From positions 150,001 to 182,000 of the forward strand of contig NC_003551.1 in assembly GCF_000007185.1 (NCBI RefSeq): a stretch of DNA of 32,000 nt. Direction: 5' to 3'. The translations under genes were made by a program, and so were the position numbers. This document shows, one piece after another, positions 1-32,000 of this stretch (positions are counted from its first letter, which is position 1; each line of letters opens with the position of its first letter). This stretch comes from Methanopyrus kandleri AV19. GTDB taxonomy: Archaea > JAADCQ01 > Methanopyri > Methanopyrales > Methanopyraceae. The notes beneath the pieces are model-generated. The model searched no databases. It saw only the letters and a list, made by a program, of their open reading frames with translations, and was not told the origin of the DNA.

Positions 1-249
1 TGTCTCAGAGACACCGAACGGAGTGTAGCGACGGCAGGACCGAATCCTACGCTTCGGGGTGAACATCCCCACCTCGTTGACTTTGTTCAAAACGTGGCGT
101 TCGGCCGCCTCCCTGGTTAACTTGCTGAAGCCTTCCCGGCGACGCATCAAGGGACACCGCTCGATCATGGGGTCACCTTCGGCGCGAACCTCCACGTCAC
201 CGTCCTTCCAGATCACCCGTACCGGTGTCTTCCCCAGACACTCCATCAT
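1..249 (-). CDS. 5' part of a conserved hypothetical protein that runs off the window (N-terminal ~83 aa: MMECLGKTPVRVIWKDGDVEVRAEGDPMIERCPLMRRREGF...RYTPFGVSET)
   Basis: My reverse-strand translation from ATG 249 (alternative GTG 267) stays open to position 1. The ORF track omits it because it is truncated. It loosely recalls methanogen-specific DUF2099 / methanogenesis-marker-8 N-termini, which I cannot verify here. Confidence 0.4.
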   Translation of the reverse strand, partial: MMECLGKTPVRVIWKDGDVEVRAEGDPMIERCPLMRRREGFSKLTREAAERHVLNKVNEVGMFTPKRRIRSCRRYTPFGVSET

Positions 250-296
250 GTGCTCATACTTCGCCACCTCGACACCCTCCGGGGGACGATGTACCG

Positions 297-746
297 TTGC
301 GTCTGACACCGATAGGGTGGGTCGTCGAGCGTACGGACGAAGAGGGACTTGTGAAGGTGAGGGAGAGATACAGGAAGTGCCTCGAGGGGTTGGAGGGATT
401 CTCCCACGTCTGGATATTATGGTGGGGACATGAAGCGGATCGGACAGTTACGAGGGTAAGGCCCGTTCACGGGGAAGTCCCCGAGCTCGTCGGTGTTTTC
501 GCCTGCAGGAGTCCCGACCGGCCGAATCCCGTGCTCCTGACGCTTTGTCGGATACTGGAAGTTCGTCCGAACTCCGGCGAGCTTCGGGTCTCCGGCCTAG
601 ACGCCCGAGCCGGATCGCCGGTGGTCGATATGAAGCCGTACCTACCCGGTTACGACGAACCCGATGGGGAGGTGTCGGTACCGGAGTGGGTCGAGATGGT
701 CAAACGGGGTCACCGGCCTCCTCGAACTCGAGGTCACCGTCGATGA
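297..746 (+). CDS. trmO: TsaA/YaeB-family tRNA methyltransferase (TrmO-like)
   Basis: Family motifs: [51 protein letters not shown]. The ORF-track start at 225 overlaps the opposite-strand gene, so TTG 297 (MRLTPIGWV) fits the family N-terminus better. The 3' end overlaps convergent glyS by 47 nt. Confidence 0.75.
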
Positions 747-2415
747 GCCCACGTAGTACGTCCGCTAGCTCGTCGACCTCCACGCGGACCTGCTCGGTCG
801 TGTCCCTGTCCCTGATCGTCACCGTGTCGTCCTCGAGAGTTTCGTGGTCTACGGTGACGCAGTACGGAACACCGATCTCGTCGGCGCGAGCGTATCGTCT
901 GCCTATCGAACCGGAGTCGTCGTACTCGACCGTAAATCCTTCCTCACGTAGCATGCGGGCCACGCGTCGGGCGTACTCGACCATGTCGCTGCGCTTCAGC
1001 AGTGGGAACACTCCCACCTCGATCGGCGCCAGCCAGGCCGGGAACCTGAACACGCCCTCCTCCGGGTCGAAGTTGTGCTCGAGGACGCAATACAGGATAC
1101 GATCGATACCGTAGGAAGGTTCGATCACGTGCGGGTAGAACCGCTCGCCCGTGACCTTCTCCTTGACGATTTCGTAGCACTCCGGTGGCACCTCTACCTC
1201 CTTGCCGTCGACTTCGACGGTGAGACCTCCCTTCAGCTCGTCCTCGCTCTCCGCGGTGATCCGACGTAGCGCCTCCGCGATCTTCGGGGCGTCCGACTTG
1301 AACCTCGGTCCGAGCTCCTTCATCACGGGTTCCGGGCGGTAGACTATCTTGGGCTCCTCCAGCTCGCGGAAGGCCCGTAGGTCCTCTCCGCTGTGTTCCG
1401 AGTGCTTCTTAAGGTCGTAATCCGTCCTGTCCGCGATCCCGACGACTTCAACCCACCCGAACCGCTCCAGCTTCACCTCCACGTCCCAACAGTCGCTGGC
1501 GTAGTGTGCCCGCTCTTCGGGAAGGTGCTGACGCGATCGGATGGCTTCGTTCGGGACCCCCATCTCGTTGAGCATACGCTTGGTGAGACCGAGGAAGTAG
1601 CCGATGGGTTGACTGACCATGCCCTCCTCGACTGCCTCACGAACGGACATCTCCAGCATCTCGCCGTTCTCCTTCCGCTGTTCCTCTATGGGGTAGAACT
1701 TGAGGACTTCGTCCGCGTAGCGCTCGAACCCTGGGTACTCCTTCTCCTCGGGGTCGAAGAAGACTTCAGCCTCGGCCTGAGTGAACTCGCGGAGACGGAT
1801 CACACCCTGTCGCGGGCTGATCTCGTTTCGGTACGCGCGACCTATCTGCACGACGCCGAAGGGAAGCTTCTGGCGCGCCCATCGGTAAAGGTCCTTGAAC
1901 TGGATGAAGATAGCCTGGGCGGTCTCCGGACGCAAATACCCCGTTCGACCCTCCTTGGGACCGATGTTCGTGTCGAACATTAGGTTGAACTCAGTAACCT
2001 CAGCGAGCTCCCCACCGCACTCGGGACATCGGAGGTCGTGCTCACGGATCAAGTCCTCCAACTCCTCGGGCGACATTCCTTCGGCGTCGACTCCCAGCTC
2101 CTCCTCGGCCAAGTGATCGGCACGGAAGAACTCGCCACACTCGCTGCAGTGAGTCATGGGGTCTATGAAGTGCTCGACGTGACCGGAAGCCTCGAACACC
2201 TCGCCTATGAGCAGGTTGGGAGCTTCGATTTCCATGAAACCTTCCTTATGGACGTAGTACTCGCGCCACTTCTCCTCGATCTTCCGCTTCAGGAGTGCTC
2301 CCAGGGGACCGTAGTCGTAGAAGCCCCGGGCTCCCCCGTAGATGCGGAACGCAGGCAGTATGAACCCGCGTCGGCGTGCGATCTCCATGATACGTTCGTA
2401 GACATCCTCGGTCAA
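700..2415 (-). CDS. glyS: Glycyl-tRNA synthetase, archaeal/eukaryotic type (class II)
   Basis: 571 aa. [37 protein letters not shown], Zn-ribbon-like CSECG..CPECG insertion, and an anticodon-binding C-terminus. Confidence 0.95.
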
Positions 2416-2431
2416 TTCCGTGCCCCCTACC

Positions 2432-3412
2432 TCATATCTCGTAGACTGCTTCCGCTACCCCGTACAGCTTGAGTACGTGCTCCTCGGCCACGAGGATCGT
2501 CTTCACGCTCTCCTTGGCGATACTCTCCAGGTCCTCCCGATCGAACTCCTCCGCTCCCAGGATCAGGGTGAGATCGCGCCCGTCACCCTCGAACTTCGGC
2601 ACGAGATCCGAGTCGTCGTCACCGACCGTACGCAAGCTGGGCTCGTTTCGGACCCATTCCACGAGCCGGATGGCCGCGTTCAAGACTTCGGAGACACGTT
2701 CAGAATCCTTCACGACGATCCCCACGGTACTGTGTTTACGAATACCGAGCAACGCCTCACGCTGGTCTTCGTCGGGTCTGAAATCGTAAGGTTCCACACC
2801 GGCGGCTTCCACGACAGCCTCCGCGGCCTTCACGGGGTCCTCAGAGGACGTGATGTACCCGCCCACGATCACCAAGTCCACACCATCCAGCTCCTCTATC
2901 TTCCTCGGGGTAAGACCACCTGCGACCGCAGTTCTCGCGGGACACCGGTCGACCCCGAACTTGTGGAGTAGCTCTTCCCCCGTGATCGGCTCGTCGATGG
3001 CCGCGTGGAGCAGGAGGTAGTCCGGGAATTCCTCAAGTCCCTTCAACTTCGACAGGACGTCTACGGGATTGACGCCGATAGTGTCCACTAATGCCCCGGC
3101 GCAGAGCTCATGTGCCCTGGTGACGAACGATCGAATCGTCTCCTCGGGCGCCGCACCCAGCACGCATCCCAGGTTCGCCCCGTGTTTAATCGATAGCTCC
3201 GCCTCCAGTGCCCCCACGTCCATCGTTTTCGTGTCGGCGACTATGGGACGCTCCGGAAACTCCTCGGCCAACCGCTCGATCGCCCGCGATCCTTCGGCCT
3301 TGATGAGCGGTGTTCCGACCTCAAGTACGTGGATTCCGGCCTCCACGCTCGCTTCGGCTATTTCGATGGCTTTGGGCAGGGATGTAAGATCCAACGCTAC
3401 CTGTGTAAGCAT
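2432..3412 (-). CDS. 3-hexulose-6-phosphate synthase-like (OMP-decarboxylase fold) protein with an unassigned ~115-aa C-terminal domain
   Basis: N-terminal ~210 aa show [27 protein letters not shown] and [10 protein letters not shown], typical of HPS/KGPDC enzymes. The C-terminal third matches nothing I recognise. Confidence 0.7.
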
Positions 3413-4548
3413 CCGCTGTCCCCCGCCACCTCTGTGAGGACGGCTTCGAACTCCTCCGGACTCGCGTCGGTTTTCACAACGGCTCTCTTTGAATAGTGTG
3501 GACGCACCGCGTTGAATCCCTCCTCACGGAGCCCCTCAAGTACCGAGGTCAGACTCGGCACCCTGGATAAGCCCAACCTCGACGCCCATCGGTGGATATC
3601 GTAAGCCCAAGGATTCGTCCCGGTCTCCTTCGCCACAGTCTCCAGGAGTTCCGCAGCCTCTTCGAGCCCGAGTTCGCGGGCGTCCGAAGCCGCACGTTCG
3701 GCCCGCTCCCGGTCCGCGAAGTCGGGCAACCACAGGGGTCCCAACCTTACTACGCTCCCTGACCCGCAGCGCGGGCACTCACGATCGAACTCGCGCTCCG
3801 AAGTGTACCCACACTCGCGACAGTGCAGAAGGTAACCGAGCCGTTTTAACGCCCGATCGGCTCGGCGGGCTCCTCTTCGGATCTCGCCGATTACGCGCAC
3901 ATGATGACGCTGGAAGAACGCGATATGTGGTTCGAACGCGAGGTCGTACTTCGCACACGTTCGGACGATGTACGAAATCAGCGCGCGGATGGCCACTTCC
4001 TGGTAGAACTCGACGCGCTCAACCTCGACCCAATACTTCCTCCGGGCCGAGCGCGGGTAACGCCCTGCGAGGGCCGAGACGTCGGTGGCGGAGATCCCGA
4101 CCACGCCACGGTTCCGGACCGTTCTAACGGCGGCATCCAAGAACGGGACCGGAGGCCCGAACGGATCGATGTCGACGTAATCGAAACGACCTGCCAGCTC
4201 ATCTTCGTGCATCAAGGCGTTCGCATCACGGTTCTCGATCCTGCAGACGTCCTCGACGTCGTTCAACCGGACGTTCTCCTCGATCAGCTCGACCGCGCGG
4301 GGATTGAGATCGTTGAGGACGACCACCTCAGGACTCAACTCGACGGCGATGCGGATCCCGCGAGCGCCTACTCCCGCCAGCGGATCACACACGATCTTCG
4401 GGCCGTATTGCACCAGCGAGGATACCGTTAAATCGCGGCTCAGTTGCATTGCGGGGTTGTAGAACACTGGGTCTCTGGCGGAGGGCTGCCCGCGGGTCTT
4501 CGGGACTTTCAGCGGCGTGCGGCCCTCGGTGATTATCTCAAGCTCCAT
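3397..4548 (-). CDS. trm1: tRNA (guanine26-N2)-dimethyltransferase Trm1
   Basis: Motifs VFYNPAMQLSRD, DPLAGVGARGIR, DIDPFGPPVPF and ATD, plus a Cys cluster CRECG...CPRCG. The 3' end overlaps the HPS-like gene start by 16 nt. Confidence 0.9.
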   Translation of the reverse strand: MELEIITEGRTPLKVPKTRGQPSARDPVFYNPAMQLSRDLTVSSLVQYGPKIVCDPLAGVGARGIRIAVELSPEVVVLNDLNPRAVELIEENVRLNDVEDVCRIENRDANALMHEDELAGRFDYVDIDPFGPPVPFLDAAVRTVRNRGVVGISATDVSALAGRYPRSARRKYWVEVERVEFYQEVAIRALISYIVRTCAKYDLAFEPHIAFFQRHHVRVIGEIRRGARRADRALKRLGYLLHCRECGYTSEREFDRECPRCGSGSVVRLGPLWLPDFADRERAERAASDARELGLEEAAELLETVAKETGTNPWAYDIHRWASRLGLSRVPSLTSVLEGLREEGFNAVRPHYSKRAVVKTDASPEEFEAVLTEVAGDSGCLHR

Positions 4549-4582
4549 CGCCCTGTCCCTGGCCCTGTCCCTGAGGGTGCGC

Positions 4583-4855
4583 TCACTTCAGTGTCACCTC
4601 GGTACCCAGGGCCTGGCCCGGGAGACCACGCTCGAACCGGACGCGTACGGCCCCGTTGTTGCCGTGGGTGTCGACCACTTTACCCCGAATCACCTTACCC
4701 GTCTCCGGGTGCTTCCAGATGACTTCCTTACCGATCAACTGGGCCGCCTCTGATCTGCTCTCGACACCCTCAAACTCTATTATGCACTGCCTGGGATCCT
4801 GCGTGTGCCGTCCCATGCGGTAGTTCACGATCACACCTCGCTTGACCTCACTCAC
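4583..4855 (-). CDS. rpl35ae: Ribosomal protein eL33 (L35Ae)
   Basis: 90 aa with GVIVNYRMGRHTQ...GKVVDTHGNNGAVRVRF. GTG start at 4855 with a G-run SD 9 nt upstream. Confidence 0.9.
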   Translation of the reverse strand: MSEVKRGVIVNYRMGRHTQDPRQCIIEFEGVESRSEAAQLIGKEVIWKHPETGKVIRGKVVDTHGNNGAVRVRFERGLPGQALGTEVTLK

Positions 4856-4882
4856 GACTATTTACCCCCTGGGGGAGACCAG

Positions 4883-6067
4883 TTGTCCAAGCTCGCCATC
4901 GAGGGAGGCAGACCGATTAGGGAGGACCCTATACCGATCGCTCAACCTATCCTGGGTGACGAGGAGGCCCGTGCCGTCACGGAGGTCCTTCGGTCGGGCC
5001 AGCTCGCTCAGGGACCACGCGTTGAGGAGTTCGAGCGTGAGTTCGCCCAGTTCGTCGGATGTGAACACTGCGTCGCGACGAGCTCGGGCACGACCGCACT
5101 GCAGCTCGCCCTGGAGTCCGCCGGGCTCGGGCCGGGCGACCTCGCGATCGTGCCGTCTTTTACGTTTATCGCTACTGCGAACGCCGCCTTACACGTGGGC
5201 GCCGACGTCGCGTTCGTGGACATCGATCTGGAAACGTACTGTATGGATCCACGCTCCCTGGAGGAGGTCGTGAAGCTCCTGAAAGACCGCGTGCTACGTC
5301 CCCGCACCGTAGCAGTGATCCCTGTGCACCTCTACGGCCACCCCGCTGACATGGACCCGATCCTAGAGATCGCGGAGGAACACGATCTCATCGTGATCGA
5401 GGACGCGGCACAGGCCCACGGAGCCGAGTACAAAGGTAGGAGGATAGGATCCTTGGGAGACGCCGCCTGCTTCAGCTTCTATCCGACCAAGAACATGACC
5501 ACGGGAGAGGGCGGGGCGATCACCACGGACGACGGGGAACTGGCCGAGCGGGCCAGAATGCTCCGCTCACACGGCGAGCGCGAACGCTACGATCACGTGG
5601 AGCTAGGGTACAACTTTCGGATGACGGACATCGCCGCGGCTATCGGGATCGTCCAGCTTCGGAGGCTGGAGGAGTTCAACGAGCGGAGGAGGGAGAACGC
5701 TCGCTACTACCTCAAGGAACTGGCCGATTTAGAACCCCTCATCGAACTACCGACCGAGAAGCCCTGGGCGAAACACGTTTACCATCAGTTCACGATTAGG
5801 ATCAACGTGGAAGAGTTGTCCTGTACGAGAGACGAGTTCGCGGAGGCGCTCCGTGCCGAGGGAGTGGACTGTGCCGTACACTACCCGACTCCGCTACACC
5901 GACAACCCGTATACCTCAGGCGCGGTTATCACGCCACGGAGCTCCCGAAATCGGAGCGTGCGGCCGAGACCGTACTATCCATTCCGGTACATCCGGGTTT
6001 GTCGGAGGAGGACCGTCAGGACGTTGTGGAAGCCGTTGAGAAGGTCGTTTCCGCGTTTTCCCGATAG
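4883..6067 (+). CDS. DegT/DnrJ/EryC1/StrS-family PLP-dependent sugar aminotransferase
   Basis: Motifs EFEREFAQFVG, ATSSGTTALQLAL, DAAQAHGAEY and FSFYPTKNMTTGEGG (PLP lysine). The ORF-track start 4805 overlaps rpl35ae. TTG 4883 is preceded by GGGGGAG at a 5-nt spacing. Confidence 0.85.
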   Translation: MSKLAIEGGRPIREDPIPIAQPILGDEEARAVTEVLRSGQLAQGPRVEEFEREFAQFVGCEHCVATSSGTTALQLALESAGLGPGDLAIVPSFTFIATANAALHVGADVAFVDIDLETYCMDPRSLEEVVKLLKDRVLRPRTVAVIPVHLYGHPADMDPILEIAEEHDLIVIEDAAQAHGAEYKGRRIGSLGDAACFSFYPTKNMTTGEGGAITTDDGELAERARMLRSHGERERYDHVELGYNFRMTDIAAAIGIVQLRRLEEFNERRRENARYYLKELADLEPLIELPTEKPWAKHVYHQFTIRINVEELSCTRDEFAEALRAEGVDCAVHYPTPLHRQPVYLRRGYHATELPKSERAAETVLSIPVHPGLSEEDRQDVVEAVEKVVSAFSR

Positions 6068-6088
6068 GCTCACACGAGGGGAACGCGC

Positions 6089-8347
6089 TTGCCGCGCGAG
6101 AAGTGTCCTAAATGTGACGGGAAGGGGAAGATCCCAGTCGGAGAGACCGAATGTCCCAGATGCGGTGGTACCGGGTTCGTGGGCGACGTGGACATCAGCG
6201 AGCACTTCAAAGGAGCGGCTCAGCACGCCGTCGAAGGGTACGATCTCGCCAGCTCACGTGACGTCCCCTGTCCGAAGTGTCAGGGTAAAGGTGTGATAAC
6301 GGTCTACGAGGAATGCGACAGGTGCGGTGGTACCGGTTACATCGTGAAGTGTCGGGAGTGCGGGAAGGAACTGGATCCAGACGTTGAAGAGGACCTATGC
6401 GAGGAGTGCCGGAAGAAGATCAAACAGATTCGCAAGGAAAAGCTGCCAAAGGTGAAGGTCCTCTCGCCGGCGTGCGGGTACGAGGACGTCGAAGAGGGCG
6501 AGCTGTACAAGGGCAAGGTTAGCCGTGTCGAGAAGTACGGAGTTTTCATCGAATTAAACGACAGAACCCTCGGTCTGCTACACCGTCGCGATATGGGCGA
6601 CAAGGAGCCTCAGGACTTCTCGATCGGTGACGAGGTGGTGGTGAAGGTCACGGACGTGCGACCGGAGGACGGCGAGATCGACTTCACGATCGAAGGTATC
6701 GACCCACGGCCCGATCGATACCGCGAGGAGGTCGTGGAGAAGGAGCTGAAGCGCGTACTCGTACACGACATCGACGAATCGAAGATCGGCGAGACCGTCC
6801 TGATTAAAGGTAAGATCATCCACGTCCAGCAGACACCCGGACCGACCGTATTCACGCTACGAGACGAGAGCGGTAGCATCTGGATGGCAGCCTTCGAGGG
6901 GCCGGGGATCAGGGCCTATCCGGACATCGAGGCGGGTGATTACGTCCGGGTGATCGGCGAGGTCACCACGCACGACGGCCAGCTCCAGGTCGAGATCCTC
7001 GACATGGAGAAGCTCGTGGGGACGGAGAAAGTCGAGATCAAACGAGCCATCGACGAGGCGCTCGACCGGGAAGCCGAGCCGCCCGAGGATCTAAAACCCA
7101 TGGTAGACAGCGAGATCATCGAGCGTCTGTGGCCGCGGATGCGCGAGGTGGCGAAGGAGATCAAGCGGGCCGTACTCGAAGGTCGGCCCGTCCTGATCCG
7201 GCACCACGCGGACGCCGACGGTATCTCGGGCGGAGTAGCGCTGGAGGAGGCGATACTCCCGATCTTGAGGGAGAACAACCCGGACCCGGAGGCAGAGTAC
7301 CACTTCTACAAGCGGTTCCCGAACAAGGCGCCGATATACACCCTCGAGGACGCCTCACGGGACCTGAACCACGCCCTAGAGGACGTCCACAGGTACGGCC
7401 ATCAGGTACCACTCCTGGTACTCTTGGACATCGGGTGTACCGAGGAGGACGTACCCGCCATCGAGGAAATGAAGGCCTACGGCGTCGACGTCCTGGTCAT
7501 CGACCACCACTATCCGGGCGAAGCCGTGGGAGAGAACCCGGAGGACGGACTGAAGGAGTTCCCGATCGACGAACACGTGAAGGTACACGTGAACCCCTAC
7601 GCGGCGGGTGGCGACGGCAAGAACATCCCCGCAGGTGTCCTGGCCGTAGAGATCGCCCGACTCATCAACCCGGAGGTGGAGGACAGGATTAAGCACCTCC
7701 CGGCGGTCGCGTGTCTGGGGGACCACGCCGAGTCTCCCGAGGCGGAGCAGTACCTCGAGATCGCCGAGGAGGCCGGTTTCGACAGGAAGTGGCTGAGGAA
7801 GATCGCGGACAGCGTCGACTTCCAGGCGTTCCAGCTGCGTCACACTCCGGGGAGGCACCTGATGAACGACGTTCTCGGCACTACAGGGGACGAACACCGA
7901 CACCGACGGCTGGTAGAGAACCTCTACAAGCAGCATAAGATCGCCTGCGAGCGGCAGCTGGAAGCCGCGCTGAAGGGAGTCAAGGAGTACGAGACGGACG
8001 GTGTGAAGGTGGTCACCTTAGACGTGGAGAAGCACGCCCGCAAGTTCGAGTACCCCGGCCCGGGCAAGACGTGCGGGCTCGTCCACGACCTGAAGGTCGA
8101 GGAAGAAGGCGACGATGCAAAGGTAGTGACCATCGCGTACGGACCGGACTTCGCGGTGATCAGGGCCACGGAGAACCTGGGGATAAACCTCAACGATATC
8201 GTATCGGAACTGGAGGAAGAGATGCCAGAGGCCGCGGTGGAGGGTGGAGGTCACGAGACCGCCGGCTCGATATCGTTCGTGGAGGCACATCGGAACAAGG
8301 TCCTCAAGGCGCTGGTCGAGAAGATCCTGAGGGACGCCACCTCTTAA
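6089..8347 (+). CDS. Archaea-specific RecJ-like DHH phosphoesterase/nuclease with N-terminal DnaJ-type zinc finger, S1 and OB domains
   Basis: Four CxxCxGxG repeats (CPKCDGKG, CPRCGGTG, CPKCQGKG, CDRCGGTG). S1-like KGKVSRVEKYGVFIEL and an OB fold. DHH motifs RHHADADGISG and VIDHHYP, plus DHHA1 GGGHETAGS. Confidence 0.8.
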   Translation: MPREKCPKCDGKGKIPVGETECPRCGGTGFVGDVDISEHFKGAAQHAVEGYDLASSRDVPCPKCQGKGVITVYEECDRCGGTGYIVKCRECGKELDPDVEEDLCEECRKKIKQIRKEKLPKVKVLSPACGYEDVEEGELYKGKVSRVEKYGVFIELNDRTLGLLHRRDMGDKEPQDFSIGDEVVVKVTDVRPEDGEIDFTIEGIDPRPDRYREEVVEKELKRVLVHDIDESKIGETVLIKGKIIHVQQTPGPTVFTLRDESGSIWMAAFEGPGIRAYPDIEAGDYVRVIGEVTTHDGQLQVEILDMEKLVGTEKVEIKRAIDEALDREAEPPEDLKPMVDSEIIERLWPRMREVAKEIKRAVLEGRPVLIRHHADADGISGGVALEEAILPILRENNPDPEAEYHFYKRFPNKAPIYTLEDASRDLNHALEDVHRYGHQVPLLVLLDIGCTEEDVPAIEEMKAYGVDVLVIDHHYPGEAVGENPEDGLKEFPIDEHVKVHVNPYAAGGDGKNIPAGVLAVEIARLINPEVEDRIKHLPAVACLGDHAESPEAEQYLEIAEEAGFDRKWLRKIADSVDFQAFQLRHTPGRHLMNDVLGTTGDEHRHRRLVENLYKQHKIACERQLEAALKGVKEYETDGVKVVTLDVEKHARKFEYPGPGKTCGLVHDLKVEEEGDDAKVVTIAYGPDFAVIRATENLGINLNDIVSELEEEMPEAAVEGGGHETAGSISFVEAHRNKVLKALVEKILRDATS

Positions 8348-8832
8348 CCTACACGCACGCATTTCACGATAAGCCGCTCGCGCGCCGTGGAAAGAGGCGT
8401 GCAAGTGACCAACCACAGCTCGTCCTTATTCGACGCATCCGGGTCGATGACGTAATCCGGAGATACTACCACTTTATCGTACACCACGTACACGTACTTG
8501 GACCCGAACCAGTACACTATGACCTTATCACCGCGCTTTAACTCGTCGAGGTGTAGGAAGGGAGATCCGAAAAGAGTACGATGTCCGTAGAACACCGTGA
8601 TTCCCTTTTTACCAGGCGGAGGCGTCATGATCTCGTAATACACACCGTAGTCCGGCGAGGTGGTGTTGATCCGCTCGCGGAGACCTAACTTCGGGATGAC
8701 CAACTCGCAGTCGGGTATCGATACGGATTCATGGTACATGAAGTAAGCGACTTCCTTGGCCGCGAGATACCCCAAGTACGTCGTGGATGGAGCGAGCAGG
8801 AGAATTCCCGGAATCAGGTACCGTAACCTCAC
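8344..8832 (-). CDS. Sortase-family transpeptidase homologue (N-terminal membrane anchor)
   Basis: 162 aa. TM segment LIPGILLLAPSTTYLGYLAA. LVIPKLGL; catalytic-His context VFYGHRTLFGSPFLHLDELKRGDKV; catalytic-Cys context LWLVTCTP; downstream Arg (RERLIV). The order and spacing match the sortase H-C-R triad. Confidence 0.75.
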   Translation of the reverse strand: MRLRYLIPGILLLAPSTTYLGYLAAKEVAYFMYHESVSIPDCELVIPKLGLRERINTTSPDYGVYYEIMTPPPGKKGITVFYGHRTLFGSPFLHLDELKRGDKVIVYWFGSKYVYVVYDKVVVSPDYVIDPDASNKDELWLVTCTPLSTARERLIVKCVRVG

Positions 8833-9701
8833 TTGCTGAGACCCCTGTAGACTAGGTAGAGCCCGACCACGGCCGCCAGCACCACCGCCGCGATCAGGAA
8901 CAGGGACTCACCCGCTTTGTATTGACCCGCCGTGACGGCGCCCCCCGCACCAGCGCCTCCGGCGCCACCGACGCCCGCTCCACCCGCCGCACCGCCGGCG
9001 CCTCCACCTTCAGCTCCAGCCCCCGGGCCGCCGGCTCCTCTACTGTACTCCATGACGTACCTGATTTCGGGGAACGGACCGTACGGTCTGCCGTCGATGG
9101 TTACTCTACCGTCCTTAACACCGATTTTCCAGACCGGGACGTTATCGTTCACCCTCGCGGGCTTCGGGTCGGCATCGACCAGTCTACCGTCCGCTAGAAC
9201 GACCACCCCGCTGAGCTCCGTTTCCGGGGCACTGTTGACGTTTGCCTTTAACTCCATAGAGACCGAGATCCGCTCGTAGGAGCACTCGCTCATGTTGAAC
9301 GGCCAGCCGGCGTTCACCATCAGTGGGAAACCTTCCTCCAGGGAGACGTTACTCGCCACGATCTTGGCGTACGCCCTTGATCCAGAGATCTTGACGTCTT
9401 CGACCTTGGCACCCGAGATACCGATGTCCGACTCCCTAGGTTTTTGAGCACCCTTACCCGTGGCCTGCACCTCGATGACAAGTTTGGAGATAGTCACCGG
9501 GGGTTTTTTACCCTGACCGGTGGGCTCGGTGGGCTGTCCCACGGGCGCACCGGGGGACTGACCGGTTTGAGCTATGGTGATGGAGCCTACCAATGCGGAG
9601 TAAGCCACGCACATTCCCAGCATAACCAGTATAGTCGATTTTAAGGACAGTTTCAACAGGGTTTTCCCCCGCAGTGCGTCTACGTCTCCGGCAGTATCCA
9701 A
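8829..9701 (-). CDS. Secreted/envelope protein with Gly/Ala-rich linker and a C-terminal tripartite sorting-type signal
   Basis: N-terminal signal-like KLSLKSTILVMLGMCVAYSALVGSITIAQ (alternative TTG start 9656). The C-terminus is (GA-rich)...AVTAGQYKAGES, then the hydrophobic stretch LFLIAAVVLAAVVGLYLVY, then the basic tail RGLSK. It overlaps the sortase start by 4 nt. Confidence 0.6.
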   Translation of the reverse strand: MDTAGDVDALRGKTLLKLSLKSTILVMLGMCVAYSALVGSITIAQTGQSPGAPVGQPTEPTGQGKKPPVTISKLVIEVQATGKGAQKPRESDIGISGAKVEDVKISGSRAYAKIVASNVSLEEGFPLMVNAGWPFNMSECSYERISVSMELKANVNSAPETELSGVVVLADGRLVDADPKPARVNDNVPVWKIGVKDGRVTIDGRPYGPFPEIRYVMEYSRGAGGPGAGAEGGGAGGAAGGAGVGGAGGAGAGGAVTAGQYKAGESLFLIAAVVLAAVVGLYLVYRGLSK

Positions 9702-10819
9702 ATTCCTCCTTTGACACTCGATGCTATTAACACCTTAGGTTGAACCGCGTCTTTCGGTATTTCAACGATTACTAGTAAGTTCTCCCAGCTCCGGATACCT
9801 TCCCTAGCCTCAATGCTCATTAACTGACGAATGAAGCCGCCTCCCCGGCGTGCCCTTTCTACGGCCATCGCTTTCACCAGATCGCGGAGATCTACGAGCG
9901 CCACCGGCGACAGGTGAGGTGACGTGACTCTGGTGTTCAGGCCCGGGTAATTTTTAAGCGTATACGTGACACCCGTCCCGCCTCCGACGGCGTACGATCT
10001 CCCGGTTACGAGGCCTGCCGGGAATACCACCTTCCTTAGGGCCAAATCCGAGCTACCTGTACGGTACATGGTCTCCAACGCAGATGCTGATACTAGGTCA
10101 ATTTTGAAGTTATCTGGTAACCCGCCTTTAATCAGCATAATATATCGAACTATAGCCCCGCTTATTTGGTTGGGGCCCTTATATGCTTCCTTATTTTTAA
10201 CTTTAGCAATTTTCTTAAGAGCCCAGTTCGTAATCGATAGTGTCACCCTATCCCCGACTTTTATAGGACCCGTCTTATTCGGATCTGCCCAAATTGCTAT
10301 CAGTACTGTTTCAGGGCGCTTCACTTGAACTTTCATCAGTTCGTCAACACCCATCATCCTTATCTTGTTCAATGCGTCTCTGACAGTAAGCAACTGTGGT
10401 CCCTCAGGCGTAACTAATTCTACCCTCCCTTTCTTCTGATTCATTTTGATTTGCTTCGCCAGATACCTCCTCCACTCTACCGTTGCAGCGCCCACTACAT
10501 CAATTGCTTGTAACTGTTCTGGAGTCTCTGCTGAGAGTATTTGCTGCTGCAATTTAGTCCGCGTTGGTGAAGCTGCGAGCGGTCCTGTGAAATATGTGTT
10601 TAGCTCTTTCAACTTTTGAGCACGAAGTTTTTCCAACTGCTCTACATACGGTTTGTATACGAAAAAGTAGTACGCCCCACCGCCGGCGGCCAAGAAAATC
10701 AATCCTATGACGATCGCTCCGATCACGGCGTGGCGTCTCTCTTCCGGAATCTCAACGAAGTTCGTCGGTCTCACCGGCGGCCGCGGAAGCACCCTCTCAC
10801 CCCCCTCACCATGTACCAC
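9680..10819 (-). CDS. N-terminally anchored membrane protein, uncharacterised (AT-rich gene)
   Basis: 379-aa ORF with a single TM (AVIGAIVIGLIFLAAGGGAYYFFVY) followed by a coiled region. The C-terminal LLVIVEIPKDAVQPKVLIASSVKGGIWIL faintly recalls CpaB/SAF-type pilus-assembly proteins (weak). It overlaps both neighbours. Confidence 0.55.
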   Translation of the reverse strand: MVHGEGGERVLPRPPVRPTNFVEIPEERRHAVIGAIVIGLIFLAAGGGAYYFFVYKPYVEQLEKLRAQKLKELNTYFTGPLAASPTRTKLQQQILSAETPEQLQAIDVVGAATVEWRRYLAKQIKMNQKKGRVELVTPEGPQLLTVRDALNKIRMMGVDELMKVQVKRPETVLIAIWADPNKTGPIKVGDRVTLSITNWALKKIAKVKNKEAYKGPNQISGAIVRYIMLIKGGLPDNFKIDLVSASALETMYRTGSSDLALRKVVFPAGLVTGRSYAVGGGTGVTYTLKNYPGLNTRVTSPHLSPVALVDLRDLVKAMAVERARRGGGFIRQLMSIEAREGIRSWENLLVIVEIPKDAVQPKVLIASSVKGGIWILPET

Positions 10820-11502
10820 GAAAGTAGCGCCGTTATCGTGACCGAGGCGACAACTTCCAGCCCCCGTTTTATCTCATCCGGGGGGATCAGGAACGAGAAC
10901 AGGAGCACGAGGGATGAGAGACCTCCCGCGGCCAGGATCGCCGGATGGGGACGCTTGAGGCTCGGGAACTTGATCGAGGAGATCATCAGTAAGGCCGAGG
11001 TACCCAGTATCACGGTATTGAGGACATACCACAGGTATGACGGACCCAAATCGACTGTTAGGAAATAGAGACTGCTGGCTATCGTTCCGACCCACGGAAC
11101 TGGGAGGCCGAGGTAGTACTCACCCGGGTCGTACCCGTCGACACACATCGCGTTGAACCGGGCGAGTCGGAGGGCACCGCAGCAAACCATCAGGACGGCG
11201 AGAAGGTAACACATCGGAGCCGGCACGAGACCGGCGGTGACTACTAGCACGGCCGGTGCTACCGCGAACGAGACCAAGTCAGCCAGTGAGTCCAGGTTCA
11301 TCCCGAACTCGGACTCCTTTCCCGTCCTCCTGGCCACGAACCCGTCCAATGAGTCCGCGATGAAGGAGAGTATGATGAACCTGGCGGCCGCACCCGGAAA
11401 CCCTGCGATCGACGCTAGAAGTGAAAACGCTCCGAAGACCACGTTGGTCAGCGATACCACGCACGCGGGTGTGATCAGCTCCGAGATCTTCCAACGCTCC
11501 AC
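10771..11502 (-). CDS. pssA: CDP-alcohol phosphatidyltransferase, archaetidylserine synthase-like
   Basis: Signature D-G-x2-A-R-x8-G-x3-D-x3-D is present (ADSLDGFVARRTGKESEFGMNLDSLADLV). Multi-TM protein. A PSD homologue lies immediately upstream. Confidence 0.85.
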   Translation of the reverse strand: MERWKISELITPACVVSLTNVVFGAFSLLASIAGFPGAAARFIILSFIADSLDGFVARRTGKESEFGMNLDSLADLVSFAVAPAVLVVTAGLVPAPMCYLLAVLMVCCGALRLARFNAMCVDGYDPGEYYLGLPVPWVGTIASSLYFLTVDLGPSYLWYVLNTVILGTSALLMISSIKFPSLKRPHPAILAAGGLSSLVLLFSFLIPPDEIKRGLEVVASVTITALLSWYMVRGVRGCFRGRR

Positions 11503-11508
11503 GTTACC

Positions 11509-12162
11509 TCACCTCTTCACCCTAATCACGGGAGTCTCGCCGGCCTTTACACTGTCCCCTTTACGTACGAGTAGCTCCTCCACGCTACTTCGGGGGACAG
11601 CCAGGTCGACCCTTGACCCGAATCGGATCATGCCGATCGGTTCCCCCTTGTTCACCTCGTCTCCCTCCTGTACGTACAGGTCGATCCTGCGCGCGACCGC
11701 TCCCGATACTAAACGGACGACGAACGGGGGGTCGCCGTCGAACAGCAACACCGCCCGGTTGTTCTCGGTGGCCGAATCTTTCCGGAAAGCCGGACGGAAC
11801 CGTCCTTTTAAAATCTCGGCCTCCACGACCCGCCCGTCCAGCGGGGCGCGGTTCACGTGCACGTCGAGCGGCGACATGAACACGGACACCGTTATCGGGT
11901 CGTCTAGGTACGAGCTCAACTCGTCGTCGGATGCCTCCCCGGCTTCCATCACGTAACCCAGCAGTCTACCGTCCGCGGGTGATACCGCGAGGGAAGGGTC
12001 CGAAGGAGGTTCACGCGGAGGGTTACGGAAGAAGAACGCCAGGAACGCCGCGGTTCCGAGGCAGAGGAAGGATAAGGGGCGAGACCATGGGAACAGTGCT
12101 GCGCCGAGGGCCGCCGGTGGTGTTACGAACTTCCACCATCCAGGCGCCATCAAATCGCTCAC
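11509..12162 (-). CDS. psd: Archaetidyl/phosphatidylserine decarboxylase-related proenzyme
   Basis: Short PSD family: SVFMSPLDVHVNRAPLDG, RLVSGAVARRI, and a self-cleavage type FGSRVDL motif. Confidence 0.85.
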   Translation of the reverse strand: MSDLMAPGWWKFVTPPAALGAALFPWSRPLSFLCLGTAAFLAFFFRNPPREPPSDPSLAVSPADGRLLGYVMEAGEASDDELSSYLDDPITVSVFMSPLDVHVNRAPLDGRVVEAEILKGRFRPAFRKDSATENNRAVLLFDGDPPFVVRLVSGAVARRIDLYVQEGDEVNKGEPIGMIRFGSRVDLAVPRSSVEELLVRKGDSVKAGETPVIRVKR

Positions 12163-12707
12163 ACCCGCTCACAGACGAACACGAACCCGGGGACGATGTG
12201 TACCCACTTCAGGTACTTTTCCAGCACGCGGAGTGGAACCTCGTGATGGAGTAATTTAGTGAAGTATCCGGGCCAGTGCGTCAGCTGCACGAACCTGCCT
12301 GAAGTCTTAAGAACTGTCGCGCAGGATCGGAGGAACTCGAGGGGCTCGGGCACGGTTTTGACGGGGACCGTCGACAGTACGGCGTCGACGTTATCCACGA
12401 GCTCCGGTAGCTCGCGTGCGTCCGCGACCACGAACTCGATGGAGTCTTCCACCCCGTACTCCTCCGCGTTCCTCCGGGCCATGTCGATCATCTCGGGATC
12501 GACGTCGACGGCCAGCACTTCACACCCCATCTCCGCCGCCGCAATGGCGACGACTCCGTTCCCGGTACCCGCGTCCACCACGAAATCTCCTTCCTCCACC
12601 CCGGCCGCCCGAACCATGAACTCGGCGGTTTCCCTGCGGGTAGGGGCCGGCGCGCCCACTCGGAGCGGTTCGCGGAGTGCCTTTCTGACGAACGCCCATA
12701 CGCTCAT
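12159..12707 (-). CDS. Class I SAM-dependent methyltransferase, phospholipid N-methyltransferase-like
   Basis: From ATG 12707: MSVWAFVRKALREPLRVGAPAPTRRETAEFM (family-typical N-terminus), SAM motif VVDAGTGNGVVAIA, and C-terminal VPGFVFVCER. The Pro-rich extension to 12953 in the ORF track overlaps the GTPase gene and is rejected. There is a 4-nt overlap with the psd start. Confidence 0.7.
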   Translation of the reverse strand: MSVWAFVRKALREPLRVGAPAPTRRETAEFMVRAAGVEEGDFVVDAGTGNGVVAIAAAEMGCEVLAVDVDPEMIDMARRNAEEYGVEDSIEFVVADARELPELVDNVDAVLSTVPVKTVPEPLEFLRSCATVLKTSGRFVQLTHWPGYFTKLLHHEVPLRVLEKYLKWVHIVPGFVFVCERV

Positions 12708-12730
12708 GGTATCCCCCCAGGGGTGGTGGT

Positions 12731-13357
12731 GTGGGAGTTCGCGAAGTCTTAAGACGCTTGGCGGCCGCTCTGAGGTCCGGACCCGAGGAGCTGGACATCG
12801 GAATATACGGGGCTCCCAACGTGGGCAAAACGACGCTGGCGAATCGCATCGCCCAGGATTGGGAGGCGGAGGAGTTCGGTCAAGTGTCGGAGGTCCCTCA
12901 CGAGACTCGGGAATCGGTGCGTCGAGAGGTAGCGATAGAGGTGGGATCAACAACGGTTAAATTCAACATCGTGGACACACCCGGCATCGCCACGAAGGTA
13001 GACTACCGTAAGTTCTTGGAGTACGGGCTTGACGTGCAAGAGGCGAAACAGAGGGCCAAAGAGGCTACTCGAGGGGTGGTGGAAGCGATCAAGCTCCTAA
13101 AGGACATCGACGGGGCGCTGGTCGTCATCGACTCCACCAAGGATCCCCTGAGTCAAGTCAACGTAACCCTGATAGGCAACCTGGAGGCCAACGACGTCCC
13201 GTTCTTGGTCGTTGCGAACAAAATAGACTTGGAGGAAGCCGACCCTGAAGCTGTCCGGAAAGCGTTCTCGGAATACCCCGTAGTCGCCGTCTCCGCGAAG
13301 ACCGGGGAGAACATGGCTAAGCTGTACGAAGCCATGGTTAGGGAGTTTACGAGTTGA
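12731..13357 (+). CDS. Small P-loop GTPase (Era/Ras-like, archaeal type)
   Basis: G1 GAPNVGKTT, G3 DTPG, G4 NKID, G5 SAK. Confidence 0.85.
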   Translation: MGVREVLRRLAAALRSGPEELDIGIYGAPNVGKTTLANRIAQDWEAEEFGQVSEVPHETRESVRREVAIEVGSTTVKFNIVDTPGIATKVDYRKFLEYGLDVQEAKQRAKEATRGVVEAIKLLKDIDGALVVIDSTKDPLSQVNVTLIGNLEANDVPFLVVANKIDLEEADPEAVRKAFSEYPVVAVSAKTGENMAKLYEAMVREFTS

Positions 13358-13716
13358 CGGACGGCGAGGTTAAAGTGGAGGTGCTAGCTAAATCGGCTTT
13401 AGAGAGGATGTCGACGGAGGAGGTCGTGGAGTACGTCATCGAAAAAACTAGGGGCGGGTCCGTGATCGTACTTGAGGGACAGTTAGACCCGGAGACGCTA
13501 ACACAGATCATCCGTGAGACTATGGAAAATGTGGATCTGGAAGAGTTCACAGGTGTGGACATCTACGTGGTACCACCGAAGGCGAAGACGGATAAAGGAC
13601 TTTTCGACAGACTGCTGGGACGCCAGTCCGAGGAGGGTATGACCGTGATCTCACCCGCGGACGTTCTGAAGGATATGAAAAAGGGGAAGGATTTCATCAC
13701 GCTAAAACTCGGATGA
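13354..13716 (+). CDS. DUF2073-like conserved archaeal protein
   Basis: VIVLEGQLDPETLTQIIRETMENVDLEEFTGVDI matches my memory of the LE.GL.PEEE..LIE.TM..ID...F.GIE signature of the archaeal family that follows this GTPase. 4-nt overlap with the GTPase gene. Confidence 0.6.
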   Translation: MTDGEVKVEVLAKSALERMSTEEVVEYVIEKTRGGSVIVLEGQLDPETLTQIIRETMENVDLEEFTGVDIYVVPPKAKTDKGLFDRLLGRQSEEGMTVISPADVLKDMKKGKDFITLKLG

Positions 13717-13729
13717 CGGGAGATCTGCT

Positions 13730-13984
13730 ATGCCTCATATATGTATAAGATGCGGCGAAGTGTACGACAAGGTTACAAAAGAACTCATACGTCGGGGTTG
13801 CTTAAAATGTGGGTGTAGACTGTTTAAGCGGGTATCTGAGGATGACGGAGATAACCCAGCAACGATCGTTGTCGAACGTGATGGCGTTTACACAATTAAC
13901 ATTGAAAACATTGACGATGTTGTAACTGTATATAAATCAGGTAGATTCTTCATAGTGCTTCCGGAGCAAAAGTACGGGGATTAG
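13730..13984 (+). CDS. Zn-ribbon protein (DUF2072-like)
   Basis: MPHICIRCGEVYDKVTKELIRRGCLKCGCRLF: a CxxC...CxxC ribbon with the family-typical MPH.C..CG N-terminus. Confidence 0.6.
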   Translation: MPHICIRCGEVYDKVTKELIRRGCLKCGCRLFKRVSEDDGDNPATIVVERDGVYTINIENIDDVVTVYKSGRFFIVLPEQKYGD

Positions 13985-13988
13985 GCAA

Positions 13989-14609
13989 TTGAAGACCACA
14001 GAAAGACCTGAACTGAGAGTTAAAATACTTAGAGCAGCTGCAGTATCTCACGAAGACATCAGTAAGGAAATGGATTCATACTGTGCAATACTAGGGGATC
14101 CAGAAAGCATTGATGATATCGTATATGAAGTGATGCGTCTATCTAATTTTGAAATTATCGACAACAGTATAGTGAAAACTAGACACGGAATAGTAGTTTG
14201 GAGGTACGGAGTTGTACTAATAAAATCGACGCCTGAGATTACTTCATTAATAAAGCGAATAGTGAGTGATACGAACCTCATGTCTGTAGTATTTAAGGCC
14301 AAGGACGGGAACTTTCTGATAGCAGGACCGGACATTGTCTTGAAAAAAATTTTGAGTAGTGCTAGAGTTAAAATGAAGGTTAAAGTGACCAAGCGTACCA
14401 GAGGTATAGCTTTCGTTGAAACTTCCACCGTGGTATTCGATGCGATGCCTGGATTCTTAAAAGACATAATTAACACGCTTCTCGGCATAGAAGAGGAAGT
14501 ATTCAGTATTTTGGTCCTAGACGTTGAAGATCCTGAAAAGTTTAAGAAGATCATCGATAAAGGACCGAATGTATATTGGAGGAGAATTGAAGAAGATAAA
14601 GAGACGTAG
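13989..14609 (+). CDS. Hypothetical protein, AT-rich gene (possibly two Roadblock/LC7-like halves; speculative)
   Basis: 206-aa ORF with a TTG start, packed tightly between the Zn-ribbon gene and mreB. No motif recognised with confidence. Confidence 0.5.
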   Translation: MKTTERPELRVKILRAAAVSHEDISKEMDSYCAILGDPESIDDIVYEVMRLSNFEIIDNSIVKTRHGIVVWRYGVVLIKSTPEITSLIKRIVSDTNLMSVVFKAKDGNFLIAGPDIVLKKILSSARVKMKVKVTKRTRGIAFVETSTVVFDAMPGFLKDIINTLLGIEEEVFSILVLDVEDPEKFKKIIDKGPNVYWRRIEEDKET

Positions 14610-14624
14610 AGGGGTTGTAAGCGC

Positions 14625-15806
14625 TTGCCATTGTGGAAGAGAAAGAAAAAAGAGGAGACAAAGCAAGAGAAAAAGATTGAAGAAGAGAAGAAGGAGAATA
14701 ATGAAAAGAAAGCTTCTAAACTACCAACATCTATTCAAGAGGCACTTAGTGAAGAGCCCGAAATAGAGATAGATGAAGGGCTCGAAGCACTTGGTATAGA
14801 TTTAGGCACCATGAACACAGTGGTTGCGAGGCCGGCCGAGGAGGAGTTTTTGGTGAAGCAATTTCCGTCTGTAGTAGCCGTGAAGAAGGGTACGAATCGA
14901 GTTTTGGCTATAGGTGAAGAAGCCCGCCGAATGCTCGGACGGACTCCCGAGGACATCGTGGCCGTGCGTCCAATGCGTCACGGTGTGATCGAGTCCTTAG
15001 AGTACGCCAAGTTCATAGTTCAGTACGCGATCGAGCTCGGATCGGACAACAGTCCCGAAGAAATCGAACGCGTCGCCGTAGGAGTGCCGGGTGATGCATC
15101 CGAGGTGGAGAGAGAAGCCATCGAAGAGGCGACCTCGGACGTCGGAATGGATAAGGACAACGTGATCGTGATCAACGAAGCCCTAGCGGCCGCCATCGGA
15201 GCCGGACTGCCGATCGCGGAGCCGGACGGTACTATGGTGATCGACATCGGAGCGGGTTCCACCGATATCGCCGTTATATCGTTGGGTGGAATCACCGACC
15301 AGGAGACCATGAGGGTCGGTGGGGACAACATCGACCAGAACATCGTCGATCTCGTGGAGGAGGAGTTCGGGGTGCGGATCGGCATCCACGAAGCCGAGCG
15401 GGCGAAAGTGGAGGTAGGTAAAGTCTTCACTGAGACCGAGGACATCGAGGACAAGGAGATCGAAGTGGTAGGCAAGGACATCGAAACGAACAAGCCCAAG
15501 GAGATCACTATCGACTCCGAGCTGGTGGCTAAAGCCGCGGAGCCCGTCGTCCAAGAGATCATCAGGGCCATCGAGAGTATCCTCGACAGGTTGCCGCCGG
15601 AGTTGGTCCCGGGCGTGTACGAGAACACCGTGCTCGTCGGAGGTACCTCACTAATGCGAGGCCTCCGAGCTAGGATCGAAGAGGAAACCGACGTACCGGC
15701 CGAGCTCGTAGACGATCCCCTGACGGTAGTAGCGAAGGGTGCCGCGATCGTAGCCGCGGAGCCGAAGACCTTGGAGCCCGAGATAAGACTCAAGGCTCTG
15801 AAGTGA
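14625..15806 (+). CDS. mreB: Actin-like rod-shape protein MreB with ~54-aa K/E-rich N-terminal extension
   Basis: GIDLGTMNTVV (phosphate 1), VAVGVPG, INEALAAAIGAG, MVIDIGAGSTDIAVISLGG (phosphate 2), GGDNIDQ, VLVGGTSLMRGL. The only in-frame starts upstream of the core are TTG 14625 and 14631. Confidence 0.9.
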   Translation: MPLWKRKKKEETKQEKKIEEEKKENNEKKASKLPTSIQEALSEEPEIEIDEGLEALGIDLGTMNTVVARPAEEEFLVKQFPSVVAVKKGTNRVLAIGEEARRMLGRTPEDIVAVRPMRHGVIESLEYAKFIVQYAIELGSDNSPEEIERVAVGVPGDASEVEREAIEEATSDVGMDKDNVIVINEALAAAIGAGLPIAEPDGTMVIDIGAGSTDIAVISLGGITDQETMRVGGDNIDQNIVDLVEEEFGVRIGIHEAERAKVEVGKVFTETEDIEDKEIEVVGKDIETNKPKEITIDSELVAKAAEPVVQEIIRAIESILDRLPPELVPGVYENTVLVGGTSLMRGLRARIEEETDVPAELVDDPLTVVAKGAAIVAAEPKTLEPEIRLKALK

Positions 15807-15842
15807 AGTACCCAGAGCGTAAAGCGGCCGGGAAGGCTCCCG

Positions 15843-16553
15843 TTGCGCCTTCGGGCAGACCTGCATACCCACACGGTATACTCAGACGGCCACGGGACCC
15901 CGCTGGAGAACGTATTAGCGGCGGAAGAGCGGGGACTCGAGACGGTCGCATTAACCGATCACGGTCCCGCATCACCCGACGGTCTCACGGATCGGTCCTT
16001 CAGACGTCTCGTGGCGGAAGCCAGGGAGGCGGAGAAACTCTGCTCGGTTCGGGTGTATGTTGGTGTGGAAGCGAACATCGTGTCAATCTCGGGAGAGATA
16101 GACGCAACACCGGCGATGCTCAGCGAGTCCGACATCGTGCTGGCCGCCATCCACAACCCTCGTCTGATACTGGCGAACCCGGGAAGTGCGGAAGAACTAC
16201 GACGCGCGATCGTACACGCGACGATCAGGTGCATAGAGAGTGGAGAGGTACACATAATCGCGCACCCGGTGTGGATCCTGGAGCAGCTCCGATGTTACAT
16301 AACCGCACAGGAGGCGGAAGAAATCGCCCGGGTGGCCGCCGATCACAACGTCGGGCTGGAGCTTAACGCGCGGCATCTCCCCAGGGACTTCACCTTATAC
16401 CAAGTCGCGATTCGGGTAGGGGCACCGATCACGTTCGGTAGCGACGCCCACGCACCTGAGGAAGTGGGGCGGTTCAAGCCGCTCCAGAAGCTAGCCCGAA
16501 GGCTCGGTATCGAACCGCAGGATGTACACCCGGAGGAGCTGGGGATCGTCTGA
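15843..16553 (+). CDS. PHP-domain metal-dependent phosphoesterase
   Basis: RADLHTHTVYSDGHGT and ALTDHGP, with later His/Asp motifs (AIHNP, IIAHP, GSDAH). TTG start. Confidence 0.8.
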   Translation: MRLRADLHTHTVYSDGHGTPLENVLAAEERGLETVALTDHGPASPDGLTDRSFRRLVAEAREAEKLCSVRVYVGVEANIVSISGEIDATPAMLSESDIVLAAIHNPRLILANPGSAEELRRAIVHATIRCIESGEVHIIAHPVWILEQLRCYITAQEAEEIARVAADHNVGLELNARHLPRDFTLYQVAIRVGAPITFGSDAHAPEEVGRFKPLQKLARRLGIEPQDVHPEELGIV

Positions 16554-16744
16554 CCCTGAGGACCTTAAACGTCGACTGGGAGGCGGTCAAAGACGCGCTG
16601 AGCGATACCGAGGAACCGGAAGAGCTTGCTGAGCTACTGAATCCCCCCGAACTCGCCGCCGCCTTACCGTACTCCGGATGCGATAACCCGCGGGAATTCC
16701 TCAAGAGGCTCGAGGTTCGCTCCGACCCCATCTCTTTAGCGTTA

Positions 16745-17686
16745 GTGGAGATACACGGCAGGGTCGCGAGGAAGGTGCAGGAGTGGAAACCGTTCGTGTG
16801 CCCTGATATCCGCGCGGCCCGCGAGTTCACGCGAGAGATCGTGGCCAAGGCTAAAGCCGACTTCTTAGCGGAGCGAGCCGGAGGATCCGAAGCGCTGGAC
16901 CTGTGCGCGGGACCCGGCGGAGACACGTTGGCCTTAGCGGAGCACTACGACGTGAAAGCCGTGGACCGTGAGGTACCTCGGATCGAGGCGCTGAAGATCA
17001 ACGCTCGGCTCCACGCGGGGCACGCCGTTGAAGTTATCGAGCTAGACGTCATGGAAGCCGAGCTTGATGCGGACGTCGTCCACGCGGATCCGGGCAGATC
17101 CGGCGCCAAGGACCCGAAGCGTACCGAGCCCCCCGCGACGGAACTACGAGACATGTTCTCAGAAGTCCCACACATGATCGAAGTGCCACCAGCCGTGAAA
17201 CCGAGACCGGGAACCGTAGTCTTCAGTGCGACGGGTGAGGTCCGTTCAGTCTGCTGGACCAACCTGACCGAAAAAGTCGCAGCCGTGATCGCGGAGACAT
17301 CAGCTGTTCTCGAAGGCCTTCCACGGAAGCCCACGGAAGCGTTGGAACCCGAAGAGGTGCGCTACGTTATCGAGCAGGATCCCGCCGTCCGTAAAGCGAA
17401 CCTTTCGTGGAAGCTCGCCGAGGAGCTCAACGTTCATCCGACAGTCGTCGCCGGTGAGGAGACAGTGTTGGCGTCGGAAGATCCACCGGACTTAACAGTC
17501 GATCACGTGATCAGGGTAGTGGAAGTCGGAGAAGAGGGCGACGGTCCGCCTACGATACGGTCTCTCGGTGTCAAACTGAACCCAAGACGGTTAGCAGAGT
17601 TGCGCAAAACGTACAAGGAGTACGACATCGTGTACGTAACGAAGGCCGGTGTCCTGGCCGGAAAAGTGATCTACGAAAGGGAGTGA
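16745..17686 (+). CDS. Class I SAM-dependent methyltransferase (nucleic-acid MTase-like); the true start is probably upstream
   Basis: SAM motif LDLCAGPGGDTLALA and VVHADPGR. Coordinates use the first canonical start (GTG 16745). The frame is open from 16460 and encodes protein-like sequence (see findings). Confidence 0.7.
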   Translation: MEIHGRVARKVQEWKPFVCPDIRAAREFTREIVAKAKADFLAERAGGSEALDLCAGPGGDTLALAEHYDVKAVDREVPRIEALKINARLHAGHAVEVIELDVMEAELDADVVHADPGRSGAKDPKRTEPPATELRDMFSEVPHMIEVPPAVKPRPGTVVFSATGEVRSVCWTNLTEKVAAVIAETSAVLEGLPRKPTEALEPEEVRYVIEQDPAVRKANLSWKLAEELNVHPTVVAGEETVLASEDPPDLTVDHVIRVVEVGEEGDGPPTIRSLGVKLNPRRLAELRKTYKEYDIVYVTKAGVLAGKVIYERE

Positions 17687-18651
17687 GGGAAAGCTTGCTG
17701 GAAGCCGCCGGTGCCGTGCTTCTGGGTTCGGCCGCGCTCCTGATGGTTGGCAGATTGGGTAACCGCGGGTTCTTCTTGTGGCTCCGTACCGTCGGTATCT
17801 TAGGTCTGTTGGTCGGAATACTGTCCCTGGCGCTGGCCGCCCTGACGGGGAGTGCGATCGCGGGGCTGGTCGTAGGAGTCATCACTGCCGCGATGATGTA
17901 CCTATTCTCCTCCCGTATAGTGCGCATCCAGATGGGAGCCGTAGACGCCGAGGAGTTCCTCCGGTACAAGCCGGAGTACGCGGACAAGTTACGCAGAGTG
18001 CAGGAGATGGTGTCGAAGCTAGCGTCCAAGGCTGGGCTTCCGGAACCCGAGCTGGTGGTAGTTCCGGAAGAGACCGGTGTCGGCGGGTACCCCAACGCCT
18101 TCGCCACCGGACGCCGGTCGAAGCCCACGGTGGGAGTTACAGAGGGGCTCCTGAGGCACCTGGACGACGACGAGATATACGGAGTACTGGGTCACGAGCT
18201 CGCTCACGTGAAGAACCGCGACACGCTCGTCATGACCGTAGCTGCGGCCGTGAGCACCGCCATCGCGTACGCGTTCGACCCGTGGCTGAACGCCATGTAC
18301 ACCGAGGACTGGGAGGACATAGCTTTCCTGGTGCTGGCGGGCATGTTGGCCTCGCTGATCTCGACGCTGCTCGTGGCCGCCATAAGCCGGTCGCGGGAGT
18401 ACTTGGCCGACGAGGAGGGAGCTAAGCTCTCGGGGAACCCCATGGCGCTGGCCGAGGCCTTGGAGAAGATCGAGGCGATAGTCAAGTCCAACCCCGCGCC
18501 CGCTAGGTCGTTGTCCGAAGTCTCAACGGCGCACCTGTGGATCGAGAACCCGTTCCGCGGAGGCCTACTCCGACTGTTCAGCACTCATCCGCCGGTCGAG
18601 AAGAGGGTCGAACGTCTCAGGCGCCTCGCGAGAGAGTTGCAAGGACCGTAA
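17683..18651 (+). CDS. htpX: HtpX-type M48 zinc metalloprotease
   Basis: N-terminal TMs, [45 protein letters not shown]. Confidence 0.9.
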   Translation: MRESLLEAAGAVLLGSAALLMVGRLGNRGFFLWLRTVGILGLLVGILSLALAALTGSAIAGLVVGVITAAMMYLFSSRIVRIQMGAVDAEEFLRYKPEYADKLRRVQEMVSKLASKAGLPEPELVVVPEETGVGGYPNAFATGRRSKPTVGVTEGLLRHLDDDEIYGVLGHELAHVKNRDTLVMTVAAAVSTAIAYAFDPWLNAMYTEDWEDIAFLVLAGMLASLISTLLVAAISRSREYLADEEGAKLSGNPMALAEALEKIEAIVKSNPAPARSLSEVSTAHLWIENPFRGGLLRLFSTHPPVEKRVERLRRLARELQGP

Positions 18652-19261
18652 CCTCGGCCCAGGCGTCCTCGAGGTAACGCTGCACCTCCAGGGGGCTCCA
18701 GGGATCGATCCTTCGGACGCGGCGGAGGAGCCGCTTCTTGACCTTAGCCACCTCGGGGTGTTCGGGTTCCACCTCGGGCACGTAGAGCGGAACGTCCAGA
18801 CGTTCCGCGGCCAATCTCAGCGGTTCCAGAACCAGGGACCTTTCGAGTTCCGAGAGCGGGTCGTCGGTTCGGCACCCGGTCACGCGCCGGAGACCCATCT
18901 CGAGGCGGCGAACGGCCACGTCCGGAAGCTCCTGCAACACTAGCTCCTCCGCACCGACCTCGAGAGGAAGGGCCAGAGCCCGAAGTGGCGGTAACCCACC
19001 GATCGGCATTACACCGTGCTCGAACTGCAGCACGTGGGCGAGCTCGTGGGCCAGGGAAGCCTTGACTTCTTGGAAGTTCCGAGCGGCCCCGATCTCCACG
19101 GTCACAACGTTACCTTCGAGGCGCGTGTACGTGGCCCGGACGGCGTCACAACTAGCCAGGAGCACCGGAGAATCTGGCTTAACCGTCGACGGGAGCTCAC
19201 GATACGCTCGGATCACGAAGTACCGGAGCGATCGGGGATATATGAGCAGGACTCTCAGCAC
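18617..19261 (-). CDS. Hypothetical HExxH protein (putative zinc metallopeptidase)
   Basis: The ORF is trimmed to GTG 19261, which overlaps the hisF stop (GTGCTGA). It contains [15 protein letters not shown]. No competing long ORF on the other strand. Confidence 0.55.
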
Positions 19262-20073
19262 TGTCTGACCCGAACACCCCTTTCGGCCAGGTGCTCCTTC
19301 ACCTCTTCGATCGTGAATTTCCCATAGTGGAAGATCGAAGCCGCGAGAGCTGCGTCGGCGTCGGCCTCCTTGAAAACCTCCACCATATGCTTCGGGTGAC
19401 CGCAACCCCCGGAGGCTATCACGGGAATGCTCACTGCGTTACACACCTCTCGGGTCAGTTCGATGTCGTAACCTTCTTGAGTACCGTCGGCGTCGATGCT
19501 CGTCAAGAGTATCTCGCCCGCGCCCAGCTCCTCCACCCTCTTAGCCCAGGTTATGGCGTCGAGATCTACGGGCTCACGACCTCCACGGACGTAGACCCGG
19601 AACCAGTATTCTCCATCGTCGTTCGAGAAGATATGATCCGCCACGTGTTCATGCTCCGGCTTCAGAGGCTCCCGCTTTGCGTCGATCGCCACTACCACGC
19701 ACTGCGACCCGAAAATATCGGCGGCCTCGGAGATTAACTCCGGGTTCTCCACCGCCGCGGTGTTCACGGAAACTTTATCGGCTCCGGCGGTCAGCGCCCT
19801 TCGGAAGTCCTCGACGTCGGATATCCCGCCACCTACGGTCATGGGAATGAACACCTTCTCCGCGGTGCGACGCACCACGTCCACCATTAACCGGCGACCT
19901 TCAGGAGAGGCCGAGATATCCAGGAACACGATCTCGTCGGCACCGTGACGGTAGTAGTGATGGGCCAACTCAGCGGGATCGCCAGCGTCGCGCAGTCCGC
20001 GGAACCGTACGCCTTTCACGACACGTCCGTCCTTGACGTCGAGGCAGGGTATGATGCGTTTGGCTAAGGCCAT
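19255..20073 (-). CDS. hisF: Imidazole glycerol phosphate synthase cyclase subunit HisF
   Basis: [69 protein letters not shown] 20073 is preferred over GTG 20091. Confidence 0.95.
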
Positions 20074-20142
20074 TGGAGTCTCCGCCCACACCCCGGTTCC
20101 TCCTCATCGGGGTCGGCGTGGGGTAGCATCGTCATCGACGGG

Positions 20143-20856
20143 GTGGCATTCGGGATGGTGGCCAGGGACCTTCTGGATTCTATCGAGAAATACCTTTTGG
20201 TGACGCGAAGGATGGTGAACGCCGGGATACCTAAAGATCGGGCGTTGAACACCGTACAGCGCACCTGGGGACTCACAAATAGGGAGAAGAAAGCGCTATA
20301 CCGTATCGTGTGGTCGAGACTGGAATCATTACTCAGAGCCGGCAAAAGGGTCCCGACGCCGCTTCTCAGAGGGCAGGACTTGGTAATCGACGGGTACAAC
20401 GTGCTTGTCGGGCTGGCGTCCCTGGACGCCGGGGAAGCCGTACTCTGCGACGACGACGTGGTGCGTGACTTACGGATGTCTCCCAAGTTGGAGGAGGAAG
20501 AGGTGCAGACCGCCCTCGAAATGTTGGAGACGTACCTGCGTCGCGTTGAACCGCGCTCAGTGAGGATACTGTTCGACGCTCCTGTGAGCGGTAGTGGTGA
20601 GCTGGCCGCGCGAGTCGAGCGGTACCTAAAAGACTCGTTGAACGTCCCGGTACGGGCCTCGGCCGTCAAAGGTGTGGACGAAAAGCTGGTGAGGGCCCAA
20701 GGAGTGCCCGTGACATCCGACTCCGGCATCATAGATCGTGTGTCAGCTTATCACGACGCCGTCAGGGAAGTGGCGGCCGCAGAAGGTATAGCCGTATGGA
20801 TCCCGCCGGGACCTTCCGAGCCCAAGTTCGTACGTGCTCTCGTCCCGGAAGGGTAA
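20143..20856 (+). CDS. DUF434-like N-terminal domain fused to a NYN/PIN-like domain (predicted RNA-binding/nuclease)
   Basis: EKYLLVTRR...LTNREKKALYRIV resembles DUF434. LVIDGYNVLVG with downstream acidic residues resembles NYN/YacP-type nucleases. Alternative start ATG 20155. Confidence 0.5.
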   Translation: MAFGMVARDLLDSIEKYLLVTRRMVNAGIPKDRALNTVQRTWGLTNREKKALYRIVWSRLESLLRAGKRVPTPLLRGQDLVIDGYNVLVGLASLDAGEAVLCDDDVVRDLRMSPKLEEEEVQTALEMLETYLRRVEPRSVRILFDAPVSGSGELAARVERYLKDSLNVPVRASAVKGVDEKLVRAQGVPVTSDSGIIDRVSAYHDAVREVAAAEGIAVWIPPGPSEPKFVRALVPEG

Positions 20857-20933
20857 GGATGATGATCACGGGACCGGGATCGAGGGTAATCCGATGAGAG
20901 TAAGCGGCCACACCTGACTTAGGGGAACCGCGA

Positions 20934-21410
20934 ATGGTTCGGAGAACCTCTGAAGAGATTTCAGAACGCATGGAAGACTACCTGGAAGCCCTATACCTAC
21001 TTTCGAGACGCGGCTCCGGCCGACATGTGAGGATATCGGAACTCAGCGAGTACCTGGAAGTGTCCAAACCGACGGCGTTGGAGATGATCAGAAAGTTAGC
21101 AGATCGCGGCTTAGTAGAGTACGAACGAGGTCTGGTGAAACTCACGGAGAAAGGTCGAGAGATCGGTAAGGAGGTGTGGGACAGGCACCGGGAGATAGCG
21201 TCATTCCTCCGGTTCTTGGGTGTAGATCCGAAGATAGCGGAACGTGACGCATGCGCTATAGAGCACTCGTTACACCCGCAGTCTTTCCGGAGACTACGAA
21301 AACTGTTCCACCTCCTGAAGGAGGCGACCGGGGAACCGACCGTGCGCGAGATCCTAGATAAAGTGCGGGGGGAAGAGGGAGATTCAGACGGAGTTCGACA
21401 TCGATCGTAA
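20934..21410 (+). CDS. DtxR/MntR/IdeR-family metal-dependent transcriptional repressor
   Basis: MEDYLEALYLL, wHTH ISELSEYLEVSKPTALEMIRKLADRGLVEY, and metal-site region DRHREIASFLRFLGVDP...ACAIEHSL. Confidence 0.85.
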   Translation: MVRRTSEEISERMEDYLEALYLLSRRGSGRHVRISELSEYLEVSKPTALEMIRKLADRGLVEYERGLVKLTEKGREIGKEVWDRHREIASFLRFLGVDPKIAERDACAIEHSLHPQSFRRLRKLFHLLKEATGEPTVREILDKVRGEEGDSDGVRHRS

Positions 21411-21516
21411 GACGCTGAAGGCCGGACTCAGAAAGCTCCGGTCACTGGTCAAGGTCAAGATTCGACTAGCTAGGGAGCACGGTACCGTAGAGGTAGACCG
21501 ACCTCCTCTACCCATA

Positions 21517-21996
21517 GTGAAGAGCTGGTACGGGGAGGTTCTGGAAACCGTTGACGACGCCGAGAACTTCTTCGAAAGGGAGCTCCGACGCATGCATAAG
21601 GTCGAGCTCGAGGAAGTACCCAAGGTGGTATTCTGCGCTTTCGACGTTATCGAGGGAGTCAAGCATGAGTTCGAGCCTGAAAAGTATTTATATAAGCCCG
21701 GGGCGATACCCGCGGGAGCTCAGGCGTTGACACTGGATATCATGACGGACGATCATAGGGAGGATGCCGTGTACATAGGGGAGCCGGGCCCGGAAGTGAG
21801 CCGCGACCGTTGGGCGGGCCGTGTAGTGTCCGTCCTCGCGAGGCTGTTGCCAGAGTGTGTGGAGGTTGGGTTGCTCGAAGATGTCAGGGAGCTGGAGGGC
21901 GTAAGGGTGAGGATCGGGAAGTTCACCCTACTGAACTACGTTACTGGCGCGGCACTGGCGCTCTCGGGGGCCGAGGTCGAGCTCGAAGTTCAGTGA
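21517..21996 (+). CDS. Hypothetical acidic protein
   Basis: 159-aa ORF with host-like composition. No recognisable motif. Confidence 0.45.
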   Translation: MKSWYGEVLETVDDAENFFERELRRMHKVELEEVPKVVFCAFDVIEGVKHEFEPEKYLYKPGAIPAGAQALTLDIMTDDHREDAVYIGEPGPEVSRDRWAGRVVSVLARLLPECVEVGLLEDVRELEGVRVRIGKFTLLNYVTGAALALSGAEVELEVQ

Positions 21997-22265
21997 GCCT
22001 TTCTAACCCTGGCTACCTCATAATGCCGCGGAGTGAAGTAATAGTCGAACGGGTCCCTGCTGGAAATCCTGTAGTCTCTGGGGATCTCCCCTTCGTGTCT
22101 GGACTTTCTTCTTCTCACTCCGAGCAATTAAGTTCACCCCCTAACGTCTTATCCTTCGATAAACACATGTAGGCAATTCAGCGATAATTATTGATTTCGG
22201 CCCCCGAAGGATGGAGACCATTGAGCGCACATCGGGCACACTACCCGGCTTGGCGACCGTAATTG

Positions 22266-22272
22266 TTATATA
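22266..22272 (+). promoter_or_regulatory. Candidate archaeal TATA box (TTATATA) for the tRNA gene
   Basis: An A/T heptamer in otherwise GC-rich DNA, centred ~33 nt upstream of the mature tRNA 5' end. This fits a TSS a few nt upstream of the tRNA. Confidence 0.5.
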
Positions 22273-22301
22273 GGATGCATAGAGGTTGGGCTGATGGGAG
22301 C

Positions 22302-22377
22302 AGGGCCGTGGGGTAGCGGTCTATCCTGCGGGGCTTTGGACCCCGCGACCCCGGTTCAAATCCGGGCGGCCCTACCA
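22302..22377 (+). tRNA. tRNA-Gln (anticodon UUG), CCA encoded
   Basis: Manual fold. Acceptor AGGGCCG/CGGCCCU (A1-U72, as in archaeal tRNA-Gln). Anticodon stem CGGGG/CCCCG with loop CUUUGGA. T arm CCCGG-UUCAAAU-CCGGG. Discriminator A plus CCA. Confidence 0.85.
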
Positions 22378-22420
22378 CTCCGAATCGTTTTGAGAACCAT
22401 AACAATAAGGGGACGGCTCT

Positions 22421-22690
22421 TTGGACGCGCTGCTGAAGATCTGCATACTGAATGCGCTGGCGGTGGTAGCTTTCGCCGTACTCGTCTGGGCGGCTTTTAG
22501 GTACGCACTTCCCTCCTGGTTCATCCTGGCGATTATCGTCCCAGGGGTTCTCGGGTCAGCGTGCGTTGACTACGTCATGATCAGCGTCGGTGTGTACGAT
22601 GGCCCGTGGGAAACGGCATTCGCGAGCGTTGTGTACGCGGTGGCATGGTGGACAGGAAGACCCGGACCGTCCGGCCCGGGGTCCCGTTAG
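22421..22690 (+). CDS. Small hydrophobic protein (about 3 TM), hypothetical
   Basis: 89 aa. TTG start with AAGGGGA 6 nt upstream and GC-rich third positions. The last ~6 codons are complementary to the vhuU SECIS hairpin. Confidence 0.45.
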   Translation: MDALLKICILNALAVVAFAVLVWAAFRYALPSWFILAIIVPGVLGSACVDYVMISVGVYDGPWETAFASVVYAVAWWTGRPGPSGPGSR

Positions 22691-22704
22691 GGTTCCCCCG
22701 GGCC
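22673..22704 (-). promoter_or_regulatory. Archaeal-type SECIS element in the vhuU 3' UTR
   Basis: The minus-strand RNA is GGCCCGGGG-GAA-CCC-UAAC-GGG-A-CCCCGGGCC. This gives a 9-bp GC lower helix, a GAA/A asymmetric internal loop, a 3-bp upper helix and a 4-nt apical loop. It starts 19 nt after the vhuU stop. Confidence 0.8.
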
Positions 22705-22722
22705 ATCATCCGGCCGGGGCGT

Positions 22723-22851
22723 TCAATCCTCATCCTTCCGCTCTATCCGGAACTTCACGCGGTCCAACACGTGGGCGGCGCACGACAGTCAGATGTCGTA
22801 GCTCCTGATCACCATTTCCAGGTAGTTCAATACATCCCGCTTCTCGGCCAT
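22723..22851 (-). CDS. vhuU: Selenocysteine-containing [NiFe] hydrogenase large-subunit C-terminal peptide VhuU (TGA = Sec at 22789-22791)
   Basis: Hand translation: MAEKRDVLNYLEMVIRSYDI-U-LSCAAHVLDRVKFRIERKDED. It supplies the D-x-(C/U)-x-x-C-x-x-H nickel-ligand motif that the truncated VhuA lacks. ATG lies 13 nt after the vhuA stop with a GGGGAG SD. It is absent from the ORF track (short, and has an internal TGA). Confidence 0.85.
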
Positions 22852-22864
22852 CGAGCGGCTCCCC

Positions 22865-24169
22865 CTAAGCTAGTTCCACGATTTCGTCCTCTAACTTTTT
22901 CGCGGTCTCCTTCAGGGCGAGCTCGATCGCGGGGACGTTGTGAGTGGTAGCGACTATCAGGTTGGCCTCCTTCACGCGACCCTCGTCGTCGGTCACGTAG
23001 TGGTGGATGAGCGTACCACGCGGCGCCTCGACGATGCCGACTCCTTCGCCCGCCTTGGGCTCGTAGTCCTCCTTGCACTCGTCCTCCTCGGTGATCACAT
23101 CGTCCTCGAGCAGCATCTTGGCCTCCTCACACGCGGCCACGAGTTCCACGAGCCGGGCCCAGTTGATGGTGAGCGAGTAGTTCACGCACTCCCCGAACTC
23201 GTCGACGTACTCCTCGTAGAGCTCCTGGGCGCGCTCGGTCTTCATCTCCGAGCAGACGTTGAGCCGTGCACCCGGTCCTACCCTGTAGATACCGTCCGGG
23301 TACCCGACGTCCTTCAGGTACGGGTGTTTGACGTAGGAGTACTCTATGGTGCGCTCCGCGATCACGTCCTGGTATTCCTGCGGCTCGAAGCGCGTGACCT
23401 CCTCCCCGTTCGGATCCACTACCTTCACCTCGCCGTCGTAGAACTCGTGCTTGTCACCGTCTGAGACGAGACCCATGTGGTAAGTCTCGATGTTCCCTAG
23501 AGTCTCGAGCAGATCGATGTCGTGCTTCTCCCGGTACTCCTCCAGCGTCTCTTTGATCGCCTCGATGCCGACCTTGGCACCCTCGTACGCCATCTCGATC
23601 ATCTCTTCGGCGCGGTTGAGCAGGTCATCGCGTGACTCCGGGTCGACCGGGGAGGAGACGCCGCCCGGGATCCCCGTCACGGGGTGTATGGCCTTACCTC
23701 CGGTAGCCTCTACGATGTCCTGACCGTAGCGACGCAGTTCGATCGCGATCTTTCCGACTTCCGGGTCGTCCTTGACTATCTTCACCACGTTACGCTGGAG
23801 CGGGTCCGCATCCGGTCCAACCACGTAGTCGGGCGCCGCCAGGAAGTAGAAGTGAAGCGCGTGGCTGTGGATCATGTTCCCGATGTGCATCAGCCACCGG
23901 ATCTTGTGCCCGCCTTCGGGCGGCTCGGCGTCGAAGCACGCGTCCACGGCCTTGCAGGCCGCTAAATGGTGGGCAGTCTGGCAGATACCGCAGATCCTGG
24001 ATACGATGTAGGGAACGTCCTCCGCGGGGCGGCCTTGGACGAACTTTTCGAACCCTCGGACTGCGAGGACTGCGAACTTGACGTCGGTCACCTCACCGTC
24101 CTCGACCTCGATGATGACTTCACCGTGTCCCTCTACCCTGGTCAGGGGGTGAATCTTGATCTCGGCCAC
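22865..24169 (-). CDS. vhuA: F420-non-reducing (Mvh/Vhu-type) [NiFe] hydrogenase large subunit, C-terminally truncated form
   Basis: LTRVEGHG and RICGICQTAHHLAA (N-terminal Ni ligands). It ends at ...ATTHNVPAIELALKE..., before the DPCxxCxxH motif. Confidence 0.9.
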   Translation of the reverse strand: MAEIKIHPLTRVEGHGEVIIEVEDGEVTDVKFAVLAVRGFEKFVQGRPAEDVPYIVSRICGICQTAHHLAACKAVDACFDAEPPEGGHKIRWLMHIGNMIHSHALHFYFLAAPDYVVGPDADPLQRNVVKIVKDDPEVGKIAIELRRYGQDIVEATGGKAIHPVTGIPGGVSSPVDPESRDDLLNRAEEMIEMAYEGAKVGIEAIKETLEEYREKHDIDLLETLGNIETYHMGLVSDGDKHEFYDGEVKVVDPNGEEVTRFEPQEYQDVIAERTIEYSYVKHPYLKDVGYPDGIYRVGPGARLNVCSEMKTERAQELYEEYVDEFGECVNYSLTINWARLVELVAACEEAKMLLEDDVITEEDECKEDYEPKAGEGVGIVEAPRGTLIHHYVTDDEGRVKEANLIVATTHNVPAIELALKETAKKLEDEIVELA

Positions 24170-24172
24170 CCG

Positions 24173-25090
24173 TTACTCCCCCTTCGAGCCGAAGATCACG
24201 TCACGATGACCCTTCAGTAGAGACGCGGCCATGGAGAACATGTAGAGCTTCCCAGGTAGGTCGACGAGTCCCTCCAGGATCTCCTCGACGTCGACGTCGG
24301 TCTCGAAGGACACCGAGGCGATCGCATCGAGGAACGCCGCACCCTGATCCAGTGCCTGCTTCGTCGGTCCGTTACACCCACGGCACGATAGTCCTCGGGA
24401 CGGACAGGCCGCTCCACATCCGGCGACCGTGGCCGGTCCCATGCACGGGTAGCCCTGTTCGAGCAGGCACTTGTCCGGGTCGGGTCGGCCCTGACCGGTG
24501 CGGAACTTGATCTCCTCGATCGGGATGTCCTCCTTCTCGCGGGGACATTCCTCGCACAGGTTCGTCGTCGGGAGTTCGGGCTCCCGGTCCTCGAGGATGG
24601 CGGTGATGACCTCAGCGATGCTCTCCGGCTTGGGAGGGCAGCCCGGCAGCATGTAGTCGACGTCGATTACCTCGGGCAGCGGCCGCACGTAGCCGAAGAG
24701 CTCCGGAACGACCTCTTCCGGAGTCTCGCCTTCGTCGTCGGTGGTCGGGGTCTCCTTGAAGACCCACTCGAGGATGTCGTCCAGTTGGTACAGGTTGGCC
24801 AGCCCGTGGACTCCACCGTAGCAGGCGCATGTCCCCACGGCGACGACGATGTCGGCGGCCTCACGGAGTTCTTCCGCGACCTCGAGATCCTCCTCGTTTC
24901 GGATGCTTCCCTCGATCACCGCTACGTTCACGTGCTCTGGGATCTCCTTCTGGTCGACTAGTACGTAGCAGTACTCGATCTCGATGGCGTCCTCCAGGAG
25001 ATCGAGTAACTTCTCGTGGAGATCGAGCAGTGACACGTGACACCCGACACAGGAGGACAGTTGAGCCGTCGCAATCGTCGCCTTACCCAT
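24173..25090 (-). CDS. vhuG: F420-non-reducing [NiFe] hydrogenase small subunit
   Basis: SSCVGCHVSLLD, GTCACYGG, LPGCPP, and a distal Cys cluster CEECP...CMGPATVAGCGAACPSRGLSCRGC. Confidence 0.9.
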   Translation of the reverse strand: MGKATIATAQLSSCVGCHVSLLDLHEKLLDLLEDAIEIEYCYVLVDQKEIPEHVNVAVIEGSIRNEEDLEVAEELREAADIVVAVGTCACYGGVHGLANLYQLDDILEWVFKETPTTDDEGETPEEVVPELFGYVRPLPEVIDVDYMLPGCPPKPESIAEVITAILEDREPELPTTNLCEECPREKEDIPIEEIKFRTGQGRPDPDKCLLEQGYPCMGPATVAGCGAACPSRGLSCRGCNGPTKQALDQGAAFLDAIASVSFETDVDVEEILEGLVDLPGKLYMFSMAASLLKGHRDVIFGSKGE

Positions 25091-25196
25091 CCCGCGCTCC
25101 CCCGGCGGTGGCCCGCGCGTGATTTAATACCGGATTGGGATTGAAGGATCGAATGCTACCCAACAGCTTCGACCGGGGGGTCCCGGAATAGCCCAT

Positions 25197-25787
25197 ATTC
25201 ACCTACCTGATGGACTGATACCGTTATGGTGGTGTGCCGTATTTTACGCTATGGCGGCCATACCGGTAGGTTTAGGGGCGCTGAGAATCCGGTCCGAGGG
25301 TCGTAAAACCATTCTGGTCGGATTGTTGGCGGGTCTCTCGTTCGTGTTCATGCAGGTGCCGATAGGCCATGCTCACGTGAACTTAACGGGACCGATCGGA
25401 ATTCTACTGGGGCCTTGGAGTTCCGCCGTGGCTGTTTTCATCGTCAACTTGGCGTGTGCCCTAATGGGACACGGAGGAATAACCATCGTCGGATTGAACA
25501 CCCTGATCAACTGGGGAGAAGCTGCCGGCGTGTGGGCACTCTACAGGCTTCTCAGGGAGAGGCTGGATTACGGTGCAGCCGCGGGGATCGCCACGTTCTC
25601 CGTCCTAGCCACATCGTCGGTGATTCCATCGTTCGTCATGGCTTGGGTTATCAACAAACCGGTACTTCCGTTCCTTCTCACACTGACCACGGTTTGGATA
25701 GTCACGGCGATCATCGAAGCCGTAATTACGGCATCGATGGTTAAGGCTCTCGCCCAAATGAAACCGGACTGGGTGAGAGATCTGTGA
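25197..25787 (+). CDS. cbiM: CbiM/NikM-type substrate-capture component of an ECF Ni/Co transporter (start codon uncertain)
   Basis: HLPDGLIPLWWCAVFYA..., later HAHVNLTGPIGILLGPW and GHGGITIVGLN. The ORF track starts at ATG 25251 and so omits the conserved metal-binding N-terminus. I place the start at ATT 25197 (alternative ATA 25188). Confidence 0.75.
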   Translation: MHLPDGLIPLWWCAVFYAMAAIPVGLGALRIRSEGRKTILVGLLAGLSFVFMQVPIGHAHVNLTGPIGILLGPWSSAVAVFIVNLACALMGHGGITIVGLNTLINWGEAAGVWALYRLLRERLDYGAAAGIATFSVLATSSVIPSFVMAWVINKPVLPFLLTLTTVWIVTAIIEAVITASMVKALAQMKPDWVRDL

Positions 25788-26476
25788 GGTTCACCGAAGC
25801 ACTGGAGTGGTCGCTGACGGCTGAGACCGTGCTCCACCGTATACACCCATGGTCGAAGTTAGTCGGGCTGATGACCACGATCTTCGCCTCGATGTTACTG
25901 TACGATCCCGAGAGCATCGCCATCCTGTCGATACCGTACCTAATCGGGTGCATCTTAGCCCGCGTTCCCGTCCGGATCCTAGCGCGGTTGTCGATACCGC
26001 CGATGGCGTTCTTGGGCGCGGTCCTGCTCCTGATGTTGCCCTCGGGCGTCCCGGGCCGCGAGGTGTTGCTGTACGCCGTTCGGGGCGCGACCGATCTCTT
26101 AGCCGTGCTCGTGACGACGCTGACGACGCCCTTCAACGCGCTGTGGTCGGCCCTCGTCGTGGTGTTCCCACCCACGCTGGCGGAGACCGGTCTCATCTTC
26201 CATCGCTCGGTGTACCGGGCGTTCGAAGAGTTGGAGGGAACGTTGAACGCGATCCGGATCCGGGGATGGAGGCTCAGGTCGATCAACGTTCTGGGATCCG
26301 TTATCGCGACTCTCTTGATTCGAAGCCACCGGAGCGCGGAACTCGTGCAGGTAAGCGTGGAGGTACGCGGGGCGACGGGTAGGGTGCGACCGTTGAAAAG
26401 ATTCGAGTTCACGCGGATAGACTTCGGATGGTTGACCATGGTGTTTTGCTCCGTGGCGTTATCGGGGGTGGTCTGA
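25784..26476 (+). CDS. cbiQ: CbiQ/EcfT transmembrane component of the ECF transporter
   Basis: Multi-TM protein with HPWSKL..., and AIRIRGWR in the conserved coupling-helix region. 4-nt overlap with cbiM. Confidence 0.8.
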   Translation: MRFTEALEWSLTAETVLHRIHPWSKLVGLMTTIFASMLLYDPESIAILSIPYLIGCILARVPVRILARLSIPPMAFLGAVLLLMLPSGVPGREVLLYAVRGATDLLAVLVTTLTTPFNALWSALVVVFPPTLAETGLIFHRSVYRAFEELEGTLNAIRIRGWRLRSINVLGSVIATLLIRSHRSAELVQVSVEVRGATGRVRPLKRFEFTRIDFGWLTMVFCSVALSGVV

Positions 26477-26477
26477 A

Positions 26478-27311
26478 ATCGGGTATGCCGTTAAGATCAA
26501 ATGCTTGACTCACGAGTATCCCGACGGCACTTGTGCTGTGTGCGGGTTGAGTCTACGAGTGAAAGAAGGTGAGTCCGTGGTTGTACTCGGACCGAACGGT
26601 TCTGGGAAGACCACTTTACTGCACCACATTCTCGGTCTGTTGACCCCCACCAAGGGACACATCCGGGTCCTAGGTCACGACTTGCCGGACGGAGTACGGG
26701 AAGTTCGGAAGCGTATAGGCGTGGTCTTCCAGGACGTCGACGACCAGCTCATCATGCCGACCGTATTGGAGGATGTGGCCTTCGGGCTAGTAAACCGCGG
26801 CATGCCGCGAGAAGAGGCGTTCGAGCGAGCCCGTGAGATCCTGGAACGGTTAGGCATTGAAGATCTGGAGGATCGGCCGCCGCAGTTCCTCAGCGGCGGA
26901 CAGAAGAGGTTGGTAGCCTTGGCGGGGGCCGTAGCTCCGGAGCCCGACCTCCTGATTCTCGACGAGCCCACCTCAGGACTCGACTTCCGCGCCACCAGAC
27001 TGTTCGTGCGACTCATCAGGGAGCTCAAGGAAGAGCTGGGGTTCACGATGATACTGACGACGTTCGACGTGGACATCGCGGCGGCGTTGGCGGAGCGCGT
27101 CGTGGTGATCCGAGAGGGGAAGACCGTGGCCGAAGGGTCTCCGGAAGACATCCTCACGGACGTCGACCTGATAAGAGAATCCGGGCTGAAACCCCCGGAG
27201 CACGTGGAACTACTCCGAAGGCTAGGAATCGAGAATCCACCGCTCGACATAAGCGAGGCGGAGGAGCTTCTGGTGGCCATGCTGGGGGAGGAGAGCCGTG
27301 GAAACCCGTAA
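26478..27311 (+). CDS. cbiO: CbiO/EcfA ATPase component (start codon uncertain)
   Basis: Walker A GPNGSGKTT, Q-loop, signature LSGGQKR, Walker B LLILDEPTSGLD. The ORF track starts at TTG 26505, which removes the first beta-strand (AVKIKCLTHEYPDG). I start at ATC 26478. Confidence 0.85.
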   Translation: MGYAVKIKCLTHEYPDGTCAVCGLSLRVKEGESVVVLGPNGSGKTTLLHHILGLLTPTKGHIRVLGHDLPDGVREVRKRIGVVFQDVDDQLIMPTVLEDVAFGLVNRGMPREEAFERAREILERLGIEDLEDRPPQFLSGGQKRLVALAGAVAPEPDLLILDEPTSGLDFRATRLFVRLIRELKEELGFTMILTTFDVDIAAALAERVVVIREGKTVAEGSPEDILTDVDLIRESGLKPPEHVELLRRLGIENPPLDISEAEELLVAMLGEESRGNP

Positions 27312-27972
27312 GCTACGGCACCCCGAGGTCGACCTGGAGGGTGAGGTGGTCCTGTTACCTGTCGGGAGCACCGAGCAACACGGTCTACACTTACCCTTGG
27401 GCACCGATCACCTCATCGCGGAGGCGCTCTGCCGGGAGGTGTCGAAGCGGACCGGAGCACCCTGGTACCCGGCGATACCCTACGGTGTATCGCGCCACCA
27501 CATGGGGTTCCCGGGTACGGTGTCGTTGAGAACGAAGACCATGGTCGCACTGCTCACGGACGTACACAGGTCGTTCCTACATCACGGGGCCGCGGCCACC
27601 TTAGCCGTCAACGGACACGGAGGAAACGAAGCCGCGTTAGGCACCGTCGCCGAGGAGGAAGAACGGTTTCATTGGATCAGTTGGTGGAAGTTAGCCCCGA
27701 TCGACGAGCTCGAGACCGACTGGGGAGGTCATGCGGACGAGCTGGAGACCTCGGTGATGCTGTACTTGCACCCGGAGCTGGTAGGAGAGGAGCGTAAAGT
27801 CGACGGGAGACCGACGAAGCCTTGGGAGTTCCCGGACTATCACGAGATCTCGGAAACCGGAACGAAGGGAGACCCACGTCCCGCCACGGCGGACAAGGGG
27901 AAGAGAATCTTCAAGACCGTCGTCGAGCGGCTGGTGGATATTGTGGAGGAACTAAGGGAAATGTACGGGTGA
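27298..27972 (+). CDS. Creatininase-family metal amidohydrolase (ArfB-like formamide hydrolase family)
   Basis: LLPVGSTEQHGLHLPLGTD, NGHGGN and GGHADELETS are motifs of the creatinine amidohydrolase fold. 14-nt overlap with cbiO. Confidence 0.75.
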   Translation: METRKLRHPEVDLEGEVVLLPVGSTEQHGLHLPLGTDHLIAEALCREVSKRTGAPWYPAIPYGVSRHHMGFPGTVSLRTKTMVALLTDVHRSFLHHGAAATLAVNGHGGNEAALGTVAEEEERFHWISWWKLAPIDELETDWGGHADELETSVMLYLHPELVGEERKVDGRPTKPWEFPDYHEISETGTKGDPRPATADKGKRIFKTVVERLVDIVEELREMYG

Positions 27973-28175
27973 TTTGGCCCGACCTCACGTTGGGGACTGC
28001 GCGGATCACCGGAACCACTTCAGGCACCCATAATGTCCGAGCGGTACGCGACCGTCTCTGGGCCGGCCTGATGCTGTGCACTAACCGACGTCCCGTGATC
28101 GCACTGGCTTATGTGGAGGCGCTGAAGGTGCTGTAATGAATCGAAGACGCCGAAAGATATCGCGGAGGAGTTCCG

Positions 28176-28400
28176 ATGATTAGGAGTCTCAGGACGCTCA
28201 AGCGGGCCGTGGTCGTGAACCCGTTGAACCCGCAATCCCTACGTGTTCTGGCTGTGGAGGTCGCAAGTGACGTCGTCACTGCAATGGCGTTCTCCGTAAG
28301 GTTCTCGCTACTGTGGATTCAGTGCGCTCCTCATGGACGGGATGACGCTGTCGAAGGAGCGGCCGGTTATGGGGAGAGTCTCAAGGGCCGTTACTGGTAG
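28176..28400 (+). CDS. Candidate small basic protein (74 aa), hypothetical
   Basis: ATG preceded by GGAGGAG at ~4 nt. Third-position GC is only moderate and there is no motif. Weak call. Confidence 0.3.
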   Translation: MIRSLRTLKRAVVVNPLNPQSLRVLAVEVASDVVTAMAFSVRFSLLWIQCAPHGRDDAVEGAAGYGESLKGRYW

Positions 28401-28460
28401 CCGCCGTCCATCTCGCTCTCACGGCATCGTTATCGGGCAAATAACGTTTCCCGCGTGGCG

Positions 28461-28778
28461 CTAAGCGAGCCGCTGGGATACCCGCTCGTAGAGTTCTTGG
28501 ACGCGTTCCTGAGCCTCCTCGTCTAGCTTCAACTCCGCGAGTTTTTTCGTCCGTTCCCACCCGGGGTACTTCGACGTGCCGAGCCTGCGAGACCTTCGGA
28601 GGGTGTACACCACGACCTCCACCGTACCGTCCTCGCCCTCCTCGGTGACGACCTCGTACCGACCTCCGGTGTGCACGATCCCTTGCATCTGCTTGATAAC
28701 GGCCGCCACGTCGTCCGGTAGCTCCTCCAGTTCCTCCTTCCGGGCGTACTTAGCGAGCACGTCGAACGCTTCCTCCAA
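28461..28778 (-). CDS. Hypothetical small acidic protein (105 aa)
   Basis: ATG-initiated ORF with host-like composition, divergent from rnhB. No motif recognised. Confidence 0.5.
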   Translation of the reverse strand: MEEAFDVLAKYARKEELEELPDDVAAVIKQMQGIVHTGGRYEVVTEEGEDGTVEVVVYTLRRSRRLGTSKYPGWERTKKLAELKLDEEAQERVQELYERVSQRLA

Positions 28779-28821
28779 CCCTCTTCCACCCCCGCTGGAG
28801 CGAAGCTTAGGGGTTCAAAAG

Positions 28822-29454
28822 ATGAGCGGTGTAATGGGTATCGATGAAGCCGGACGTGGACCCGTGTTCGGCCCTATGGTCGTGGCCGGTGTACTGGCTC
28901 CGAAGCGGGAGCTCGGCCTAGGCGCGAGAGATTCGAAGGAACTCACACGGAGTGCGCGTCGTAGACTGATCCGCGCGTTGATGTCGGACGAGCGATTAAG
29001 GGTGGACCTGAGGATAGTGTGGCCGTGGGAGATAGACGAAGAGGGCGTGGCGAAGGCGGAGTTCGAAGCTATCAGGGAGCTAGTACGCCGTGCTATGCCC
29101 GACGAGGTAATCCTGGACAAACCGGGAAACTACTCACCCGAGCGACTGCGAAGGGAGCTCGACTTGCCCGAAGGAATCAACCTAATCGCTGAAGAGAGGG
29201 CGGACGCGAAGTACGAAGTAGTTTCAGCGGCCTCGATCGTAGCCAAGACGTACCGTGACTGGATAGTAAGGCTCCTGGAGCTGGAATACGGAGAGGTCGG
29301 GTCGGGGTACCCTTCGGACCCCCGTACCGTAGATCGCCTTCGTCGGGAACTACGTCGGGGTGGTGAGTTGCTGAAGTACTTCAGACGGTCGTGGGAGACG
29401 TACAAGCGCGTTGAGAGTGAAGTGAAGCAGCGAAAGCTCGAGGACTTCTTCTGA
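28822..29454 (+). CDS. rnhB: Ribonuclease HII
   Basis: MSGVMGIDEAGRGPVFGPMVVAGV, DSKELT, AASIVAKTYRD, GSGYPSDP. The ORF-track N-terminal extension (from 28576) overlaps the opposite-strand gene and is rejected. Confidence 0.9.
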   Translation: MSGVMGIDEAGRGPVFGPMVVAGVLAPKRELGLGARDSKELTRSARRRLIRALMSDERLRVDLRIVWPWEIDEEGVAKAEFEAIRELVRRAMPDEVILDKPGNYSPERLRRELDLPEGINLIAEERADAKYEVVSAASIVAKTYRDWIVRLLELEYGEVGSGYPSDPRTVDRLRRELRRGGELLKYFRRSWETYKRVESEVKQRKLEDFF

Positions 29455-29475
29455 GCGCGCGGAGGGGGGTTAAGA

Positions 29476-30135
29476 CTGCGAATAGCAGGCCTGAGACCCG
29501 TGAGCTGCTCCGATGGCTTACCCGGTGAAGTGTGTGCGGTCCTTTGGACTCAAGGATGTCCGCTACGATGTCCATGGTGCCACAACCCGGAGACCCGCGA
29601 TCCGAACGGGGGAAAGAAGGCCGATGTCGAGACCATCTTACGGGACGTGGAGAAGTACGCCGTTTACCTGGACGCACTGATAGTGAGCGGAGGAGAACCA
29701 CTCCTGCAGCCGTGCGAGGAGCTGAAAGCGCTGGCACGTGGTGCTCGGGGCTTGGGTCTCAAGGTCGTCTTGGATACCTCCGGGTTCCCCCCGGATCGCC
29801 TCGGGAAGGTCATCTCGAGCTTCGACAGGGTAGCGCTGGACCTGAAAGCGCCTCTACGCGATGACGAGTACATGGAAGCGACTGGCGGCGGCATGACGGC
29901 TTCGGACTTCCTGAAAGCGGCCCGGATAGCACGCCGGCGATGTGACCTGGAACTGCGGATCACGGTGCATCCGTGGCTTGACGACGTGCCGAGGGTCGTG
30001 GAGGCAGTCCGGAAGGCGTCCCCCGACGTGGTGGTCGTTCAGCGATACGTCGGGGACAAGGAGGTCGGGATCGACCCCGAAGAACTCGCCGAGAAGCTCC
30101 GAGAGAGTTGTGAGAATGTCGTGGTACGGGTGTGA
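29476..30135 (+). CDS. Radical SAM enzyme of the PflA/NrdG-activase type; candidate RaSEA (archaeosine formation) by context
   Basis: The CPLRCPWCHN CX3CX2C cluster follows DGLPGEVCAVLWTQGC, and VSGGEPLL is present. Canonical GTG 29500 is possible, but an SD (GGAGGGGGGT) sits 5 nt before CTG 29476, which gives MRIAGLRPVS. Confidence 0.75.
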   Translation: MRIAGLRPVSCSDGLPGEVCAVLWTQGCPLRCPWCHNPETRDPNGGKKADVETILRDVEKYAVYLDALIVSGGEPLLQPCEELKALARGARGLGLKVVLDTSGFPPDRLGKVISSFDRVALDLKAPLRDDEYMEATGGGMTASDFLKAARIARRRCDLELRITVHPWLDDVPRVVEAVRKASPDVVVVQRYVGDKEVGIDPEELAEKLRESCENVVVRV

Positions 30136-30141
30136 TTATGT

Positions 30142-31521
30142 TTGAACGTTGCATTCGAAGTTAAGGATCGGGACGTGGCGGGCAGGCTCGGGCGTCTCGA
30201 GGTCAATGGCAGGAGACTGAAGACGCCCGCCCTGTTGCCCGTGGTTAACCCCAACAAACCCACCTTGGATCCACGGGAGATCTCCAAGCTAGGTTTCGAC
30301 GGGGTGATCACGAACGCCTACATTATCCGGAAGCACGAGCACCTACGCGAGCAGGCGCTCGAGGAAGGCGTCCATGGGCTCCTTGGGTTCGACGGGTTCG
30401 TGATGACGGATTCCGGCTCGTTCCAGCTGGCGGAGTACGGCGATGTCGAAGTATCCAACGAAGAGATCGTGCGGTTCCAAGCGAAGATCGGGTCAGATGT
30501 GGGCACTATCCTCGACGTGCCGACGCCACCCGACGCTCCGAGGTCCAGGGTCGAACGTGACCTCGAGACCACACTGAAAAGGGCTCGCGAAGCGGTGGAG
30601 CTCGACGAACACCCTCCGTTAGCTCTCACCGTCCAAGGGTCCACGTACGAGGACCTTCGGAGACTGTGCGCAGAGAAACTGGCGGAGCTGCCGGCGGCGG
30701 TGTATCCCGTGGGAGGCGTCGTACCGCTGCTGGAGGAGTACCGGTTCGTAGACGTGGTACGAGTGGTCCTAGCCGCGAAGTCCTCGCTGCCTCCACATCG
30801 CCCTGTACACCTCTTCGGTTGCGGGCATCCGCTGGCGATTCCACTCGCCGTCGCGATGGGGTGCGATCTGTTCGACTCCGCATCTTACGCTATCTACGCC
30901 AGATCGGACCGGTACATGTCCATCCTAGGTACTCTGAAGTTAGAGGAGCTGGAGACCTTCCCGTGTTCCTGCCCAGCGTGTACACGACACGATCCGGACG
31001 ACGTCCGCGAGATGGAGCCGCGAGAACGTACCCGAGTGTTGGCTACGCATAACCTCTACGAGTTGCGCAGGGTGATAGAGACCACGAGGCAGGCTATAGT
31101 GTCGGGAGAGCTATGGGAGTTGGCCGAATCGGTATGCCGAGCACATCCGCGTGCTTGGGCAGGGATGGTGGAGTTAGCGCGACGTGGAGGAGAACTGGAA
31201 CGATGGTGTCCGGCCGTAAAGCGTAGCGTGTTCGTATGCGATGAGGTCTCGAAGGGACGTCCCGAGCTACGTCTCTACCGTCGACGGCTCCGGGACAGGT
31301 TCGGCGAGCTCTCGGGGCGTAAAGTGGTGAAAGGGATAAGCAGACCCTACGCAGAGATCGTCGAGTGGTTAGAACCATGGGAGCTGGCGTTCGCCGACGA
31401 GTGGTTAGGAGTGGTACCCGGAGAACTGTCATGGTCGTACCCTTGCCACTGCCTCGTGGAGCCTAGCGGGGATGATGAGGGTGAGGACCGACGGAGGGGT
31501 GAAGAGGGTCGCAGGCGCTGA
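30142..31521 (+). CDS. tgtA: Archaeosine tRNA-guanine transglycosylase (ArcTGT), catalytic + C1 region only (no PUA)
   Basis: FEVKDRDVAGRLGRLEVNGRRLKTPALLPVVNP, MTDSGSFQ, GTILDVPTPPDAP, QGSTYEDLR, PVGGVVPLLEEYRF, HLFGCGHP, DLFDSASY, and Zn site FPCSCPAC..H. Confidence 0.85.
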   Translation: MNVAFEVKDRDVAGRLGRLEVNGRRLKTPALLPVVNPNKPTLDPREISKLGFDGVITNAYIIRKHEHLREQALEEGVHGLLGFDGFVMTDSGSFQLAEYGDVEVSNEEIVRFQAKIGSDVGTILDVPTPPDAPRSRVERDLETTLKRAREAVELDEHPPLALTVQGSTYEDLRRLCAEKLAELPAAVYPVGGVVPLLEEYRFVDVVRVVLAAKSSLPPHRPVHLFGCGHPLAIPLAVAMGCDLFDSASYAIYARSDRYMSILGTLKLEELETFPCSCPACTRHDPDDVREMEPRERTRVLATHNLYELRRVIETTRQAIVSGELWELAESVCRAHPRAWAGMVELARRGGELERWCPAVKRSVFVCDEVSKGRPELRLYRRRLRDRFGELSGRKVVKGISRPYAEIVEWLEPWELAFADEWLGVVPGELSWSYPCHCLVEPSGDDEGEDRRRGEEGRRR

Positions 31522-32000
31522 GTTCGTCCTTTATAAGGAAGGGGGATCGGAGTTTTACGTGCCGGACCCGGAACGTTACTCTCAGGATGGCCTTCCCACC
31601 CGTGATGCACCGGTAGCGTTCGCACCGAACGCCGCCGTGAACAGGTCCGTACTCGTCCTGTTCCACCGAGTACGTCCTGTGAGGAGGTTCGGAGACGTGT
31701 TCTGTGGTGTCGGCGCCAGGGCCATCCGCCTTCATATTGAAGCCGAGGTGGAGTGGTCCGTACTATCCGATGTGAACCCCATTGCGTGTCAAATCGCAAT
31801 GATCAACGTCCGGAGACTCGGACTACCATCGGAGGTTAGGTGTATGGATGCCGTCGCCGCACTTTCTACCTTCGACTTCGATGCCGTCGACTTGGACGTG
31901 TTCGGGACCCCGATACCGTTCGCCCAAGCCGCGTTTCGGTGCGTACGCGACGGTTACGTGCACGTCACCGCCACAGACCTCGAATCGCTGTATACCCCGG
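31472..32000 (+). CDS. Divergent Trm1-family methyltransferase paralogue (5' part, runs off the window)
   Basis: My translation from ATG 31472: MMRVRTDGGVKRVAGAEFVLYKEG...FAPNAAVNRS...DVFCGVGARAIR...DLDVFGTPIPF...ATDL. It is collinear with the Trm1 motifs (FYNP, DPLAGVGARGIR, DIDPFGPPVPF, ATD). It overlaps the tgtA 3' end by 50 nt. Confidence 0.7.
   Translation, partial: MMRVRTDGGVKRVAGAEFVLYKEGGSEFYVPDPERYSQDGLPTRDAPVAFAPNAAVNRSVLVLFHRVRPVRRFGDVFCGVGARAIRLHIEAEVEWSVLSDVNPIACQIAMINVRRLGLPSEVRCMDAVAALSTFDFDAVDLDVFGTPIPFAQAAFRCVRDGYVHVTATDLESLYTP

Follow-up and report, generated by a model that had tools for sequence, protein, structure and literature searches.

The actin-like gene mreB of Methanopyrus kandleri AV19 and the small-GTPase triad that precedes it belong to two separately conserved modules, dipABC and ORF206-mreB, which abut only in the class Methanopyri. 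We consider it likely that two systems, the one placing the division site and the other shaping the rod, here lie side by side, with no need of signalling from the GTPase to MreB; indeed, nothing indicates that the GTPase controls MreB. The window, that is the whole stretch of DNA analysed, comprises 32,000 nt of contig NC_003551.1, and adding 150000 to a window coordinate yields the contig coordinate.

Five co-directional open reading frames on the + strand form the core of the locus (12731-13357, 13354-13716, 13730-13984, 13989-14609 and 14625-15806), and the ORF list bears out the junctions of -4, +13, +4 and +15 nt reported in an earlier note on this DNA. The tight cluster described there also extends beyond AV19, as three further Methanopyrus strains and a MAG of a second genus share the identical five-gene order, which is hence kept across the class. 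An SD-like GGGG is present ahead of each start of the Methanopyri cluster, and a pattern scan recovered no T5 terminator run within it, including after dipC and between mreB and the gene that follows. The latter, encoding a PHP-family phosphoesterase of 236 aa (15843..16553, + strand; Pfam PHP 2.3e-12), begins 37 nt after mreB in the same direction. It is located directly 3' of mreB in all Methanopyri loci, with a start overlapping the mreB stop in MAG L007, and is probably the sixth gene of the tightly spaced run and possibly, in Methanopyri, of the transcription unit as well. Methanobacteriales carry RNase HII at this position downstream of mreB. At the opposite end, a gene for a SAM-dependent methyltransferase (12159..12707, - strand; 182 aa from the ATG at 12707; Pfam Methyltransf_25/11 ~3e-18) diverges from dipA at a distance of 23 nt, and tblastn matches to it at the locus were found in Methanopyri loci only.

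The first three genes had been taken for a conserved archaeal module of unknown function. The conservation is confirmed, but the function has been addressed under three names, OapABC, ArvABC and DipABC, and the M. kandleri genes are given by coordinate in the supplement of He et al. (bioRxiv 2026). The first, dipA (also oapA or arvA; 12731..13357, + strand, GTG start), encodes a small GTPase of 208 aa that matches Pfam MMR_HSR1 (2.4e-17, 63.5 bits) and NCBIfam small_GTP (5.7e-21, 75 bits), with the motifs G1 GAPNVGKT at 27, G3 DTPG at 82, G4 NKID at 163 and G5 SAK at 188. Residues 2-15 (GVREVLRRLAAALR) display a hydrophobic moment of 0.76, as predicted for an N-terminal amphipathic membrane-targeting helix. 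Next, dipB (oapB, arvB; 13354..13716, + strand, TTG start), whose first 4 nt overlap the end of dipA, encodes a DUF2073 protein of 120 aa that covers positions 1-100 of the 104 in Pfam OapB PF09846 (8.2e-35, 119.4 bits, cutoff 27) and shows the lowest dN/dS in the cluster (0.01-0.03). Finally, dipC (oapC, arvC; 13730..13984, + strand, ATG start) encodes a Zn-ribbon protein of minimal length (84 aa; CxxC pairs at residues 5 and 24) that matches only the N-terminal half of Pfam OapC PF09845 (positions 1-61 of 133; 1.1e-7, 32.6 bits, cutoff 23). He et al. list dipA as the HVO_3014 homologue WP_011018536.1 at NC_003551.1 162731..163357 and dipB at 163354..163716, and include the 84-aa DipC (WP_011018538.1) in their DipC alignment and table; in the OCR text of this alignment, the 22 C-terminal residues fall in a later block. 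Their MacSyFinder match 'GCF_000007185.1_dips_1' spans genes 168-170. Considering the OapB and OapC scores above cutoff, the GTPase motifs and this listing, the triad is, as judged from sequence, a Dip system with all three families in the order dipA-dipB-dipC.

What is known of Dip systems (He et al. bioRxiv 2026, a preprint; Mills et al. PNAS 2024; Wolters et al. 2019) derives largely from Haloferax volcanii, where the preprint describes DipABC as a Min-like GTPase oscillator positioning FtsZ (FtsZ1). There, mutants of all three genes produce abundant minicells and mislocalise FtsZ, and the Dip proteins oscillate (He et al. bioRxiv 2026); both the oscillation between the poles and the placement of FtsZ1 have been demonstrated in this organism only. 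Haloferax DipB stimulates GTP hydrolysis by DipA and detaches it from the membrane, and the cargo carried by the oscillator, DipC, inhibits FtsZ1. Cell shape also changes in Haloferax oapA/dip mutants, so that in one archaeon at least Dip and shape determination are to some degree linked by cross-talk. The M. kandleri system shares all three protein families with that of Haloferax, including the amphipathic N-terminal helix of the GTPase, as well as their order and operon-like spacing. It differs in the length of DipC, as 84 aa compares with 131 +/- 20 aa in non-halophiles and ~276 aa in haloarchaea, and in location, not beside orc1 or the origin and with ORF206-mreB directly after. The oscillator experiments come from that one preprint on a haloarchaeon.

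The mreB gene (14625..15806, + strand, TTG start) encodes an actin-like rod-shape protein of 393 aa with a clear match to Pfam MreB_Mbl (PF06723, 1.8e-100, 336 bits, cutoff 27). NCBIfam PRK13927/NF010539 is also matched above its cutoff (298.8 bits versus 293), while TIGR00904 is matched at 280 bits, under the cutoff of 365. The closest relatives are those of Methanopyri (83-96% identity), followed by Methanobacteriales (~60-64%). Residues 1-55 constitute an N-terminal extension with a hydrophobic and polybasic head (MPLWKRKKK) and then a K/E-rich spacer, features that suggest a membrane-targeting element. Congruent with the earlier note, in which MreC and MreD were reported as absent, a profile search of the window genes detected neither family.

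Between the triad and mreB resides ORF206 (13989..14609, + strand, TTG start; WP_011018539.1 / Q8TYX4), which has no Pfam family. It is a real gene, being a 621-nt ORF in DNA of 38% GC with a dN/dS of 0.04-0.10 between Methanopyrus strains, a sign of purifying selection, and hundreds of homologues. The 206-aa product is 90% identical to WP_088335262.1 of Methanopyrus sp. KOL6 (P0004 of OG0001176). Using phmmer against 1.8 billion representatives, only three matches were obtained; a profile search recovered a family of ~688 proteins of ~210 aa, none with a Pfam domain. Members from Methanothermobacter, Methanobacterium and Methanobrevibacter were found at E-values of 1e-57 to 1e-77, and among the best 120 of the 688, all named matches belong to Methanopyrales or Methanobacteriales, except one MAG labelled 'Euryarchaeota archaeon'. 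In every locus examined, namely those of Methanopyri, M. wolfeii, 14 species-representative Methanobacteriales, M. formicicum and M. marburgensis, mreB has a family gene directly upstream. The view of ORF206 as lineage-specific can thus not be maintained, since in each pseudomurein methanogen examined mreB comes with a member of the family.

This pairing is already known as part of "cluster C" (Lupo et al., mSystems 2025), in which the MreB gene (OG0000094) is always downstream of OG0001176, a family reported there as exclusive to pseudomurein archaea, and the pair is divergent from RcpC/DUF515 and sortase E. The divergent block (8344..12162, - strand) was recovered in our window as the other arm of the cluster, and includes a sortase (8344-8832), a 290-aa ORF with no assigned role (8829-9701), a DUF515/RcpC-like gene (9680-10819), a CDP-alcohol phosphatidyltransferase (10771-11502) and a phosphatidylserine decarboxylase (PSD; 11509-12162), all on the - strand. 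It is syntenic with ORF206-mreB in Methanopyri as well as in Methanobacteriales. The methyltransferase and dipABC fill the space from PSD to ORF206, the same space being empty in Methanobacteriales, and Lupo et al. make no mention of the Methanopyrus dip genes and methyltransferase between the two arms. OG0001176 is labelled 'coiled coil' in their work, and a function in shape or regulation is deemed possible; by InterProScan, Coils was returned for one of five members and nothing for the others.

New relative to cluster C is the predicted fold of ORF206. An AF2 model (pLDDT 79.5, pTM 0.75) displays an N-terminal helix, in which E8, L14, R15, A17, A18 and S20 are conserved, followed by two ferredoxin-like beta-alpha-beta-beta-alpha-beta domains (~30-103 and ~109-199), and the protein is predicted to be soluble and cytoplasmic. 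The best PDB matches of this model in Foldseek are tandem ACT proteins (E ~1e-4, probability 0.97-1.0), among them GcvR-like 1u8s and 2nyi and the N-terminal ACT pair of SerB, 3p96. These share two consecutive ferredoxin-like units with ORF206, which however possesses an additional conserved N-terminal helix and in which no ligand-binding motif was found; the superposition is weak (TM 0.26-0.30, rmsd ~10 A, ~10% sequence identity), and a sequence-profile search against PDB chains gave no match. A Roadblock/LC7/longin fold, anticipated for a regulator of the GTPase, is absent from the top 50 PDB matches, and no profile similarity to DipB was detected.

Outside Methanopyri, the two modules are separate. 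None of the 15 Methanobacteriales loci has DipA, DipB or DipC within 10 kb of mreB, so that a lack of adjacency, listed in the earlier note among the observations that would speak against its model, is what is seen outside Methanopyri. In the complete genome of M. marburgensis, dipAB is found at 0.452 Mb and ORF210-mreB at ~1.297 Mb, ~844 kb apart on a chromosome of 1.635 Mb, and in M. filiformis dipAB, dipC and the ORF206-family-mreB pair are distributed on three different contigs. In Methanobacteriales the pair is a free-standing bicistron, preceded by 270 to 500 nt of intergenic DNA. In Methanopyri, on the other hand, the linkage has been kept through a deep divergence, with ORF206 only 45% identical between the two genera, which argues that it is selectively maintained there.

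Extending the Haloferax findings by homology, we infer a similar mechanism for Methanopyrus. GTP-bound DipA would associate with the membrane via its N-terminal amphipathic helix and recruit the Zn-ribbon protein DipC, which in turn would block assembly of the FtsZ ring. DipB would stimulate GTP hydrolysis and thereby release DipA, and the resulting pole-to-pole oscillation would, Min-like, keep midcell free for division. MreB, with its hydrophobic and basic N-terminal head, presumably directs how the side wall of the rod grows, and ORF206 would act as its dedicated partner, as an assembly modulator or adaptor. In Methanopyri, dipABC and ORF206-mreB most likely share a transcript, which possibly includes the PHP gene, and co-expression of the genes for placement and elongation would follow, as in the mreBCD-minCD operon of Bacillus subtilis.

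It is also conceivable, if unlikely, that the adjacency lacks regulatory meaning. ORF206-mreB would then keep its own promoter, TATATAAA, in the 3' end of dipC, with dipABC and the methyltransferase inserted at this site, or lost from it in the sister class. The pattern scan identified a TATA-box-like element, TATATAAAT (13929..13937, + strand), inside dipC and 52-60 nt upstream of the ORF206 start, that could represent a candidate internal promoter of ORF206-mreB. It is the sole + strand TATA-like element between 12.5 and 17 kb, thus in 4.5 kb, and an AT-rich trough is centred on it; the free-standing bicistron of Methanobacteriales also agrees with this reading. However, the motif is constrained by its coding of V-Y-K, reads TGTATAAA, TGTATAAG or TTTACAAA in other genomes of the strain alignment, and is degraded in strain L027 and MAG L007. 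Furthermore, the gap between dipC and ORF206 is 4 nt in 5/5 Methanopyri genomes, and the lack of a terminator-like T run after dipC likewise disfavors a separate unit.

Direct control of the MreB cytoskeleton by the GTPase, with ORF206 as GAP, GEF or adaptor, analogous to the action of MglA and MglB on MreB in Myxococcus, appears very unlikely. The tight linkage kept across Methanopyri would be congruent with such control, as would the lower number of rod-shaped cells on deletion of oapA in Haloferax and the elongation of cells on DipA overexpression; for Dip, an integrating role across division, shape and motility has been suggested (He et al. bioRxiv 2026). Nevertheless, Methanobacteriales carry both modules unlinked, and Dip systems are widespread in archaea devoid of MreB, and they track FtsZ1. 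DipA moreover already has a regulator of its own, DipB, and the fold and profile searches of ORF206 give no hint of a GTPase regulator of the Roadblock/LC7/longin or DipB type. The parallel to Myxococcus xanthus therefore extends to the presence of a small GTPase and MreB in one organism and a proposed link between GTPase and actin-like cytoskeleton, but not to the neighbouring protein, which in M. kandleri lacks a Roadblock fold, nor to the established partner of the GTPase, which is DipB; linkage of the M. kandleri type is also not kept outside Methanopyri. A related scenario, in which the Dip oscillator of Methanopyri in addition patterns or gates MreB assembly via ORF206, so that one oscillator serves both cytoskeletons, strikes us as similarly improbable. 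If true, the long-maintained gene linkage would be a trace of coupling between division and elongation in a pseudomurein-walled rod.

We know of no vesicle release through a pseudomurein sacculus, which counts against a reading of the triad as vesiculation machinery. That the genes encode the Arv system, an Arf-like GTPase budding extracellular vesicles, with MreB and ORF206 linked through envelope remodelling, is extremely improbable: knockout or overexpression of ArvA does alter the vesicle yield of Haloferax, with contributions of arvB and arvC (earlier Arv work), but the later observations of minicells, mislocalised FtsZ and oscillating proteins point elsewhere, and Methanopyrus is absent among the entries listed in the supplementary archaeal genome and taxonomy file of Mills et al. 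(PNAS 2024).

With placement and rod-shape modules lying side by side as the favored reading, the closest parallel is the B. subtilis operon maf-radC-mreBCD-minCD, in which the min genes follow the mre genes. Both organisms are walled rods that combine genes for MreB with genes for a Min-type, nucleotide-driven placement system in one transcription unit, a probable one in the case of Methanopyri. The placement systems are however non-homologous (the GTPase DipA versus the ATPase MinD), as are the neighbours of MreB (soluble ORF206 versus the membrane proteins MreC and MreD); the order is reversed, with the placement genes first in Methanopyri, and only one class of archaea has this arrangement. 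The clustering of a Min-like system with an MreB module, built from parts non-homologous to those of Bacillus, represents a convergent operon architecture.

Aggregated, the finding is not a new GTPase-MreB system; instead it sharpens two questions, the role of ORF206 and the cross-talk between placement and elongation. No gene other than that of the ORF206 family stays with mreB throughout the murein-like-walled archaea examined, and, as no MreC or MreD is found next to mreB in these organisms, ORF206 is the obvious candidate for an archaeal MreB partner. Methanothermobacter is by now amenable to genetics, rendering this partner role testable. The Methanopyri cluster, in turn, would lend itself to a search for cross-talk between division placement and elongation in archaea.

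The ORF list of the window bears out an arrangement of five co-directional genes with junctions of -4, +13, +4 and +15 nt. It consists of the small GTPase gene dipA (12731-13357, +; Pfam MMR_HSR1, 2.4e-17), dipB of the OapB/DUF2073 family (13354-13716, +; Pfam, 8.2e-35), dipC, encoding an OapC Zn-ribbon protein (13730-13984, +; Pfam, 1.1e-7), ORF206 (13989-14609, +; AAM01384.1 / WP_011018539.1) and mreB (14625-15806, +; Pfam MreB_Mbl, 1.8e-100). NCBIfam is concordant with Pfam on the gene assignments, and neither database returned a match for ORF206.

The first three genes had been regarded as a triad of unknown function in the earlier note, a view that does not hold, as they are already described as OapABC, ArvABC or dipABC. 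Pfam names the DUF2073 and Zn-ribbon families 'origin-associated proteins' OapB and OapC. Under the name ArvABC, given to OapABC by Mills et al. (PMC10927574), the genes were shown to affect extracellular-vesicle yield in Haloferax, and in 93% of 1,666 genomes ArvB immediately follows ArvA. He et al. (bioRxiv 10.64898/2026.05.19.726155) term the same genes dipABC: all three deletion mutants form minicells with mislocalised FtsZ, pole-to-pole oscillation is reported, and DipA binds the membrane in a GTP-dependent manner and is freed from it by DipB. The authors propose a Min-like model, where FtsZ1 is inhibited by DipC. The M. kandleri genes appear among the dip systems of their supplementary data, with dipA at NC_003551.1 162731..163357, and the 84-aa M. 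kandleri DipC is present in their DipC alignment.

Congruent with this assignment, DipA of the window displays G1-G5 motifs and an N-terminal helix that is strongly amphipathic (hydrophobic moment 0.76), and DipC carries two CxxC pairs. At 84 aa, DipC is however unusually short compared to the reported non-halophile homologues (131 +/- 20 aa) and those of haloarchaea (about 276 aa), and only positions 1-61 of the 133-position Pfam OapC profile are matched. Essentially no linker separates the Zn-ribbon from the C-terminal block. 'Methanopyr' does not occur in supplementary file 11 of Mills et al., the one listing archaeal genomes and taxonomy; either its text is truncated, or the lineage was missed by the score-ratio method. 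M. kandleri is, by contrast, included in the survey of He et al.

The dip and ORF206-mreB modules are linked in Methanopyri only. The order of a divergent methyltransferase gene followed by dipA-dipB-dipC-ORF206-mreB and a PHP-family gene is shared without change by the window, three more Methanopyrus strains and a metagenome-assembled genome (MAG) of a second Methanopyri genus. For the sister lineage, window proteins were compared by tblastn with the mreB loci of Methanothermobacter wolfeii and 14 species-representative Methanobacteriales, including 10 kb per side where the contig allowed. MreB is located beside an ORF206-family gene in 15/15 of these loci, and phosphatidylserine decarboxylase (PSD), CDP-alcohol transferase and DUF515 are present in most of them, but none yielded DipA, DipB or DipC (0/15). 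The dip genes do nevertheless occur in Methanobacteria (He et al.). By the dip-gene positions tabulated in the supplement of He et al., dipA and dipB of M. marburgensis (1,634,695 bp) are situated at 451,667 and 452,298, approximately 844 kb from the ORF210-mreB pair at about 1,296,300-1,298,000, and in M. filiformis dipAB, dipC and the ORF206-family gene with mreB are found on three separate contigs. Scanning metagenomes with an alignment of two DipB sequences recovered only two Methanopyri MAG contigs.

On the minus strand, a block encoding a sortase, a 290-aa ORF lacking Pfam matches, a DUF515/RcpC-like protein, a CDP-alcohol phosphatidyltransferase and PSD (8344-12162, -) is syntenic with ORF206-mreB in Methanopyri and Methanobacteriales alike, thus placing genes for lipid head-group synthesis and surface proteins beside shape genes. 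According to the Methanobacteriales annotations, an opposite-strand PSD gene is followed, after 190 to 500 nt of intergenic DNA, by an ORF of 208-212 aa, mreB and RNase HII. The latter replaces the PHP-family phosphoesterase gene (15843-16553, +), which is located 3' of mreB in all Methanopyri loci. The mreB-PHP gap measures 37 nt in the window, and the stop and start codons overlap in the second-genus MAG; the phosphoesterase gene may be co-transcribed with mreB. As the RNase HII gene of the window (28576-29454) lies 12.8 kb downstream of mreB and is adjacent to it in Methanobacteriales, the interval appears to have arisen in one of the lineages by rearrangement or insertion. The window also harbors a tRNA-Gln(TTG) at 22302-22377 (+) and an Rfam flpD RNA motif (22667-22713, -; 55.8 bits versus a gathering score of 40), which adjoins NiFe-hydrogenase genes for the large (22865-24169) and small (24173-25090) subunits on the minus strand.

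ORF206 itself is not lineage-specific, as had been assumed. A word-indexed search returned Methanopyrus proteins only, and exhaustive phmmer one 46%-identical and one 26%-identical protein. The former stems from a Methanopyri MAG with identical arvABC-ORF-mreB-PHP order, and the latter shares 51% identity with a 210-aa ORF of M. wolfeii, 1 nt upstream of mreB. A profile search then yielded 688 proteins, and among the best 120 the genus-named members belong to Methanopyrus, Methanothermobacter, Methanobacterium and Methanobrevibacter; these 120 are almost all 208-220 aa long, with four of 225-268 aa, and none has a Pfam domain. The pairing with mreB has already been recorded by Lupo et al. (PMC11915815) as 'cluster C' of pseudomurein-containing archaea, where the family, OG0001176, is specific to these archaea, lacks transmembrane segments, always precedes the MreB gene, and is divergent from the DUF515/RcpC-like gene and sortase. 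Its member from strain KOL6, WP_088335262.1, is 90% identical to ORF206. The ORF206 gene is under strong purifying selection (dN/dS 0.04-0.10).

An AF2 prediction of ORF206 from Methanopyrus sequences only was unusable (pLDDT 42.6) and was redone with 46 family members, reaching a pLDDT of 79.5 and a pTM of 0.75. The model has a low-confidence N-terminal helix (residues 7-20), bearing the most conserved motif of the family, and two beta-alpha-beta-beta-alpha-beta units (about residues 30-103 and 109-199). In a Foldseek search of the PDB, tandem ACT-type structures (1u8s, 2nyi and 3p96, the ACT pair of SerB) ranked highest at E about 1e-4, followed by BMC-T and other ferredoxin-like folds. The TM-scores are low, 0.26-0.30, which we read as a probable likeness of single domains rather than of the domain arrangement. 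No Roadblock/LC7 structure is present among the top 50 PDB matches; with the AF2 model and Foldseek as the one search method, the check for a Roadblock or longin fold was negative. The family profile had no match to PDB sequences at E <= 10. A duplicated SepF/DipB-like protein was rejected by hhalign, which found no relation between the family and DipB, and comparison of domain 1 with domain 2 revealed no detectable internal repeat (E 0.12).

The fold thus bears on the proposal that the cluster represents a GTPase-regulated MreB cytoskeleton. Direct control of MreB by DipA would agree with the altered cell shape of Haloferax oapA/dip mutants and with a linkage that persists through deep divergence within Methanopyri, but it is not required and is disfavoured, since dip and mreB are unlinked in the sister class, Dip is widespread in MreB-less archaea, and the ORF206 fold speaks against it.

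All five genes are likely co-transcribed, a prediction based on an SD-like G-run at each junction, conserved start codons (TTG for ORF206 and mreB alike in all Methanopyrus strains) and the absence of a T5 run from every junction. The sole TATA-like element on the plus strand between 12.5 and 17 kb, TATATAAAT (13929-13937, +), lies inside dipC, 52-60 nt 5' of ORF206, and is a candidate internal promoter for ORF206-mreB; it doubles as V-Y-K codons and is only partly conserved. A sigma-70 promoter and terminator scan gave counts at shuffle expectation, from a bacterial model that is not informative for an archaeon. Upstream, the divergent methyltransferase (12159-12707, -; 182 aa from ATG 12707, the start called in related contigs) is separated from the dipA start codon by 23 nt, so either both promoters lie within coding sequence or the two transcripts have next to no leader. 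Its mechanical ORF (12159-12953, -) is longer, with a TTG start and 264 aa, and shares 223 nt with the 5' end of dipA.

The GC content drops from about 61% to 36-42% at 13730-14800, and GC3 is 0.40 in dipC and 0.38 in ORF206 versus 0.65-0.78 in neighbouring genes, with the trough extending into the first ~150 nt of mreB. This trough is kept in all five Methanopyri genomes, and since dS reaches 0.8-2.1 between Methanopyrus strains, with synonymous sites near saturation, it is maintained rather than a trace of recent transfer. Recent horizontal acquisition of ORF206 is further countered by the closest non-Methanopyri homologues being only about 22% identical. A replication origin, considered because the oap genes are 'origin-associated' in haloarchaea, was dismissed, as the zone is entirely coding, lacks repeated ORB-like elements, and GC-skew sign changes merely track gene strand.

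All archaeal MreBs examined possess a short hydrophobic and basic N-terminal head, MPLWKRKKK in the window and MFSFGKKEKK or MFGFGKKN in Methanobacteriales. In Methanopyri, the head is followed by a lineage-specific, poorly conserved K/E-rich spacer of ~35 aa, together forming an N-terminal extension (residues 1-55, 14625-14790) that may be a membrane-targeting element, by analogy with the amphipathic helix at the MreB N-terminus of Gram-negative bacteria.

Neither He et al. nor Lupo et al. mention the dip/ORF206-mreB contiguity, and MreB has no occurrence in He et al. What is new here is hence this contiguity, together with a view of the ORF206 family beyond its label so far, 'coiled coil protein' (Lupo et al.), which carried no functional or structural description. 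The simplest account of the cluster is the joining of two self-sufficient modules: dipABC would serve division-site placement and ORF206-mreB rod-shape determination, both having been brought together in Methanopyri and then kept together. The B. subtilis operon maf-radC-mreBCD-minCD offers a functional parallel, although its parts are non-homologous. Judged from synteny, and considering the strict pairing with mreB, the soluble two-domain build and the conserved N-terminal helix, the ORF206 family is the foremost candidate for a partner of MreB in archaea.

Follow-up and report, generated by a model that had tools for sequence, protein, structure and literature searches.

Introduction

In Methanopyrus kandleri AV19, the large subunit of a hydrogenase ends before its C-terminal nickel-ligand motif, and a short reading frame with an in-frame UGA codon follows it. 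The question raised by this locus is whether the UGA is read as selenocysteine (Sec), which would make the short frame the missing piece of the enzyme, and which RNA element would direct the recoding. We analysed a window of 32,000 nt around the locus (contig NC_003551.1, positions 150,001 to 182,000); the positions given below are those within the window.

The vhuGAU operon

The hydrogenase genes form an operon on the minus strand, a point on which the original prediction for this locus was silent.

25122..25129, minus strand: putative archaeal TATA box TATTAAAT, 32-39 nt upstream of the vhuG ATG, proposed from sequence only
25090..24173, minus strand: vhuG, which opens the vhuGAU operon and encodes the small subunit of the [NiFe] hydrogenase, a 305-aa ORF (Pfam Oxidored_q6, E = 1.5e-34)
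24169..22865, minus strand: vhuA, large subunit, C-terminally truncated, 434 aa (Pfam NiFeSe_Hases)
22851..22723, minus strand: vhuU, 42 codons plus stop (ATG at 22851, stop at 22725..22723), with an NCBIfam match

The best NCBIfam match of vhuG was VhuG (NF045875.1, 321.5 bits, below the curated cut-off of 450), and that of vhuA was VhuA (NF041785.2, 559.5 bits). Both subunits scored below their curated cut-offs, which are tuned on Methanococcales. VhuA is 100% identical to a listed M. kandleri protein, and the ORF next to the operon corresponds to AAM01394.1 from M. kandleri.

As originally predicted, the large subunit stops short of its nickel ligands: the vhuA ORF ends in ...EIVELA-stop and lacks the C-terminal DPCxxCxxH motif. 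Among VhuA homologues, truncated lengths of 414-435 aa were found only in Methanopyrus and Methanococcales, whereas the others measured 470-487 aa. The vhuU ATG follows the vhuA stop after a 13-nt gap. We also considered a read-through fusion of VhuA and VhuU and dropped it, because the two ORFs lie in different frames and the two proteins are separate chains in PDB 9sfi. Unlike in Methanococcales, the operon of M. kandleri comprises vhuGAU only, with no adjacent hdrA, vhuD or vhuB. Elsewhere in the window, a possible replication origin next to oapB (13300..14200) was rejected, with only short chance-level repeats found there.

The vhuU reading frame and its UGA codon

The predicted 42-codon ORF with an in-frame UGA was confirmed at 22851..22726. 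It is preceded by a ribosome-binding-like run, GGGGGAG, and its translation is MAEKRDVLNYLEMVIRSYDI-TGA-LSCAAHVLDRVKFRIERKDED.

22797..22771, minus strand: Ni-ligand motif D-I-Sec-L-S-C-A-A-H, codons 19-27, aligned to YDPCLSCATH of 5odc_F
22791..22789, minus strand: in-frame UGA, codon 21, predicted to be read as Sec and aligned, in full-length MvhA, to the first Cys of DPCLSCxxH
22770..22726, minus strand: 15-residue C-terminal extension VLDRVKFRIERKDED past His27, read from the translation

At the family level, residues 1-42 of the VhuU peptide spanned positions 1-45 of the 45-position NCBIfam profile NF041786.2 ("F420-non-reducing hydrogenase selenoprotein subunit VhuU"). The curated cut-off of this equivalog is 70 bits; the peptide reached 80.9 bits when Cys stood in for Sec and 74.1 bits when X did. 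When VhuA and VhuU were joined end to end, they were colinear with the solved full-length MvhA 5odc_F over residues 3-451. Moreover, a separate 27-residue VhuU chain is present in PDB 9sfi (chain M).

We compared the locus with related hydrogenases. In each of the 24 loci with a truncated VhuA (4 Methanopyri, 14 Methanococcales and 6 Asgard), a small downstream ORF carried TGA at the position homologous to Cys, and the first Cys of DPCxxCxxH occupied the same position in 55 full-length MvhA loci, a Methanopyri Cys paralogue (L022) among them. These alignments bear out the claim that the ORF restores a D-x-(Cys/Sec)-x-x-Cys-x-x-His motif. Past the TGA, codon changes were synonymous and S-C-A-A-H was invariant; judging from this substitution pattern, the frame 3' of the TGA is under purifying selection. 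All five Methanopyri sequences have D-I-Sec instead of the usual D-P-Cys/Sec.

The tail past His was also predicted, and its 15 residues are there in the translation. By analogy with the processing of M. voltae VhuU (Sorgenfrei et al., cited in PMC2933860) and with the 27-residue VhuU chain 9sfi_M, it is presumably cut off by the hydrogenase maturation endopeptidase.

A SECIS hairpin downstream of vhuU

The hairpin GGCCCGGGG/GAA/CCC-UAAC-GGG/A/CCCCGGGCC occupies 22704..22673 of the minus strand, in the 3' UTR. It starts 18 nt past the vhuU stop, and not 19 nt as first stated, and about 93 nt separate its GAA/A loop from the UGA upstream.

22718..22661, minus strand: full extended stem-loop (MFE and centroid structure), with the C-stem lengthened to 8 bp and one bulged U
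22705..22672, minus strand: SECIS core hairpin, with a 10-bp lower helix, GAA/A internal loop, CCC/GGG upper helix and UAAC apical loop
22695..22693 opposite 22682, minus strand: SECIS internal loop, GAA opposite A

The GC helix and GAA/A loop of the original prediction were retained in this fold, but its extent was underestimated: the MFE structure (-43.1 kcal/mol, z = -2.49) extends the hairpin downwards by an internal loop resembling a kink-turn and by another stem.

For the pattern search, we used a strict definition (GAA, three G-C pairs, the opposed A and a lower helix of at least 8 bp). It matched once in the window, at the vhuU hairpin, against a mean of 0.003 matches per dinucleotide shuffle (300 shuffles of the window). 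The hairpin is conserved past vhuU orthologues, which was one of the points on which the prediction had staked itself: a SECIS was present 0-25 nt after vhuU in 17/17 of the Methanopyri and Methanococcales orthologues fetched. In the RNAalifold consensus of 16 sequences (the window and 15 of the vhuU loci), 10 of the 14 pairs showed double compensatory changes. The hairpin has every feature that PMC11227280 and PMC13188914 list for euryarchaeal SECIS elements, and the Rfam SECIS families gave no match at E <= 5 anywhere in the window. Judged by its architecture, position and covariation, the vhuU hairpin is a euryarchaeal SECIS.

Proposed mechanism

We propose that vhuGAU of M. kandleri AV19 encodes a Se-containing F420-non-reducing [NiFeSe] hydrogenase, in which the UGA of VhuU is recoded via a 3'-UTR SECIS, and we put the probability of this reading at about 0.95. 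The evidence obtained here concerns the structure of the genes, the families to which they belong, the conserved place of the UGA, the selection acting on the frame past it, and the architecture and covariation of the SECIS; Sec insertion, metal ligation and C-terminal cleavage we infer from established knowledge.

The large subunit would thus be split, with VhuA (434 aa) devoid of its C-terminal metal-binding strand and the separately translated 42-codon VhuU providing it. During translation of vhuU, the UGA at codon 21 would be recoded to Sec on the signal of the 3'-UTR stem-loop, which would work through the archaeal Sec-specific elongation factor and Sec-tRNA(Sec) via some SECIS-binding factor. 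Sec21 and Cys24 would act as nickel ligands, and maturation would remove the 15 residues past His27 to leave a peptide of ~27 residues bound to VhuA. No gene of the Sec machinery and no tRNA-Sec was found within the 32-kb window, and this part therefore rests on the literature. The archaeal SECIS-binding factor has not yet been identified (Peiter et al. 2025, PMC11881835), so the recoding mechanism is incomplete.

The Rfam flpD RNA and a kink-turn-like base

Over most of the extended stem-loop, the sequence matches an RNA family filed under another name.

22713..22667, minus strand: match to Rfam RF01737 "flpD RNA" (covariance model, 55.8 bits), comprising the SECIS and a basal kink-turn-like module
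22713..22711 with 22669..22667, minus strand: C-stem of the basal module, CCG paired with CGG
22710..22708, minus strand: 3-nt bulge, GAU
22707..22706 opposite 22671..22670, minus strand: tandem G.A/A.G, GA opposite GA
22705 with 22672, minus strand: 3b.3n, U22705.G22672

The match covered the full model (E = 3.5e-11, gathering score 40 bits), and the vhuU element is identical to seed sequence 1 of the family, NC_003551.1/172713-172667. All members of RF01737 have only one context in common: they lie directly 3' of an ORF that encodes Sec, which is hdrA in Methanococcales and vhuU in Methanopyri. From this shared context and sequence core, RF01737 is a SECIS subclass, which in Methanococcales comprises the SECIS between hdrA and vhuD and in Methanopyri that of vhuU. 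None of the best 120 protein matches to the HdrA fragment of locus L006 came from M. kandleri.

A kink-turn is defined by a 3-nt bulge followed by tandem G.A/A.G, with a Watson-Crick C-helix on one side and an NC-helix on the other (PMC6298567). At the sequence level, the basal module has these parts in this order (CCG/GAU/GA/U ... G/GA/CGG), and G at 3n is reported to favour ion-induced kink-turn folding (PMC6298567). We aligned the flpD-type elements by a manual segment-wise parse, as MAFFT put gaps wrongly in the GC-rich Methanopyri rows; the elements of M. kandleri AV19, M. maripaludis and M. jannaschii came from the Weinberg seed alignment and those of Methanopyri MAGs from the genome collection. 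Both the G.A and the A.G pair, as well as U at L3, were kept in 17/17 family members, and the three C-stem positions were paired in 17/17, 16/17 and 17/17 with 5, 2 and 3 pair types. The AUGA/GA module stood exactly 10 bp from the GAA loop in all 17, in Methanopyri vhuU and Methanococcales hdrA alike. That it is a genuine L7Ae-type kink-turn at a fixed 10 bp from the GAA/A loop is a tentative suggestion from these alignments, and we regard it as rather unlikely.

Alternative explanations

The UGA could be a genuine stop in a decayed hydrogenase that lost its C-terminus, with the 42-codon ORF as a relic. Only a 20-codon ORF is visible to standard ORF finders, and VhuU forms with X, with Cys or truncated to 20 aa were absent from a 15-billion-protein collection, forms written with U being outside the query. 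Decay is at odds with the same split and TGA position in 24 loci of three archaeal lineages, with the synonymous substitutions 3' of the TGA around an invariant SCAAH, with a score past the VhuU equivalog cut-off and with a separate VhuU chain in a solved structure, and we give it almost no chance. For the hairpin, the SECIS likeness might be a coincidence in what is mainly a terminator or 3'-end stabiliser common to vhuU and the convergent gene, MK0180. In favour of this, the GC hairpin is very stable (-43 kcal/mol) and lies between convergent genes, and the MK0180 stop codon sits inside its apical loop on the opposite strand. But a T-run is absent after the hairpin on both strands, a terminator scan of 22300..25300 was empty, and the equivalent vhuU hairpin of Methanococcales is intra-operonic, upstream of vhuB. 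Termination would also leave unexplained the invariant GAA/A and three G-C pairs in stems that differ completely between species. We hold this explanation to be very unlikely, while an additional stabilising role, secondary to that of the SECIS, may exist.

The Rfam match raises a further possibility, that the hairpin is an independent cis-regulator of a downstream hydrogenase gene (flpD/vhuD) and is unrelated to Sec. Rfam types RF01737 as "Cis-reg", the vhuD start codon lies ~45 nt downstream of the motif in Methanococcus, and SECIS is absent from the main text of Weinberg 2010, although in that paper's own table the cis-regulatory status carries a question mark. In M. kandleri and three Methanopyri MAGs there is no downstream flpD/vhuD for it to regulate; the motif follows vhuU and meets a convergent gene. 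A Sec-encoding ORF on the 5' side is what every member shares, and the invariant core of the family –GAA, three G-C pairs and the opposed A– is the SECIS consensus. An independent regulator is thus extremely unlikely, and recoding of vhuU through a SECIS is the reading that we retain.

Comparison with known systems

The M. kandleri gene resembles VhuU of Methanococcus voltae and Methanocaldococcus jannaschii (NF041786; 9sfi_M) as a small ORF right after a truncated vhuA, with a single UGA where the Ni-ligand motif (x-x-C-x-x-H) has its first Cys, a short tail past His and a 3'-UTR SECIS. The motif reads D-I-Sec-L-S-C in Methanopyri and D-P-Sec-Y-S-C in Methanococcales, and the basal AUGA/GA module of the M. 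kandleri vhuU SECIS is absent from the vhuU SECIS elements of Methanococcales. The unsplit [NiFeSe] large subunits of Desulfovibrio vulgaris Hildenborough (5jsh) and Desulfomicrobium baculatum (1cc1), both among the structure matches, likewise have Sec for a Ni-ligand Cys in the C-terminal motif. In these bacterial enzymes, Sec lies inside one contiguous large subunit and the bacterial SECIS in the coding region, whereas M. kandleri encodes the ligand strand in a gene of its own, with the SECIS in the 3' UTR.

The element shares with canonical eaSECIS (Wilting 1997, Rother 2001, Peiter 2025) its 3'-UTR location, GAA_A loop, three consecutive G-C pairs, short apical loop and lower stem of ~10 bp, and has in addition, beneath the lower helix, a conserved 5+2 internal loop resembling a kink-turn and another stem. 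In methanogens, the GAA/A loop is the essential determinant (PMC11881835); the basal stem of eaSECIS is "not conserved" in general and for fruA is dispensable down to 3 bp (Peiter 2025, PMC11881835).

The eukaryotic and Asgard eSECIS (type II, with an AUGA_GA kink-turn bound by SBP2) is alike in its 5' AUGA and 3' GA flanking a ~10-bp helix, above which come unpaired adenines, a mini-stem of 3 bp and a small loop. The AUGA-AA spacing in eukaryotic SECIS elements is 10-13 nt, and the 11 nt of the vhuU SECIS fall within that range. The resemblance is confined to the AUGA_GA core and spacing, the vhuU element having no match to any Rfam SECIS family. No SBP2 homologue is known in archaea (PMC11881835, PMC4989117).

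Previous knowledge and implications

The vhuU gene, the hairpin and the use of selenium by M. kandleri were all already known, and the original prediction rightly did not present the selenoprotein class as new. VhuU is a curated family and an established archaeal selenoprotein (PMC2933860), and the Sec trait is present in Methanopyrus (PMC4989117). According to the passages of PMC2933860 and PMC11097638 that cite it, a 1997 study of the selenium-dependent formylmethanofuran dehydrogenase made selenoprotein use in M. kandleri known. The claim that vhuU had gone uncalled was correct for ORF finders, for the annotation in the context lines of Weinberg 2010 and for look-ups of the X, Cys and 20-aa forms. 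It did not hold for the supplement of Huang 2024, where the Sec-protein alignment includes the exact peptide ("Methanopyrus_kandleri_AV19_U ... MAEKRD").

The AUGA_GA motif as such has been described before (Mariotti 2016; Huang 2024). Huang 2024 reports it in the SECIS elements of Methanopyrus "frhA" (VhuU included) and selD, and in those of hdrA and frhD of both orders. In the literature that we searched, we found no record of canonical kink-turn geometry, C-stem covariation, invariant spacing or equivalence to the Rfam flpD RNA; of these, the fixed spacing and the link to the Rfam family appear to be undocumented.

The vhuU finding matters mostly for annotation and adds nothing biologically new: it is a textbook functional gene that ORF callers overlook because its stop codon is recoded, and it can be recovered from raw sequence. 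A useful by-product is a database correction. RF01737 (Weinberg et al. 2010), which Rfam files as a cis-regulatory motif named for the downstream gene in Methanococcus, corresponds to an archaeal SECIS subclass with a kink-turn-like base. Should the kink-turn prove true, RF01737 would be due for re-annotation as such, and L7Ae or an L7Ae-family protein would belong to the apparatus by which archaea recognise the SECIS of some selenoprotein mRNAs, in parallel to SBP2 and L30 on eukaryotic SECIS elements. In the search for the archaeal SECIS-binding factor, a conserved L7Ae-binding-type motif in fixed geometry under the essential GAA/A loop is a cheap and directly testable lead, and a SECIS reporter system exists in M. 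maripaludis (PMC11881835).

The split hydrogenase operon and vhuU

The window carries a split-large-subunit operon with a UGA at the nickel-ligand position, a translated downstream frame and a conserved, covarying SECIS, the 3'-UTR hairpin for reading UGA as selenocysteine (Sec). Its three tandem ORFs, vhuG, vhuA and vhuU, lie on the minus strand, a detail missing from the original prediction.

Features of the operon (window positions, minus strand)
25090..24173: vhuG, [NiFe]-hydrogenase small subunit, 305 aa (Pfam Oxidored_q6; best NCBIfam match VhuG)
24169..22865: vhuA, large subunit, 434 aa (Pfam NiFeSe_Hases; best NCBIfam match VhuA)
22851..22726: vhuU, 42-codon frame, MAEKRDVLNYLEMVIRSYDI-TGA-LSCAAHVLDRVKFRIERKDED
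22791..22789: in-frame TGA of vhuU
22704..22673: SECIS hairpin, GGCCCGGGG/GAA/CCC-UAAC-GGG/A/CCCCGGGCC, starting 18 nt past the vhuU stop

VhuA ends in ...EIVELA* without the DPCxxCxxH nickel-ligand motif, and vhuU follows after a 13-nt spacer containing GGGGGAG. VhuA homologues fall into two length classes: 414-435 aa, only in Methanopyrus and Methanococcales, and 470-487 aa, in other lineages. When joined, VhuA and VhuU aligned colinearly with the solved full-length MvhA (5odc_F, residues 3-451). The solved chain nearest to VhuA is itself a truncated VhuA (9sfi_g, 418 aa), and the same entry holds a separate VhuU chain of 27 residues (9sfi_M).

An uncalled vhuU, with its UGA at the nickel-ligand position after a truncated large subunit, had been proposed, and this observation was confirmed. 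Against NF041786.2 (the NCBIfam equivalog model 'F420-non-reducing hydrogenase selenoprotein subunit VhuU', cut-off 70), the peptide matched over its full length with 80.9 bits when Cys was placed at the UGA and 74.1 bits with X. The large subunit was truncated in 24 of the 80 related loci (four Methanopyri MAGs, 14 Methanococcales and six Asgard), all 24 with a small downstream ORF whose TGA corresponds to the first Cys of DPCLSCxxH in the 55 full-length loci, a Methanopyri Cys paralogue (L022) among them. Codons after the TGA vary synonymously (GCC/GCG, TCG/TCA/TCC, TGC/TGT, CAC/CAT) while S-C-A-A-H is unchanged, so the frame is translated. The sole oddity of the Methanopyri motif is D-I-Sec, whereas D-P-Sec is usual.

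The interpretation is likewise supported. From established knowledge, aSelB and Sec-tRNA(Sec) would recode the UGA by way of an adaptor, Sec21 and Cys24 would be the nickel ligands, and the 15 residues after His27 would be cleaved off during maturation, as happens with VhuU of M. voltae. The length of the separate VhuU chain in 9sfi, 27 residues, agrees with removal of this tail. A search within the window retrieved no Sec machinery gene and no tRNA-Sec, so this part rests on the literature.

The SECIS hairpin after vhuU

The hairpin has all the features that define a euryarchaeal SECIS (eaSECIS) in recent papers: a 3'-UTR site, a GAA_A internal loop topped by three consecutive G-C pairs, and a short apical loop. 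A strict pattern (GAA, three G-C pairs, 3-8 nt loop, opposed A, lower helix of at least 8 bp) matched once in the window, at this hairpin, against a mean of 0.003 matches per shuffle in 300 dinucleotide-preserving shuffles. The archaeal SECIS architecture that had been predicted is thus borne out. The hairpin does follow the stop, at 18 nt instead of the 19 claimed; its core is as described, within a larger element. The 3'-UTR has one dominant fold (22718..22661, -43.1 kcal/mol, z = -2.49), in which an asymmetric internal loop below the hairpin leads to another stem of 8 bp. The UGA lies ~93 nt upstream of the SECIS. There is no T-run after the hairpin, and a terminator scan gave no match.

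Conservation after vhuU orthologues, the refutation test set by the original prediction, was found throughout: such a hairpin lies 0-25 nt past vhuU in all 17 Methanopyri and Methanococcales genes fetched. In the RNAalifold consensus of 16 elements (the window element and 15 fetched vhuU loci), 10 of the 14 pairs are preserved by substitutions in both partners. Methanopyri have GGCCCGGGG as the lower helix; Methanococcales have (A)GCUCACAACC or UCCUACAACC.

The Rfam flpD RNA as a SECIS subclass

The element matched the Rfam family RF01737 at 22713..22667(-) with 55.8 bits (gathering score 40, E = 3.5e-11), and the first seed sequence of that family, NC_003551.1/172713-172667, is identical to it (Weinberg et al. 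2010); the 447-nt flank of this seed matches the window too. Together with VhuA, which is 100% identical to a Methanopyrus kandleri protein, and the M. kandleri protein AAM01394.1 encoded on the opposite strand, this places the window at NC_003551.1 150001..182000 of M. kandleri AV19. RF01737, 'flpD RNA', is typed as cis-regulatory and named from the downstream gene in Methanococcus; the main text of Weinberg et al. 2010 does not mention selenocysteine and its summary table gives cis-regulation as '?'.

Methanopyri matches sit after vhuU, and those of Methanococcales ~1.5 kb upstream of vhuA. ORF mapping of locus L006 placed its match between the hdrA stop and the vhuD start, in the order hdrA, SECIS#1 (flpD-type), vhuD (two TGAs), SECIS#2, vhuG, vhuA, vhuU, SECIS#3, vhuB.

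RF01737 elements in related loci
L006:1436-1482, L007:1446-1491, L008:1419-1466, L013:753-800, L014:1129-1176, L015:1300-1345

Since the sole context common to the members is just 3' of a Sec-encoding ORF, and the SECIS consensus forms their invariant core, RF01737 is an archaeal SECIS subclass, and a mislabelled Rfam family. In Methanococcales it is the SECIS between hdrA and vhuD, in Methanopyri that of vhuU.

A kink-turn-like basal module

Below the lower helix, RF01737 members share 5'-NNN|NNU|GA|N ... N|GA|NNN-3', which in the window reads CCG|GAU|GA|U ... G|GA|CGG. Across 17 members, neither of the two G.A/A.G positions varies, U is the third bulge nucleotide throughout, and the GAA loop always lies 10 bp from the tandem G.A pairs (3b.3n counted). 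The three outer pairs are present in 17/17, 16/17 and 17/17 members with 5, 2 and 3 pair types (variants CCG/CGG, CCA/UGG, UCA/UGA, ACA/UGU and CAA/UUG). Exceptions are two Methanothermococcus hdrA SECIS elements (L011, L012), which are without the module, and a 1-nt insertion in L001-L003; Methanococcales vhuU SECIS elements lack it.

In sequence, a kink-turn shows tandem G:A pairs next to a preceding 3-nt bulge, and a GAU bulge also occurs in archaeal L7Ae 5'-UTR kink-turns (PMC6298567). By this signature the basal AUGA/GA module is kink-turn-like. With its fixed geometry in this SECIS subclass, it is a candidate L7Ae-binding kink-turn, a modest lead. According to Peiter et al. 2025, the GAA adenines are essential, a 3-bp basal stem is enough for the fruA SECIS, and the archaeal SECIS-binding factor is still unknown.

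Both vhuU itself and the eukaryote-like core found at the SECIS base are already published. VhuU was established long ago as an archaeal selenoprotein (PMC2933860), and Methanopyrus is a classical Sec-using lineage (PMC4989117). Mariotti et al. 2016 described AUGA plus a GAC/AAC motif and an extra stem in VhuD SECIS elements. Huang et al. 2024 reported [A/G]UGA_[G/A]A in all hdrA and frhD SECIS elements of both orders, and AUGA_GA or GUGA_[G/A]A in all Methanopyrus 'frhA' and selD SECIS elements; the window VhuU peptide is the entry '>Methanopyrus_kandleri_AV19_U ... MAEKRD...' of their 'frhA' alignment. Within the literature searched, we found no published link between the flpD RNA motif and SECIS, nor any documentation of the equivalence with Rfam flpD, of a reading as a canonical kink-turn whose C-stem covaries, or of the invariant 10-bp spacing.

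Other SECIS variants

In Methanococcales vhuD SECIS elements, the 5' side carries GGGAUGA, and the 3' side AAC or GAC followed by CGCCCC. Their variant core (G.A then A.A) and outer stem of only 2-3 bp fit the description by Mariotti 2016, and the vhuG start codon lies ~10 nt or less beyond. Directly after Jordarchaeia (Asgard) vhuU comes a hairpin of euryarchaeal type, CCGGUGUCU-GAAA-CCC-loop-GGG-A-AGACAUCGG, whose upper stem has three G-C pairs; Huang 2024 found these pairs almost always missing from Asgard eaSECIS-like structures.

Variant SECIS elements in related loci
vhuD SECIS: L005:256-289, L006:1999-2032, L008:2010-2043, L010:1999-2032, L014:1859-1889, L016:2012-2048, L017:2024-2060
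Jordarchaeia vhuU hairpins: L032:4483-4520, L068:4482-4520, L078:4482-4520

Neighbourhood of the operon and other observations

AAM01394.1, an 89-aa hypothetical membrane protein (22421..22690, +), is convergent with vhuU. Its TAG stop (22688..22690) falls in the apical loop of the opposite-strand SECIS, giving an overlap of at least 30 nt between the two transcripts. A tRNA-Gln(UUG) (22302..22377, +) is encoded on the opposite strand ~290 nt past the SECIS, and also adjoins vhuU in three Methanopyri MAGs (L001, L003, L004). CbiM, CbiQ and an ABC ATPase of an ECF-type Co/Ni transporter (25251..27311, +) are divergent from vhuG, and 20934..21410 encodes a DtxR-type iron-dependent repressor; these surroundings would plausibly be a metal-supply neighbourhood for a NiFe enzyme.

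Elsewhere, a C/D-box sRNA-like sequence at 31468..31523 (+), GGGGAUGAUGA...GUGAAGA...CUGAG, overlaps the 3' end of a TGT-family ORF (30142..31521). It scored 27.3 bits against Rfam sR1 (E = 0.003, below gathering), and three other archaeal C/D families also matched. At 12731..13716 (+), a small GTPase ORF precedes a homologue of OapB, 'origin-associated protein' (Pfam PF09846, E = 8e-35); the adjacent intergenic region 13716..13989 held only short repeats at chance level. To our knowledge, the replication origin of M. kandleri is poorly defined. Finally, the window encodes a sortase-domain protein (8344..8832, -; Pfam PF04203, E = 1e-23) and an MreB/Mbl actin homologue (14625..15806, +; E = 2e-100), both of types that are, as far as we know, uncommon in archaea.

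Follow-up and report, generated by a model that had tools for sequence, protein, structure and literature searches.

The window, a stretch of 32,000 nucleotides from the hyperthermophilic archaeon Methanopyrus kandleri AV19, a methanogen growing at 100 °C, contains a cbiM-cbiQ-cbiO operon that stands back to back with an operon for a [NiFe]-hydrogenase. The first operon, on the plus strand, is composed of a cbiM/nikM-like gene for an S component of the ECF type (25188-25787, Pfam PF01891, 199 codons when counted from an ATA), cbiQ for the T component (25784-26476, GTG start, TIGR02454 at 115.8 bits, above the cut-off), and cbiO for the ATPase (26478-27311 as proposed here, with TTG 26505 as the first canonical start), which matches the ABC_tran and ECF ATPase models. 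The hydrogenase small subunit (24173-25090, minus strand, PF01058) diverges from cbiM, and the large subunit (22865-24169, PF00374) lies beside it. This synteny and the gene order are kept in all orthologous loci; the cbiM operon encodes its own dedicated T and A components, and the M-Q-O gene order recurs in Methanopyrales loci and in the distant relative L013. Judging from homology, cbiM encodes the S subunit, the one that captures the substrate, of a nickel/cobalt importer of the ECF type, and the conserved hydrogenase neighbour suggests nickel as the substrate.

The cbiM protein matches the Pfam CbiM profile with 114.2 bits (cut-off 23.1) over positions 1-205 of 205. The equivalog cut-offs of the NCBIfam CbiM models are not reached, the best score being 52.6 bits against 200 and all models falling far below. 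The AF2 model (pLDDT 92.6) is predicted to adopt the seven-transmembrane fold of these S components, including an additional helix and a loop at the N-terminus. Its best Foldseek matches are CbiM of Rhodobacter capsulatus (5X3X_M) and TtNikM2 (PDB 4M58), with TM scores of 0.79-0.85, whereas the six-transmembrane vitamin S components score lower, at 0.50-0.63. A phmmer search of the PDB with the single cbiM protein gave no match, and the alignment to 4M58 was made with a subfamily profile. In that alignment, His63 (25374-25376), which is invariant in the subfamily, is the equivalent of the TtNikM2 nickel ligand His67. TtNikM2 and R. capsulatus CbiM share PF01891 with the protein described here, likewise have their genes in one operon with those for CbiQ and CbiO, and have the same conserved His-x-Pro-Asp/Glu-Gly loop. 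Compared with them, the subfamily to which cbiM belongs is longer by two to three positions at the N-terminus and has a second invariant histidine there. The locus also differs from theirs in the absence of CbiN, NikN and NikL/K genes: the cbiM stop overlaps the GTG of cbiQ as GTGA (25784-25787), so that no ORF, and none of these genes, lies between the two.

The reading frame of cbiM lacks a canonical start codon at its expected beginning. An in-frame TAA (25125-25127), located inside a TATA-like box, closes the frame upstream and is followed by 41 codons without ATG, GTG or TTG, the first of these being ATG 25251 (25251-25253). Between them the frame encodes YRIGIEGSNATQQLRPGGPGIAHIHLPDGLIPLWWCAVFYA-M. 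The preliminary description of the sequence had read the stop, the first canonical codon and the intervening peptide in the same way, and had recognized a CbiM/NikM N-terminus upstream of 25251. Both the Pfam and the NCBIfam models indeed place the N-terminus in the startless stretch, with position 1 of PF01891 falling on the histidine codon at 25200. The 21 codons before 25251 differ between Methanopyrus genomes at 0.57-0.75 of synonymous (pS) and 0.02-0.06 of nonsynonymous (pN) sites. The stretch upstream of ATG 25251 is real coding sequence under purifying selection, and conserved coding sequence thus precedes every ATG, GTG or TTG in the frame.

The start region was compared in ten orthologous loci, which represent eight different start regions, five from Methanopyrus and three to four from metagenome-assembled genomes (MAGs) of a sister clade. 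Scans of genomes and metagenome contigs for further orthologues added only L006 to the known contigs; the proteins P0002 and P0003 were not located on contigs, and P0075 and P0076 from the same clusters took their place. ATG is absent in all ten loci at the positions of both ATA 25188 and ATT 25197, the two codons that the preliminary description had put forward as starts; these loci come from two related clades, and the conservation counts are not independent of one another. Five further Methanopyrus loci, with four different start regions, have no canonical start either, and a sequencing error, which the same description had proposed to exclude, therefore does not account for its absence.

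The leader of cbiM contains a putative archaeal TATA box, a G-rich motif and a short upstream ORF. The TATA-like box ATTTAATA (25122-25129, plus strand) is the sole AT-rich element of the 97-bp divergent intergenic region and is kept in 10/10 loci; it presumably functions as a promoter element in the plus-strand orientation. Exactly 23 nt separate this 8-mer from a conserved ATG at 25153 in all ten loci, and the ATG may mark the 5' end of the mRNA. In this genome, it opens an out-of-frame uORF of 12 codons (MLPNSFDRGVPE, 25153-25191, plus strand), the TAG of which (25189-25191) overlaps the ATA as ATAG. A Shine-Dalgarno-like heptamer, GGGGGGT (25175-25181, plus strand), follows within the uORF. 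Its six guanines (G6, 25175-25180) are invariant in the ten loci, and the spacer after them is exactly 7 nt in each, with a variable sequence. The motif had been noted before as lying 7 nt ahead of ATA 25188; the motif stands, while the distance is 7 nt from G6 and 6 nt from the terminal T at 25181. Similar G-rich motifs are positioned 4-7 nt before ATG, GTG or TTG starts of neighbouring genes, including the hydrogenase and creatininase-family genes: GGGGGAG-N6-ATG precedes the hydrogenase small subunit, GGGGGAG-N6-GTG the large subunit, GGGGGAG-N7-GTG the creatininase family gene, and GGGGGGT-N6-GTG the ORF at 10805 on the minus strand. The recurrence of motif and spacing at other genes identifies GGGGGGT as a probable Shine-Dalgarno element. 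A riboswitch or structured leader was considered and rejected, as no Rfam match was obtained up to E = 10 in 25050-25300 and the cbiM leader folds no better than shuffled sequences (z = +0.52).

The comparison suggests ATA 25188 (25188-25190) as the start of cbiM, to be preferred over ATT 25197. The layout of G6, seven nucleotides, ATA, an alanine or serine codon (GCC, GCA, GCG or TCC), and a histidine codon (CAT or CAC) is kept, with ATA present in nine of the ten loci; the exception, L004 (L004/L008, TTA), also has a frameshifted cbiQ. Synonymous sites between the window and the sister clade are near saturation (pS 0.71-0.89), and ATA makes up, by a crude count, about 1-8% of isoleucine codons in that clade, which has a GC content of 68%. 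The isoleucine, leucine and valine codons at positions 4, 6 and 11 drift to G or C endings; codon 1 does not. In the two related clades, a near-cognate codon is thus conserved beyond neutral expectation at a normal ribosome-binding-site distance. The alanine or serine and histidine codons between ATA and ATT show only synonymous or conservative changes. Upstream of ATA, the in-frame spacer varies non-conservatively (PG, AG, QA, PE, RA, VG), and an indel upstream of G6 shifts the ATG aligned to 25153 through all three frames relative to cbiM; therefore, coding constraint begins at ATA. In homologues outside the clade, ATA-GCC aligns with methionine plus a small residue in 38 of 54 sequences. 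Since ATA is conserved, the histidine behind it is invariant, and the homologues have their methionine at this position, initiation at ATA with removal of methionine, the second option of the preliminary description, fits better than its first option, ATT.

Several observations count against ATA. In L004, the codon is replaced by TTA, which is no near-cognate of AUG. In E. coli, initiation at AUA reaches about 0.02-3% of that at AUG (bioRxiv 10.1101/063800), and archaeal aIF1 acts against initiation at codons other than AUG (PMC6237735). A search of the literature on start-codon usage in Methanopyrus found nothing relevant.

We hypothesize that GGGGGGT places the small subunit of the ribosome 6-7 nt ahead of ATA 25188, where translation would most likely begin as the initiator Met-tRNA pairs with AUA despite a mismatch at the third base. 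The primary product would begin with M-A-H-I-H-L-P-D-G. Methionine aminopeptidase would then remove the methionine in front of the small alanine, producing the mature N-terminus A1-H2-I3-H4-L5-P6-D7-G8, encoded by 25191-25214 and predicted from the subfamily alignment to form the metal-binding loop. The combination of a weak start codon with a strong ribosome-binding site may keep the output of the membrane transporter low. We put the probability of the whole explanation, an S-subunit gene started at ATA 25188 behind GGGGGGT, with the methionine removed and the output kept low, at about 0.65.

The aligned sequences place cbiM in a CbiN-less subfamily of CbiM/NikM proteins with the N-terminus (M)-[T/S/A]-H-x-H-x-P-D-G. 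H3, H5, P7, D8 and G9, numbered from the initiator, are invariant in 29/29 aligned members, and the orthologues encode the residue before the first histidine by GCC, GCA, GCG or TCC and that histidine by CAT or CAC. Outside the clade, H-x-H-x-PDG is present in 49/54 homologues. The start is followed by threonine, serine or alanine before the first histidine in 38 of the 54, and directly precedes it in ten; removal of methionine gives both classes the same mature length, X1-H2-x-H4-x-P-D-G, which is two residues and one invariant histidine more than in the classical M1-H2-x-P-[DE]-G. Four gene calls beginning with MHIPDG have probably been started at the second ATG of M-T-H-M-H-I-P-D-G, as is the case in the one that was checked at the DNA level.

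By analogy with TtNikM2, the metal would be bound by the free N-terminal amine, by His2 and His63, and perhaps by His4 as well. One of the metal ligands of classical CbiM/NikM proteins is the N-terminal amine of the residue directly ahead of His-x-Pro (Yu et al. 2014, PMC3945884). The sequence H-L-P-D-G is present in cbiM, where the preceding residue is the isoleucine encoded by ATT, and A-H lies further upstream. One added N-terminal residue abolishes transport in the classical proteins, according to the statement in which Yu et al. (PMC3945884) cite Siche 2010. Therefore, the metal site in the subfamily described here is probably built somewhat differently.

The same intolerance of an N-terminal extension favours ATT 25197 (25197-25199), from which translation would give M1-H2-L3-P4-D5-G6, a classical N-terminus with the Met1 amine and His2 binding the metal. 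The alignment of ATT with the classical Met1, claimed in the preliminary description, holds: the codon coincides with Met1 of TtNikM2 in 4M58 and of 8/12 NCBIfam CbiM models among the matches listed, and the 196-residue public protein starts there. Three of four sister-clade sequences (L001/2, L003, L006) have a canonical GTG at the aligned site, and in E. coli, infC and pcnB are proven to start with ATT. As a start, however, ATT is the less likely of the two codons. It would drop the histidine that is invariant in all 29 subfamily members, many of which have a plain ATG upstream of that residue, and the alanine or serine and histidine codons ahead of it show substitutions of the coding type. 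The site itself varies as an ordinary isoleucine/valine codon (ATT, ATC, GTG, GTC) and is located 15 nt past the Shine-Dalgarno-like heptamer, against 4-8 nt at the other starts led by G motifs in the window. We consider initiation at ATT unlikely.

It is somewhat less probable still that ATA 25188 is reached by termination and reinitiation, with a leaderless AUG at 25153 opening the 12-codon uORF and ribosomes restarting after its stop at 25189-25191. The 23-nt distance of ATG 25153 from the TATA 8-mer in all ten loci is the one expected for an archaeal transcription start site, the ATAG overlap is found in 4/5 distinct Methanopyrus sequences, and 4 of 6 substitutions in the uORF frame are synonymous. 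Neither the frame nor the end of the uORF is conserved, however: L001/2/6 have it in the cbiM frame, in L003 it extends 98 nt into cbiM, in L004 it is closed after four codons, and L011 no longer has the stop. The Shine-Dalgarno element followed by N7 and ATA accounts for all loci without a uORF.

A start at a downstream codon, either ATG 25251 (178 residues) or CTG 25215 (190 residues), would yield a protein without the N-terminal loop. ATG 25251 is the first canonical start and is chosen by ab initio callers, and several public calls use one or the other codon. The 21 codons upstream of 25251 are nevertheless under strong purifying selection and encode the invariant H-x-H-x-P-D-G as well as most of TM1, which agrees with the earlier remark that a protein begun at 25251 would lose the conserved N-terminus of the metal site. 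Furthermore, ATG 25251 has no preceding Shine-Dalgarno-like motif, and the internal residue Met22 that it encodes is replaced by leucine or alanine in the sister clade. Such a start is very improbable.

Least credible are a sequencing error, a decaying pseudogene, or a programmed frameshift on G6 from the upstream ATG: homopolymer G6 runs are error-prone and L004 combines TTA with a broken cbiQ, but the layout, always with G6, is shared by the assemblies of five Methanopyrus genomes, independent of one another, and by four contigs from MAGs, the cbiM ORF is intact with a dN/dS of 0.08-0.15 within Methanopyrus, and the frameshift needed differs between loci (-1, 0 or +1), with a stop intervening in L004. 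The upstream ATG as an in-frame start, as annotated in P0004 (MMPIIEPGGQA-IAHVH), was also rejected. Its frame agrees with that of cbiM in L001/2/6 alone, whereas L003, the window and the other Methanopyrus loci have it out of frame, and in L004 it meets a stop after four codons; the apparent conservation of PGG in P0004 reflects the G6 run at the DNA level.

Public gene calls for cbiM disagree, giving products of 178, 190, 196 and 217 residues, of which the 196-residue call (P0068) uses ATT 25197. The codon annotated as methionine is ATT in AV19, ATC in L010, ATA in KOL6/L005 (at the H-I-P position) and CTG in L009, and RefSeq entries with non-canonical starts include WP_456484389.1, WP_457620577.1 and WP_257789229.1. 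The public annotations thus share with our reading the acceptance of a non-canonical start, yet they place it at four different codons in near-identical genes, with at least five different N-termini across the genomes, none uses the conserved ATA 25188, and all drop the first invariant histidine. The public N-termini for cbiM are probably all wrong.

The closest parallels to the proposed start are infC and pcnB of E. coli, confirmed bacterial cases in which a near-cognate AUH codon, AUU, replaces AUG at a conserved position downstream of a ribosome-binding site and presumably lowers or tunes expression. The case of cbiM would differ in several respects: initiation in an archaeon would involve aIF1 and aIF2 rather than IF3, the codon would be AUA instead of AUU, cbiM is not known to follow an autoregulatory logic, and a second cistron of the same operon seems to behave alike. 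In cbiO, GGGGGTG, 7 nt and ATC 26478 (26464-26480, plus strand) are conserved in all loci, the aligned codon being ATA in L004. The other Methanopyrus genomes have a stop two codons upstream of the ATC, I-G-Y-A-V-K-I is conserved with synonymous changes at the start, and a product begun at TTG 26505 would lack the first six positions of model TIGR04520. Therefore, cbiO probably starts at ATC 26478, as the operon's second gene with a non-canonical start.

Elsewhere in the window, three further genes seem to have no canonical start. A methyltransferase-like gene would start at CTG 16556, where sister-clade orthologues have Met1, and for an NrdG2-like activase (CTG 29476) and the ORF 21382 family gene, homology places the N-terminus ahead of the first ATG, GTG or TTG. 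Counting cbiM (ATA) and cbiO (ATC), the N-terminus supported by homology lies upstream of the first canonical codon in five genes within 32 kb. It is conceivable, though doubtful, that Methanopyrus and its sister lineage routinely initiate at AUA, AUC, AUU and CUG behind a strong G-rich Shine-Dalgarno element.

Non-canonical initiation is a known phenomenon, of which cbiM is a new example, with a lineage-wide pattern possible. It is rare for a start other than AUG, GUG or UUG to be conserved throughout an archaeal class, and here one operon would contain two. Where the N-terminus lies determines the chemistry by which this transporter family binds metal, and the comparison defines a CbiN-less X-H-x-H-x-P-D-G subfamily, the metal site of which is probably not identical to the solved NikM2 and CbiM sites. 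If the pattern were general, it would mean a relaxed stringency of start-codon selection in this hyperthermophile lineage and a systematic mis-annotation of N-termini in the proteomes of the Methanopyrus lineage. The cbiM and cbiO genes make start-codon fidelity testable in a methanogen that lives at 100 °C.

The cbiM/nikM-like gene, which encodes the S component of an ECF nickel/cobalt transporter, very probably uses a non-canonical start codon. In agreement with the preliminary description, none of the 41 codons after an in-frame TAA (25125–25127) is ATG, GTG or TTG. No canonical start occurs before ATG 25251, upstream of which the frame reads ...LRPGGPGIAHIHLPDGLIPLWWCAVFYA-M. The product matches the Pfam CbiM family (PF01891) with 114 bits, and position 1 of the profile is the histidine at 25200. 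ATT 25197 corresponds to Met1 in eight of the twelve NCBIfam CbiM models listed, all of which score far under cut-off; the alignment of ATT with Met1 noted in the preliminary description is therefore right for classical CbiM/NikM. Public calls for the gene disagree, giving four lengths from four starts: 178 aa from ATG 25251, 190 aa from CTG 25215, 196 aa (MHLPDG...) from ATT 25197, and 217 aa from ATT 25134. The ATT 25197 start is thus already in databases and the annotation is unstable. The first 'M' annotated in other strains is ATC, ATA or CTG at the DNA level. The preliminary description was very probably right to propose a non-canonical start, but the start is most likely its alternative, ATA 25188, and not its headline and currently annotated codon, ATT 25197.

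The start region was compared in ten syntenic loci. Six are from Methanopyrus (AV19, that is, the window; KOL6/L012; L005; L009; L010; L011) and contain five different start-region sequences. The others are from metagenome-assembled genomes of a sister clade (L001 = L002, L003 = L007, L006, L004 = L008; ~58% protein identity, 68% GC). ATG replaces neither candidate codon in any of the ten loci. All of them have a run of six G, a spacer of exactly 7 nt and variable sequence, and then ATA-(GCC/GCA/GCG/TCC)-CA[TC]-(ATT/ATC/GTG/GTC)-CAC-(CTA/ATA/CTG)-CCN-GAY-GGN, with ATA at the proposed start in nine of ten. The exception, L004/L008 (3565–4270, 2974–2976), has TTA at the cbiM start and ATA for ATC at that of cbiO, and its cbiQ is frameshifted; these anomalies could reflect operon decay or an assembly error.

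Substitutions 3' of ATA either leave the residue unchanged or replace it conservatively (Ala to Ser); the histidine codons stay CAT or CAC. Within Methanopyrus, the first 21 codons have pS of 0.57–0.75 versus pN of 0.02–0.06, and dN/dS of the whole gene is 0.08–0.15. The in-frame 'residues' 5' of ATA vary freely (PG, AG, QA, PE, RA, VG). In the sister clade, the Ile/Val/Leu codons 4, 6 and 11 turn G/C-ending and codon 1 stays ATA, a triplet that makes up ~1–8% of isoleucine codons there by a crude count.

The nearest proteins to the window's cbiM product are from Methanopyrus. Homologues outside the clade, from bacteria and other archaea, are 30–45% identical and lack the classical M-H-x-P-[DE]-G N-terminus. 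H-x-H-x-P-D-G is present in 49 of 54; among these 49, the first His is preceded by a start codon and T/S/A in 38, and directly by the start in 10. Methionine aminopeptidase removes Met before small residues and retains it before His, so both classes would mature to X1-H2-x3-H4-x5-P6-D7-G8. The start used in four 'MHIPDG' calls is probably the second ATG of M-T-H-M-H-I-P-D-G, as confirmed for the database protein P0041, the single such call examined in DNA.

Translation from ATA 25188 would yield M-A-H-I-H-L-P-D-G (Ser instead of Ala in L011) and, after Met removal, A1-H2-I3-H4, in agreement with the family. Residues H3, H5, P7, D8, G9 and H63, numbered from ATA, are invariant in an alignment of 29 sequences. 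A start at ATT 25197, for all its match to classical Met1, would lose the first of these histidines and lies 15 nt from the G-rich motif; we consider it unlikely.

The AlphaFold model of the protein (pLDDT 92.6) best matches CbiM 5X3X and NikM2 4M58, with TM-scores of 0.79–0.85. According to the subfamily profile, Met1-His2 of TtNikM2 (4M58) correspond to subfamily positions 4–5, and His67 to His63. The nickel ligands of TtNikM2 are the Met1 amine, the His2 amide and imidazole, and His67; according to the same source, classical CbiM no longer supports transport when its N-terminus is extended (PMC3945884). Compared with these proteins, the subfamily N-terminus is two residues longer and there is no linked CbiN/NikN gene; therefore, the subfamily probably builds its metal site differently. 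Most subfamily members outside Methanopyrales carry a His/Glu/Asp-rich insertion of the type HEHDHSHEHDHEHD between the last helices (alignment A2, columns ~190–250), which is wholly absent from Methanopyrales proteins.

The window has few G-rich heptamers, ~28 distinct sites over its two strands, and many are located just 5' of long-ORF starts. Examples are GGGGGAG-N6-ATG and GGGGGAG-N6-GTG of the hydrogenase small and large subunits, GGGGGAG-N7-GTG of a creatininase family gene, GGGGGGT-N6-GTG of a 370-codon ORF at 10805 (minus strand), GGGGGAG-N5-TTG of an ORF at 4871, and GGGGGGA-N4-ATG of an ORF at 12718 (minus strand). The putative cbiM signal GGGGGGT-N6-ATA fits this pattern. We estimate the probability that cbiM translation starts at ATA 25188 at about 0.65. 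Initiator Met-tRNA would then initiate at AUA guided by the putative Shine-Dalgarno motif, Met removal would expose Ala1-His2, and low translational output would be the likely selective reason for the AUA start. In E. coli, the near-cognate codons AUA, AUC, AUU and CUG initiate at 0.02–3% of AUG (10.1101/063800), and the archaeal factor aIF1 reportedly selects against codons other than AUG (PMC6237735).

The [NiFe]-hydrogenase small and large subunit genes run divergently from cbiM across a 97-bp intergenic region. The GTG start of cbiQ (25784–26476, plus strand) overlaps the cbiM stop, and cbiO is next. A TATA-like box, ATTTAATA, is common to all ten cbiM loci. The intergenic region has a single AT-rich quasi-palindromic box (GATTTAATAC, 25122–25129), which might serve both operons and is just 32 nt away from the hydrogenase start codon (ATG 25090). 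The cbiM leader matches no Rfam family and its folding energy is not unusual. An Rfam flpD RNA motif (RF01737, 55.8 bits; 22667–22713, minus strand) is located just 3' of the hydrogenase large-subunit gene and presumably precedes an mvhD/flpD-like gene. The surroundings also include a DtxR/iron-dependent-repressor family gene ~4 kb upstream of the transporter (20934–21410) and tRNA-Gln(TTG) at 22302–22377.

An ATG (25153 in the window) is positioned exactly 23 nt past the TATA 8-mer in all ten loci, and could mark either the site where transcription begins or a leaderless uORF. The Methanopyrus uORF that begins here has 12 codons (25153–25191), and its TAG (25189–25191) overlaps the proposed ATA start as ATAG. 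Reinitiation at ATA after such a uORF is less probable still than the ATT start, as the frame of the ATG relative to cbiM differs between loci. Its distance to the G6 run is 22, 21 or 20 nt, which places it in all three frames. The in-frame upstream ATG of the database protein P0004 was therefore rejected as a cbiM start: it is fortuitous, and its PGG 'conservation' is the G-run at the DNA level. A start further downstream and an artefact are, even taken together, very improbable.

The cbiO gene of the same operon appears to repeat the design of the cbiM start: GGGGGTG is followed after 7 nt by ATC 26478 (ATA in L004), a layout kept in 10/10 loci (26464–26505 in the window). The peptide I-G-Y-A-V-K-I is kept, its codons changing synonymously. 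The other Methanopyrus genomes have a stop just two codons 5' of ATC, and their first canonical start comes 9–27 codons 3' of it; in the window this start is TTG 26505, which would cut six positions of the ECF ATPase model.

Three further genes of the window appear to lack a canonical start at their expected N-terminus. A SAM-methyltransferase-like gene (16550–16745) has ~63 protein-like codons upstream of its first canonical start, GTG 16745. Sister-clade orthologues begin M-R-T-L-D-L-D-W exactly at CTG 16556, CTG 16550 overlaps the TGA of the upstream gene as CTGA, and the lengths called publicly for Methanopyrus strains span 313–388 aa. A conserved hypothetical gene (ORF 21382 family, 21358–21517) has no Pfam or NCBIfam match. 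Its candidate starts are ATA 21358, ATT 21382, ACG 21388 and ATC 21400; ATT 21382 sits 7–8 nt after GGGGGGA, homologues of 197–206 aa begin within 5–12 residues of it, and no canonical start occurs until GTG 21517, 45 codons further on. In an NrdG2-like radical-SAM activase gene (29452–29500), TTA-AGA-CTG-CGA-ATA-GCA-GGC directly follows GGAGGGGGG. Sister-clade and SNP6 orthologues begin M-E-L-R-L-A-G and M-R-L-R-I-A-G, which places the family N-terminus at about CTG 29476, the only near-cognate codon in that stretch; a protein begun at GTG 29500, the first canonical start, would be ~8 residues short.

Five such genes in 32 kb of sequence suggest, without proving, lineage-wide near-cognate starts; we found no literature on such use in Methanopyrus. 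cbiM is a new, well-conserved example of an already known phenomenon. The proposed ATA start changes the predicted metal-binding N-terminus of the transporter and flags a possible wider pattern in Methanopyrales.

Follow-up and report, generated by a model that had tools for sequence, protein, structure and literature searches.

Downstream of rnhB, near the end of a 32-kb stretch of the Methanopyrus kandleri AV19 genome (32,000 nucleotides of contig NC_003551.1, referred to below as the window), three closely spaced genes encode a radical SAM protein, an archaeosine transglycosylase (ArcTGT; TgtA) and a protein related to the tRNA methyltransferase Trm1. The question raised by this arrangement is whether the three genes serve one pathway of tRNA modification. 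A preliminary description of the locus had taken them to be an archaeosine module in which the radical SAM protein was a candidate for RaSEA, and as proposed a new route to archaeosine would have followed. That claim falls; the data instead favour an activase of ribonucleotide reductase together with a short ArcTGT of a known kind. In the reading that we favour, with a probability of about 0.65, the locus makes up the 3' portion of a housekeeping string specific to the Methanopyrales, whose genes are packed together but would not form a single pathway: the radical SAM protein would be an activase of the NrdG2 family, TgtA an ordinary short ArcTGT, and the Trm1-like protein a compact, clade-specific methyltransferase. 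The interpretation given in the preliminary description is supported only in part.

Gene order and junctions

The features of the locus are listed in Table 1. The coordinates of the open reading frames confirmed the two junctions described before, a 6-nt gap between the radical SAM gene and tgtA and a 50-nt overlap between tgtA and trm1-like (47 or 41 nt if alternative starts of the latter are used).

Table 1. Coordinates of the genes and of the dual-coding segment within the window.
Feature	Position	Strand	Assignment and remarks
rnhB (RNase HII)	28822..29454	+	PF01351, 125 bits; TIGR00729, 171 bits (cut-off 123.3); opens the five-gene string
Radical SAM activase, NrdG2/PflA type (predicted)	29476..30135	+	PF04055/PF13353; TIGR02495 best family
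tgtA, short ArcTGT, 459 aa	30142..31521	+	TTG start; PF01702; TIGR00432, 523.9 bits
trm1-like, 5' part	31472..32000	+	PF02005; about 360 nt more past the window end; 293-296 aa in full
Dual-coding overlap (tgtA tail; trm1-like N-terminus in the +1 frame)	31467..31521	+	55 nt, invariant
Canonical full-length trm1, 383 aa	3397..4548	-	PF02005, 293.8 bits, model positions 4-375 of 376

The order rnhB, radical SAM gene, tgtA and trm1-like was kept in six Methanopyrales lineages, with rnhB preceding the radical SAM gene in 6/6, and ppcA followed wherever the contig reached it. Among the tgtA loci compared, the five-gene string was not found outside the Methanopyrales, and neither a homologue of the radical SAM protein nor trm1-like lay within 6 kb of tgtA at any of 77 other loci. 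One other radical SAM reading frame, of the SPASM type and unrelated, was seen near tgtA at a single locus (L081).

Within this one order, the adjacency of the radical SAM gene and tgtA persisted at 56-59% protein identity, and did so despite an altered upstream context in lineage L005, which weighs somewhat against the favoured reading; at the junction itself, the two genes overlap by 17 nt in L005 and L095, in place of the 6-nt gap of the window. The proposal of an archaeosine module rested on tight spacing. The junctions to rnhB and ppcA are equally tight (with a 4-nt overlap of trm1-like and ppcA in L095), so that spacing does not define a module; ppcA, which encodes PEP carboxylase, and rnhB have no role in archaeosine formation.

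Family assignment of the radical SAM protein

In a profile search against NCBIfam, the radical SAM protein matched TIGR02495 (NrdG2) best of all families, at 121.8 bits and over model positions 2-191 of 193, although the score lies 9 bits below the curated cut-off of 131.15. PflA-type activases came next (PFLA model, 77.8 bits), and the best QueE model reached 42.5 bits, against QueE cut-offs of 200-300 (300 for that model). The best solved structure was that of the PFL-activating enzyme (PFL-AE; 3C8F, E 2.6e-14, PFL-AE residues 19-176), and no QueE chain in the PDB was matched at E<=0.01. Identity with QueE was ruled out by these model scores and PDB matches. The motifs are of the activase type, with a DGxPG loop followed by CxxxCxxC-H-N (SDGLPGE...QGCPLRCPWCHNPE).

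The comparison with RaSEA gave a different picture from that expected of the candidate put forward earlier. The RaSEA model, TIGR01210 (about 313 positions, cut-off 212 bits), was absent from the protein's 25 best NCBIfam hits, which reach E 4.9e-4; as a control, a genuine RaSEA fragment scored 312.8 bits with the same model. In a single pairwise comparison, the radical SAM protein and the RaSEA fragment shared 22% identity over 93 residues (E 0.014). Identity with RaSEA was rejected, since the model is not matched and describes a distinct radical SAM family of about 313 residues. The nearest homologues outside the Methanopyrales, five of five checked, are encoded directly downstream of a glycyl-radical enzyme gene (NRDD, n = 4; PFL-like, n = 1).

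Judged by its sequence, the protein probably belongs to the NrdG2 family of glycyl-radical-enzyme activases. It shares with NrdG2 and the PFL-activating enzyme (3C8F/3CB8) a length of about 220 aa, both motifs, the full-length profile match and the position of its nearest homologues after nrdD or a PFL-like gene; it differs in its probable CTG start, in its score and in that its gene lies between rnhB and tgtA rather than beside nrdD. TIGR02495 describes the activase of the class III (anaerobic) ribonucleotide reductase. Through a 4Fe-4S cluster and SAM, the Methanopyrus protein would most probably install the glycyl radical on NrdD, its presumed substrate, which would be encoded elsewhere in the genome. 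The window and the DNA around the other Methanopyrales loci (about 178 kb, partly redundant) were searched by tblastn with four NrdD, one PFL-like and four ArcS proteins and one RaSEA fragment as queries; only the paralogy of tgtA was recovered, and neither nrdD nor another glycyl-radical enzyme gene was found in this DNA. A literature search for ribonucleotide reductase or glycyl-radical enzymes of Methanopyrus found nothing usable.

The protein might instead have been recruited to 7-deazaguanine chemistry, either as a non-orthologous QueE or as an analogue of RaSEA acting with TgtA, the Trm1-like protein or both, which is the broadest form of the idea in the preliminary description. Its invariable position directly upstream of tgtA in the Methanopyrales, an NrdG2 score slightly under the cut-off and the lack of a glycyl-radical enzyme gene in the 178 kb would suit such a role. 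We regard it as very improbable in view of the match to NrdG2 over the whole model, the activase-type motifs, the low QueE scores without a QueE structure match, the separate family of RaSEA, the glycyl-radical enzyme partners of all five outside homologues, and the failure of any such homologue to appear near tgtA at the 77 other loci. An ArcS homologue has moreover been reported from M. kandleri (PMC1852104).

The first canonical start codon of the radical SAM gene is GTG at 29500; homology and a conserved N-terminus extend further upstream, and the codon at 29476 is CTG. In the window and in lineages L013 and L015, the TGA codon of rnhB and the radical SAM gene share one reading frame, and no canonical start precedes the conserved N-terminus; in the sister clade (L005, L014 and L095) rnhB is in a different frame and the start is TTG. 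The start in Methanopyrus is probably the CTG at 29476, which is conserved and lies a few nucleotides past a GGAGG-like run.

TgtA and the distribution of arcS

ArcTGT exchanges G15 of tRNA for preQ0. Both the match of the M. kandleri protein to TIGR00432 (cut-off 350) and its alignment with Pyrococcus horikoshii ArcTGT (1IQ8, residues 9-409 of 582) confirmed a 459-aa ArcTGT with catalytic and zinc motifs, as described before. The catalytic Asp95 and Asp249 of 1IQ8 correspond to D90 and D245, the Val-Val pocket for preQ0 is kept (V193/V194), and the zinc ligands C279, C281, C284 and H307 correspond to C275, C277, C280 and H303. The acidic/basic C-terminal tail noted earlier is also present (GDDEGEDRRRGEEGRRR). 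The protein consists of the catalytic TIM barrel, the zinc subdomain and the C1 region. In Pfam searches, neither TGT_C2 (PF14810) nor PUA (PF01472) was matched even at E<=1, both domains being found in a 672-aa Methanobacterium TgtA used as a control, and sequence coding for C2 or PUA was not found within at least 10 kb of tgtA. A DpdA-like, DNA-modifying role was also considered for a PUA-less TGT encoded beside rnhB, and was rejected on the scores (DpdA, 20 bits against a cut-off of 200; TgtA, 524 bits).

The absence of C2 and PUA thus stands, but it is not unusual. The lengths of tgtA reading frames were bimodal (about 460-530 aa and about 655-680 aa), with short forms also in Methanosarcina, Methanothrix, Methanoculleus, haloarchaea and Archaeoglobaceae, and in five short TgtA proteins from four other orders the Pfam TGT domain was found alone. 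By its domain content, the Methanopyrus protein has an architecture that is already known, that of the published and widespread split-type ArcTGT; split-type enzymes are active, and the Pyrococcus furiosus enzyme still targets G15 after deletion of its PUA domain (PMC4770233). The likeness to the split-type ArcTGT of Methanosarcina and Haloferax extends to the catalytic and C1 regions as sole components, a length of about 460-500 aa, the Asp residues, the Val-Val pocket and the zinc site. The difference lies in the slot downstream of the gene, which holds the Trm1 paralogue in Methanopyrus and arcS in most other short-type lineages. By analogy with the characterised split-type enzymes, TgtA would be an ordinary archaeosine transglycosylase of the short form, and archaeosine would be completed by a PUA-bearing ArcS and a true RaSEA, both encoded elsewhere.

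Where the flank was long enough to be read, the gene downstream of a short tgtA in other lineages was arcS at 12/18 loci, and that downstream of a long tgtA at 0/34. Neither the window nor the DNA flanking the Methanopyrales loci yielded an arcS gene; the ArcS queries matched tgtA alone. A PUA-bearing paralogue of TgtA, the PAB0082 family (ArcS), has been reported from every sequenced euryarchaeote, M. kandleri AV19 being part of the data set (PMC1852104). A protein search with an Archaeoglobaceae ArcS as query returned almost exclusively Archaeoglobi and no Methanopyrus protein, and was uninformative. The Methanopyrus locus recalls the ArcS-RaSEA synthase (NF040592 and TIGR01210) in having a radical SAM gene near a gene of the TGT family; RaSEA, however, partners ArcS rather than TgtA, and the Methanopyrus protein lacks the match to its model. 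A genuine tgtA-arcS-RaSEA neighbourhood was seen in Haladaptatus (L070).

The Trm1-like paralogue and its overlap with tgtA

The window also contains a canonical trm1 gene (Table 1; product 281.5 bits with TIGR00308, above the cut-off of 280.65), and the gene after tgtA is therefore a second copy and a true paralogue, as had been proposed. Its reading frame opens with the ATG at 31472 and continues beyond the window; L001 contains the whole gene (293 aa from the start chosen by the gene caller, GTG at 31481). The Trm1-like protein shares 32% identity with the canonical Trm1 of the window and scored 92.8 bits with TIGR00308, under the same cut-off and over model positions 2-233 of 375. In a search across 5.8 billion proteins, members were found in the Methanopyrales only, all full-length ones being 292-305 aa, and a family profile separated them from other proteins (full-length member, 519.6 bits; fragment, 317.5; best non-member, 129.6). 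Among the members found, trm1-like never occurred away from tgtA.

The best Foldseek matches of a structural model of moderate confidence (pLDDT 63) were Trm1 structures (2YTZ, 2EJT and 3AXS; E 2.5e-16, TM 0.64), and the protein as modelled has the fold and the SAM motifs of Trm1. Compared with the tRNA guanine26-N2 dimethyltransferase (P. horikoshii 2DUL/2EJT; Aquifex 3AXS), it keeps GVGARxxR, SDVN and the C-terminal GPxW, and the SAM motifs GVGAR and D..N are invariant in the family. It differs in the lack of the Cys-rich insert and of the C-terminal 90 or so residues with the last helical subdomain, in its restriction to the Methanopyrales alongside the canonical Trm1, and in the catalytic D-P-F-G, which reads D-V-F-G in Methanopyrus but D-V-H-G in the remaining lineages. 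It is the only unusual product of the three genes. The protein would be a small SAM-dependent methyltransferase of Trm1 descent, specific to this clade, with its translation coupled to that of tgtA, and its most probable target is a guanine of tRNA different from G26, the canonical site.

The overlap of tgtA and trm1-like was kept in all six Methanopyrales lineages. When the 3.5-kb cluster was compared between the window, L013 and L015, three-way column identity was 60% overall, and the dual-coding segment of 55 nt was the longest invariant run, with runs of less than 17 nt anywhere else. No stable RNA fold was predicted within it (z = +1.06), and RNA structure was on that value rejected as the content of the segment.

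Since arcS is the usual gene downstream of a short tgtA elsewhere, the conserved overlap could mark a functional pair rather than mere packing. The Trm1-like protein would then bind the tRNA core and either supply the grip for a PUA-less TgtA or methylate a nearby guanine of the D-arm or core in the same encounter; in this view, the radical SAM protein would still be an unrelated NrdG. Such a pair would fit the retention of the overlap, the best-conserved stretch of the cluster, the constant company of tgtA, the tRNA-binding ArcS encoded next to or overlapping other short tgtA genes, and the replacement of D-P-F-G while the SAM motifs stayed invariant. We consider it unlikely all the same: the evidence comes from one order, in which adjacency may be inherited, trm1-like also overlaps ppcA in L095, dual coding alone accounts for the sequence conservation, and split-type and PUA-deleted ArcTGTs are active (PMC4770233). 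The ArcTGT of Thermococcus kodakarensis does not bind ArcS (PMC11298593), so that adjacency need not mean a complex. A bolder form, in which the PUA-less TgtA of the Methanopyrales works with the Trm1-like protein in the arcS slot, whether this protein holds the tRNA or is a new methyltransferase acting on guanine or 7-deazaguanine, and in which, at its strongest, the radical SAM protein acts on the same tRNA pathway and not on NrdD, is more doubtful still.

Least probable of all, and scarcely credible, is recoding into fusion proteins, by a +1 frameshift at the tgtA stop (TgtA-Trm1-like) or by read-through of the rnhB TGA (RNase HII-radical SAM). Trm1 homology does begin in the +1 frame right past the tgtA stop, the 55-nt junction is invariant, and the in-frame TGA of rnhB without a canonical start ahead of the conserved N-terminus would be expected. 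Against this, the full-length Trm1-like proteins include no fused reading frame, the CGC-UGA junction has neither a slippery codon nor RNA structure, the sister clade differs in the frame of rnhB and its TTG start, and the conserved CTG after the GGAGG-like run is a simpler account of the missing start. On these grounds frameshift and read-through fusions were judged unlikely, and the string of separately encoded, packed genes remains the preferred reading.

For compact archaeal genomes, this reading means that tight gene junctions are no evidence for shared function. The frequent presence of arcS after short but not long tgtA genes gives a concrete hypothesis on how PUA-less ArcTGTs hold tRNA. 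Among the unassigned guanine modifications of M. kandleri tRNA, one may be due to the Trm1-like family, which is restricted to the Methanopyrales, has an altered catalytic motif and shares an obligate dual-coding segment with tgtA.

A conserved gene string in the Methanopyrales

The genes of the string and the other features of the window are listed in the table. The ORF listing and sequence reading again gave the +6 and -50 nt junctions of the preliminary description, and its three-gene observation was confirmed by the ORFs, the junctions, the Pfam/NCBIfam families and the domain content of TgtA. The Trm1-family gene overlapping the tgtA 3' end (trm1-like) is complete in L001, a public contig identical to the window (293 aa as called), where an archaeal-type PEP carboxylase gene (ppcA) lies 34 nt 3' of it.

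Features of the window (window coordinates)
Feature	Position	Strand	Basis or remarks
TrmO-like	225-746		in the same window as canonical trm1
canonical full-length trm1	3397-4548	-	PF02005 293.8 bits over full model; TIGR00308 281.5 bits, just above cut-off
UPF0020-type methyltransferase	12159-12953	-	in the same window as canonical trm1
small GTPase-like ORF	12731-13357		low-GC island starts just past it
low-GC island	13350-14800		42-51% against ~60%; ORFs of 120 aa, 84 aa (CxxC pairs) and 206 aa, no Pfam match
MreB-like gene	14625-15806		low-GC island lies directly upstream of it
RsmB-like ORF	16745-17686		weak
tRNA gene	22302-22374	+	upstream of NiFe hydrogenase pair
flpD cis-regulatory RNA (Rfam)	22667-22713	-	55.8 bits, gathering score 40; upstream of NiFe hydrogenase pair
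105-aa ORF	28461-28778	-	divergent from rnhB; no Pfam match; same-strand ORF of 105-112 aa at this position in L005, L007 and L095 (Methanopyrales), alike in size and position
rnhB	28822-29454	+	ORF listing, direct reading
radical SAM ORF	end 30135	+	ORF listing, direct reading; family by Pfam/NCBIfam
tgtA	30142-31521	+	459 aa; ORF listing, direct reading; family by Pfam/NCBIfam
tgtA/trm1-like overlap	31467-31521		55 nt; encodes the end of TgtA and, read in the +1 frame, the start of the Trm1-like protein; no RNA structure predicted
trm1-like	ATG 31472 to past window end	+	ORF listing; family by Pfam/NCBIfam

The order rnhB, radical SAM, tgtA, trm1-like, ppcA was kept in six Methanopyrales lineages (the window, L005, L007/L013, L014, L015 and L095), with tgtA products of 458-466 aa and trm1-like products of 292-305 aa; the upstream context differed in one clade. 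The spacing from rnhB to the radical SAM gene was 21 nt, and, depending on the lineage, the radical SAM/tgtA junction was a 6-nt gap or a 17-nt overlap and the trm1-like/ppcA junction a 34-nt gap or a 4-nt overlap. The radical SAM protein of the window is 95% identical to its counterpart in Methanopyrus sp. SNP6, and identity dropped to 56-59% among the six lineages. When one genome per species was scanned (80 tgtA loci), radical SAM, rnhB or trm1-like neighbours were found only at the three Methanopyrales loci; within 6 kb around the other 77, the sole radical SAM ORF was an unrelated SPASM-type gene at a Methanosarcina locus. RNase HII and PEP carboxylase are unrelated to archaeosine and yet equally tightly packed, so close spacing is by itself no criterion for a module in this region, and the archaeosine module proposed from the tight junctions does not follow from them.

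Family and start of the radical SAM protein

The best family match of the radical SAM protein was NrdG2, the activase of class III ribonucleotide reductase (121.8 bits, model positions 2-191 of 193; curated cut-off 131.15), followed by PflA-type activases (77.8 bits), and QueE models reached at most 42.5 bits (cut-offs 200-300). Only two solved enzymes matched it, pyruvate formate-lyase activase at E 2.6e-14 and PqqE, for which the match was weak; no QueE chain matched, and activase hallmarks are present in its sequence (SDGLPGE...GCPLRCPWCHN). The NCBIfam model for RaSEA (TIGR01210), verified on a genuine RaSEA fragment near arcS in Haladaptatus (312.8 bits), was absent from the best 25 family matches, and in a single pairwise comparison the protein was 22% identical to that fragment over 93 residues (E 0.014). 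The alignments called for in the preliminary description thus favour NrdG2 and then PflA, with QueE and RaSEA weak, and speak against its designation of the enzyme as RaSEA-like. The nearest homologues outside the Methanopyrales were 31-38% identical, and a glycyl-radical enzyme gene lay immediately 5' of the homologue in all five cases checked (NRDD in four, two of them with NrdR upstream, and a PFL-like gene in one). Judged by its sequence family, the protein is a glycyl-radical enzyme activase, and most probably NrdG.

Because no ATG, GTG or TTG was found upstream of the conserved N-terminus RIAGLRPVSCSDG (window 29452-29502; L013 5307-5380; L015 5318-5400) and a conserved CTG lies a few nt past a GGAGG-like run, the gene probably starts at this CTG, the protein being truncated by gene callers. 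In three related lineages the TGA that ends rnhB lies in the reading frame of the radical SAM ORF; in the sister clade (L005, L014, L095) the start is a TTG in another frame.

Short TgtA and its arcS neighbours

The window TgtA was aligned with residues 9-409 of P. horikoshii ArcTGT and retains Asp95, Asp249, the Val-Val pocket and the CCCH zinc site (P. horikoshii numbering). TGT_C2 and PUA gave no match in it even at E<=1, and both were found in a 672-aa Methanobacterium TgtA used as control; an ArcTGT with catalytic and zinc motifs and without C2/PUA, as described previously, is therefore supported. TgtA ORFs in the 80 loci fell into two length classes: a long one (~655-680 aa), mainly Methanobacteriales, and a short one (~460-530 aa) including Methanothrix, Methanosarcina, Methanoculleus, haloarchaea, Archaeoglobaceae and Methanopyrales. 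Five short TgtA proteins from four other orders carried Pfam TGT alone, like that of the window. This architecture is that of the split-type ArcTGT, which is active in Haloferax and Methanosarcina; the P. furiosus enzyme without PUA binds tRNA less tightly yet remains selective for G15 (PMC4770233; PMC11298593). As short TgtA is widespread and matches this published type, the PUA-less TgtA is of an already known kind.

Where 2.5 kb or more of sequence followed a short tgtA (18 loci), arcS came directly 3' of it in 12 (the loci compared include L050, L066, L077 and L089), and in four of the 12 the two genes overlap by 22-43 nt; for long-type loci the count was 0/34. These arcS genes encode ~580 aa with C2/PUA present (NF040592, 595-848 bits). 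The adjacency suggests a functional link between short TgtA and ArcS. In the window and the flanks of the Methanopyrales loci, neither an ArcS-like nor a C2/PUA-like sequence was found; since a published survey that included M. kandleri AV19 reported the PAB0082 family, a TgtA paralogue with PUA that is now called ArcS, from every sequenced euryarchaeote (PMC1852104), ArcS of M. kandleri is probably encoded elsewhere in the genome.

A genuine archaeosine neighbourhood of ~7 kb was seen in L070 (Haladaptatus halobius, 6001-13087), with short tgtA, arcS (847.9 bits) and RaSEA (TIGR01210, 312.8 bits; gene cut by the locus end). In the 672-aa long TgtA of L021 (Methanobacterium ferruginis, 5995-8010), the stretch separating C1 from C2 matches PF17884 (DUF5591), which is also a precomputed Pfam domain of ArcS proteins from the protein search.

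The Trm1-like gene and the reading of the string

That the downstream gene is a Trm1 paralogue was borne out by the canonical trm1 in the same window, to which it is 32% identical over the methyltransferase domain; its own TIGR00308 score was only 92.8 bits. Among 5.8 billion proteins searched by word index, Methanopyrales members and one canonical Trm1 were the only matches. When 1.84 billion representatives were searched exhaustively with a profile, one full-length member (519.6 bits) and one fragment (317.5 bits) were found, the next matches being ordinary Trm1 proteins (345-400 aa, <=129.6 bits). The SAM-binding motifs are invariant in the alignment; compared with canonical Trm1, the protein lacks the Cys-rich insert and the last ~90 residues, and the catalytic D-P-F-G is D-V-F/H-G. 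A predicted model of moderate confidence (pLDDT 63) matched Trm1 structures best. The Trm1-like protein is a genuine Trm1 variant confined to this clade.

A functional pairing of tgtA and trm1-like is a reasonable rival reading, though of rather low probability. Their 55-nt overlap was identical in three lineages (window, L013, L015), in cluster DNA otherwise of 60% identical columns, and was the longest invariant run of the cluster, every other run being <17 nt; dual-coding constraint and translational coupling explain this conservation, and the acidic/basic TgtA tail noted earlier is largely a shadow of the overlap. That the radical SAM enzyme takes part in deazaguanine chemistry would fit its place beside tgtA and sits poorly with its NrdG2 match; we consider this unlikely. 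We favour, with a probability of about 0.65, a lineage-specific housekeeping operon that would encode an activase of the NrdG type, an ordinary ArcTGT of the short class and a methyltransferase derived from Trm1.
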